Assembly: GCA_036172245.1 (NCBI GenBank)
Contig: JAYWIR010000097.1
Coordinates: forward strand, 62,001-126,000
Direction of reading: 5' to 3'
Source of the DNA: Raillietiella orientalis
Taxonomy: Eukaryota
DNA length: 64,000 nucleotides
The translations under genes and the position numbers were made by a program. The notes under the pieces were generated by a model. It was given only the letters and a program-made list of their open reading frames with translations, did no database searches and was not told where the DNA came from. Shown piece by piece: positions 1 through 64,000 of the stretch (its first letter is position 1; each line of letters starts with the position of its first letter).

Positions 1-53
1 TAGAATTCAGATATCACAGAATTCCTAATGTAGAAAATTTTGATGCATTGAAA

Positions 54-3000
54 CTATAGTTTCATTGAATTGAAGATTTGTTGGCAGAAAGTTGTTTGAA
101 ACGCTTGAAAACACGTAAACACCAGAGAAACTGATACATACTTCCTTTGTACCATAGAGAGTGCCACTTCATCCAGAGAGTGATACAGTGTTTCTGGATA
201 TGTCTTTCCTCCATCTATGGTGTCTTTTATGATGTGGAGTATTTTCAGTAAATCTTCGTTTGTATCAGCCACTCCAACTAAAAACAAAACGCAAGTTTGC
301 ACTCTTGAATGACTATTGGCTTAGCCGTCTGCTCATACATATGTTGAAGATTGGCAAAACTAAAGCGTTCCCAGGTTGAAAAAAAACCTCGTTCAAAATG
401 GGAAGAAGGATTCCTTCGGAAGAGGCAGAGTTCCGAAATGATACTCACCTGAATTAATATAGATTTCTAGCAAATGGGAAACAGATTTCAGACATTACTG
501 TGCCACGAGACATTTTCTATTCGCCATAAATCTTTGGTAAGCATGATTTTGCAGGCCTGGTATTCTCTAAAGAAACCTTTTTCATTCTTACAGGCGATTC
601 CATTCATGTTAGCTGGAATTTTTTCTCTGTCTGAGAAATGCTTCGACGCCCTCCACCGAGAAACAACAGATATTGTCTAGACTCTCGCCTATCCCAGGGA
701 TATGCTCACGAAGTTTGAGGAATTTTCCTCTGAGAATTTCAAATGCAGTTGAACTTCAGGTTCTGATTGCAATGAAAACTGCGTTTAAGAAACGTCTTGC
801 AATGAGATTCGATTCGATCTTGAACTCAAACCAAAATTTTCCAAAGCTAGTAATCTCCAGTTTTTCGGTGACTCCGTTGCTGCCAATCTTCTGTATAAGA
901 CCGAGGAAATGAATTTTTCATGTGGAAGCAAGTCCGGAGAATGTATCGCCATTTTGCTTTCGTCTTTCCACCTCTAGGTTTCACCAGCTCTCAGGATATT
1001 CGAAAATCCGCAGCAGCAGCTTATTGCTTGTTGGATCAGCAATGGATCGTTTCCAATAGATTTACTGATAAAACTGAAACAGCAACCTGAAAGCAACTTT
1101 TGATATAACTGAAACAGCAATCAAAAAGCTGCTTCCATAAGGTATCGTGCAAAACGTACATCTTGCCGATTGCAAGGGTGCCCTGCTGAGTTCGTCTTCT
1201 GTGATGCAAACTGTACGGAGGTATGCCAAACCCCGTACTTTACTGGAGGAAGATACGACGTTTCTGGTCTCGTCCGCAATTTTCCTCATTACCATCGATT
1301 TCGAATTCCTTTCGAGACTTGAATAGTGAGGAACCCGAGAGTTGAGTGCCAGTGTACAATTTGAGTTGAATACGATTTCCTGCCTTGATTTTGTCTGCCA
1401 TCCGTTGCGCGAGGCTGAAAAATTCACTTGCAATTCATGGTTGATTCTTCGTCCTTGCAAGATGCAATTACGTGGGCAGTAGACTTTTCACAAATGGGGT
1501 ATTCTTGAATGCCTCTCTTATGATTGGAGCTGCCCCTACGATTTGCAATGAGCTCGAATTCCAAGTAATGCCTACGACTTTGCAAATGCCGTCATGATTG
1601 ATATAAAAAAAAAAATTAGATCCCATAACCACTTGTGGATGTCGCAGTGTTTGCTTTCGCATCGGTCATGTTTCCAAGAAAGTAGAGGGAATGGCATGTC
1701 TAAGCAGTTATTTATTTACATGCCTGCTGCCTCTCAAGCACATTGATGATCAGGCTTTGCAGATTCGGATTCACGCAAAGCCTAAAGAAAACAGACGAGA
1801 GATAACCCTCATGTCTAAGGATTACATGTTTAATTCCAGAAATGATCGGCAACACTGATTCTACAAAAAAGGTGGCACCTGTGACTTTTATGAAATGTGA
1901 CTGCTGATATACGTCGTTTTGTTTGAAAAACGTCGAAATCGGCAGCTGCAATCCATTCCTAGGCTGGAATGGGGATGGAATGGTGGGTGGTTGAATACGA
2001 CTTTCAACTGTAGGTCGGTTTTTTGAAAATTCACCATGCATCGGAAAATTAGGAAGGCAAGCACCATGTGTTCAATCCCGAATGCATCACCTTCTTGTTG
2101 ACCTTCACCACCACCTCCTCAATTCTCTGTGTATTTGCGTCCCTATTTCGCTCTTACACAAAATAGCTGGCTGCAAAGTTTCCACCCTATTTCACTCTCG
2201 GCGAGGCATTCGATAAGCGCCTTCGAGACCTCACGAGAAGATACACAACCAGAGCAGCACACGGAAATAAAAGAACCTATGAAAAACAACCATCGTAACA
2301 TACATTTAGAATATTCCAGCAAGAAGGTCGGCAGTTTCGAGATTTTCCTCCCGCAGAGATTTTTCCGTGTACACACTGAAGAGTTAGGAGGGCAAAACTA
2401 ATGTAATCCAAATGGGATTCAGGCTTTTCGGCATCCGTTATTTTGATCCTTCCTGTTCCAGTAGGAATGAAAGGTGACCTGAAACTCATTTCCCAAATCC
2501 GGAAAGGGGAATGAATTCTCTCTATCGTCATTTGCTTCACTTGTTTTGTTTGTTTCTTCCGTTTCGTAAATACAGGTTGAAAAGGCCAAATTACATTGAA
2601 TTTATGGTGCTCACATACGAGTCAGCACACCTTTCGCATGGGCATGGAAATATTTGCTCAACAGACCTCGGAATCTTCTGGAACATTCATGATATTCGAA
2701 TCGGAGGCTTCAAGAGCTGTGCCATGCGTGTGGTGTCTTCGGCAGTTGAGTATGAGAGAGTGTTTCAAACTATTTGCTGCAGTGGCACTGGCGGCACAAT
2801 GACAAGACGTACGTTATTCTGACCACCTTTTTTTGTGTGTTTTTTTATGGAAAGTCGGAAGGAGCGAAAATGCACTAAGGAAAATGCCTTTGGGTGCTAC
2901 AAAACAGATAGAGAGGCAGATTGCATTGGAGTTTTCAAAGTCGCGAGATTGGGATGCTCCTGAACAGCATGGCCACCAATGAATCACTTTCTCTTTTCCA

Positions 3001-3413
3001 ATCTATTGATCGTGGAAATGGAAGTAAACTCTCGTAGAAACTCCCGCACGAAAATGCGTCCTAAGCGAGAACGAAGCGCTGAGCGATGATGCGAAAGTGG
3101 GAATGCACGCCAAAACGTACTCACTTTTCGGTTTTGTGTTCTCATCCCAGTCTCCATAAGCAACCAGAAAGAAAGGGTAAAACTTCCCTGAATGCACCGT
3201 ATTTATACTCTTAAGAGTTTGGGCTGCAGTTTCGTAAACATAGTTCATAGCCGATCTCATCGAATTTGTTCTGTCAATCACCATGCCGAACGTTTTGTAT
3301 CCCCTCCTCTCGTTAGTGAACGTTCTGTCATATTCCAAATCAAAGTAGGTCTGCTCATATGGCAAAAGGCACCACGCTGATGACGATTCCACGGATGATA
3401 GCAGCAGCATCAA
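54..3413 (-). CDS. Putative multi-exon secreted protein with hemicentin/VWA7-like von Willebrand A domain(s); exon structure unresolved, may be partly decayed and may run off the window start
   Basis: ORF 3003..3413 has a hydrophobic signal-like start, then KTFGMVIDRTNSM (resembles the vWA MIDAS strand 'xFVxDxTGSM') and FFLVAYGD. ORF 2277..2540 has ITDA. ORF 54..302 has DGGKTYPE...SLVFT, resembling 'GGGDxPE...VFTD'. Recalled-motif similarity only; some intervening segments contain stops. Confidence 0.35.
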
Positions 3414-6104
3414 AATTACAAAGAACTCCTGAAAATCACAGTTCTTTGGATGTACACTCGATACGAGTCGCTAAATCACGCACACTCGCAATCTGTACAC
3501 ACATGGACACACACAAAAGCAAAAGGCGTTTCTGCAGAAACGGTGCAAAAACACATTCGCGCAGGAGATTTCCACCCCGCGGACGGAAGCGGCTTATAAG
3601 AGAAAGTGGACGCACCAACAATGGAAGTGGATAACGCGGAACGCAACAATGGAGCACCCTTTGGCAGCACCAAATCACACGCCGCGACTCGCGAAGCGTT
3701 GCCAGCCGTGAAAACAGGTCGATGCTGCTAAAAACTTCCGAAATCCCCAACGTGGCAATTCGAACCCAGTTCTCCTCCCTACTTTGCCACGGTTCCCATT
3801 CAGCTTCCAAAGAATGGAAGCGGGTTGCTCTACAAACATGGCTGACTTGCTTTTCCAAAGCGACTGCTGTTGGGATCGAAAGGACTGCTCACACTCGTTG
3901 CTCACGCATATTGCCTCTCGCGCCGTCTACGAACATTTCGAGAAATCCCGAATTCATGGATTAATCCACGATTGTGCGTAAAACTGTAATCTGGAAACAT
4001 CGCAAAGTTCACGCGGAGTTTTAAGCGGCGATCCTATCTCATGTCAACATTTTGTTGAGTACTGACTCTTTTCGATGCTGCATTGATGTGATAACTTGCA
4101 TTATCGAAGACAATAAATTCCGCCTTAGTGAAGAGTACTTTTCAAAGAGTTAGATGCAAAAATGATTACCGAATTATATACGGTTTACATCGATGGAGCC
4201 GAAAAGCATCTAGGAGACGTCCCCAATAGAAATCATTGCATTCTGACGAAGGAGGCAACTTAGAAAAGCAGGGGTCGACCTCCGTTGTAGAATCCAATGT
4301 GCAGATTGTAACAAACTACCTATTGCAAGATGGTTTCTGCTTTTTTTCAAAGGCTTAGAAACGTGAGGTTTTCGTGGTCAGAAAGCCATTGAGAATCCAT
4401 CTTGTGTGGATTTTCTTCATTCCCCTGATGGCATTTTTTCACGAGATCCCAACAACGACATCGGCCAGCTGGACAGTGAAAGATCCAGAGAGCGAGCGAT
4501 GGGGTCTACTGCTCGTTATCTCATACAAACTATCAAACTCGACAGTTTCGTTTGCTCTGTTTTGTTTTTCATTTTTCATCCTGTTTGGAAAAATTTAAGA
4601 ACCCTTTGCTAAAGTCACAAAGTTGTTACTCTTCTATTCGTGGCACTGTTAATTCACACTCTTTATACCGAGAATCTGGAAAAGACGGTCGCGCTCGAAA
4701 AGCAGAGCATCTTCTGTAGATTAAAAATGCAAGAAAAACGAAATGGAATCCAGGAAATACGTCAATTGCATCATCAGGATAACCTCTTGCGGAGGAAAAC
4801 AAATGATATTGAGCTTAATAAACACCACTGCATTCACATCCGACTGGCAGAAGCGATCCTCACAATGGGAATGTATAGGATTGGAATTATTACAAGAGAT
4901 CCAATAAGCCCTAATTAATAACTAGGGTCCACTTAATCAAGCGAACTCAAATTAATGAGAGCATCTAGTTTCTTTATAAATATGTTGCAAAATCTGAAAT
5001 GCATTTAAACGAATGTATTAGAAATGCAAGAATCAGAAAAGCCTCATTATGTGTTGTATCATAGTGGTACAAAGCCTGTGGTAAAACTGCAAGCCTACAT
5101 AATTTCCGAATGTATTCCAATTCATTAAGTGAATTTATCCGCATTTGTTCAGAAGTAGAAACAAAATAGCAGACAAAAATCTTTCTTTGGGAACTTTTGC
5201 CTCCCGAAAGCTGAAGCAGCTTGCATCCCAAATCAGCTTTGTGCCCGAAGAGCTGAAATGGTCCACACCGTTCTCTTCGAGCTGCGCGCGAGTGCGCGAT
5301 GAATGCAAAGGCTCAACGGAAGGTATGCAGGCAATCATCGAAATCGTGCAAATGCGACCAAGCAACGTACAAGAAGGAATTGAATATTTGATTAGCAAAC
5401 AAATTTCCTCCGGTAATGGGAGCTAGAAGTGGGAGCAATCGATCTGGGCGATTGAGAACGGGAGTTTGGAGGGCACTGCACACCGTTTTCACGGGAACGG
5501 GAAGGAGCGTGGAGTCCGTGGTCCCAACGGGGTGCGTGGAGTCCAAGGCTGCATCCAAAAGAAGTTCAAGTTCACGTGTAGTACTCAAGGTCGTTACGGT
5601 TTCCCGATAGATAAAGACCGAACATTAAAGAGATGTCTTCAATATTCAAGCACGAGGAAAAGGACACTCAATCTGTGTAGATATAATCTGTCGAGTGCCA
5701 AATTCAAGCTCCATGCTGGACTCTGCCAACCTTCATTTGTAAATGCCGTTCATTGCAAACATCAAAGAGTTGCGTTTGACATGGGGACATTTTAAAATTG
5801 TGAGGAAACGAAACTTGAGCTCGCAAAATGAAAAAAAATAGAAATAGGGCCAAGAATTTAATGTCATTGCAATGTGTATAGGATAAATAAGTGTAAAATT
5901 AAATGCATGCTTCCATATCGTGTGCGCCCGTGCGGTGCAAGCCCCTGATATTTTATTTGTATTTTGCAATCAAGCTTTTTTTTACGTACGAGGAAGTTTG
6001 GAAATGGTGGATTTGTGTTTAGTCCTCCCAAAGGAGTTTCAGCAGTGGAAGATGATTCCATCATAAAGGCATCAACACCGGAAAATAGTTTTCACTCTGT
6101 TTAG

Positions 6105-6987
6105 CGTGTGAAGGAAATTCCTGTGTATCCAAGTTTGTCAAGGGAACAGTTTTTCAATGAGCTTTGTTTGAAGCAACAGGCAGTAATGCGTAGTTCAGGT
6201 GAAATGGACTCTTGCAGCAAACTGTGGATTATTTAACAAAACGTGAAGCGGATATCAACCTCGAAGTTCTTGTTTGTAGTCGAGAAGTCTTGAACTGCCA
6301 GACACGGAATTCAAAGTTCAAGAATCCTCCTGCGAATTGCCTTGTGCGTTCAAATTGGGAGTATTATTATTTTTTCGTTCAGTGGGAATTGCTGTCGTTA
6401 TTCCAACTTACATCAGTGTTTCCCAGGATGGCAGCTGATGTTTAGGTGATTGGGTGTTCCAAGACATTCCACCTTCTAGCATAGGTGCTTCTGGGCATAT
6501 TGTGATGGGACAGATGCAAGTGACTGCATTAAAATGCAGCCTGTTCACACCCTCCAATGTGCAGCATTGATATTTGGGAGGAAACAAGCCTTGTGGAAAG
6601 ATCCCTTGGAAACCTAAATTGAAAAAAGGTTTTTGGTTTAAAGGAATGTCTTGGCATGTGACCGCATAATTACCTGGGGGTATTTTGTTTATTGGGGCTG
6701 CATGCAGCTCCAAATGGTGGTCTAGAGCCCTGTGTTGCCATCGATATGTTCTGGAACCATTTGTGCTATTCATAGTATGATGTTACAATGTTTATATCAG
6801 TAGAGATCTGTTGCCTGTTCAGCTATTCAGGTGATTTGCATGCTTTTAAGAACAGGATGTTCAGGTGTGTTTACTCCTAGGGTGTTACTCTCATCAGTCA
6901 AGGTTTGAAGATCTGAGAGCAACCACCTATAAATTCTACGCTTTCTCATCTCTAGATCATGCTACTAAACTAATGGGAAAGGGATAG
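6105..6987 (+). pseudogene. TYW5: Decayed TYW5-like JmjC tRNA wybutosine hydroxylase
   Basis: Hand translation across frames gives colinear blocks IPVYPSLSREQF, TVDYLTK, YYF/RSVG, FPRMAADV, FWAYCD, LFTPSNVQH*YLGGNK, PGGILFI, IDMFWNHL and YKFYA. These match recalled TYW5 blocks VPRLEGVSREQF, TVDYLSQ, YYLRSLG, FPLLKGDI, LWTHYD, LFSPRDAQYLYLKGTK, AGDVLFI, VNIFWKHL and YRDFYA. Several frameshifts and stops. Confidence 0.7.
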
Positions 6988-7000
6988 GGTTCTCTTAATT

Positions 7001-7539
7001 ATGCAGCTTGTATTATTGACATACTTCATGAGGTATTCATAGAGTGCTTTGCAGGAGTTCCCACCCTCAAGTAAAGTAACCGAGGTCATCCAAGGTCATG
7101 TGACAGATTTGATACTTGTTGAATATTCTAATCGCTTGCTTGTGATTGTTAGCCAGTTTGGTGCCATTGGTTCGTTCATTGAGGTCACCCACCAGTCTTG
7201 TCAGCAGGGTACCAGTGTGTATGAAGTCAGGTGTGTGTTTTGCACTGTGATGCAAATCCATCATGGTATTGCAGAGTGCTTTTTGGATTTGACAGTGATC
7301 ATTTACGAGCCTGCTGTCGCTTGTGGGCTGAAAAGCTTTCACCTGGCAAACCAGTGCTGTTTGCTGTGAGTGTTGCCCATCAGTTGACTACGGAATCCAT
7401 CACACGGATCCGCTCCTTACTGTTCAATGCCTACGTTTGGTCAACTAGTGATCGGTCCTCCAGGATCCGGGAAAACTTCCTATTGCCAGATAGCTTCACG
7501 TTTATTGAGGGCTCAGGACCGTCAAGTTGCTGTGATTAA
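7001..7539 (+). CDS. PSMG3: Proteasome assembly chaperone 3 (PAC3) with a 32-aa C-terminal extension; exons 7001-7009, 7055-7230, 7275-7539
   Basis: Spliced product [45 protein letters not shown]...VLFGFD...KPVLFAVSV...LLFNAYVW matches the PAC3 pattern (VVTQFGKMG, VLLGxD, VLLAVAV, terminal ..VW). GT-AG introns of 45 and 44 nt keep the frame. The 9-nt first exon is inferred. Confidence 0.8.
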
Positions 7540-8380
7540 TCTAGGTAAAGTATTTTGTAGAATTTGTTTTCGGAATTCGAATCTTTTCAGATCCAGCTAA
7601 TGACATTCTTCCATATGAACCTCAAATTAACATCAGTGAGCTGGTCACAGTTGAAGATGCCATGCATTCTCTAGGATTAGGTCCCAATGGTGCTCTTGTT
7701 TATTGCATGGAGCTACTAGCAACCAATATGAGCTGGCTGTGGAATCAACTAGTTCCCGTAGCTGATCACCACCTTATTTTTGACCTTCCAGGACAGGTAT
7801 TTCAGGCAATCTTGTGCTCAATTTTTATTTGTCCAAGGTTGAGTTGTTCACTCATCACAACTGCATCACCCAACTGATTGATTTCCTAACTGCTCGTGAT
7901 CTGCGGCTTTGTGCTGTGCATCTGACTGATGCTCATTATTGCAGTGATGCTTACAAATATGTGGGTGCTCTCTTGTCAGCATTGGCAGCTATGTTGAAAC
8001 TTAGCTTGCCTCACATTGGCATTCTATCAAAAGTCGATCTGGCCCAGAGATATGGACCATTACGTTTTCAATTGCCATTTTATACGGAAGTCCTTGATTT
8101 GGATTATCTATTTGAGGATGACAGCTCCATTCTGTCTCGAAAATTAGGGAAAGCCTTGGCTTCTGTTGTACAGCAGTATAGTCTAGTTAGCTTGCTCCCT
8201 ATGCAGATTGATGATCCATCTAGCGTGCAGAATGTGCTGCAAGCTGTAGATCGAGCCAATGGTTTTGCATTTGGTGCTGCACGTCCACAAAGAATCCATG
8301 ATATGCTAGCATGTGCATTAGGGGCTAGAGAAGACACACTTAATGAGGAAATCTTTGCTGATGACAACGAATCTCCTTAG
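7427..8380 (+). CDS. GPN2: GPN-loop GTPase 2; exons 7427-7544, 7591-7796, 7838-8380
   Basis: [20 protein letters not shown] (P-loop), [19 protein letters not shown] (GPN loop), [36 protein letters not shown] introns of 46 and 41 nt are in phase. Confidence 0.95.
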
Positions 8381-10850
8381 TGTCAACACAACTTGTTTGC
8401 ATCAAAAGAACGTCTTTGTAACATTTTGCCTGTTTCAAGGGCCTGTTTGTTTTAGAATCTTGATCTTGTTCATCTTAGAGTAACTTCAATGATGCAGGGA
8501 GATTTTGGCATGCCAGTCAACAGCTACAAGATTATGTAACCATTAGCATAACTATCAAATAGACTTTCACATTTGATGGAATCCAAGGAAAGAAACTCTT
8601 GATGCTTTCATGATTTTGCTATAATAATGCAGGACTCTTTGATTCGTGCATTCATGGGACTGTGATGTGGAATTGTAGAATTATTTTGGACCCAATCGTT
8701 TTTAGCTCTTTACTTAGTTTCCAATTTTTGTGTAATTTGTATGCCATTTGTAAATGATGCAATCATTTTGTGATATGTAGTGCTGATCATGAGTCATGCC
8801 CTTTTTATTGCCTTGTGATGCATCGTGTGTTTTCCTCTTCCTTTTGCACAGAATAATATTTGATTCACTAGTTTGTATTCAATTTATTCATTTACTCTGT
8901 TGAGATCTGAGAGCAGATGGGATCCCTTATTCTCAATTGGAACATTGAAAAATGGGAGAGAGCAATAAAGTGTTCAAGGAAAATGAGATGAATATGGAAA
9001 AGTGAAGTGGTCATAATAGCTTTGATGGCTTTGCTGAATCATCTGTGCCGAAAAATTGCATCATTGGACACCCAAAGAAAGAGGAATCTTCAAATGCATT
9101 AAATGTACACTAAAGTTTTGAGAAATGCAGCTTTTAACCGGTTACTAATTGGAAAACAGTGATTTGGAGTCCATTTGTGGCCAAAATTTGGTAACATGAT
9201 CACATTGGGGTGCAAAACGCAATGCCACATTCAGACAAATGTTTGCAGATGGTTAGATTCCAAGATCCATTTGTGATTGTATAGTTTTGTTTTCATACAA
9301 CATTCTACAGTTTTTTTTGCATTTAATAATTTAATTCGTTTACAACTAATAAGTGAAGTGTCGATGTGAACATAATTTAATTATTGTTCAGTACAAACAA
9401 CTCTTATTTGAAAAATTTGAAAATCATAAAGCATCGTCATCTAGAATTGGCAGGCATACAGCTATATTTTTGTTACTTTAGTTTAAATTTATCAAGGATG
9501 GAATAATCAAAGTTAATATTGCAACATACGTGGAGCCTGCAGTAGATTAAAATTTAATGATAAACTTCTAAAAACTGTCATGCCGAATCTTTAAATTATC
9601 AGTCATATAGTTAAGCTTTTTGTCCCTTTAGTATATTGGATAACTATGCTGTCAACTTTTAGTAGGTATTTTTTTATTGATGCATTTTTAGGTAAAATTA
9701 ATTTTAAGATCACTTGAGCAATTTGGAAGCAACATTAAGTGTGCAAACTTTTAAAATTTCAAACTGCGGCCAAAAACAAGTTGATATGACCAGAAATTCA
9801 AGGAAAGCTAACTACTGTTACATATTTCTTGCTATCTACTGTTACCTAATATCACATACGTAAATGTTGAGAAGCAACTTTCCTTAAATGCCATTCATTT
9901 GAAATGAGAGAAACAAAAACAGTGTCATGTTTGAGCAATTACTGTCAAGTGCCATTAATAACATGAGTGTACGCGTCATTGTCTGAAGAACCCATAAATT
10001 TTTACTTCATCATGCTTAACTTGCACTTAATCATGTGCAGTGATTTTTTCATGATTTTATAAAGGAATGATTTCTTGAGCGTGATTTTCTTTAAAATGGT
10101 TGCGCATTAATCGTGGAAATTCATGAGTGTGGGAACAGAACTCCATTATAACCATCTCCACAAATGCAATACTGAAATGAACAAATATAGAAAACCGTAA
10201 GGCAGTTGCTTATAAACAGTACTAAATAAGTATGGTGGGTTTGTAAGGAATTTTTAGAGTTGAGCCCATGAGCCCCAAAATTCAATAAACTTTGTTTCTT
10301 CGTGTAAGTGTACACAGTGTAATTTAAGTATTTGACTATTATCAGCATAAAATTAAAATCTGCCCTTGTTTTTTACTGCCAGGCCCCAAACAATAGGAAA
10401 CTTTTCTTTGTGATGCTTGGCTTACTGGTTCACCTGAGGACGATAAATTTAAAGCCCAATTGCTACCTTTATTAATCGATCACGGAAGCAAATGTAAAAT
10501 TCCCTGTTTATCCTTCTCAGCTATCCTTGCACCGACTGCACTGCAGACTTTCACAAGCAGCAGAAAATTTTCTGCGGAATTCAGATACGAAGAAAAGCAA
10601 GGAATTCATTTTCCCATTACACATACGGCACTCTGTGGATACTTTACACAAGTATATGTAGTTCACCGCCTGCAGGAACACAAAGTTCAATGAGATGTCA
10701 ATCCCGAACGACCACGCCCTTGAAATTTATGTGTTAATAGTCCCCTACTTGCGAATCGAAAGTTGGGCCTTTTCGTAGGCCGCGACGGGTGCGTGCCCGG
10801 CGCATGGTCCACTTCTTCATAACTATGCGTTTGGGCAACGATTTCGTTAA

Positions 10851-10932
10851 GGTAGCGTGGCCGAGCGGTCAAAGGCGCTAGCTTTAGGCGCTAGTCTCTT
10901 CGGAGGCGTGGGTTCGAATCCCACCGCTATCA
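10851..10932 (+). tRNA. tRNA-Leu (anticodon TAG)
   Basis: Acceptor stem GGTAGCG/CGCTATC plus discriminator A, D-arm TGGCCGAGCGG, anticodon stem CTAGC/GCTAG with loop TTTAGGC, long variable arm, T-loop GGTTCGAATCC, and a TTTT Pol III terminator a few nt downstream. Confidence 0.95.
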
Positions 10933-13900
10933 ACACAAGTTTTGTCAGGCGCGCCCGGTAGACGAGCACGCGTTGGTTTCGCAGCGTTTTTTGCGCTGTC
11001 GCAACGAGTCGCAAAGTGACGTCACGGCGACCGGGCTGTGCCTTCCCTATCGGCAGGGAAGCGTCCCTGCGTTTTCTTTCCTTTTTCGGTGGAAGACCCG
11101 ACGGCCTGCGTTTTCCTGCTTTCTGGACTCAACAACGTAACCCGTTGTTTGAAGCACTTGGTTGAGGGGCTGTTGCCAGCGCATCGCAAAGCCGCGTCTC
11201 CAGTTTTTCCCCAGTTCCGACAAGCGGTGGGGCGAATTCATTCAGCGACGACAGCAAAGGGATGACTGCAGCAACGTCAACAAATCGGGCTCATCCGCGG
11301 TCACGCCTCATCTGTGGACTCTCACAGTCCGCTGCTTTGCACACACGGTGCCCTTTTGGATGCCACCATCGGGGTTGTTTCCTTTGGATACGTCACCGAG
11401 GGCCGGAGGGCAGTTCACTCGCTTGGGCACGCCCGCTATCTTCTTCACGATGTAGCGGTACGACCGTGCAGGTATTCTGCCCACGGCTTCTTATCCCTAT
11501 TTTCCTCTGGATTACTCCTTTCACTATGGTCATCGCCGGTGTCGTTGTTCCGGTGTTTCGCAGTTTCGTCCTCCTTATCACTACACTGGTGATGCTCAAC
11601 AGGGAGATGATACTTCGCACCATGGGATTGTACCTGAGAACAGTCCGGACGTCACACTGTAGCTGGACTTTTTTTTTTTGAACATTTGCCCGCATCCGAG
11701 GCCCTGTGGCTGCTGCGGTCTCCACGCGTGGCACCACCAAGAGTACCGGGTTCGAATACTCCGAACTGAATCGACTCGGTGAGTCACGGGTTCGAGTTCC
11801 TCCCGCGAGATGACACTGGTTGGCCTCTGTTCATCCGGGTGCTGCACTGGTAGCGGCAGAAACCGGATGCCCCCGATGAGGAGCGGCACAATGGGTGTGG
11901 ACCTTCGGGTCCTTCCAGGAATCAAGCAGTGAGGGGTTTTCCCTCCGGTTGTGCAACAGAAAGCTCACCCTCCCAGCGTGCGGGACCCCTCTGGTTCATT
12001 CAGATGGAGTAAGTGTGTAGAGAGTGCAGAGAAGCGACCCGATCCTTTCGGGGAAGCAGCGCCCTTCTGAATTTCGGAAGCGTCCCTTAGGGGTTCTCTT
12101 CAGAGGAGCAAACAGGGGCGGTTCCCCTGCGGGTTCTCTCCGGAGAAGAAATTCCTACTAGTGAATCCTTGCCGGGTTCCCTCCGGAGAAGAAAACATGG
12201 AACGGACTCCCACGGAGGTCCCTCCTGAGAGAATAAAGAAGAGGAGGTTCCTTCCGAGGTTTCCCTTCAGAGACAACCAGGTTGGAGCGGTTCCCTTCAG
12301 GGATCTCTCCCCAGGCGTGAGAGGAACGGACTCCGAGCCCTTCCTGGATTCATAGGGCGGACCTTTCCCGGGGTGCCCCCTATCCTGAAGCATTACACGC
12401 ACCCTCAGGTGGCGTGGAACAGGGTCAAGGAGCTGCGAAAACAGAGAAGACAGAAAAGAAGGATTTCCATCATCCGCTGAAACGTTCATTTTGGTGGCCC
12501 CCTGCAGACCAATCCCCGCCTTCAGCGTGCTCCAGTCCCGGCCCAGCGGTCGGGCAGGTGAAAGCTGGGTATTCCTGGTGCCACACGCCTTGCAGAACTC
12601 GATGTTTCCAGTACAGTGTCTTGTCCTGCTACCACTCAGGATGCCTCCATGGTAAAACAAGAGGAGGTCATCGGGAGCGTCTGGCGGTAGGTCGCTCTTG
12701 AAGGCTGTACTTCCAGCCGCTTGCAAGTTCACCATGCGCGTCCCGTAGCGGTTCGCAGCCATGGCGAGGACGTCTTCTGGGCTGTTCATTGCGTGGCGGC
12801 TTTGGTCGCCAGCCGTATCTCCGGTTTATTCTTTTCGGAATGTTCAAAGCTTAGCTAGTTCTGGGCAACTCCGTATCCTCAGAGGAAGCAGATCAATAAT
12901 TTTCCGTACATTTCCACGTAAACGTCCACGTCTCATTGGATGGAGCGATGAAACCATCGCTCCATCAGTGATATGAAGGGGGAAGGGGGGGGTCAAAATA
13001 GATTCCTGTGTCCGAAACTCAGCTGAAATCATTGTCTTTCTCAAAACACACGCAAAAAAAAAGGGATCATACAAAATGCCAACTTTTTTCAAAGGAAGGA
13101 TTTTCGTTTGAAATTCGCTGACTGCTCCCCCCTTTGGTTCATTTCCGGAGATTCTGCAAATGAATCTTCGACCGTTCTCTGCTTTTCGGTTTCTTATGTT
13201 CGCCTGCATGCTAAATAAGAAATCCTGCTGTTCGACATGTTGTCTTATGAATTTTTTTTAGCATTTCCCAGTATCGTAAGTCACGTGTCAAGTAAGAAAC
13301 AGCATGGAATAAATTCCGTGTAAGGAAGAGCCTGGATACTTCGATAAAAGCTCATCGCTGTGCTCACTCAAGGCAACGCATGGTACCCACGAGTATGCGA
13401 GTCACATGAGCTCGATACAGCTCGCTCACGAAAATCCAATACTCCTTACATTGGAAAGGGAACAGCGGGAACCCATCGTGAATCATGCAAGGACTTGTTT
13501 AACCGAAGGGTGTCAAATTTCACAGGATATGAGCTTTTCAGTAAGCTGCAAGGTTTAAGACAAAGGGAGGAAATTGAGTACTTTGCTGAAGGAACCTTTT
13601 TTTCATTCCGGAATTGCAAATACAAATTGCCCAATTGGTATAAAGAGTGCCATCGAAAATGTCATAAGGGAGGAATTTGGAAGATGCATGCTGGTGCTTC
13701 TTTTATACGTCATACTCAGCATCAACTGTTTTCCCAATCCAGCTAGCGGCATGGTGATTTACTTCAAACTCAAAGTCAACAGTCAAAGTAAAAAGACAAA
13801 AACAAAAGAAAAAGCAGTTTTCACACAATGACCACACCAAACCAGTTACCCGCATCTTTCTAAGCTTCCCTAAATTAGGTGCGTGTCCTTCCTATTGTTC

Positions 13901-15386
13901 GGACAGTTTCTGGAATTCCATGCGGTAATCTTCCCACAGTTTTGGGTATGCCTATCTTTCCCTGGAGCAGTCCCATCTTGATCCCAATTTATGCTACCAG
14001 CTGCGTTTTCCTTTTTTCAGTTCTGCCCGTTTGGTCGCCGCGCTGCCGGTGAAGAAGCCAATTGCCGTCCTCATCATTGGATCGTTCACATGGAGTTATT
14101 GCTCAAAGAGCCCGCTCAGTACCTTCGGTCCTGGTTTTGTCCTCTGGATTTCAGGCTTCCTTGGTGATTTTCCAGTCTTTTTTCATGGTTCGACAGGCAA
14201 ACAGGTGGTGGTGCAGTGTTTCCTTGCTTCCACGGTTGGCAATGCTAGTCGAGAGGATTCCTTGTCCGGACACTTAGCCTGCGGCCAGTCTGCGGACTGT
14301 TGTAATAAAAAACAAAAAATAAGCAGTTCATCGTTCATCTTCGGCGGCAGATTGGACTTTCACATCCTTATTCCTGCTTCGGGTCTGACTCTGTGGAATC
14401 GGAAGGCTACTCGTGATGTTGCTAGGGTTTTTCTTGAGCATTCCTGGGTTCTGCGATATCCTTCTCACTAATTTTATTCCAGCTCGTGTTTCTACCCTGT
14501 GCTCGCGTGACCCCTTTCTTTATGTCTACACTTTCATGCACAGAGAAGTGGCTGGAGAAGTGAAGCACTCTAATGTGAGCCATCTGGGAATGCGAGCGAT
14601 CCGCTCAAGGTGGCAGCTCCCACCAAGTGTGGTTGTACAAGTGGCAAAAGACACCTGAGGATTCGCATCACGCAGAGGACGCGTGAAATGTGAACTGAGG
14701 TGTGCGCTCCCTTCAAAGGGTTGAAGGAAACCTATTAACATGACGACGATTGGTCCTTAATGTTTCTTTGAGCATGTGTCTTCATCTGAGAAGTGAAGTT
14801 CCATGTCACGACCATCTACAGAATCAGAAACTGCGTACACGAATCAGGACAACCGAGTGGTCAGGATACATCGGTCGGACAACCGAAATTCGACGCATTG
14901 CTGTCCTTTCTACACGGGCCAACAACGACACTGACCTTCTAGAAGCACCTGAGACCTGAGGAATTCCAGGATCGAGGAAACCACTTGGCCGCTGGTCGGT
15001 GCCTAAACTAGCTGATCCCTCAACCCCAAGTGCTCACCCCAAAAGGGCTGTTCCGCTCGGCGGACTCTCTGGAATTCCTCCGGAAGACTTGATCCCTCCT
15101 TGAACGAATCGCATTTCATTCTCTTCCCCCTAAAGTGTCAGCAGTTGAGAATGCTTATGTCGCAGTGGGGCTTTGCGTACAACACTTGCCCGGCACCGTA
15201 GACGACCAAAGCGTCTATTTTCCAAGAAGCAAAATGAAGAAAAAGGGGAAGGATTAAAATCCTTCTAGACTTTACGAGTTCAGGAAGACCAGGCTCTGCC
15301 ATCGAATTGCACAAGAAAACAGAAATAGATAATTGAAAGGATGGACAATAAATAACGAATAAATAATAAGGGAAAGAAGGGAAGTT

Positions 15387-15742
15387 CAATTGGCATAGCA
15401 GCAAGTTCTAATTGACTTAGAACAAATATTAATCCGTCGTGAAAAGGACGAAGCAGCATTACAGACTGAAAGAACACATCTCAAACAGCAGACAGCAAAA
15501 ATTCAACAACAAAGGTGGGAGAAGGAAGTCTTGAGACAGCACTTTCAACTAGTAGAGCAAGGAAGTGACAACATTTAGAATAAATTTCTCAATGCTATCA
15601 ATGATATGCAGCAAAAAAGCAGCTTGAAAGCTATGCTAGTTGAACAACAAGTACATCAGGATCTGAAAGTAAAAGAACTGCAGATGCAGGAAATCATAGT
15701 CAACTCTGTCAGATCCAATGCAGGCTCAAGAAATTAGGAACA
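15387..15742 (+). pseudogene. GAS8: Partial duplicate of GAS8 (corresponds to about 20707-21070)
   Basis: Direct nucleotide match, e.g. acacatctcaaacagca...aaaaattcaacaacaaa and aataaatttctcaatgctatcaat...gcagcaaaaaagcagcttgaaagctatgcta. Has in-frame TAG substitutions (cag>tag, tac>tag) and small indels. Confidence 0.9.
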
Positions 15743-16943
15743 AGCTTTGATATGTATTTACATCTACAGCTGCTTCTGTAGCCTGCGTGCGATCCAGGCA
15801 GTCCTCCACTACTCGTTACCATAGGTAAGAGGTTTAACTACATGTCTCATTGCTGAGGATAGGTGAAATGATGGCGCGACTCCTGTGTGTACTAGGAAGC
15901 CACTAGACTCCTGTGTGTACTACGATCCTCCTGATGAAATACAATGCTGCCATCGGGGAGGCGTACGAAAGATCCGTCATGAGTGAAGTAGTACTGCAAC
16001 AGCTCCTTCGAAATGTCTTGAGGGCGAAGCAGGGCATCCCAGAGATGCTCCAAACTCTCTGAAGGGCCATCACAGTTTAGAAGCAAGCTAGAAAGTGTTT
16101 CCATTTCCCCGCTTCTAACACAGCTCGGGGAGAGAGACTCCTGCTCACCTAGCAGTGTCGACACGAATTGCACGGAAGTCCCGATGCACGAACAGCATAA
16201 TCACACGAGGGAGAGCACGAGGGTGTCTAGACAGAAAAGCGGGGATCTCGATTTCCGAAAGTGGAATGTTCGGGTCTTCCGCCCAGCAGAGCAGTCCTTT
16301 CGCGTGGGCACTGGATGTCGCTGCGTTCGGCCAGCTGATACGTCGGCTGCTCATCTAGTAGTTCCGTCACACCTACTGCGTAGAAAGAAATCTCCCACCT
16401 TTCCGGTTGGTAATTGTTTTTCCTCCCTCAAAGAGAAGCCAAACCTACGATTGCAAGGGTGACGGCAGCCAAGTCCCACTTTCTGTCCTGCCTCACACGC
16501 TCCAAGGAGACTGCTATCAGATTGTGTATGGGACAAATCAGATATTTTTTTGTTTTTGGCAAAATCTTGCGTCGCATAAATCCGAGTGCCCCTGCCTCCT
16601 GCCTCCATGTGTCATAGTTTACGTGGCGGCAACCATCCTCATTAGGAACCCCTCAGCAGGAACCACAAAAGGCTTCATCTTGAATTAGCTCTGCAGCCCC
16701 ATCTTTCTTGACGTGAGGATTGCCGAGACCAGCATCCCTTCTTAGGGCAGCAAAGTCTTCTAGAAGAGTCTTTGGTCTCCAAGTGCCCAAACTGCTTTTC
16801 GCATGAGTCTTACGTCTCAACTCATGTAGCGGATGCATATGAAAAGGGGATCAAAGGAGGGAGAGACGAAAGTGTTCCGAATGAAAGCCTTTAAATTCAT
16901 ATACATATCTGCTTCCACGGATAACTAAACAGTCTTACCACAT

Positions 16944-17252
16944 TTGTGTTACCAACAAGGTAACTATGCAAAGAAGAACTGGTGCTTCGCCCTCAACAAT
17001 TACACCGAAGAAGAGTTCCAAGCAATCCAAAAACGGTTACGAGTTGAAGCATCCTTCGCCATGATTGGCAAAGAAACAGGAGAATCCAACACAGCTCACC
17101 TGCAGGGATACTCCCAAATGCATCAACCCAGAACAATACTTCTGAAAACAACTCCCTTTTCATGAGCCCACCTTGGATCAGCCAAAGGTACAGCTATAGC
17201 CAACATTCAGTACTTTCAGAAACAAGACTCCCCACTTCCTTGGACATTTGGA
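16944..17252 (+). mobile_element. rep: Endogenous CRESS-DNA virus (circovirus-like) Rep, HUH endonuclease domain, disrupted
   Basis: KNWCFALNNYTEEE (motif I, FTLNN type) and IGKETGESNTAHLQGY (motif II, xHLQG). After an in-frame TGA (17163-17165, probably from CGA) it continues AHLGSAKGTAIANIQYFQK (motif III, YCxK type, 17211-17222). No SF3 helicase Walker motifs recognised downstream. Confidence 0.85.
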
Positions 17253-19824
17253 TCCTTTGCTGATCATAACGACGAACCATACGAAACAAAGGTAAAAAAA
17301 AAAGTTGAAAGAATATTGCTACATATTTTTCGCAGATTACGAACATATAAAACAAGGGAAAAATTAAAAATGGATCCCCGAAAACCACAACAGATTCTAT
17401 GCACGAAAAATCAACTCTTTGAGGAATGCATCCGCTTCCAAAGAGCATCAAGAATCTAAGACCAAGCAAGTAGAAATTGAAAATTTTTAGGAATGAAGCC
17501 AATTCCATCCCTACCTTCTGGAGGCAACCTGACAAGATCCTCCAGGGCAGAAGCCCAGGAAGGTCACAAACACGGCAAGATATCTTCACAAACTGCCCAC
17601 GGGGATTCCCGAAAGGATCCAATCTGACAGTTCTGCCTATGCTGTACCGACAAGAACGACCTCCGACTTTGTCCTGTTCGTGCTATATCATCTGCCCGGC
17701 ATGACATCTGTATGAATTCCCCCAGCAACGCCGCCGAGATTGGCATGGAGAGCAGGAGAAGGAGGCCTTTATCATTTAGCAATAATCACGTCTCCGTTTC
17801 TGTCCTCGACTGCGATAGTCCCCTTGAGCAAAGGAGGGCATCGGCGAAAGCCAACACGGCCGCCGTGCAAGAACATCGGGATGCAAATTCGAAGATGCTG
17901 TACAGCATGGGACTCAAGCTTGTCACCTTGCTTGATCTCCCTCTGATCTACTTTTCTGTAGAGGGAAAGCCGGAACGGAAGATTTTCCAACAGAGCTTAC
18001 TACAGAAAAAGAAAAGCTCCAGAAGAGATGCAAGAATCTGAGGTTCTCTGAGGGAAAACTTCGAGAGTGAAGTTTTTCACGTTACTTGAGAAAATTGAGG
18101 GATCCTCCAGGAGCTCAACTACGGAAAAAATAAATAAATAGATAGACGAATCGTAAGTACAAAATCTTTATCGGATCAACTGACGAAGTCAGAAGATCCA
18201 TTACTAAATGAGCAAGTGCTCACTGCAGGATCCACATTACAGAAGGGCACCGTACTAATACATTTGAGTATACCTCTGTTATTGGTGCTTCATTATCGGG
18301 AGATACCATCTTCCCAAACGATCCTACGCCGTTCAAGAACGATGAAGTCTTCGCAATCCTGATCAAAGTAGAGAAATCCTGAAGGAGTTACCCTCACCGA
18401 GTAGGAACTCTACACTCCAAAGCATTCTCTCGCGTCTTTAACATCCTCCTGATGATGAAAGAGGGTTCCATAATGATGGAGACACTTCAGAACTATCCTA
18501 CTACCGAAAACATCTCATTTGCAACGAAATTTCAAGGTGGAGCATCATTTTCACCTACGACTCCATAGATCGTCTGCATGCGAAATGCGCTGATGGTTAT
18601 GTCGATGAAGTTGGTTAGACTAGCGATGCAGTTTTCCCGTTGGTGTCCCTTTCATGTTTTGACCAATCCGCATAAATCGATATCCTTGAATGTTAAGATT
18701 TGCACGGGATTTACTTTAAGGAATTACTATGCATTGGTATCAAGCAGTGATTCTTGCTTCCACAGTTAGATCGGATGTCATGTAGCAATCGATTTATTTT
18801 CAATGACTCATTGCTTTACCTCTTGCTTATCAGCATCGGACACGCTACGTTCACTTTATTGTATTCTATTTGGTGCCTACTTTACAGAATATGGTGTTCT
18901 CTTTTACATAAATTCGCGCCGCTTTTATGATCCAATAAAATTCTGAAATACTGCTCTAAAAGCTTTGATGTTTACTTACAGAAATCGTAAATATAAATGC
19001 CCTTTTCAGTGAAACGATTATAGCTGTTTATAACAAGGATAAATCAAGAACACGTGTTTTTCGATTTTCGAATGTCATCAATGTTACATCACATCATCAG
19101 TTTTCAGCAATACAATCCAAGCAGATATTATACAAAAGTATTTTTGCGCTTGAATATTAGACATTTCCTGTACAACAAAGAGGTAACTCCCACGGACGGA
19201 ATCTTCCACAATGATTTCATTCGCATACACTCGTTTTTATGATGTATCAAACACTCCATTGCTAACGTTGCCCCTTTAAGTAAAATTTTTTGCATAGCCT
19301 TTGGCGTAGAAGTAATTTCCCAAATGTCTTTTGATAAAGAAAGATAATTTGAAGATTTTCCGTAATAGGAGACAGCCATCAAGAAAGCTTCTACATACTC
19401 AATATGGAGTAAACAACAGAAAAAGGCATTCAGTCAAGTGGAAAACATCCTCGCTATTATTTTGTTTTTAATTGCTGATTAAGTAACTAATCATGAGGTA
19501 ATTTTTACATTTCAAGGCATGCCTTTTACATTTGGTTGATGTTTCATCCATTGGAACTGGCAACAGTGGACTGTTTACTTTTCACGCAATGCAGTGTGGT
19601 AACAATAGTCTTCCGATCCTAATTCATGCAGTTGTAGAAATATTCCGAAATCTTCAGAATGCAGAAAATTTCCTTGATTTTGAGGCAATACTGCATCCAG
19701 ACTTCGTAGAACGTGATGTTGCCATACGCATTCGAATAGACCCACCTCTGCTCCCATCAGCTTAACGTACCCATACCAGTATCATGTCGTCAACTTCCAT
19801 TCCGTCAGCCCCCCTTAATTAAGC

Positions 19825-21285
19825 ATGCCACCCAAATTAAAGAAAACCGAAAAAAGGCTTCCAAAAACAACCAAGAAGAAGTCTAAAGAAGTGCCGCAAC
19901 TTGCAACTGTCGATGCAGTACCCATAACTGAGATGCCCAGGGAGTTGCTGGAATCCCATGTGATTCAACTAAGGAAAGAACTGGAAAGAGAACGTGAAGA
20001 AAGAAATTATTTTCAAGTGGAACGAGATAAGCTATTAAATTTTTGGGAAATAAGTCAAAAGCAATTAGAAGATGAAAAAGCAGCTTTACTGGCCAGTGAA
20101 AACAAATGCGAGGTACAAGAGGGATCCCACCAATCGGAGCTCGATGTTTATAAACAAAAAGTGAAACACATGATGTATGAGCATAAGATAGCATTAGGAG
20201 AGGCCCTTGGGGAGGCAAACAATCAGCTAGCTACACAGGAAGGCCAGTTTCACACTTTAGAAACAGAACTACATGATGCCATTGATGAAGCTGAATTACA
20301 AATAAGAGAAACTGTTCTACAACAACAAGATCATGTGCAACAACTGCAAAGAGATCATGCAAAGAAACTGCATGAAGTATATGAACAAGCAGAATTACAC
20401 GAATCAGAGTTACAGCAGCTATGGGAGGAACGGCTAAGAGAAACTACAGAGAGATTGGATCTGCAGCACCGGACGGAAATTCATCAACTGGAGGAGCGTA
20501 AAAATCAGCAATTACGCCAGCTGACTGAGAGCCACGACCACTCCTTCATGCAGATGAAGACCTATTATAATGACATTACAGCCAGCAATTTGGCTTTGAT
20601 TAGTTCACTGAAGGAGCAAAATGAAGCCTTGAAAAGCCACATTGATCGAATAGAGAAAGATCTCAAGTTCTTGCAGAAGGAGAATCGGCAGTTGCAAGAA
20701 CCACTGCAATTGGCACAGCAGCAAGTGGTTGAGTTACAACAAAGATTAATGAGTCATGAAAGGGACAAAACAGCACTACAGACTGCAAGGACACATCTCA
20801 AACAGCAAGCAGCAAAAATTCAACAACAAAAGTGGGAGAAAGAAGTCTTGTGTCAACACTTTCAACTATTAGAGCAAGAACGTGATAACATTTACAATAA
20901 ATTTCTCAATGCTATCAATAATATGCAGCAAAAAAGCAGCTTGAAAGCTATGCTAATTGAAAAGCAACTACAACAAGTACACCAGGATCTGGAAGTAAAA
21001 GAAATGCAGATGCAGGGAATCATAGACAACTCTCTGTCAGATCCAAGGCAGGATCAAGAAATTAAGAACAGATTAGAACAATTAATGGACAATAAAAACA
21101 TGGTCATCCAGGAACTGAGGCTGCAATTAGCTGAAGCTTGTAAAGCCCACAATGACTTGCTCCGTATATTTCAGGCTCAATTAAAAGCTCATAACATCCC
21201 CCAAGAAGATCTAGGTTTGAGACCATTGCACTTTGCAGAGGATCAACTGCTTGGTCAGAGTCCCATAAAACTTTCAATGCCCTGA
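19825..21285 (+). CDS. GAS8: Growth arrest-specific 8 / dynein regulatory complex subunit 4, single exon, 486 aa
   Basis: MPPK-basic N-terminus, ELEREREERNYFQVERDK, YKQKVKHMMYEH, EIHQLEERKN, MKTYYNDITASNLALISSLKE, ACKAHNDLL, DLGLRPL; coiled-coil composition. Confidence 0.95.
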   Translation: MPPKLKKTEKRLPKTTKKKSKEVPQLATVDAVPITEMPRELLESHVIQLRKELEREREERNYFQVERDKLLNFWEISQKQLEDEKAALLASENKCEVQEGSHQSELDVYKQKVKHMMYEHKIALGEALGEANNQLATQEGQFHTLETELHDAIDEAELQIRETVLQQQDHVQQLQRDHAKKLHEVYEQAELHESELQQLWEERLRETTERLDLQHRTEIHQLEERKNQQLRQLTESHDHSFMQMKTYYNDITASNLALISSLKEQNEALKSHIDRIEKDLKFLQKENRQLQEPLQLAQQQVVELQQRLMSHERDKTALQTARTHLKQQAAKIQQQKWEKEVLCQHFQLLEQERDNIYNKFLNAINNMQQKSSLKAMLIEKQLQQVHQDLEVKEMQMQGIIDNSLSDPRQDQEIKNRLEQLMDNKNMVIQELRLQLAEACKAHNDLLRIFQAQLKAHNIPQEDLGLRPLHFAEDQLLGQSPIKLSMP

Positions 21286-21303
21286 GATTCTTTGCAACTC
21301 AGC

Positions 21304-22033
21304 TCATTCAGCTAATTTAATGTCCTCTTCAGTTAATTTTGCTAGACAGCAACCCAAAGGTGGAAAATGAGTCTTCTGGATACCAACTCGGTTTTTATTT
21401 TCTTCTGCATATCGACGGTTTTTCCATGCTCGATAATATGTACGTGGAAACATGGGCAAGTATCCCATCAGACCTACATATTGTACTGGTGAAAAGTGCA
21501 TTCTTTTGAACATTTCTGTAACACTGAATTAGACAAGGAAATTTTCACTGAATTACTTTAATCCTTAAATTTCAGTAGTCAAATTCATCAAATGTGAAAG
21601 CACCATTAATATGGAAATCATTTAATATAAGTACTCTGAAATTTTATGACATTCATGCATTACGTACCTAATAACTCAAGAACAGGGTCTGAAACTTTAG
21701 ATCCTGCTCCTAGCCAAAAGTTGAATCTTTCTAAATTAATGGCAACAAGCTTTTCATTATGAATGTTTGGCATTGGATCAAATGAACCAATTTGTTCTAT
21801 CACTGGTCCAATGACTGGAATGCGGCTCTAGAAATTTGTTTTGTTTTTTTATTGGGCAATCGATGCATAATTGCAATTAATAACTAAAATTACCACAGAA
21901 AGATTCATACCTCCATAACTGAAATGTGGTAGAAAGGTCGGTTGCAGCAGCCATGCCTGACTAAGCGGATGGCAGTTCTCATACCTTTTGTGTAAGTTGC
22001 AGGCCCAAGGGCACTTATAATAGGCACAACCAT
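21304..22033 (-). CDS. MRPS16: Mitochondrial ribosomal protein S16; exons 22033-21911, 21827-21668, 21473-21304
   Basis: Spliced product contains IRLVRHGCCNRPFYHISV, VIEQIGSFDPMPNIHNEKLVAINLERFNFWLGAG, ELLGLMGYLPMFPRTYYRAWKNR; GT-AG introns are in phase. Confidence 0.93.
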
Positions 22034-23765
22034 TCTACTGTAGCTAGCTCCCCCAAATCATACAAATACCAAAGTGGATTTGAACCACAAATTACACATA
22101 TATTTTATGTATATTATATATTTCAATGCTAATTGCAATAAAATATTGCTCTAAAATAACACATGGCTTTGCTACATCTGAAAATTTTACAAACCATAGC
22201 AATCAAGCATATCACGGGAAACCAATCAACAAACGCAACAAATTTTGATTTCATCTCAAGTTAGTTTCTTACAAATGATTTTCAAACCCGTGCTGCTGTT
22301 GTGCTGGGTATTGACGATAACATTTGGGATAAATGATGTCACTCAAGCACCGTTCTTTCTATGTTTAAATTAACAATCTGCATGCGCTACATGACAGTAC
22401 AAATCAAAAAACAAAAAATCATAGTCCACCAATTATTATGGTTATGGTGGATCCATTGCTGCTACTGCCATCTCAATCACCCCAATTTTATGAATAAGAA
22501 ATATTAGGAAATTCACGAACTCGATGGTTTTTACTATGGTACTTTTGGGTTTTACTTTTTGTGAATGGTAGAGTAAAAACTACACATTATAATATATTTA
22601 TTAACTGGTCATATGGTCACGTAGTAACTGACACACACAACGAATGCATGGAAATTCATAGGAGTATTTCAAAGATTACAACGTGGTTAATGCATGCCGT
22701 ATTCCACTGACTGCCATTAACATTTTAACACTTTTGATGTAAGTCTTCATAATTCGGTAACCGATACACGGGCATTTTTGGAAGACACTTCATGAAACAC
22801 GAACACATCTCATGAAATATTTTCCTTCAAGTTTCACAAAACCATACAATATTCCCATTAAAGGAAAATAATAAAAGGTTTGTTCATTACTGTAGTCCAA
22901 TCGCAATCGAATTGCACAGGTCGGCTAGTGGCCAATAACAAATACAATTAAAACTAGCTCTCGTGTGACATGCTTTGTTCCACATCTGGAAGAATTCACA
23001 AAAAACATTCCATAAGCTCGTAAGACTTCCAGTGTGTAACCTTTTTTTCTTTTTTTTTTCTTCAAAATTTACATTTCTCATGTAAAGTTCATACGATAAA
23101 CATCAAACTCCACAGGCTTTCAATGTTCATGATGGAAATAAGACTTGGGATGACATCTGCGTGTAGTCCCCAGAATTCCTGGGGAGACAGGGTGCTCAAA
23201 AATAATTTTTCATGCATTATTTTGTTGTATTAAAAATTCAAACGCAAAAAAAATAAATAAATCACGAGTGAAAAGTGTATCGGTTGTTTCTGTTGTACCT
23301 ACAGAAGTATACTTAGTGTAATAAAATAATATACCAAGGTGACAAATACTTCGATTCAAATAGGATTTCAAATGTATTTTAAGATACGGGCATTTATAAT
23401 ATTATTTCGAATATTATTTTATATATGTTAAAATATATAAAATTTTTAACACCATCAGTTTAGTGGGTCTTTTATATATTTCGAATTCTAGCTTATGAGA
23501 TTAGAATTCAATTATAAACCAGAAGAATGGCAATTTTCCACATTTTAGAATTGAACTAAATCTGAAATTCACATTTTATTTTCTTAATCTGCTCACAGTT
23601 TTTAGAATTAACTCAAGCAGCTTGAAGAAAGTTTGGAATCATGCTAGTTTTCTTTACTCAGTTGTGAGTCAAGTGGAAATTTGGAATGAGAAACAACAAA
23701 ATTAAAAGGAAACGAGAGGTACAGTTTGAAGTAGAGGTTTAATTAACTAGGATATTAGTTAATAG

Positions 23766-23805
23766 ATATCACAGAATTATTGGTTAATTAATAATTCTGT
23801 GATAT
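23766..23805. repeat. Perfect 16-bp inverted repeat (8-nt loop)
   Basis: ATATCACAGAATTATT-ggttaatt-AATAATTCTGTGATAT. Confidence 0.85.
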
Positions 23806-26800
23806 TAACGAATTACATACAAAGTATCCAATAATTTGCCAATTGTAAGCTGGAATTTTCAAAGAGAAATGAGACCTGTTGTTGATTGTTTAGAAGCAAT
23901 CTACGATCAATTTATTTTGCTTAAGAGATCTCCAAATTTAATGAAAGTAATCAATATCTGGGTCGAAAATTTATTTAACAAGATGACTGAGTTTTAAAAA
24001 AACCGTTAGTAAAAGTAGGCAAATTATTTTTAGCATAATTTAAAATCTTCCATGAAAATTGCACTCTCATCTACTAACAGTTCATGAGGAGCCTTTGCAA
24101 AATGAAAGAAAACGAAAATATCAGATATTCCAAAATCAAAACGCCACCTTTCTAAAGAATAGTCGATATTTGCGTTTCATCATTTTTGGTTCTCCTCGAT
24201 ACTTTTCTGAAACTCTGATTAATTTATACTAGTTTTGTTGCTTCATTTAGGATTCTAAAATGGAAAATGGCAGCAAAAACTAAGCTGAAATTGCGACTTC
24301 CATTTTTTTATTTTTTTTTTTGGAGATAGTTTTCTTCAAAAAAAAAAATGCTACAATACGAGGAAAATACTACAAAAGGAGGAAAAAATATAGGTAATAA
24401 ACAATTCGGTTGCAAGAGTTGGCACGAGTATTCCAATCTTCAGTTCAATCTTTCGATCACAGATACGTATCGGACCAACCACAGATTCAAATGAAGTGAT
24501 CTAAATGGAAACCAGAGAAGCAAATCAAAGTCAAGGTTGTCAACTTTCAAAACGGTCGACCTCTGAAAATGCCCTCGTTGGAAACCACCATTTGGTAGTA
24601 AAGGCTGACCTCGGATACATTACCTGAGGATACAGACAGAATTTCTGGACAACGGGAATGAACTCAAACTTCAGAGTGATTTACTTAGCAGTCACTAATA
24701 AGCACAATTAATGCAGATGTTGAATAAAATTGAAAATGTCAGTGAAGTGATCTGATATGCGAGGAATAATACCATTGGAGGACAAAATATTTTTCATGCT
24801 AGGAAGAGCAAATTTAAAGCTGGAAACTTTTGTGTTTTCCGCGTTCTAAACATTCTTGTTTGACAATGATTGAAGAAGAGGAATGGTTATAAAGATGTTT
24901 ATGCTCACTGTGGGACGCTAATATGATAGTGATCTTCGTCAATATGATGGTAATGGTGATTAAAGGGTGCTGATAATGGAGGAAATTTTCAGTGAAACCG
25001 CTGCTGTTACGATGCATGTTATTGCTCCATCAATTAAGGATGGACACCTGGTCTCCTGGAAGGTGGACACCTGTCATTAGAGTGGAAACAGACAAATGTG
25101 TGAAAAACATTGTACAACCACTAAAGGTCGTGAGAGATTCGCGGGAGAAATTCTTACGGACTGGAGATTTAACTGCACTAGTTTGCCTAGTCAGGTTACG
25201 AACCATAGGTGTTTTCTTATGGGCCAATGAGTGATGGTTTATCCGTTTGAATCGGCTTGAAATCTATCGTCAACAAGATTAAGATCTTTTAGCTTTCAAA
25301 ATGCTTTAAAATACAAAATTTTAGCTTTCAAATACAAAGTCATTAATGGTTGTTCAATGAGGGTCATAATTTTCAGCAAAACTGAGCTATTAAAAAATAA
25401 TCACCACATCACTTCATAAAACATACTAAGGAAAATTCAATTTCAGAAGAATGCTCCCTTAAGGGGTGAATTACTTCTTACGTTATTTTTTCTTGCTTAA
25501 CTTCTGACTTCTTAATTTTCTTAACAGCACGCCAGACATCGAGCTTTTGATCTTCAAGGGTCCCCCAAGAATATTGAAGATCGATCCAAGAGAAGTTAAT
25601 TTGCGTAGTGCAGGTATCGTATGCAACGGTAACTAATCTTCATGCAGAAATGGTTTCTCAAAACTAGCAGAATATAAGAAAGGGAAATTTCTGGAGCATT
25701 CACTATTTTGTGTTCAGGATAAATAGCTCATGAGGGGAGAGACTGTATTCTGTTGATTATTCTGGAACAAAAAATGTAACAAGATATTTTTAGATTCCAT
25801 TATTTAAGTGTATATATCTGCTTAAGTTGATATGAAATCCTATTATCCAATCTTCTAATCGGAGGGTTGAAAATTGAAAACTTGCAGAGTCGACAAAGAC
25901 CACGACCAAACAAAGGACAACCACTAACGGGAATGACATTTCAGAAGGAAGGAACATGAAGGTTATCTGTAGAAACACACATATATTGGAGGAAAAAAAA
26001 AGGAAATTTATGTTGTTTTGGAAATTATCTTGGTATGGACGAAATCATCCATAGTTCAAAGTGCTTCACATGAAAAGCTGAATTTTTGACAAGCAACAAG
26101 TGATACTGTATATCTCGTTTGCTCTCTCAAATCACAGTCATGCTCAGCAGAACTACGAAGATGCAATGAGGACCAAGACGAAAGAATTATTCATGAAATA
26201 TGAATCATTCTCGTACTTTTTTCTTTGTGAATGGAAAGAGATTTTGATGATAAAGGTTTTCAGTGTCCTTTCAGATATACAACTTTCAAATGGCTTTTGT
26301 TACTGGGGTTCTTATTGAAAGAATTGGGTTCCATCTATCTGTTCTATCTGTTCACATCTGTTAATCGCGTTGCAGATTTCATCGCCGAACTCTGCATTGA
26401 TATCTTCAGCTTATGTGAAAGTGTCCTCTAGCAGCCTTATTTTCCCATAAACTTATGCACTCTGACCAGTGGACGCCACTTAATCTCAGTTTTCTTTTTC
26501 GCATTGATTACCGTACTTTTCTACCGTAGGATATGTGTATTTTTCAAGGTTGAAATTCATGTTGCCATGGATGTTGCAATGTTTCCATTTGTCCGAAATG
26601 TGTACTTTTGTCAGTCTCTAGACACAAAGAGACTACTTATTCACCAAGTTCTCAGAGTGCATAAAGATCTTAGACGTGTAATGAGAAAGGACGTTCCAGT
26701 TTCGTTCCAGTTCCACCTCAGTTCACGTCCTTATTTGCAACAGTTGTATTGCAGCTCCAACAGACGCAGGCCTTCTCTTCCATGTGAACTTAGGATCGTT

Positions 26801-28084
26801 TTTTCTGAAACGTACACACTCCAAGAGTCCGGTGCCTGAGAGCAGCGAACTGCTTTCGACCTGCAGGCATTTATTTTCACTTCCGAAATTACTACGTCAA
26901 AGGATCTTTCGAGATGAGATGAATGGTTCCAATGAAGTGAACTGCTCTTCGTTTTCCTGCAGAAGTTGAGATACTTTCGTTCAACACTCATTCGAGAACA
27001 GTTGAACCATTTGACACTCAACACAGACACTCAAGGCAAAGTGCATTTGCTGCCGCGAAGCTTTGTTTGGGTTTATTGGATATTCTTTTTGTAGAAAAGA
27101 AAAGCATGCTTTCTAAAAGTGCATGGCTTTCTGAGATTTTTCCCAGGACTGTAGCCGCTTCCCTATTTAAGCGGATCTTCCAGGAACGCATGCAACTCAT
27201 TCATCCTTGCAAAATCCTGGAAGACACGTGCAACCTCGAATTTTTGGCTGAACAAATCTTTGTTTTTCAGATGGAAATTCTTCTTTATGTACTCTGCCAG
27301 CCTCCTCAATTCAACGGATCAGAAGAAATGGTATGTATTTTCTTCATTCAGCAAATTGGTGAGCTCATTTAGTGGAACTAAACAGGACTTGTAAATGTGG
27401 AGTCAGAAAGCGTGTCATACGATGCTGTTGCCCGCTTCCACCGAAGAGTTCATTTTGGCGTCTGTATTTATTCTGTTGAATTCATTTTACACTTTCCATT
27501 CTGGATAATTATGACGCAATTCTTCCTAACATGCCCCTTGTTGCTTTGGCTGTCCTTCATTACTAAGAAATATCCTCAGGCTGTGTGATTCATGCAGTGC
27601 CTGACTTTGAATTCTAAGAGGAAAGGAAAATCCATTGTCCTTCTCCTTTAGCTGATGAATTCACATTCTAGGAAGATGGAAGAGGACTTTTTTGAAACAC
27701 GCAACATGAGCTCAGAATATATGGTCTGGTCTATTCTAAGCAGTAATGATTTCTCTCAATCTTAGAACACAACAGAGAGAGAAAGATCCACTTAAATAGA
27801 TGGCCGGCAGCATTCTGACCCATGGATACCAAGCGTTCATCATCATCGATTGCTAAAATTTCTGTTCGGGTTCGGACAGAATTGGTGCGCACAGCCAGCA
27901 GCTGTGGGAGGACCCGGAACACTGAGAGAGTGGTCCCTAAGAAAAAAATGTTACGGTTAAATCTGGATAAGTTGATTAAAGCTGACCTCACCAGTTGGAT
28001 AAAGGGGCAAGCAGGCATCATTCTTCCATTTCTTTGGTCTCTCTCATTCTAGAAGGTGTCACTTGTTCTTGAATAGATCTTTAA

Positions 28085-28729
28085 CCCTTTTCGGTGCGAA
28101 GCTCGTCGGATGGAGACGTTGCGTGTCGGCGGCACGCGAGTCGCCGACACGGAACGCTTTTTCGCGTGCCGCGTGCTCCATCGAGGTACCCATTGACTAC
28201 TTAAAGTTTAAGGTCACTGTTGTAATTGTTTATTTACACCACACTAAATAAAATAGTTCCGTTTTTCCCAAGCATGATTTTTTTTTACTTTTGTATGTAT
28301 ATTTGGCTATTTTATTACGTATAACGCTTTTCACATCTTCGGAATCAGATGACGATTATTCTCTCACTTTCATCGTCGTATTCTCCATTCGGATCCGACG
28401 CTTCCCCTTCTCCATCCACTGTCGTCTCTTGTAATAATCTCTTCAAAATTATCCGGCATTTTTAAGATATCACAAAGATAAAGTATAATAAATTATATAC
28501 GAAGAAAAACCGAGAATACTTAGCCGATATAAATGAGATTTTGTTTTCTTTCGTTGTTAAGGAAACTGTGAGAACGTGAGTGCATGCGTCCATCTCAAAC
28601 GTGGATCGTGTTGACGTATGTCGCGTGTACAAGGTACAAAAAACATTTGCCAAACGCATATGTGGGTCCACAGTCCACACAGATAATTTTCGTCGGACGC
28701 ATCTACGCGCGTCCACAGCACCCGAAGGG
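28085..28729 (-). mobile_element. Non-autonomous piggyBac element, copy 1 (right-hand TTAA absent)
   Basis: TTAA at 28081-28084, then CCCTTTTCGGTGCG...CAGCACCCGAAGGG; near-identical to copies 2 and 3; followed by CTTCG instead of TTAA. Confidence 0.88.
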
Positions 28730-31700
28730 CTTCGTACAGAATAGAAACTTCGTACTGTGAAAAGGTGCTGAAGAAAAAAGAGACGGTAGGGTAGGTGCTA
28801 AGCAAAGAACGGAGAGAAGGAGAATCGATCAACCGTCGAATTCAGTCCTGGCACGGTCGGGTGTTCTTTCTTCAGAATGTTTGCAAGATGTTCTCATACT
28901 GAACAAAGCCAACGTTCCAACTACGTGCCAGCTCGGGTTTCTCTCATCGCCATTTGCTTTCCGGGGAAGAAAAAGAAATCATTACAATCACGGAATCGTT
29001 CTCCACTGATCGATACGATGATTGTTTCCAGAGTTTCGGCGACCTAAATAGCAAAAAGTAGTAGAGGAGGAAGAAGGACCATCAAACTCTGCTGATTGTA
29101 GGTCCACAGAACAAAGGGAAGCTTCTCTTTCATGCACAGTCGGAACTTACACCCTTCACAAGTCGCTCTCAGACTGTTCCTACAAACGAACGAATTCAGA
29201 CAAAGCGGCACGAACGAAGGTGGTCTTTTCGAATTGAGAGGAGTGAAGATTTTGCTCTCCTCTTCCTCCGAAGAGCATCAGATGAATCGTAGGCGAAGCT
29301 CTCGTGGGTGCCTTGGTAAGCACATACAGGGTAAGACGAAGCACATACAAAGAGAAGCAAATTCCTTTTCGAATGGCACTATGCCTTCTCTTGATACGCA
29401 TTCCGCGACCCTGGATCTTTCCTATCTTTTGCACGTTGTGAGAAATGTGAGTTGCGTTTTGTTTCGGAGAAGAGTCAGGAAACCCTCAAGCACCCTCGCC
29501 TTTGTTTGAACGTGGGCATCGTCTGACTGTAGCTTCTCGGCTGTCTTGAGAAACCTAAGTTTCGTCTCAATGAGACGTAGTAGGACCTTTGGCAGAGCCA
29601 ACCCTTTGGCAGGATATAGAACCACAGAGTTTCTGGTCAGGAAGGACAGACAAAATCTCTGCCTGCCGCTCGATGGTGAGGCAATCGTGAAACCATCAGG
29701 TCTTCCTCTGAGAACCTCCGAGGGTCCTGCAAGAACGATTTTCGTCCCCGAATGGGAGCTGGAAGCGAAGAGGTGGCAACATCATGGGCGGGCCGTCACA
29801 CAAACGAGCCACGGCGACAGCGGTACTTCGAAGGATTGGCGAAGTGGTAAGTCCCGTTTGTGACACTTGACACAGGAACCGGAAAGCGCTCGCTAGCCCT
29901 ATGAAGCACTCGGCGGTTTCCCCCACCCCTTTGGTCGCTGTTGCTGCCACTGCCAACCATCTGGAACAAATGCGATAATCGCAGGCTCCGTCACGGACGC
30001 TCCTCGCATTCCAACCGATCGTTGGAAAGTCATAAAGAGCATTTTTACCTTTGGAATGATCTGCAATGTCCAGTCAGAAACTGAGGATATGACTGCAGCT
30101 TGGATCTATGATGAGCCAGTCATGAAAACGTTTGTATTTCCTGCAGATCCGATCGAACCATCCCTTCATGGAAGGAGCTTGGAGCATGGAAGACGGCAAC
30201 ATCTTGCAGTTTTCCCAGAAAAGAACCTCAAGATATCCTTAAGATTCTTCAACGAACGCAACCCGACTGAGAACGGCGACTCCCTGAGAAAGTCGCTCCC
30301 ATTTTTGTCTTTTTTTTTTATTGTTTGGAATCTGAGGGGTGGAGGGCAGGCAGTGCTCACGATTCTTGGAGCGTGCAATCCTGCCTCCCCTTTCGCAAAC
30401 CGGGGAAGCAGTACCCTGACTGAATGGGCGTTTTTTTTCTCCTTTTTGTTTCCTCATGCAACGCTCTCGACTCGAGGAAAAGGTAATGATTTCCAACGGA
30501 GGAGGAAGATGACGGATTCGGAAGCATCCCCCATCTCTGCACCTCCCAGCAGCACGTTTCCGTTCAGCTTGGGATGCAGGGAGGAAAGAGTGCCGGAAGC
30601 TCCCGCGAGGAGGCGGCGCGACGGGATTGACGCTGCAGGGGGGTCCCCTCGTCGCGTCGCGAACGAGGAACGCTGGACAGGAGAGGGAGGGAAGAAGCTG
30701 TTGTCCGGCGACGCGAGTGATGAACGAGCGATCAGCACCTTCGTTTTCTGGCTGTGGCTCGTTCGTGACTGCTGGCAGTATCCTCGATGCCACCCGCCAG
30801 AGCTACGCTCCCAGCAATCAGCATCTGCTGCGTCGCAGTCCGATCCTCTCACGTCGCATCTGCGTGACAGTTCCATGGCTGTTAATGGCCAAAAGTCACG
30901 AGTCAGCGATTTCTACGACCGCACTCCTCCGTAGTTCTTCTCCACCTTGCTCGGAGATTGCTCCCATGAAGGGAACGCAATCGCAGTGATTAAAAAGGGT
31001 CGTATCTTGCCTGGGACGAATACGGAAGCTCTCTCTTGTAGAGGTAGGGAAGAGGGAGACTTTCCCGGCTTTGGCAGGAGGTCGTCCGGAACTTCAGGCC
31101 TTTGTGCCAAATAGGTCATTCCAACGACCGTGTGCGTGCTCGCCCAGTTGGGGCGCATCTCTTCTCCAAGCGCGCGCCGTTCCCGTTGAAGTCACCGCTT
31201 CGAATCCAACTCGCAGCTGCCTTCTGATGAAGACGCCACCGCCACAAAAACCCCTCCTTCCCTGCAGCCATTTTTACGTCCACTCTTTAGCACGTCACTC
31301 TGCACGGCGGAGCGGTAGGTGGATGGGAGAGATCCCAGCCTTCTTCTATGGCCGGGACCGATGGCTGATGCTGCTGTACATCTTCGAAGCCTCTCGCCTT
31401 TCCCCGTGGAGCTCCCAGCGTCCCCGCAGATCGATTCCCAGATGCCACCTGCACAGACTAAAAGCTGGAATTGGATAGACACGGTCGGACCACCACACAG
31501 GCAAGCGACGAAGGCAGCAGCTTTCTGGAGGATTGCCAATGGCATCGAAGACGTTCGCACAGGGACGAGTCGCACCTCGGGACACACTTACGACCGGAGC
31601 TCGATGCTCTCCCGTCACACGGCTCCTGAAGCCACAGAGGAAGCTGCCCCTGGACCATCTCCACGACAGCGGATATCTCAAAGGGCGATATCTCTCCCTC

Positions 31701-34700
31701 TCTTCTCGTACCGTGTGCCTCCATCTTGTTGATGCTTGACACGGAGGAGCAAAGGATTCGTCCGTCCTCGTCTGTGCACGCGCGCGCGCGTGGACGCCAT
31801 CCTTCAGAACCACATGGACGGAGCTCGGCCACGGCACGGAGGCACGCGAAATCCGCGCATGCACCAAACAGCGAATTCGCCCCGAGGGAGCGACCACGGC
31901 GATATGGGATTTCTCCGCACTTTCGCCAGGATCGCCTCGAAGGGTTCCTTCTCGATGCGAGCGTTCGCCCCTTTCCAGCGCCTTCCCGCGCTAGAAGCGG
32001 CATTCGCATCCCAAGGGAGCGCCCCCTTTCGCTCCCTCCTCCCCCCGTTAAAAGGACCCTCTCTCTCGGGTTCGCCTCTGGCTGCCTCGTGCTCGTGCGG
32101 AAGGTTGCTTCACCCGCTCTTCGACAAGTGGCGCCTCTCCCGGCAACTCTTCGAAGTCGAAACGGGCGTCGGAGGTGTCGTTCTTCGGGGGGGACCGGTG
32201 TCGCCCTCCCCCCTTCCCTTGAAGCCCGTGGAGGGAGGAGCGCGCGCGCAGAAGGGGGAAGGGAGGGACAATGCTCTGGAAGCAGCAGGCTGGGCAGCTG
32301 ACTTTCCTGACCTCACAGGCACCGGCACCCCTTTCACTCCCCAGCCTGCTCTCCCCTAGGTTTCACCCCCTCCCGAAAGTCGCGCGTTCCCAGCAAGGCC
32401 CGCCTCTCCCGGGAGAGGCGCGGGAGGGAGGTGGCGTTTTGATAGGTGGGCGGCGGCGCCTCCTGGATCCACGCGCCCCACCGGTGGGACGTCAGTTTTC
32501 CTTTCGCACGGGTCTGATCCTGGGAGGAGGGGACGCGCATCCCGAAGGTCCGTTGTCTCGTCCCTTTGGAACCACGTCTCCCTAACGCCCGGAGCAAGCC
32601 TCCCCTTCCTGGTCCGCAGCTCACTCGCTGCCACGTCCTGGACGATGGCTCCTCGTGCCTGCGGGAGATTCTGTCGGGAGTGAGTCGCGAGGATGCACGG
32701 CGGCGCTGCCCCTCGCCGTCCTCCGGAAGGAGCCGCCGCGCCTCGCGAATCTCGGCAGGATTCTCTCCACCGGAGGCAGGAAGACGGTCCCCTCGCTTCA
32801 AGAACGAGTCCGCTTCCTCCTTTCTCCCCCCCCCCTTCCCTCCCCCTCTGCGGCTTCCCCGGGACGGGTTCAAACCTGCCAATCAGAACGCAGGAATCGT
32901 CACGCAACGGGAAACCGCTGGGCCAATAGGAACGCGCGTTGCGCGGAAGAACAGCAGTTGCTTCCCGCTGAGGAGGGACCGGATGGGGAAGTGAGTGCTG
33001 GATGGTGTAGACAATGGCTGCGGACCGAGATCGAGAACGGAAGCGCCAACAGCTGCCGCTATGGGGCTGGCGCGCCGGCCCGGGCCTCTCTTTTTCCTAG
33101 CAGGGAAGGGACGGGGAGGTAAGGGCACCCTAGGGGTGCATCCCTAGGCGGGCCTCACGGCATCCAGGGACCGTTGGCGCCTCCCCCTGCGTCGGAGCAG
33201 GAGCGGAGGAGGAACGCCGCCACGCTGTGGTTTGGTCTGGCGTTCGTCCCGCAAGGCGGGCATCGGGCGTTTCTGGAATAGGAAACCGGGGTATCCCTAA
33301 AGTCACCCGGTTGCGAGGAGTAGGGGACGGACCTCTCGGGGGCGGACCTGATGGGGCAATCAGAGACCCCTTCTTCACGCCCTCGTGAGCAGCCTCCTGC
33401 GTGCCGCGCTCTTCCCCCCACTTCCTTTCTAATGGGAGGACTGCCTTGAGGAGCATGCCGGACGGTCAGACCAAACGGTGGGGGATGACCAGGGAGAGAG
33501 GCCGGACAAGAGTGGGGAATGGCAAGGGGATGCGCAACGCGAAAAGACCCCTCGTTCTCACCCACTGCATCACTAGCAACCCGGCCCCACTTCCCTTCCC
33601 GCCTGCTCCACCCCATTGTCCCTTCCACTCCCTCCCCTCCTCCCCCAGTCCGCCCCCGAGGCCTCCGATTCCCTGCCTCGATCAGCAGGGTGCCTTTCCA
33701 CCCTTTCTTCAAGTACAGTCAGCCCTAGGGACGAGAGGGCCGCCGTTCCAGAATGGCCTTGATCCTGTAGGTCCTTTTCCTTCTCTTCCCGCGGCTTCGA
33801 GTCCCATCCTGTCTTCCAGGAAGCAGGAGAACAGAGAAGGAAGTTGACCCGCGCCCGGATGGACCCACCTCCACTCACAGGCTGGGATTGTTCCCGCCTT
33901 CCTGTTCTCTCCCTTTCTCCCTCTTGGATCTTCCCGCGCTGGAGTGCTACTTCCTAGGGATCGTCTCCTGGATACGGGCTCACCCGCTTACTCCCGTTTC
34001 GACGGAGGTACGGGAAGAAGGCAGGGAGGAACCTTGAAGGAAGCAGGGGACGGAAGAGGGACGTCTAGGGGACAGGATGGGGGAGGGCGAAGCCCGGGAT
34101 CTGGGGAAGAATGGGTGCGAAGATGCGGGGAAAGACGAGTTCCGGAGACTGGAGAAGCTCAGGTCGGGAGCGCCGGGAGCTCTCGTGACGAATTCGGGGA
34201 ACGGGAGGTCCGCACTTCCTGAAAATCGGGATCCTCCGGCACCCTCATCCCTTGAGCGGACGCGTTCATCGGATGGGCGCCCTCGAAGGGAGCACTCCTA
34301 GAAGATTTTGTCCCCTTCCTTCACGGAGACGCGATCTGCCCCTTCCGGGGTTACGTCGGCGAGCGGGGATAGTCAAACTCGAGAGGGGAGCGGGGGTGGA
34401 TGGTAGCGGCTGACGGGGCCCAGGCTGCTGCTGGAACGGAGGGGCGGCGCGCACACGCTTGAGTGGGCCGGGAATCCCGCCCGCCGGAGGGATACGTCAG
34501 CGGCTTAGCGGGGGGACGGGGATTACCGAGACGCGATGTTAACGGATGAGAGGTTGGGGGGAGCGCGGACGGGACTCCCCGACCGCAAAGTGGGGAAGGG
34601 AAGGAGGGGAGAAGGAAGAGGGACACCGGCCGGCAGGGGACATCTCGGCATAGGAAAAGAGGGAGCTGGAGGTGTGCAGGGAACTCTCTTTCCTGAAAAG

Positions 34701-35104
34701 CGGCTTCCACTGCACCCCATACGTCCCTCTGCGTCCCTGAGGCACCCCTCCTCTCCTGAGGGAATAGCACGAGCCGGAGACGCGCGGCGAAGCGCCGCTG
34801 GAGCTTTTCCCAAAGGCGTCCCCACCCCTCGTGGCAATCGAGGGGAAGTGAAGGGAGGAGCGTCGACCCTGGGACGCCCCGAAGGGAGTACGGAGGGAAG
34901 AGGCGAAAAATCACGGAGCACTCCGGGAGCGGCGGAGGGCCGTTGCGAGGTTCCTTTTTCTCCGGGATCGGGAGGACGAGGAGGAGGAGCAGTTCCAAGT
35001 GGTTCCGAGGGACTCCGCCCTCTGCTGCTGCAGGCTTCCAGCGTCGCGAAGAAAGGGTCCTCGCGGACGCGGTGTTGGCTGTAAGGGTCGCGCCATTCGC
35101 TTAA

Positions 35105-35752
35105 CCCTTTTCGGTGCGGAGCTCGTCGGATGGAGACGTTGCGTGTCGGCGGCACGCGAGTCGCCGACACGGAACGCTTTTTGGAGTGCCGCGTGCTCCA
35201 TCGAGGTACCCATTGACTACTTAAAGTTTAAGGTCACTGTTGTAATTGTTTATTTACACCACACTAAATAAAATAGTTCCGTTTTTCCCAGACATGAATT
35301 TTTTTTTTTACTTTTGTATGTATATTTGGCTATTTTATTACGTATAACGCTTTTCACATCTTCGGAATCAGATGACGATTATTCTCTCACTTTCATCGTC
35401 GTATTCTCCATTCGGATCCGACTCTTCCCCTTCTCCATCCACTGTCGTCTCTTGTAATAATCTCTTCAAAATTATCCGGCATTTTTAAGATATCACAAAG
35501 ATAAAGTATAATAAATTATATACGAAGAAAAACCGAGAATACTTAGCCGATATAAATGAGATTTTGTTTTCTTTCGTTGTTAAGGAAACTGTGAGAACGT
35601 GAGTGCATGCGTCCATCTCAAACGTGGATCGTGTTGACGTATGTCGCGTGTACAAGGTACAAAAAACATTTGCCAAACGCATATGTGGGTCCACAGTCCA
35701 CGCAGATAATTTTCGTCGGACGCATCTACGCGCGTCCACAGCACCCGAAGGG
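35105..35752 (-). mobile_element. Non-autonomous piggyBac element, copy 2
   Basis: TTAA on both sides (35101-35104, 35753-35756), CCC...GGG termini, imperfect TIRs CCCTTTTCGGTGC / CCCTTCGGGTGC. Confidence 0.92.
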
Positions 35753-38700
35753 TTAAGAGTGATGACGCTACAGTTTCCATCTGAAGGGTGGGGAATTGTA
35801 GGACGGTCGGCTTCAGAAGTAGCTCTTGGGGGGCTTCCCTTTGCTCTGCCTTGTCATCTACATTAATCATGGATGCAGAGAGTCTCTCCCAGACTCCCTT
35901 CCCACTTGGAAAGAGGAGTCCCCAGTCCTCGGAACGACGACAGAAGGGACACACCCGCTTGCTCCCGAAGGAAAAATGTCTCCTGGAGGTCTGGGACATT
36001 TTTCCTCGCTGCTAACAGGAGAGAGAGCGGAGATCCTTCCGGGAACCGCCGCAGGGCGGGAGAGACCCCTTTCCAAAATTTTCGTGTCGACCAAGCAGAG
36101 TGTGAGTGAAGAGTGGGGGAGGAGGAACAGGGGGTGGATTTTGTCACTAGGGCAGGAACGGGGCGAACACTGGGCTCTGACATTCTGACAGCGATTTCGC
36201 TCCCTGTCAGAGATGAACGAAATCGCTGAGAGGGCGCGACGAGGACGCATCCCTGCAGGACCAGGAAGCCCAAGGGCTCTTCCGAAGGAAACGGGAGAAG
36301 GGTAGGCTCGAGCGCGGGAGCTCACCTGCCGTCCCGTTGCCGGAGCAACGCGGCTGAGAGACTAACTGAAGCGGCAGAGCGCCAAGATGCTCGTGGCGCC
36401 ACGAGGCGGAGAGAAGAGAAGGCGAAAAGGGTGGAGAGATCGGGAATGCGAGAGGCCATCCCCTGACGACGGAGTGGAAGGCGAGGAATGCTGCAGGGAA
36501 CTGCAGATGAAGGAAGGAAAGGAGTAGCGATCTAGAGAAGGAAATCCAGATCTGCGCTCAGGCACTGGTCGATGCCTTGGGGCATCGAGAAGAGGAGACG
36601 AGACAGTCCAGGGAGCCGGAAGTACATGCTAGAAGGAACGGTTACTGCCTCTCCAAATTTGGCATCATTATGGACAGCTTTCCTTGCGTTTATCAATGAA
36701 AGGGAGAAACGGATCCTACGGGGCAATTCCTCTTTTTCCTCGGCGGTCACAACCTCCGGTCATGTCGGTACCCATCCCTAAGGTGGCTGACAGCACGAAG
36801 GCCTCAGGATTCCCGATGCGGTCTTCTTGCAACGGGAACGGGACACGGGTAGTGGCACTCCTGCTTACTCTCCTTCCTCGTTCGTCGGCTCGTCCCTCTT
36901 CGTGATGATGAGCAACCGGTGCACTCTACCAGCTGCGCTTCCAGACCTGTCAGGTACTATTCAAATTGCACGTATCCACTGTACACTTTGAAACACATAA
37001 TCCTCAATGTGCAATCGATCTCCGATTCCCGTTGTAATTTTTCAATCATCATTACTTGATTTCTACTTCTAAATATGTGATTGGAATGCCTGTTCAGTGT
37101 GTGATTTCATGCATCACTTTCGGAGTGTGGTTTCGGGTCTGCTGTTTCTTGAAAAGCGCATCAAATATCCTGTGGAACCAGTCTTGTAGGGGGAGGTGAC
37201 TGAGGAGGTGGACTTGGAGCAGTGGATTCGCGTGGAGGCGATTGTAGCTGGTAGTCGCTTGCGTCCTTCGGAAGCCTCCCGTATTGCAGGAACGGAAAGA
37301 TCAGCTTGGAGCATCCCCCTCGGCTTCGGAGGAACCATCACCGTTTCCCTATCGATTCTCAGCGCGAAGTGTGGGATGGTCCGACCCGCCTTTCCCGCTA
37401 CTGAGCAGGGAAGAGAGAATCGCTAGGAGGAATCGCATGAGCTCCCAGGGAGACAACGTGGAAGAGGAAGAAAAGGAAGGTGAAAGAGTTAAAAAAGGGC
37501 AATGCCCAGCTTCCGTTGGGGTCGCACAGATAGCAGACTGATCCAGAGCGATAGGAGGAGGAGGGAGCGAAAAGGAAGAGGAGGAAAGAAAGAGGAGGAG
37601 GAGAAAGGAAGGAGAAAGACTATCTTGTCCATGACATGAACGGGAAACGGGTTGAATACGTCTTGGAGTGGTGAGGGATCTGTGGAGTGCGTAGGCACCG
37701 TCAGAGGGTATGAGAGGAACGGGAGGGTGCCTCGTTAAAGCGGCACCCACGCCTATTGACAGGCATCGAGAGGGGATGGACGGATTTCAGTGGCTCCGCA
37801 GCGGGTTTCGGAACCTTCCGATTACGATCCCGCGGCCTCTGGACCGGATCAGAGAGGCAGACCGCATTCCCCCAGAGGATTAGCGGATCAGTGACGTGTC
37901 GTCCTCTCGCGCGCGGGACAACGCTCGACTCCGGGCACGCCAGGATGAGCAAGCTTCTTCCCTCGTGCTCCTTTCCTAGAGAGTTCCCCTCGGGAGACGG
38001 GGCAAGCCCTTCCAGGGCGGGGAGCCACGGAGGGGTCAGGGAAACCTCCCTTTGGTAAGCTGCACGCGAACCCGAACTTATGTGTGTGACTCCCGCGGCG
38101 CTTTCAGGAGCAGCAGACATCTTCCCGCACGCCTGCGGATCGCGTCTCGGAAGTTCCGGTGGCGAAGTCGGGGAGCGCGAAATCGGGAGGAGGACGAGGA
38201 ATTTGAGAGGAGTGGATGAGCTTTGGAGCCCAAGTCCTCCGTGACCCAGAGCCTCTCTCTCACCTGCCTCCTTGACCAGCTCGGCGTCGCCGCTGTCTTC
38301 TCAAAGGTGCGCGTTGCGCTTTCTAGGAACGAGTCCGTCCGGGGAGGATTCTGAAGTGACCAGAGGGACACCCGGCGCTCACGCTCATTCACATGCAGCT
38401 GCGGCGCCTCCACAGAGGGTAGAGACGGTGCTCCCCATCATGCCGCTCAGAAGCGAAAGTACTCTCCTAGGGATGCTTGCGGCTGGGACTAACAGGGATT
38501 CCGGAAGCGATGCGAATGAGTTTCCTTTCCCCCGTCGCGCTCCCTTCTCCCGCCGTTCCAGAGACACTGCGAACTCCGGGAAGGGGCCCTGGCAACCCTG
38601 TTCTCGCAGTTCCATGGACACACTCTCAGGGAATTGTTCGCTTGCTAACAGCCTTTTCCATGTCCTCCGGTCTTCAAGCTGACCTTCTTCCTCGGCGTCC

Positions 38701-41700
38701 TGCCTCGACTTTCCTCCTGGAGCGCCAAACAATGGAATTCAGGAAGGTGCATGGTTTTTCTGCGAGACGCCTTCCTAAAGTCCCGGCGAGACGGACGGAG
38801 ATTTCGGTTCTTCTAGTCACGAGGAGGCAGTTGTCAGGAGAAACGGAGGAGAAGGGAGTCTCAGAAGGAAGGACGCGTGCCATCACGCTGTTGCGTGCGG
38901 CGTGTCCTCCAGAAAGTCGATCCCGGAAGCGGATCAGGATTTGGACAGCTCCCCCCCGACATACAGTAGTCAGAGACTGTGTCCCCTCAGAGAGGCAGTT
39001 GTTATGGCTGCGACCCCATGGAAGGCAAGGCGACCCACATCCCAAGATGGAAGCGCGCTTACCACAGGCGGAGGCGGTTGACGGCCGTGCCCGCCTCATA
39101 TGGGAAGACGGGGGAACCCGGCGATGGGATGCTGTTTTCAGGGGCTTCAACTGCAGCTTCCGGAGGAAGTTGGGAGTCCAGAGAGAGTCTGCGGATGAGG
39201 AAGAGCCAGAGGCGAATGCAGTGAGGGCGGCGGTTGCCCGTGCGGCGTTGGCGAGGCTGCATGGAACAGGAACACCTAGTCGCCCGCAGAGAGAGCGGGC
39301 GCCAAGGGGAAGACCACCGTCGCCCCTTCCCCTTTCTCCCCTCCTTGCACATCGCCGCAAGCAGGAATTCTCTTCCTTTCCCACTCCCCTCCCCTCCCTG
39401 GAACAGGAGAGCGGGAAGCGAAGCGCCTCGACGACCCGCTTAAGGGTAAGAGGAGCCCCGTGAACGGAAGCATCCGGGAAGAAGCGGCGGGGCACGGATG
39501 AGGAAGCTGCACTCGGGTCTCTTACTACCCCGGAAGCAAAACTCCCTAAGCAGTTGCTGGGAGGAGCACCTCCTCTCCCGAAATGGTGAGCGACTGCTCA
39601 CCTAGCAACGCGCGCGAAGCGGGGAAACCCCTCGCCATTTTGGCCAGGGAGTTCGCTCCAGGAAGAGGAGGGTGGAAGACACGGATGCCTGCACGAGGGG
39701 GAGGGTGGTTTTCGGAGGCTGGCGTGGGGGGAGGACTGGTCGATCCGCACACACGCGCCACTCGTCGTCCCCTCCACCAGGGGCAGCTCTGCCAACGCTC
39801 TTCCACTCCCGTCTTCCGATCTGAGCAGTGGGGATCTCGTGCGGCGGAGTCCTGGAGTGACCCCGGCAGGACTGGTGGAGGCGGCGCGCTGTTCGACCCT
39901 TCGCGCTTCTTCCCAGCTTCAGGGGATCGGCTTGTTCCCCGGGAGCGCGCAAGGGACCTCGCTCCCCCGTGCCGGGAGGTGCTGCAGTTCCGAACCGCCT
40001 CGCTCCCTACGTCGGCCGGTGGCGGGCGCGGAAGGTGCAGCAAGGGGAAAACGAAAGGAAGGACTGGCCGAGGAACCAGGATGGATCTGGCCACCCCATT
40101 CAGAATAGGGACTAGAAATTTCAGAATAGGTCGCAGCATGAGTTGGTCAGGGCGGGAACAAAACGGGAGGGACGGGGAAGGACTTTGGAACTCCAGAAGG
40201 GGATGCAACCAACCCGCTCTCCGGGAGGAAGCACCGAAACTGGCGGATGAGTCTGTACGTCGGCCGGCTCTGGCAGCCGGATGCGGACCGATCCCTTGAC
40301 GGAGGTGATGTCGCAACGTGCCTTTGTCCCCGCCGTTCCTCCTGCCACCCTTTTCCAGGGCAGGCGGAAGGGAGAGTGCGGCGAAACATCTCTCCTTCGC
40401 CTCCCCCCCGCTTCCCATCGCCTCTCTCAGACGGTCTCGGCCGTTGCGGTGGCAACGCACCTCGCGAGCGCCCAAAGAGGGAGAGCGGGGGGGGAAGGGG
40501 GCGCGACCCCTCCCTTCGGACGCTTGGGATGCGCCGCTAATTGGCCGCTGCACCCCGGCTGCATCAGAGCACACAATGGGTGCTGCGCGAGCGGCGGTGC
40601 CCGGATAATGGGCCCGGGGGCAAGCCCGGAGCGCCATTATCGGAGGTCACAATATTGACAGAGCCGCTCATCGCGCACCGGACGGCGGCGCAGATGTCGC
40701 GGCGCGGGGTATCTGCGCCCCTAATCGGAGGCGACAATGTCGGCCCCTTCTGGAGTGATCCCTTTCAATGGGTCCTGCTTTCCTCTCCTGCAGCGCGAAG
40801 TGTTAATCGGGATCGTTCGCGCCATTGTTCCCCTCTCGCCGCCAACCATCCGTTGACCCTCCCGGAGAACATCCTCGACGAGGCGGATTACAGGGGAGTG
40901 ACACGGAGGCTTATCCCACTTTCGCTTTCATCGGTCCCACGGGGAGGAGGGGGGAAGAAAAAATCTCCCCCGGCCTCCGACTCCGCCTATCGGGAATCTC
41001 ATTGTCGTGTCCGGCCGGGAGCACCAGATTACCCCCGTCTCCGGGAATTCTCTCCGCGCTCCCCGCTCGCTGAGAGACTCCCGGATCGGGAAGGCCCGGC
41101 GCACAAAGTGGTGCTCCGCGTCTCCGCGGAGCGGGTATTTTTCTCATTTCCTCCCCCTTTTTTTTCAAGGGGGGAGGAGGAAGGGAAGGGGGAGAAGGTG
41201 GAAGAAAAGGAAAAAAAATCGGGGGCGCCCGCGGTGGTGGCTGAGAGGCGCGGTGGAGCGTGCGGAAGGGGAGGCGGTCCCCTATCTCCAACAGCGCTCC
41301 CGGGAATTCCTGCCCTTCGCGGGAGCGCTCCTTGCTCGAAGCCGGGAAAAAGGACGGAACCACCTTCCGTGGGTAGGGAGGAGGAGGGACGCGCGAGAGA
41401 GAAGGAACCTGCGAAAACAACGGCGCGCGTGCCATGGAGTAGGGACGTAAAGGGGGGAGGAAAGGGAGAGGACAAATTTCCTTCTCTTCCCTCCTTCCTT
41501 TTCCTCGCTCCTCTCCCGAACAGTAGCTTCGCAGGTTAAAGGGGAACGCGGCCAGCAATTACAGCAGCGCTCGCAGGCTCATTCCCGTAGTCGAGGGAAC
41601 TCAGGAATGGAGGCAGTCACCCCTCTTCGGAAACGCTCCCCTGAAGGAGTTAGACTTCCTCTTCGACCTCCCGTTCCTCTTCGGAGGGGAAGAGCATCCT

Positions 41701-43270
41701 CCAAGAGACGGGACACTGACGAGGACTTCCTTGTTGGAAACCCTCCTAAACAATAGAAAAGCAGGAAGGGAAGAGGAGGACGAGGAAGGGACGAGGAGGG
41801 AGAAGGGAAAAGAAGGAAAAGAGAGGAGGAAGAAAAGAGGCGGATGAAGAAAAGAAGATGAAGGATGAAGAGGAGAAGGAGTAGGATGGTGGAAGAGGAG
41901 GAAGGAGAGAAGGAGAGGGGAACCGACCGCTTCCTTCGGCTGCTCCTCCCCCTTCACGTGTCTTTCCCTCTCTCCGAGAGGAGGGGATGCGAGCGATGTG
42001 GCCCGCGTGGGCCTGCAAACGAGGTGGGAGAGACCCTAGCCACGCTCCCTACGTTCTTGGGGCCTTGGCTCCAGACGGCGATGCCCGGAGGGCTTCTGGA
42101 TCCCTCGAGGGCCACGCAATGCGGCGGGAAAGGTCTCCCGCTGGACCCGTCCCTCATTCTCTGGGACGGGCCGAAGCGGCAGAGGGCAGCGGGGTCCTCG
42201 GAGACAGGGATCGGGAGAGGATACTGAGCCACTCCGCAGCTTCCTCCGTGCCCTCCCCGTCCTCCGGAGGCAGACGCGGGCAGCGCAGGGATGAAGGAGC
42301 CGCTACCGTCTTGCCCGTGACCGGTCTCCGGGTGACCGGGGTCGTCGATGCGTCGAAATGCGAAGACCTGGTCGCGGGGTCCTCCTTTCCCTTTCCTGGA
42401 GCGTCCAGCCCTTCTTTTCGAGCCCCCGCTCAGCTGAAGGCGCCCTGGACATCCAGTCAGCCGCGTGTCCAGGATGCCCGCAGCCCCGAGCTCTGTGAAC
42501 GCCGGCAGCGGAAAGCGCTTGGAGGGGGGGCGTCCCTCACCTTGGTGGGCGGGCAGCTCAGGGAGTGGGTGAGGAGCGCCTGCCCGAGGCGTCTTCCCTG
42601 TCCGAGGTCCCGCGTCCTCCAGAAGCGGCCCCGGGCGCTTCCTGCGTCCCTCGCCGGTAGGAGGGGAGGTTCACGATGGGGGGGCGAGGAACCAGCCCTC
42701 TCCGGGGCCTTCCCGGAAACCCGCCGTCCTTCCGGCGAGCCTCCAACTAGAGTCCCCTTCCCTGTTTCCATAATGCCAGGGAGGAGCACGCGGAGTTGCG
42801 GCCTTCCCTCCGCGTTTAGGAAGGCGGGAGCCGCTCCCTAAAACCCCAAATTGTCTCCCTCCTCGGTAGTTGTGGGGAGGGCCTCCACCCCATCGCGAGT
42901 GCCGCTGCGGGCCCGAGCGCGCAGCGAGCTGCTCCCTGGCGACGGTCGCCAGCCGGCGCCCCTTACGAGTGGGCGCGTCCTTTTCCTCCTCTTCCTCCCT
43001 CCCGGCACCTCGGTCTCCTTCTCCAGGGCTGGAGGGAGAGAGGAGGGGTCCCTATGACGACGGACTCGTCTCCAGTGATCCAGGAGGTCCGTCTCTGAGC
43101 CACCTACGGGGGCCTAGCCCTTCCGGATGGGCAAAGGAAGGAAGAGAAGTCCCTCGGGACGAGTCCGTCGGTAGTCTTTATTGCAGCAGGCTGGAGGGGG
43201 TGTGGTTCTGAGCCCCCTAGGGGCCGGCAGGCGGTCAGACATAGAAGGCGCCGTCTGAGTGGTTCTGGTG

Positions 43271-43560
43271 GCGCTGCTGGTGGAGGAAACGTGGCCTTCG
43301 ATACCCTCAAAGGACGGCAGGCGGGCAGGCAGCGAGGTCAGCGTCGGGACAAGGCGGCGACATCTGGGTGTTACTGCTGGTGCTGTTGGTGGAGATGGTG
43401 ATAGTGGCGCGCTGCTGGTGGCGGGGGTGTGGCCTTTAACGATCCCAAAGGGCGGTAGGCGGGCGAGTGAGCGAGCAGGCAGGCAAGTCAGCGTCGGGAC
43501 AAGGCGGCGGAGCCATCTGGGTGTTGCTGCTGCTGCTGCTGCTGGTGGAGATGATGATGG
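43271..43560 (-). repeat. Diverged tandem duplication of the Fez C-terminal coding end plus proximal 3' flank
   Basis: gtcagcgtcgggacaaggcggcg...catctgggtgtt..tgctg...ggtggagatg occurs at ~43337 and ~43487 (150 nt apart), each preceded by gcgctgctggtgg...gtggcctt. Confidence 0.85.
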
Positions 43561-44705
43561 TGGTGGTGGTGGTGGTGGTGGAGCTTGCGTACGTGCTTCT
43601 TGAGGTCAAAGTTGCGGCAGAAGCCCTTCCCACAGACGGGGCATGCGAAGGGTTTGACCTCGCTGTGGGTGTGCATGTGGAAGGTCAGGTTGTACACCTG
43701 GTGGAAGGCCTTGGAGCAGACGGGGCACTTGAAGGCCTTCTCGGCGCTGTGGGTCAGCCGGTGGTTCTTGTAGTTGCCCTTCTGGTGAAAGCCCTTGCCG
43801 CAGAAGTCGCACGTGAACGGCTTCAGGCCCAGATGGATGCGCGCATGCGTGCGCAGCGTGCTGCTGCGGTTGAAAGCCTTGCCGCAGGTAGCGCACCGGT
43901 GCGGCTTCTCCGCCGTGTGGATGATTTTGTGGCGGCACAGAGTGGACGCCTGCCGGAAGCCCTTCCCGCACACGGGACACACAAAGGGCCGCGCCCCCGT
44001 GTGCACCGGCATATGGCGCGTCAAGTTGTAGTGGGCGCCGAATAGCTTCCCGCACTGCGGGCACGGGAAGCTCCGGGATGCGCCAGCACCAGCAGACGAC
44101 GCCGGCGTTGGCGCCGCCGCTGCCTCCTTCGAGCCGCCCCCGCGCCGCCGCCTGGGCGCGGATGGCTCCGTCAGTGCCGTCTCCGCATCCGCATCTGCAT
44201 CCGGCGCCACCGCGGGGGCGGCGGGGAGGAAGCCACCGCCGCCGCCGTCCTGCTGGTGACGCTCCTCCTCGGGGGACGCAGAAACAGCAGTAGCGAAACG
44301 CCGCCGCCCGGCAGCCTCGAAGGCGCCCGCCACCGCCGCCGCCGCCAACAGCAGCGAAGGTGGCGCCGCCAGCAGCTGCGCGGGAGAGCGAGCAAGCGAT
44401 CCCATCCCTGAGCCACCGCTGTATAGGAATGGGGCGGCACCCAGGTACTTCGGGAACGCCAGCGGGCCGCTTTCGCCCGGAAACGGGAAGCCGCCGCGGG
44501 TGCACAGGAAGGGAGGCGGTGGCAAGAAGAAAGGGGAGCAGAGCGCCAGCCGAGGTGGCGCTGGGGCTACGGGCGGCGGCGGCGACGCTCTTCCTCCAGC
44601 AGCACCGCCCATTATCCGTTCGATGGAGAAGTTCAAGCAGCATCCCAGCCTGCCGCCCGGGGCCTTCGTGGGGGCGCCCTCGGGGTCCTTGGCATCCTCG
44701 GCCAT
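43488..44705 (-). CDS. FEZF: Fez family (Fezf/earmuff) zinc-finger transcription factor, single exon, ~405 aa
   Basis: N-terminal eh1 motif [10 protein letters not shown]. Six C2H2 fingers with Fez-diagnostic sequences [65 protein letters not shown] and [14 protein letters not shown]. His/Gln tail. First in-frame ATG (MAEDAK) at 44705. Confidence 0.97.
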
Positions 44706-47700
44706 GCGGGGGTCACGCAGGGAGCCTGCGGGAGAGAGAGAGGGAGAAGGAGAGACGCACACAACACGTGAGGGGGGTTGGCGCGGAGGTTGCACCCTCC
44801 CCCCCCCTTCCCTGAGCGGGGTCGGTCTGGCAGGAATTCCCGCTTCCCTAGCCAATTCGCCTCCTCGAGCACCGCGCGGGGTCTCCGGGAGGCAGACAAA
44901 GAAAGGGGCGTGGCCGCAGGGGCACCGGGAACGCAACCGCCGCTTCTTCCGGGAGTGCGGGGCAACGGCCGCCCTATCGGAGGCGGTGGCAGCTGCCGGC
45001 GACCGTTGCCAAGGCGGCGTGGCGTCCCCTTCATCCGGGTGCCTCGCGACACCCGCCGCGGCTTCCGGGGACTGGCGGGAGGTCTTTCATAGCCTCAGGC
45101 GCCCCAGGACTCCTACTTCCGGGACGGGGGAGTCTCGGGGCACCGACAAGAGCAGGAGACACCTCTTCATGGCGCGGACCCCATACGGGACTCCCGTTCA
45201 CCCCCTCCCAATCCCTCCTTTTGCTTACCTGGGCTCGGCACGCGCCGCCACGGGCGCGGAGACACTCCGGAGGCAGGGGACGCCGAGGCGGGACCAGGAA
45301 GACCGGGAATTCCTCTCTGCTCCTGGAGGGCGGCTCTTCCCCGGAGCTGCGTGCGTGCGGGCGGGCGGGCGGGCGCTCCCCTCGGACCCTTCTCCCTGCC
45401 GGGAGCAGACACCCCTCCGCGCCGGCCCCGCGAGCGAGCGCTTCCGCAGACCCGCCGCAGCCGCACCCAGTGCCTCGCGATCGGCGGGCCAATCGGAGAC
45501 GAGCGAAGGTTACTCGGGGCGGTCCCTTAGCAGCCAATGGACGGCGAGGGACCGCCTCCCCTGCTGGCTCCGAGAGGCGGCGGTCGTGGGAAAGCGGTGG
45601 GGCTCTCCGTCTCCACGACAAAGATGCAGGGAAGCCATAGGGAGGGCGGAGGACCCCGGGAACGAAGGAAACGGGGGGGGGGTAACTTCCTTTCTCTTCC
45701 TCAGAGAAGGAGGATTCGCCCCAGCTCCGTCCTCTGCCTCACCTCCCTCCGCCCTGAGCACCTCCCAGTTTCCCTTCTCCCGGGAGAAGAAAAACTGAGG
45801 CTGCCGCCCGTTGTCTTCCGAGAATCCGGGTGAGACTCCCTTGCCATCCGCTCGCACAACCCCTCCTCAGCAACGACCTACCACCCTTCCTTGCCTCTTT
45901 CCGCTCGAGTTCGGACACGCAGCACGCACGCGCGCCGGTCGCCTCTGCCATCTAACCTCGTTTCTCCGAATCAGAGGCGCTTTTAAGCGCCGGTTTTCAG
46001 AGTTCCGAGGCCGCGTCGCACCTCGGAGCTCCAGTCGCACCCTCCACCTTCGACCCCTGACCGAGTCGTCTCGGAGGCTCCTTCTCGGTTGCCAGAGAGG
46101 TCCGCGCACATTTCCACTCTGCCGCTGCCGGAGTGCAGCGTCGTCCCTTCCCCGGTGCTCTCCAGGGAAGGGAAGAGGCTGCCCCGGATACGCGGAGGAG
46201 GGAAACCCGACCCCGCGCCGGGAGCATTCTCTGCCACGCGTTCGTCTCCTTGCCGCGCCCTTCCAACGACCCCGCTTGAGCCGCTTCCAGATGTCCCTCT
46301 GCCGCTCGCTCTCACTCGCCTCGTCGAAGGCCCTCATCTGCCCGCGAGCGCGCGCGGCCCTTGCCTGCTCCCCCGCCCAAAGTGGGAGGTGCCGCCACCT
46401 CGGTCTCCTCCGCCCTTCCTGGCTTTCCCTTTGCGGTTCGCTGCACGCGCTCGAGAACCGCCGGACGGCTCTTCCACCCCCCCCCCCCCCCCGGGGGCGC
46501 GTGTTGGCCCTTCAATTCATAGGGGCCATCCCATGAATCCCGGAAAACCCCGGAGGAAGGGGTCCGTCCATGATTCCCTCCTCCGAAGGGACCTTGGGGG
46601 CAGGTTCTGCCCTCGGGCCCTTCTCCCTGCTGCCGGCAGATTGCGACACGAAGGGGAGCGACCTCAGATGGACATCCGTGCGGGCGGGGTCACCAGAAGA
46701 GCGCCAAAAGGAATTCATTCCGCGGAGGGCATCCCGGAAGGGATCCTTCTCCGACCAACCAGCTCCTGGTTCCTGGAAGGATCCGGGAAAGTCAACCTCC
46801 AGTCCTGGCCACTCGTCGGGGGCGACCGGCTTCCACCAGCGCCGCCTCACCAGAATGAGCCAACCAGCGTCATTTCGCGGGGGAGCTCGAAACTCACGAT
46901 GTGCTCCCTTCCCCCATTCTCGGTGCCGCGGGCGCGGAGACCGTGACTGCGGACGGAGCGCACGCTCTTCGGGCGCTTTTGTCCCTCAGGTTCGGAGGCA
47001 GTGCTGTGGGTAAGGAGGGACTCTGTAGTTCGTGGCGACCCGCAACCCCACCACTCACAGGAGGGCTAGTCTGATCGGGCAGGAGCACACACTACCCTCC
47101 CTCGATCCCGTGCCCCAGTTGCAGCCAGCGGGACAGATCTCAGGCCGTTCTGGTCATCCCCGGCGACTCGCCGTTCCAACCTCCGGAGTGGAAAGGTGAA
47201 GGACCAGAGGTCATCGAGGAGTCGTGCCCCTCGACTCTCTCGGGTCAAGTCCTGACAGGACTACTCGTACCCTTCGCGAGCGAAGGGGACAGAGGAGCGC
47301 CTCGCAGTGGGAAACGCCTCGGGCATGTTGCCTGGTCCACGCCTCCCTTCCCCCCTCCCGTGACCCCCTTGACTCCTTGCCCTTTCAGTCGCGCATTCCA
47401 GCGTCCATTACAGCATCAGCTCTTCTCTTCTCCAAGATGACCTTCCAGGCTCGCCCTTTCACCATCCTGAGGGACATCCAGGACCCGGGAGACCGCCACG
47501 CTCCGCGGGTTGCCTTGGAGACGGTTCTCCTCCTCGGTGGAGAAGCTGGGAGAGATCCCTCCTCGCGGGCCGGTCGCAGCTTCGCGGAGGAAGCGACGAC
47601 CTGTCTCCAGACAACAGCAGCCCCTACCTGCGCCCTGCCGGCGAGGGTGCAGGGCCAGGTCGCAGGGATTCTGCGTCTGGCTGACCCCGCTCTCTGCTTG

Positions 47701-50568
47701 CGTCGGGGCCAGGCAGAGGACGACGTCGAAGCCGGGCAAGGATGGGAGGGAGGGTCGAAGGCATCCCCATGTACGTGCCCGTCTGAGACCACAGTCGGTG
47801 GCGACCTCCCCACGAAGAGGACCCACGAAGAATGTCTATCTCCCCCCCCCCCTTCCTTCAATCGAAGGTGAGCGCGTAGTCGCGGGACGAGGGTTCAGCG
47901 CTCCGAGGGAGCGCAGGCGAGCGCGGGAAGGAGTCCACAGAGTGGATAACCACGCCTCTTTGCTGCTGTCCTTCCCCATTCCCAAGGCGAGTGCGCCCTT
48001 CCGCTTCCGAGCCCACGCCAATGCCGCCTCTCCCGCCAGAAATCCTTGGAGGGCCGGCCGTGAAGTTCCAAAGAGCGACCGCGACCCCGCCTGCTGCATA
48101 GGGGGAACCCAATTCTCCCCTCGTGGCACCCGGACGAAAGGGCCGAGGAGGCGATCGGGAGCTCAGTCGTCGCCGGGCACGGCGGCGGCGAGATCTCCAT
48201 TCCGCGCGAAGAGCGTCCGTCCCTCCGCCCTCCTGAAGTTCTGGAAGGAGTCCTCTCCTTTTCTCCCTTCCGTTCGGCCGAATGGTCGCGCTCGCTGACC
48301 CTCCTGCCCACTCGTGTGCCCCGTCGGATACCGAAACGCCGTTTCCGCCATTTGCAGACGAGTAGGAGTGATGCGCGCGCGTCAGCCGACACCGCATCGC
48401 GAGTGCCATCTACCGTTGCTTCTCGGAATCAGCGGTGCTCCGATAGATCGGCGGATTTACATGCCTGAGGCGGCGGCGGCCGTGAACTTCTCTCCCTCCC
48501 TGCCAGGATGTGGTCGGTGGCGCGAGAAGAGTCACGGAGTGAGTAGGGAGGCGGAGGAGATGAAAGGGAGGAAATGGAAGTGAGGAGAAGGTGGTGGAGG
48601 AAGAGGAAGGGAGGAACGGCGGAGGAAGAGGAAGGAAGGAAGGGAGAGGAGAAAGGAGGAGTCATTTCTGCGAAGCGAGTTATCGAAACATCGCAGCGGC
48701 AACTCGACGCTAGCCACGGGTCTCCTCGAAAAACAAAGAAGCTCCGTCCATGTATTTCCTCAGGACCCCTTCTTTTTGTCCCCAAAGGTCGATAGGAGGG
48801 AAGCAGCCTCTTCTTGCTGCTGCTTGATGAAGATCATGGACCATGGCTTTCTTCTTTACCTTTCTTCTTAAAAACAACGAGCTCATCTTCTGCCGCCCGT
48901 TGAATGGAGGAGGAAAGCGTCGGTAACTCAACGAAACTTGCAGAAGAGTGCCCAAAAGAAAGTGTCTCTCAAGGTGATGCAGGGTTGGAAGAAGTAGATC
49001 CTCTTGTCCTCCACTTCCTTATTCTCAGTGCTGCCTTCTCCTGGAGTAGGGGAGGGGGGGAGAATGAGAGCAACCAGTCAGCAGGGAGGTAGCGAGCAAA
49101 CTGTTCGGGAACGGACGGAAGCAGACCTTGCACTGGACTCTTAGAGCTCCTCAAAGAGGAAATGCTGATCGACAGTTGCGTGCTTCCCCTTGATGCACTT
49201 GGAGATGTTCTTTCTTTACTGATGTCTCCTGTTCAACAGGCGTCTTTATCGCCGGACAGGGGAGCCTTTCCCCTCGAACTGTGCGAGGTGTGTGGATTGG
49301 AAGAGTCCGTCCTTCCCTCTGTACGGAAGTGCTCTTTGCTCATACCGGAGGGCGAAGGTGCTTTCTCACCCAAGGAAGCACCTTTTGTGAATCTCTTCGT
49401 CCTCAATGCACTTCGGCTGGTGATTGTAGCGACGATCCTGGGCTGCATTCGAGACATCGAGGAAGCTCGTCTTACTGAAGGGCGCTGCCATTGGAAGAGA
49501 AACGCCATCCTCCCGGCTATCTCCAGGCTGTGGAGGGCGGCGAGGTGCTCTGAGCTGAGAACCAGAAGGGCTGGATCCTGGTGGCGCTTCCCTTCCCCTT
49601 ATTTATTTTTTATTAATTTATTGCCACCCGTCCCTTTCCACTCCAGCCCTCTTTCCAGCCTCGCCAACTGCGTGAATGACGATTCTTGCAAAACTTTGTA
49701 TAATAAAGTGTGCTTCTTTATTTTTTTTGGAAACAAAGACCCCCTCGTGACCGGGTAAGAGGCGCAGGCTGTCGACATCGATGATGATTCCCATGAGGCT
49801 GGTCCACCAAACTCTCTGTTCGTTGATCTGTTGATTCGCTTTGCCTACTTGTGGCTCCGGCAAGGTTCAAGCTCGTTCGTTGGGTGCCTGAGGAGGTCGG
49901 ACTCTTTTATTCTGCAGTTTCTTTTTAACGTCGCACAAATGATTCGGCACATCTAGAAGAGAAAGCGAGAGTGGTAAACGAAGATGATAGCAGCAACAGC
50001 AGCGACGGACAAAGAGAGGAAGGAACAGAAGCTGTGCTATTCCTCCTTCCATTCCACCAAGGAAGCGATCTGAATCTTTCGCAAGATTTTCGTCCGGTTG
50101 CCATATCTCACCACCTGGGCGTTGCAGATTCATTTTCGCAATCTCTGTGAGGATCTGAAATCTGGTAGCTCCGGACAACCCTCGTCATTCCTTGAAAAGA
50201 GACGATGCGGATGCGAGTGAAATCTCATGGAGATGCTGCCGTGGATGGGCAATGACGGGCAGAGCGACTGCGCTTGGAGGAACCCGTGAAAAGTTTCCAA
50301 AGGTGACTTTTTCAGCCAGAGGAACAAACCCCCCAAAAAAACCTCGCAACCAAATCGAGAGGAGCAGGGCAGAGCTATGAAGAGCTTCTTTTTGTGCGCG
50401 CTGTACTGCAAGAAGAAAACCAAGAACGAAAACATTTTTCAAAAAGGAGAGAGGGAGAAAGGCAGCGAGAATGAAGAAATAGAAAAGAGGTACAAAAAGG
50501 ATTTGAGCCCTTACCGTGGTAAGCCAACAGACGGAGGCAAAGAAAAATTGAGCTGGAGTTGCACTTAA

Positions 50569-51213
50569 CCCTTTGGGTGCTGTGGACGCGCGTAGATGCG
50601 TCCGACGAAAATTATCTGCGTGGACTGTGGACCCACATATGCGTTTGGCAAATGTTTTTTGTACCTTGTACACGCGACATACGTCAACACGATCCACGTT
50701 TGAGATGGACGCATGCACTCACGTTCTCACAGTTTCCTTAACAACGAAAGAAAACAAAATCTCATTTATATCGGCTAAGTATTCTCGGTTTTTCTTCGTA
50801 TATAATTTATTATACTTTATCTTTGTGATATCTTAAAAATGCCGGATAATTTTGAAGAGATTATTACAAGAGACGACAGTGGATGGAGAAGGGGAAGAGT
50901 CGGATCCGAATGGAGAATACGACGATGAAAGTGAGAGAATAATCGTCATCTGATTCCGAAGATGTGAAAAGCGTTATACGTAATAAAATAGCCAAATATA
51001 CATACAAAAGTAAAAAAAAATCATGCTTGGGAAAAACGGAACTATTTTATTTAGTGTGGTGTAAATAAACAATTACAACAGTGACCTTAAACTTTAAGTA
51101 GTCAATGGGTACCTCGATGGAGCACGCGGCACTCCAAAAAGCGTTCCGTGTCGGCGACTCGCGTGCCGCCGACACGCAACGTCTCCATCCGACGAGCTCC
51201 GCACCGAAAAGGG
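50569..51213 (+). mobile_element. Non-autonomous piggyBac element, copy 3 (inverted relative to copies 1 and 2)
   Basis: TTAA at 50565-50568 and 51214-51217; reverse complement of copies 1 and 2. An internal acidic relic LLQETTVDGEGEESDPNGEYDDESE.../SSSDSEDV (~50852-50972) resembles the acidic N-terminus of piggyBac transposases and was used to assign strand. Confidence 0.92.
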
Positions 51214-52558
51214 TTAAGCGATTTTTTCCTTGGTTACGGAGAAGTCGGCAATTCTTTGGACGTGATCTTCCTGTCTCCAAAAATTGTGATATCCAAAAGG
51301 AAAAAGCGATCAGGAGCGACCTCCCCTAGGCAGGCACCCCAGCACCCCACTCACCACACAATCATCACTGTTCCGGTGGCAGCATGTGCGATCCACCTTC
51401 CTTAATATGCATTCCTGCGTCATCGATGCAGACACTCGACGATCGCACCCTCTGGTTTCAGGCTGTTCTCGTGATTCTTCCGCATGCCCCGCAGCACAGG
51501 CACCTTTTTGCTGCTTGTCTTCAGATGCCCTTTAGAAGCCAGGGGATCAGGACAATCCATACAGATGGCCTTCTCTCCGTGAAGCTGCTTGTGCTCCCTT
51601 AGAGATACAGGAAAATCTCCTACCAACTCGAAGTCGTACCTGCGGCACTTTGCTTCTCGTGTTGTCTCCTACGTTCCTCCTTGATAACATCTGCTGGAAG
51701 CTCTTATATTCCCCCCATGATTGAAAGATGCGAGGTCAGGAAGCGTACAACTGCTCACTGAACTCACTCGGGGAACGATCAAAAGCCAATAGAAACTGAT
51801 TGTGAACACTTGGGATGTGAATCGAACCATGCCTGTTGAGCATTAAAAAAAAAATGGACAGGGCAGAAGTCCTTCTTATGCAAGCGAGACGATGATCTTT
51901 TGATTGGATTCCAAGGCGCTGAATCCAGTCAGAATCATCTAACCTGCTGTTGAACCGAACAACCAGCTTTCGTAGAACGCAATGCCAAATGTATTGAAGT
52001 TTATCTCAAAGCACTGTCTTTCAAAAGATTGTTCGTAGAATCCTTGAGAAACAGTAATAACCAGAGGAGGAAAGCCATGCAGATCTTGCAAGCTGAAAAC
52101 AAGGCATGGCGGAAGTGGAGAACATGACGGCGCGGATGAAACTGAGAATGTAAAACGAAACCTTCCTTTGCGGAATGGTGTATGCTTTGAAGATACTTAA
52201 GCGACCTCCCCTCCACAATTTGCCATTGTGCGTTGACCTATACGGTGCGAGCGTGTGGCCACAGAGAGGGAAGGGAGTTCGCCGATTAGCGAAGCACGAA
52301 AGGCTCACATGAATTCAAATGGCATTGATGGAGCGGGAAGACTCGTTCAGGGATGCAATGTAATGCTCATTTTCTTCTTTCCTAATCCGAACGCAAGCAC
52401 ACTGAACCTTTCCTCGTGGCAAGTGCCCGATTAGGCACCTGGGCCAGACGTAGGGCACCAGCGATCAGCAAGCCAAAGCAAACGCCAAGTGAACGCATCC
52501 GATGCAGAAGCTTGCTGTGCTCCAACAACTCTTATGACCCCGTTCCACTCGTAAGGGC

Positions 52559-52771
52559 AAATTCGCAGATCATTTTGCCAGGTAAGAGAATAGTTGTGAA
52601 AATTGTAGACAGAAAACAATGCAATCCCCGGAGGGGGAAATGCTCTACAGGAACAGCTTCCGAGTGAAAGTTTTCAACTAGCAACGATCACGTCTCCGTT
52701 TCCGTCATCCACTAGACTTGCTCCCTAGCTCAAAGCTGTTCCTCTTACCTGGGAAAATGATCTGCGAATTT
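52559..52771. repeat. ~210 bp MITE-like element with 30-bp inverted repeats
   Basis: AAATTCGCAGATCATTTTGCCAGGTAAGAG (52559-52588) and CTCTTACCTGGGAAAATGATCTGCGAATTT (52742-52771) are reverse complements with one mismatch. No clear TSD. Confidence 0.7.
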
Positions 52772-55258
52772 AAAATGAATGATTTTTTACTGCCCACTTG
52801 ACTTTTCAATGATTTAAAAGACCCCGAAATCTGCGAGCTGCAAGTGTTTCAAAGAAACACTCCTAGGCAGCACACCATCAGAACACCATCACACAAAGAG
52901 CCTTAAAGAGCAGCAAATTCGAAAGTTCCGCTTTTCTATTTATTTGCAGAAGTTCGAGTTATCCAGCTCCCCAGCCTTTTGCTGCAAAAGCATCCATAAA
53001 AAGCCTTTTCCTAATTTCCACTCCTTTGGGTCTCCTCTCGTAATGCATGTAGAGCACTCACAAAACTCCCAAAGCATGTAAGCCTTTAACTACAGTGAAC
53101 TAAAAGGCGCTCAATATTTACTGCTTAAGAAACTTAGCAGCTCACCATCGTTCTTTGAAAGCATCTCCTATGACTATCATGCCTAGGTAACGTCCCCCCC
53201 CCCCACCTGCCTCAAAATGTGCCTTTGAAATCCACCAAACCCAAAAGCACGAGGTAAGTATTATATGGTTTTAATGGCAGTTATACCATTAATGGTCTAT
53301 CGATCCATATAACACTTCAATGATTCTAGTAATTATTCTTGCTTCTTACTTATTTTTTCCACTACAGATAATGAGGCTCTTCCAGTATTATCACCACTCT
53401 TTAATACATTCATTATTATTTTCAATCAACTGTGCTATAGAACTTTTATGTGTTACCTTATTGTTATCATCTATAATTGCTTTAAAAAAAAAAAGAAAAA
53501 TAGGAAGAATCTGCATCTCCCTTTGCTTTGGGTTTTTAAGGAATTCTGGAACTTGGGCCAGTTCTCCCTTTTCAAAAAGAATCAGCAAAGTAATTTCATT
53601 TCAGTCGTGTGCATATTTTTCGTGGCAACTTTGAAAAATAGCATATTAAATCAGGTTCCAAAAGTTGTGGAAAGACCAAAACTATAAAGAGTACCGATCC
53701 AATCGACATATTCTAGTGCATCAGTCTTTGAAATCTAATCTCAGTTGCTAATATTCCTCAAACAGCAGGTCGAAATCATCATCCAATAAAAGCTGTTTTG
53801 ATGAGCAGAATATTCCTTTTTGCTTTCGGGTGTTCCCTTCGTTTTGCCGTTTCATTGCTCATGCTGTAACCTCATAAACACACATTCATGAAGTTCCCAG
53901 ATAGTAACTGGCTGTTACTTCCTGTTCACTGCACTTAAACGCTGCCATTTTTCATTTTGGCATCATCTAGATGCTGACTTTTCAAGTAGGGTGGTATGCA
54001 AAAGAAATCTGCAAACATTTGTATTCCAGGTAAAGCCCCATATGTGCACGTTGTGTGCATAATGAGTTGAGGCAACTCCAAGTTGGAAAATATTCATCAA
54101 AGTAGCACCAACGAGTCGGATTTTCCACCGTGATCCAAGCAGAACGTAAGCGGCGCCTGGGCATCCCCAATTCTTTGATTTCCTCTAAAAGAAATAGCTT
54201 CAGGGATGCCAGGCCTACAGTGACCCACATTCTCAACTTTTGAAAGTGCATCCTTGATTTGTCTATTAGACTCTTGCAACTTCTATCAGAACCAGTATGG
54301 ATTACTTTTAAAGAATATGCTAAAAGTGTAAAAATAAAGGAACTGCGATGTGATGGACATGACCAATTTAGGATTTGATGATGGACAATTTTAAAGTTAC
54401 CGTGTAAAAACTGCATTTCATCACCTCATTCTTAAATCATCAAATAGGACAGCTTAAAAGCATCAAAAGGACTCCTAAAGTCTTTGAATTCTCTTTGTAA
54501 ACAGTACACATTGTATTTCGTTCATTGGCGATTATTTGTGATGCAGATCTTCAGTATGTAATGATAAATTGAATAAAAACAGGCCATAACAGTTTTAATT
54601 GAATCAGGGCTAACTAAACTATAAACGTTACATTGCACATTGTTAATCACGGTACAGCAAATAAGTGAAAAATGATTTGTACTGCCAGTTTCGTGTTTTT
54701 CGTTTCAAATTATAAAAAATTAATGTGCTCAAAGCATCTCGAGTCGAATAGAATGCATTTCCATACAGCCGAATTAATAAAGATGTAGGTGTACTGAATG
54801 TAAGCACACGCAAAAGTAGTTGGAAAAAAAACTAGGATAAATGGATATTTGGGCATACGGGGATTATACTGTATGGTATGAATACTTCTGAACATTTCTG
54901 AATACAAAGTCACCAATAGCTTCACATGAAACGTGGAGCCATAAAAATGATGCATCTCCACTTTGATGACGTGAACGGTTATCTGTCATTCCAGTAAGTG
55001 TGATTTAAGTACATACCAACTGAATGTCCAAGTATTTCATATGAGGATTTGAGTAAACCGTTGTAAAAAGTGATTTTCTCTCCAATTCTTAAGAAAGCGT
55101 TTCCCATAAGTCTGTAAAATATCAGTGGCGGTATAGGTGCTTTTATATAGTAAATTTGGGCAACAAACTCATGATTTTGTTTTCTAAAATATGCATAAAA
55201 TTGAATCGAATATTCGTATTTTAGAAGCTGATGTTCTCCTTTGAACAAACAGCACAAC

Positions 55259-58200
55259 ATGAAAGCTTTAATTTTGGTTGGAGGATATGGTACCAGGTTG
55301 AGGCCACTAACCTTAAGTTTTCCCAAACCACTTGTCGAATTTTGTAATAAACCAATGCTGATGCATCAGATTGAAGCTTTGGTGAAAGTTGGTGTCAAGG
55401 AAGTAAGTAAACTGATGTTATGGACAACAGTGAATATAATTTTAACAAGTCGGATCATGAAAGTTTCAGTCTTTTTAGTTTAGCTACACCCAATAGCTGA
55501 ATTAGCAACATTTGATAAGCGTGGTCAATTATTTTGCATTCCAAAAGTTCAACTTGAATTTTCCAGTGTGTCCATTGTGTTTCTGGGTTTCATTACCCAC
55601 ATCACATTCAGAGTTCCAACTTTGGAATCTTTGATTAAAGGCATTCAGCAATTTTTACCACAATTTTCTTGAACCTGAAAAATTCATGAATCATAAGCAT
55701 GCTTGGTATTGTATACCTTGAAATTTCTATACATCCAAACCAAAAGTATTCCTGGAAAAAAGTTTTTCCTTGTTATAGGAGAAACAATAGAAAATATTTA
55801 AGAATGGACATGTGTTCATACCTTAATACTTTGGAGATATGCCTTTCAGATTATTATGAGGGCCCTCAGCAACCTCTCCTTAAGTCAGGGCACTAATTAA
55901 ATTGAATTTGAGGGTTCCGTAGGATAGTCTGTAATCTTTGATCTATGATAGTGTTAACAGTGGCAGTTTTTTAGAACCACTATCTTGCATATGAAGTACA
56001 AAAATAGATTGTGTGATTCATTTAACTTCTTGGTATTTTTGATTTGAGAAATGTTTTCCCTCAAGGAAATTTAAATGAACAAGGAATTCATAGCAAGTTG
56101 GTGAAAGCGATTAATGCATTTTTGGTTACAAAGATGCTGAATGAATAGTGAACACAAAAGCTTCATTTCTTGCAGAAAACACACCTCTGGCTTTTAATAT
56201 ATAAAGAAAAAAAAATTGATTGGTTTGGATGCTAGTAGCAAATCTTTTTTCTGCAAAATGACTGCATAAATGAAAGATTCACAGATATAGCCTTCTAAAG
56301 ATTCCAAGAATTTGAACACTTCATCTTGAAGGATTCCTGGAAATTATATTGTTTTGGATTTTTTATGAGTATGATTACCATCATGGCTAATGGACTTCAT
56401 TCTATGTACAGTCATATTTGTTATTGAGTAAATTGGAAGCGACATGGATGTAAAGAGATCAGTTTTATGATTACTTTAGAATTTTTGTATGTAATTATGA
56501 CTTTTGTTCAAACTGTTGTGGTTTCTGTATCTTTCAGAGCATTGACAGGATCGTAATTTTTTTTAAGGGTCTTTGTTTCTGTATCTTTAATACTGTACGC
56601 TAAATTGAATTTTTTAAGTAATCAGCCATTTGGGACAATTAGGAATACATATGCCCATGCATCAGTTTTTAATTGCTTTCAGTTTTAAGATGTCTTTGGT
56701 TTGGAAAACACTTCATAAACAAGTGTTTTATATTCGAAGATCAGTGTTCCAATTTTGTACAAAAAACAGCAGGCTGTAACATATTCTGTTTTGTTGAATA
56801 TGCTGATTTACAGGAGATTTTATTTTCCTCAGAAATATCATCGATTCCGTAGATTAGGGAAGTAGCATAATTTCAAACCAATTACACTGTACTGCTATAA
56901 AGTGTAGATTACGAAGTACTGTCCAAGTCTAAAATACATCAACTGTTGCAAAAAGCTTTCCCCAGGAAAGTCTTACTGCAGACCTCTGAAGTAATGTCGA
57001 AAGACAAATACAAGGACAAAAATACAAGCGATGAAGATTTGTTTGCCATGCCTATTTACCAGTGGGCATGTCTTCAGTTTTCAATATTACCGCATCGTAT
57101 TTAGCTTTATGCTGTGCTTTATTAAAGAATTTTTTTCGATGATTTATTTCGTTTCGAGACTCAAGATACTTGAATATAAATTTGCGCGGAATACGACAGA
57201 ATTGGGATCGTTTTCAATGTTTATTTAATTTTTGTTTTTAAGCAACCTTTGCAATTTGAAAAAAAGTAAGAATTGGAATGGATTCCAATTTTCTCTTGCT
57301 GATTCTTAGAATGTATTTAGGACCTGCAAAATACATTTATCGCATTCAATGATTTTGATTCTTTTTATCAGTTTTTCAAAAATAGGTCTCAACGGTATAA
57401 TAAGTTTTGGGCCTAAATGAAACTTCAATTTTTTGAAGTGCGGAAGAAGCTTAATGCTGCCTATTATTTCTAAGGAATGCTAATATCGCTTTAAATGTTG
57501 TCGAAATGAATTAATTAACTAATAAGCATCAGCTAATGGAATCAATTTGGTAATTGCTGTCGATATTCCAGATAAAGCCTGTCATTACGGAAACTTTGTA
57601 TTGATCAGATTTTGTTCTAGATTATCGTGCTTACAAATGAAGTATGTTACGTACCTTGGCTTTGGTACTTCTATAATCTAAATGAGTTTGCCAGTATTCT
57701 CACATATATTCTCAATTTGTTCTCATACTTCTATATGTGTATTTTTTTTTTGAAAAGTGAGCGTCTCTGTATTTTTGCGGATGTGGGAATTTGCCGGTAT
57801 TCTCGCATACAAATTAATACTTCATCGATTTTTCCTGACATGCACTTACTTGTATTCAATTTCGAGGTGATACTTGCTGTGTCATATAGAGCCGAACAAA
57901 TGGAGAAAGTATTGAAGGCAGAAGCTGAGAAGGTAAACAGCAGCATGAACACAACTTACCTGACTCGTTTTGCATTTAAGCTTGGTGTAACTATTATATT
58001 CTCTCATGAAAGTAAACCCTTAGGAACTGCAGGACCCTTAGCTCTTGCCCGAAATTTACTTGATGGTTCCCAGTTTTTTGTACTGAACTCCGATATCATT
58101 TGTAATTTCCCATTTGATGAAATGTTGCAATTTCATAAACAGCATGGGCATCAAGGAACGATTGTGGTAGGATCGGAAAAAAATTACTGTCCCAATTTGT

Positions 58201-59026
58201 CCTAAGGTTACCAAAGTAGAAGAACCATCAAAATATGGAGTGGTAGTGTATAACGAGTATCGCCGTATCCAGAGTTTCGTAGAAAAACCATCTGAATTTG
58301 TATCCAACAAAATCAATGCTGGACTGTATATTTTCCAGCCAGAAATGCTGGATAGAATCGAGGTGGGGAAAATAGGATCTGATGAATTCTTAATTTTTTT
58401 TTCTTTTTCTGCTTGCAGCTACGACCAACAAGCATAGAAAAAGAAATATTTCCAACGATGGCCGATGAACGGGAATTATATGCTTTTGAATTAGAAGGAT
58501 TCTGGATGGATGTGGGTCATCCCCGTGATTATCTCACAGGAATGTGTCTATATTTAAGCAACTTAAGGGACTACCAATATAATCAACTTGGACATTTTTC
58601 TGGAATTGTGGGAAATGTTTTGGTGGTAAATGGATTCGTCGTTGTACTCTCATTAAACGGTCGCAGGACCCAACTGCTACAATAGGTGAAAACTGTCGTA
58701 TCGGCCCCAATGTAGTCATTGGTCCTGAAGTGCATATTGATGATGGGGTGTGCATTAGAAATTCTACTATCATGAGAGGAACTCATATACATTCCCATTC
58801 CTGGATTGACAATTCTATTATAGGCTGGCGTTGTTCCGTAGGAAAATGGGTAAGTTAAACGAAGAAATTGTGTCAGGGCATTGTTTTTATGTAGGTGCGC
58901 ATTGAGAATGTGACAGTGCTGGGAGAGGATGTGTATATAAAAGATGAATTATACATTAATGGAGGCAAAGTGCTTCCTCATAAATCTATTAGCGATTCTG
59001 TTCCAGAGCCACAGGTCATTATGTAA
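55259..59026 (+). CDS. GMPPB: Mannose-1-phosphate guanylyltransferase beta (357 aa); exons 55259-55402, 57867-57932, 57981-58166, 58207-58362, 58419-58625, 58667-58849, 58895-59026
   Basis: [61 protein letters not shown], hexapeptide repeats, [11 protein letters not shown]. Exon lengths sum to 1074 nt with a terminal TAA. Confidence 0.97.
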
Positions 59027-62000
59027 TCAGTTTGAAGTCTATGCCGGAAACGTGCAGGGAAACATATTTTTTAAATGTATATTTCTATATGAAAGAATCC
59101 TTGTTTTGACTATCAATAAATATTATGTTTATATCTATTTGATCCATTATATTGAAATCGACAGATGCATTATTGCATTAACACTGGTTCTGCAGAAAAG
59201 CTGCTCTCCTTGACGGTGGATGCGTTTATTAGATTTGTGATTAAATAAAAAATCCGAGTATGAAACGACTACATAAGAAAAGAAACCCCATTGTACTGGT
59301 ATTCACATGGAGCTTTATGAATAACCGGGCAATTTGAAATTGTCAAATTTTACAAATTTTTTGCTGCTAATGGTCGGTCGGTGAGTTATGGACTCCAGAG
59401 TCTATCTAAAGTTCGAGTTGATCTTGGTTAGTTGATCACATCGATAGGACTCTTTGCTGTTCTTCAATTGCCTTCAGTCTGCAGCCACCTTTCTCACTAG
59501 GACTCCACAAAATTTTGCAAATAATAATAATAATGATAATATACTTAGGGCTTGCGTTACATCGCGAACATCTTATACGTAATTAAACGGTGTATTCGGA
59601 TGCTGAAGCGTATCCGTCCCGTTGGAAAGCATCGTAATGTCAGCGCACACTCGGACTACATCTCGCAATCGGATGCTGCAAACACGACAACGATTCGCAC
59701 TCTCGGCCTTGTTTACTCTCCAGTTGAGGTCGATTCACATGGAAACTAAAATTGGGATTTTTCGATGTGATCACTTTCTTCCTTCGTGGAAGTCTCCTTG
59801 AAGTTGTCGCGAATGGGATAAAATGGTATGCAAACCCGTTGTCGGATGCAAAAGCCTGCACACAAGCCACCATCCCAAAGTGAGTCATGAGATTTAGAAA
59901 AGCGATAAATGGACTTTCCAAGAAATACCAAAATAAGACTTCTCGTGAAATTCTATTTTGGCTTCTAATAATATTCAAGACTTATTTAGAACCAAGTAAG
60001 TGGAAATCGCGTGTGTGTGCACTTGCTTGCTTGCTCCCACTTTATTCGGTGCTTGAAAATACTGCACCCAAGGCGCTTAGCACATCGCTGGAAAGCAGCA
60101 GACAGAGGATCAAACGAATGAAGTAGAATTTCCCTATGGTCCAGGAGCAGCGTTCCACTCAGGGTTCCAGAGGTTTTTCGGGGCAATCAACGGTTTCACG
60201 CGTAAGGCCTTTACATACGCATTTGCCGACACTTCAGGTTCTTCTGGCACAGTTGGGAAAAGTTCATGCAATTCAAGTGAGATAATTACAGAAGGAGAAT
60301 GTTGCCAGCGAGCAACAGTAACGAGTTGAGGAATATCAGTCCACCAGTTGCATCAGCTTTCTCTGTCCACATCTCTTCATGGTTTTCTTTGTGCTTATCA
60401 TTCACAAGCTTGGCACCGACTTGGCACATATGCATTCTTTTCTTCTTTTTTTTTTTGCTTTGTATTCATTATTTGTATTCTGCTTACCTGTTGCATCTGC
60501 AATCCACTCGCCTGCATCCTTTCTTCGTCAAGTCTAACTATGGAGGAAATGGCAAAAACAACGGTGACTACTGAAATGGACTGCAGCATTCCACAGATTG
60601 GCCTGAAAATGCATTACACTTGGTGTCCTTCCTGTATTTGTCATAGAGACACATCAGTTCATCAAATCTTTCAATAAAGGAATGGTACTTTTGCAGCTTG
60701 CGCTTTTACCCATGCTGATCTTATTGGTTACAATTTGTCTGTGGGAAGTATTTTTAGTGAAGTTGCACGGATGAAGCAATAGGCATCAGAAATAAGACCC
60801 TTGTAGTTGTACCTAAATGCCTGAAAGTTGGACAGCTCCCTTTGAAAGAATGATAAGAATTTTCTTAAAAGACTTTGCCCATTTGGGTGTTATCAAATTT
60901 CCTTTTGCTTCCCACACTTACTCCATAAATAATCAAGCACGACGTCAATGAAGTGATTTCCCTATAATGCTTCACCACAGATTCTATATAGGAACTTTTC
61001 AGTACTTTTATTAAAAATTCATAGTATCGGCAAGAATCCTACCCAAGAAATCGTGGGGCTCTTTCGTAAAGTAATTCTTAACAAGAAGTGCTAATTCTGT
61101 TCTTCATTCTTGAAACCATTTAGCATAGAATGCCTTGATATCATCTCACACACTTTCTCTGAATGTTTTATACTCCATCAAAAGATTTTTCGAGAATTTA
61201 AGTTAACAGCCCCTATGGTTTCATTTTTTTTAGAAGCATCTAGCTGCTTTTACCTGAAGTTTCGTTTTCAAAAATGTAACCCATCCATCCATATTGAATC
61301 CATTGAATGATTAAGAATTATTAAAAAGGGAAACTTAATAGCCCTATATTCTATTCAGACAATAATGGCTGTATGGTGAAAGTCCAATACAAGAATTTCT
61401 TGAAATTCGCGTCTTCAGAGATACCTCCGTATATGGCTCCATCAGGATGGTAGTCTTTTGAAGAAGAACTGGAAACCCGGAAGCTTCTGGAGAACTTCGC
61501 TCTGTGTCCACATCGCATTGGCTGCACAAAGCACATCCAGCATTAAATTCACGAATCAAATTGAGTAATCAAAACCGAACTCTAGATTTTTAGCAGGTGC
61601 AATAGCCCTTGCAGTTTTAAGCATAGACGTGTCCCTGTTCGATTTTTTTTGGTTTTTGCTTTAAGAGTGATCTATTTCCGCTCCATGGAATGCATCACGT
61701 TTCAGAGCTGATACTGGGACGTGCTGGCTTCGGGTCCCACATTGCGTAGACTATCCCTTCTGCTGGACAAATGCCATCTACCTGTTCCAGCACAAAGCCG
61801 AGCATCGCAGGACTCTGAACAAAAACCTCGACATTTCCGACGAGGGTAATGTGCACTTTCCAAAGTGATCTGAAGGTATATTTCAACGCACTCCTCCAAC
61901 TTTTGTAAACTCACCCCCCCCCCCCCCCCATCGGCTGATGGAGAACATTTCTTCCTCCACTGCAGTCAATGACCTAAGCTTACTATTCAAGCTACAAGTT

Positions 62001-62621
62001 TTCTATACTAATCCTTTCTACCTCTTACGGAATTTCCGCTTCTCAATGCAGCTCAAAGTGAATGATAAAAGCAGTCAGCTCAACAGCTCTTGTACAGACC
62101 ACCATCCGCGCTTCGCTGGCAGCACGTAGCAATTGGGGAAGCAGAATCTGTACACTTCCCATGTAGTTCAGCAAGAGTGCTGATCGCTGCTGAAGCTGAT
62201 GGCAGTAGCTTAACAGCAGTGGCCTTACACCGATAAACAGGAACGAATCTCGCAACTACAGGATTGCTTGCACCAGAGTGGAACATTAGATGCACGTTTG
62301 TGCCCGAAAGCATTATGATTCGAAGCCATCATCATTACGAAGGGGATTACGTTTCACGACACAAAGCACTTGCTACATTGGTGAGGGACCGCTTTTGCAC
62401 GGAACGGTATGGTTCGAGTCACTGTCGAGGCTACTTGCACTGTACCTCATTCCTCATAAATTGGTAATCTCCCCAGGTCCCTATCCGATCAACAAAGCTT
62501 TTCTCTTTATCGAAGGAGTCGCTTGGTACTTTTGTAAGGAACAAATGTGCAAATCCCAAGCAAGCCACGGAAGCAGTGAGGGCATTAGTTCCCCAAAATA
62601 TCAGAACAAAGAATAAGTTCT

Positions 62622-64000
62622 TTATTCCCCATCTCCGAAATATGTTTCCTGCTTTTTTATGAACTGAAAGGCTATGCTTTCAACAATTTCCTTGCGGAGA
62701 TCGAGTGTTTCCTTTGCAGGAACGGGAAGTTCTACACTGGACGGTATGCTCTCTTGTGATATCTGGAAAGATGGTTGGCATGTTTCGCCAACATCTCTAG
62801 ACTGACGTGCTTTCTCCTCCCTCTCTCTCATCAGTTTTGCCCTGTCTTCCAGGACCGATTTCAGTTCCGCGAGCATCATGCTGGCATGCCTCTGTGTGTT
62901 GTGAATGCCTTCTGGATCCCTGGCGTTGTCTGGATTTACCCTCGCATTCTCTGCAGGGAGTTCGGAACAACCTTCAAACACTTCATCTACGATCTCATGA
63001 TCTGGGAAGAAAGTTTTTTCTGGGGGTTTGGATGTTTCCAGACACACATAATCCAAAGTGTTCACAGGCTTAGTGTTCTCTTTATCCTTCCAAATACCAA
63101 TCTCATTCAGTAACTGATTCAGATCTTCTAGCCAAGACTGCACAGTTTCTTGATGCCTGATAAGTTCGGAAGCTAACTGTTCATTGCTCATTGAGGATAT
63201 CTCCTCATATAAATCTAGTAACTGAATGCACTGCTCTGACATTTTCACTCCCAGTTGATGTATCTCAACTTGAAAAAAGGTCGACTGATTTCTTGGAATT
63301 GAAAAATGCTTGGAAAACGAATGGACCTCACTTCTAAATATTTGTATGGATGCCTGTAGTTCATCATCAACTTTCCTTATTTGGTCATCTGGTATAGTTT
63401 GTAAAGAAAGTTTTAGCAATTCTAAAAGTGGTTGAGTCTGCTTATTAAGTGATGGTATCATTCCGAGAGCTAATCGCCGAAAATATGCTGACTGGAGTAG
63501 AAAGAAATGCTCTATCCCCTTCTGTGAAAGATTATAGCACTACCTAGAGAACAGATTACTTACTCTCAAACAACCAAAACTCAGGGGAGGCTCATCTTGG
63601 ATCAATTTCTGAGAAAGCAAGTAATGATAAGAACTATCAAGAGCAAATTTCAATGTAGAGATTTTAAGTAGGGAAGCAATTGCTTGTAAAAAGGCTGTTG
63701 ATCCTTGCCATATAACCATACAAATTGAATTTTCTAAATCCCCCAATGGAAACAATTTCTTTGTATTGCAACCACGACAGTACTTAAATTGCTTAACTGC
63801 TTTCAGAGCAATAAGCAAATTGGATTTCAAGTGCGATACTATCTCCAGAAAATTTTTCAAAGAGCAAACTGATGTCCATATAGTCCAATAATGTATCAAG
63901 AATCTGGGTCCAAAAATTGGTCCAGAAATAATGACAAAAGCTCTGACCAAACAATGCATACTTTGGAATTACTGCAACAGTCACTCACTTCTGAATCCAG
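62622..64000 (-). CDS. VEZT: Vezatin, 3' part (last exon 63521-62622; 42-nt intron 63563-63522; gene continues past window end)
   Basis: Spliced LSFGCLR|KGIEHFFLLQSAYFRRLAL resembles vezatin 'QSSEFFRRLAL'; MLAELKSVL resembles 'VLQELKSVL'; terminal FQFIKKQETYFGDGE resembles 'FTTMQEQTFGDEE'. Confidence 0.8.

Follow-up and report, generated by a model that had tools for sequence, protein, structure and literature searches.

To our knowledge, same-strand overlaps in which two conserved cellular genes are read out of frame are rare outside viruses, and such overlaps are natural tests of how eukaryotic ribosomes choose a start codon. In Drosophila, Wall and colleagues (2005) reportedly found few or no AUGs in the first cistron, a scarcity on which the second cistron is said to depend. 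Operons that are resolved by spliced leaders exist in tunicates and nematodes.

The catalogued animal examples considered here are those of FlyBase, for which the available text of Crosby et al. 2015 (PMC4528330) gives 159 annotated dicistronic pairs. For Drosophila melanogaster the same text describes 18 gene pairs – termed ‘multiphase’, e.g. att-ORFA/att-ORFB – that have common coding sequence in different frames, with 26 of their 36 genes on polycistronic transcripts. The shared stretch exceeds 63 nt in five of these pairs and reaches 553 nt at most (PMC4528330).

In green algae, conserved bicistronic mRNAs are translated by leaky scanning, with start codons under-represented before ORF 2, short spacers between the ORFs, and weak start contexts at ORF 1 (PMC11892635, in the part of the paper available); the word ‘overlap’ does not occur in that part. 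Spliced-leader trans-splicing in calanoid copepods, together with a CopepodSL consensus, is described by Yang et al. 2015 (PMC4664967), the accessible text of which mentions neither operons nor polycistronic RNA (0 occurrences of each).

Here, we analyze a 64-kb stretch of Raillietiella orientalis DNA (the window) in which a single strand carries PSMG3 (proteasome assembly chaperone 3) and, overlapping it, GPN2 (GPN-loop GTPase 2), such that 113 nt (7427-7539) code for both proteins in different frames. The explanation we favor, to which we assign a probability of about 0.5, is that an old head-to-tail transcription unit underwent a deletion that made the overlap, and that GPN2 is expressed through leaky scanning. 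As in the Drosophila multiphase pairs, there are two genes on one strand with common coding sequence in different frames, the Drosophila pairs being mostly on polycistronic transcripts according to the available text (PMC4528330). The window pair differs from these in its gene content (PSMG3-GPN2), in the position of the overlap over the P-loop of the downstream enzyme, and in belonging to a tandem conserved in 24 environmental loci, including copepods. The PSMG3-GPN2 pair is new, out-of-frame same-strand overlap as such being already catalogued in Drosophila, and the first-pass annotation, which called such an arrangement very unusual in animals, overstated its rarity given the 18 out-of-frame Drosophila pairs (available text of PMC4528330).

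The relatives of the window locus can be compared with the other two systems. Green-algal bicistrons, as presented in the accessible portion of PMC11892635, resemble them in having conserved ORF pairs on one mRNA, under-representation of ATG, and short spacers, and differ in being from another kingdom and in their weak ORF 1 context, which is not clear in PSMG3-GPN2. The likeness to spliced-leader operon systems lies in the presence of CopepodSL on three related contigs and in head-to-tail genes with very short spacers; unlike in operons that are resolved by spliced leaders, the leader is seen only on the first cistron, and the RNAs retain the later ORFs.

PSMG3 is modeled as three exons (7001-7009, 7055-7230 and 7275-7539, with introns of 45 and 44 nt) encoding 149 aa, and GPN2 likewise as three (7427-7544, 7591-7796 and 7838-8380, with introns of 46 and 41 nt) encoding 288 aa; the exons of both were joined by coordinate, and all four introns begin with GT and end with AG. 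The features of the locus are as follows.

6928..6933, + strand: TATAAA, candidate TATA box 73 nt 5′ of the PSMG3 ATG, the sole one on the strand in 6400-9400 by hexamer scan; function putative
7001..7009, + strand: PSMG3 exon 1 (M-Q-L), followed by a 45-nt GT..AG intron; start placed by frame and splice sites
7055..7230, + strand: PSMG3 exon 2, N-terminal half of PAC3, matching 2z5e and the custom HMM
7098..7103, + strand: ATG-TGA mini-ORF, one of two ATGs between the two starts in the spliced RNA
7221..7369, + strand: second intervening ATG, opening after splicing a 34-codon ORF whose end is 57 nt 5′ of the GPN2 ATG
7275..7425, + strand: PAC3-homologous part of PSMG3 exon 3, up to ...SLLF at residue 112 (HMM positions 84-132; colinear with protein P0048)
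7382..7383, + strand: AG nearest 5′ of the GPN2 ATG by AG scan, after a pyrimidine-rich stretch; candidate trans-splice acceptor
7426..7539, + strand: lineage-specific PSMG3 tail, 37 codons plus TAA, running across the GPN2 start and P-loop exon in the other frame
7427..7539, + strand: dual-coding overlap of 113 nt, by translation of the two frames
7427..7544, + strand: GPN2 exon 1, beginning MPTFGQ... and including the P-loop GPPGSGKT; positions 1-32 of the Pfam PF03029 profile
7591..7796, + strand: GPN2 exon 2, with the GPN motif inside, PF03029 profile positions 34-101 (E=1.5e-20)
7838..8380, + strand: GPN2 exon 3 and stop codon, PF03029 profile positions 102-238
8964..8969, + strand: AATAAA, candidate common poly(A) signal, the sole one on the strand in 6400-9400

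The ATG at 7427-7429 is the sole possible start for GPN2, as the frame is closed by a TGA at 7385-7387 and contains no other in-frame ATG; the same TGA excludes an upstream coding exon in the GPN2 frame. In the PSMG3 frame, the W codon at 7438-7440 is followed by TCA rather than by a stop, and the frame remains open for 32 codons beyond the W codon until the TAA at 7537-7539, which leaves 5 nt (7540-7544) before the GT of the GPN2 intron-1 donor at 7545. Translation bears out the coordinates and frames given in the first-pass annotation (the ATG at 7427, the W codon at 7438-7440, the 113-nt overlap and the 5 nt to the donor), and the gene models and profile matches agree with its proposal that two real genes on one strand have 113 nt in common in two frames. 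Judged from these models, the overlap is very probably real at the DNA level.

The assignment of GPN2 is straightforward. Its exons match Pfam PF03029 (ATP_bind_1) contiguously (positions 1-32, 34-101 and 102-238 of 240), both the P-loop and the GPN motif are present in the translation, and the nearest named relatives are GPN2 proteins, the best named matches in a database search being ‘GPN-loop GTPase 2’ with up to 50% identity. The N-terminus, M-x-x-F-G-Q ahead of the P-loop, is canonical, and the Q is present in 20 of the 21 homologues with a visible N-terminus.

PSMG3 was more difficult to assign. Exon 2 matches human PAC3 (2z5e) with E=1.6e-4, and on its own scores 13.4 bits (E=0.09) with Pfam PAC3 (PF10178), which is under the 21.2 cut-off; Pfam gives no score for exon 3 or the tail. 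Word-index protein searches using the last exon and exon 2 as queries gave no match, the PDB, queried with exon 3 including the tail and with the core of that exon, yielded one chance match or none, and the protein atlas contained no usable match to exon 2. A HMMER scan of 1.84 billion representatives returned five proteins at E<=1e-3, two of which (P0044 and P0048) pass Pfam PAC3, and the spliced window PSMG3 is colinear with P0048 through exon 3 (55.5 bits). A custom PAC3 HMM was constructed from 17 relatives – 15 environmental ORFs, P0044 and P0048 – and all ten of the profile relatives checked pass Pfam PAC3. With this HMM the spliced PSMG3 has a PAC3-domain match over its whole length (81.1 bits, positions 23-132 of 136); the score is 23.5 bits for exon 3 by itself and -3.5 for the tail. 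Among 9081 six-frame pieces searched, the sole matches to the custom HMM that lie in the window are the two PSMG3 exon pieces (E=1.3e-13 and 4.4e-6).

Several other features were noted in the window. A single tRNA-Leu gene (anticodon TAG, 82 nt) is located 2.5 kb 3′ of GPN2 at 10851-10932 (+), and an intronless ORF of 485 codons at 19828-21282 (+) has a Pfam GAS match of 172 bits (GAS8 / dynein regulatory complex subunit 4), its nearest atlas clusters being mostly arthropod. A GC-rich island spans 30000-49000 (55-70% GC versus 32-47% around it), and within it is a C2H2 zinc-finger ORF of 532 codons at 43488-45086 (-) with C-terminal His and Gln runs. The same ORF tail of ~85 residues occurs twice, at 28462-28797 (-) and 35485-35853 (-), and therefore represents a repeated element with one copy next to the GC-rich island (~28.5 kb) and another inside it (~35.5 kb).

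By the HMM, PAC3 homology in the window ends at residue 112, nucleotide 7425, leaving a single base ahead of the GPN2 ATG. A further 37 residues follow the aligned part in the window protein, compared to 0-10 in the 24 environmental loci, and the C-terminus lies 33 residues beyond the profile end, compared to -1 to +4 in 17 relatives. Thus, against the family pattern of a small PAC3 protein ending near the domain end, the C-terminus is aberrant, while the core is that of a family member; no Pfam or HMM similarity was detected for the tail. The first-pass annotation took PAC3 proteins to end in ‘...VW’ and counted 32 extra residues. There are indeed 32 codons past the W codon, but with homology ending at 7425 the new tail is 37 residues long, and the 17 relatives end in varied residues at -1 to +4 from the profile end. 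The DNA from 7427 onwards aligns with the GPN2 start regions of two environmental loci, L065 and L035 (ATG-CCT-AC..TTTGG...), so that the codons for N-A-Y-V-W are read from GPN2-derived DNA, and the likeness to a ‘...VW’ end is, by this alignment, coincidental. Taken together, the end of homology at 7425, the alignment of the ATG region to the L065 and L035 GPN2 starts, and the outlying tail point to deletion as the most likely origin of the overlap.

The sequence that PSMG3 reads beyond this point is constrained by GPN2. When GPN2 exon 1 was recoded synonymously, none of 20,000 recodings placed a PSMG3-frame stop in the first 6 codons (residues MPTFGQL), and a PSMG3-frame open run at least as long as that observed was present in 18-41% of recodings. 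The tail length is thus what is expected by chance, and because the conserved GPN2 N-terminus forbids an early PSMG3-frame stop, the tail would be a by-product and not a selected domain. It had been claimed that a stop directly after the W codon would alter the GPN2 Gln, to Glu or Lys; the recodings and the presence of Q in 20 of 21 homologues uphold the constraint, but the replacements listed were incomplete, as a TAG at 7441-7443 gives Arg. Two other ways of ending PSMG3 were considered and rejected: a donor near 7435-7441 would have a poor GT consensus, with none before the GPN2 ATG that has PAC3 homology to rescue, and a stop made by polyadenylation after 7441 has no poly(A) signal near it.

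The outlying tail, at +33 past the profile end versus -1 to +4 in 17 relatives, is also what lends some weight to the possibility that the extension is not made at all, either because this PSMG3 copy is decaying and an intact copy is elsewhere, or because of a one-base assembly error near 7420-7428. The third frame does stop, at a TAG at 7446-7448, which in the error variant gives a PAC3 of normal length with a GPN2 overlap that is still 22 nt. However, the three PSMG3 exons are intact and bounded by canonical splice sites, the protein scores 81 bits with the family profile, there is no long homopolymer near 7420-7428, and no second PAC3-like piece was found in the 64-kb window. Even given a one-base error, the GPN2 ATG stays inside PSMG3. 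We consider loss of the extension by either route to be very unlikely, and overlap made by deletion remains the reading that we carry forward.

Synteny in related species had been proposed as a check on the arrangement, and the tandem is found there. Metagenome contigs were scanned with a GPN2 alignment; 348 stretches matched, of which 161 encode relatives, and the best 80 of the 161 were kept. In 24 of these best 80 GPN2 loci a profile search finds a PAC3 ORF immediately 5′ of GPN2 and in the same orientation (tblastn alone finds the upstream PAC3 ORF in 15 loci at E<=1e-3), and each of the eight environmental PAC3 ORFs sent to Pfam scores above the cut-off. These relatives are distant, with identities of 33-59% for GPN2 over the best matching segment and 24-34% for PSMG3. 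None of the 24 pairs overlaps: the GPN2 ATG follows the PSMG3 stop at +1 to +225 nt in every one, compared to -113 in the window.

In the 14 tblastn loci with one unbroken GPN2 match, GPN2 is intronless and the contigs are cDNA-like. L053 is genomic, with GPN2 split at the same residues as in the window (39/40 and about 145/148) and PSMG3 sharing the split Arg codon; the L065 and L046 matches are likewise split into exons. The 5′ ends of L012, L026, and L027 correspond to the CopepodSL consensus over its last 30-32 nt (Table 1 in the accessible text of PMC4664967), and these three are therefore trans-spliced calanoid copepod RNAs carrying PSMG3 and GPN2, with the caveat that, the contigs being assemblies, the form represented could be a dicistronic or precursor RNA that is in the minority. 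The tandem of PSMG3 and GPN2 is conserved and is present on single RNAs in copepods; no paper tying PSMG3 to GPN2 was found in the literature searched.

A further open reading frame, ORF1, is positioned ahead of PSMG3 in seven cDNA-like contigs (L003, L013, L021, L022, L026, L027 and L031), two of which, L026 and L027, bear the copepod leader. It is a Pfam Peptidase_S26 member (mitochondrial IMP-type signal peptidase) in both of the two tested. The spacing between ORF1 and PSMG3 varies from a 1-nt overlap to 106 nt, with L013 and L031 sharing one base (TGATG), and ORF1 contains few ATGs in several contigs (a single one over ~500 nt in L003, L022 and L027), while that of L031 has eight. A tblastn comparison of the S26-peptidase ORF with the window gave no copy (best E=0.18), and the three-gene form is thus absent from the 64 kb.

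The PSMG3-GPN2 spacers are A-rich in ten contigs (L003, L004, L012, L013, L024, L026, L027, L030, L031 and L035), and in these the word AGTGA recurs near the GPN2 ATG, four times in L012; it could be an acceptor-like site (YAG followed by TGA) or an intercistronic element. In L012, L021, L035 and L053, an AATAAA or ATTAAA is located right after or overlapping the PSMG3 stop, and in these species PSMG3 may also be monocistronic, with its RNA ending 20-40 nt before the GPN2 ATG.

The relatives are strongly depleted for ATG in the upstream cistron. When clustered at >= 60% identity with one representative taken for each, the eight representatives contain 13 ATGs between the PSMG3 start and the GPN2 start, compared to 51.8 expected from a first-order Markov model (P=1.4e-10); in the control, GPN2 of the same representatives, there are 166 compared to 164.1 expected. 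Internal Met residues account for 2 of 1124 residues in PSMG3 and 87 of 2476 in GPN2 of these eight. Among 15 full contigs, the interval between the starts has 27 ATGs versus 51.6 expected by codon shuffle, and ATG density is 0.38 per 100 nt there versus 2.34 in GPN2. Depletion of this kind in the upstream cistron is a signature of leaky scanning to the downstream one. The window PSMG3 lacks internal Met, and the two ATGs in 334 nt compare with 3.2 expected by codon shuffle, which is consistent with the pattern of the relatives but is a difference that is not significant alone (P=0.34).

The base at -3 in the window is A at the PSMG3 AUG and T at the GPN2 AUG, the weak GPN2 context being forced by PSMG3 codons, and this is the opposite of the ideal layout for leaky scanning, in which ORF 1 has a weak context and ORF 2 a strong one. 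In the 15 relatives a purine is present at -3 in 14 PSMG3 starts and in all 15 GPN2 starts, and A in 3 and 9, respectively, with no clear contrast between the two.

No AATAAA or ATTAAA was found by hexamer scan between 7001 and 8964, and neither a canonical poly(A) signal nor a promoter element is present between the cistrons when represented by the hexamers AATAAA, ATTAAA, and TATAAA. A scan for promoters and terminators of the bacterial type was set aside as irrelevant, the species being a eukaryote. From the arrangement of these signals and the tandem in relatives, PSMG3 and GPN2 are likely to be co-transcribed in Raillietiella orientalis. One alternative is that there are two separate, overlapping transcription units, with a GPN2 promoter inside PSMG3 and a PSMG3 RNA that continues through the GPN2 start until a poly(A) site that is distal or non-canonical. 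Separate units are the default in compact genomes, and monocistronic alternatives are common enough among the FlyBase dicistronic loci, being given for both genes in 45 of 159 and for one gene in 69 (accessible text of PMC4528330); the weak -3 base of the GPN2 AUG would also matter less on a short private leader. Nonetheless, there is no TATAAA inside PSMG3, the TATA box being the only promoter type scanned, and the relatives carry both ORFs on one RNA with the upstream ORF depleted for ATG, such that we regard separate units as quite improbable.

A second alternative accepts co-transcription and proposes that the unit is a spliced-leader operon, with a GPN2 leader trans-spliced to an acceptor in PSMG3 exon 3, and with any one precursor yielding a GPN2 RNA or a complete PSMG3 RNA, never the two together. 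The nearest AG, at 7382-7383, is 43 nt before the GPN2 ATG; it follows a pyrimidine-rich stretch, and there is no further AG up to the ATG. The relatives offer parallels, as the calanoid copepod leader is at the 5′ end of three related contigs, an acceptor-like YAG lies 2-3 nt ahead of several PSMG3 starts, and AGTGA words are found in the GPN2-side spacers. However, in none of the 80 loci is the leader joined to GPN2, and it is present only ahead of the first cistron of a contig; the window has no leader-like sequence, and use of the acceptor at 7383 would destroy the PSMG3 message. The depletion of upstream ATGs would also be needless if trans-splicing resolved the cistrons efficiently. Resolution of the window locus in this manner is therefore unlikely, although the leader-bearing relatives can trans-splice, so GPN2 might also acquire a leader of its own there.

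We thus return to an old transcription unit, a deletion, and leaky scanning. PSMG3 and GPN2 would constitute a single, old head-to-tail transcription unit, the form of which would be that of the relatives, in which both ORFs are on one RNA, 1-225 nt apart, and few ATG triplets are left in the upstream cistron. One deletion would have removed the last ~4 PSMG3 codons, the stop codon, and the whole spacer, leaving PSMG3 one base from the GPN2 ATG. Ribosomes initiating at 7001 would then cross the GPN2 P-loop exon in their own frame, add the 37-residue tail and stop at 7537-7539, while 40S subunits that skip the PSMG3 AUG would scan on to the GPN2 AUG, and ribosomes initiating at 7427 would make normal GPN2. 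The deletion would have been tolerated because the downstream gene is independent of upstream termination.

The first-pass annotation raised the possibility of translational coupling, which is a poor fit: the PSMG3 stop lies ~110 nt beyond the GPN2 start, and the scarcity of ATGs in the upstream cistron of the relatives favors leaky scanning. Coupling by termination and reinitiation in particular was rejected on account of this ~110-nt distance. Several observations count against leaky scanning, namely that ATG paucity in the window has P=0.34, that T is at -3 of the GPN2 AUG, and that the contexts of the relatives are not separated; and the poly(A) hexamers in the spacers of four relatives (L012, L021, L035 and L053) count against one shared RNA. 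Weighing these sequence features, we put translation of GPN2 from the common RNA by leaky scanning at close to, or just below, an even chance.

The comparative series, with 24 non-overlapping versions and one collapsed version, dates the overlap as derived, and would explain it by deletion. The ATG-purged PSMG3 on leader-bearing copepod RNAs suggests polycistronic translation in crustaceans; a literature search found no paper linking copepods with bicistronic or polycistronic translation. We propose, tentatively and with somewhat less than even confidence, that PSMG3 and GPN2 belong to an ancient messenger that is translated polycistronically, its upstream cistrons having been purged of AUGs so that leaky scanning supplies two or, with the S26 peptidase gene in front in several copepod-type contigs, three factors for assembly or processing. 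The RNA would be leader-bearing or capped, and leaky scanning would operate alongside spliced-leader trans-splicing. If this is true, then the window would show that the cistrons of such a messenger can collapse into a 113-nt overlap across a P-loop, with neither gene being lost.
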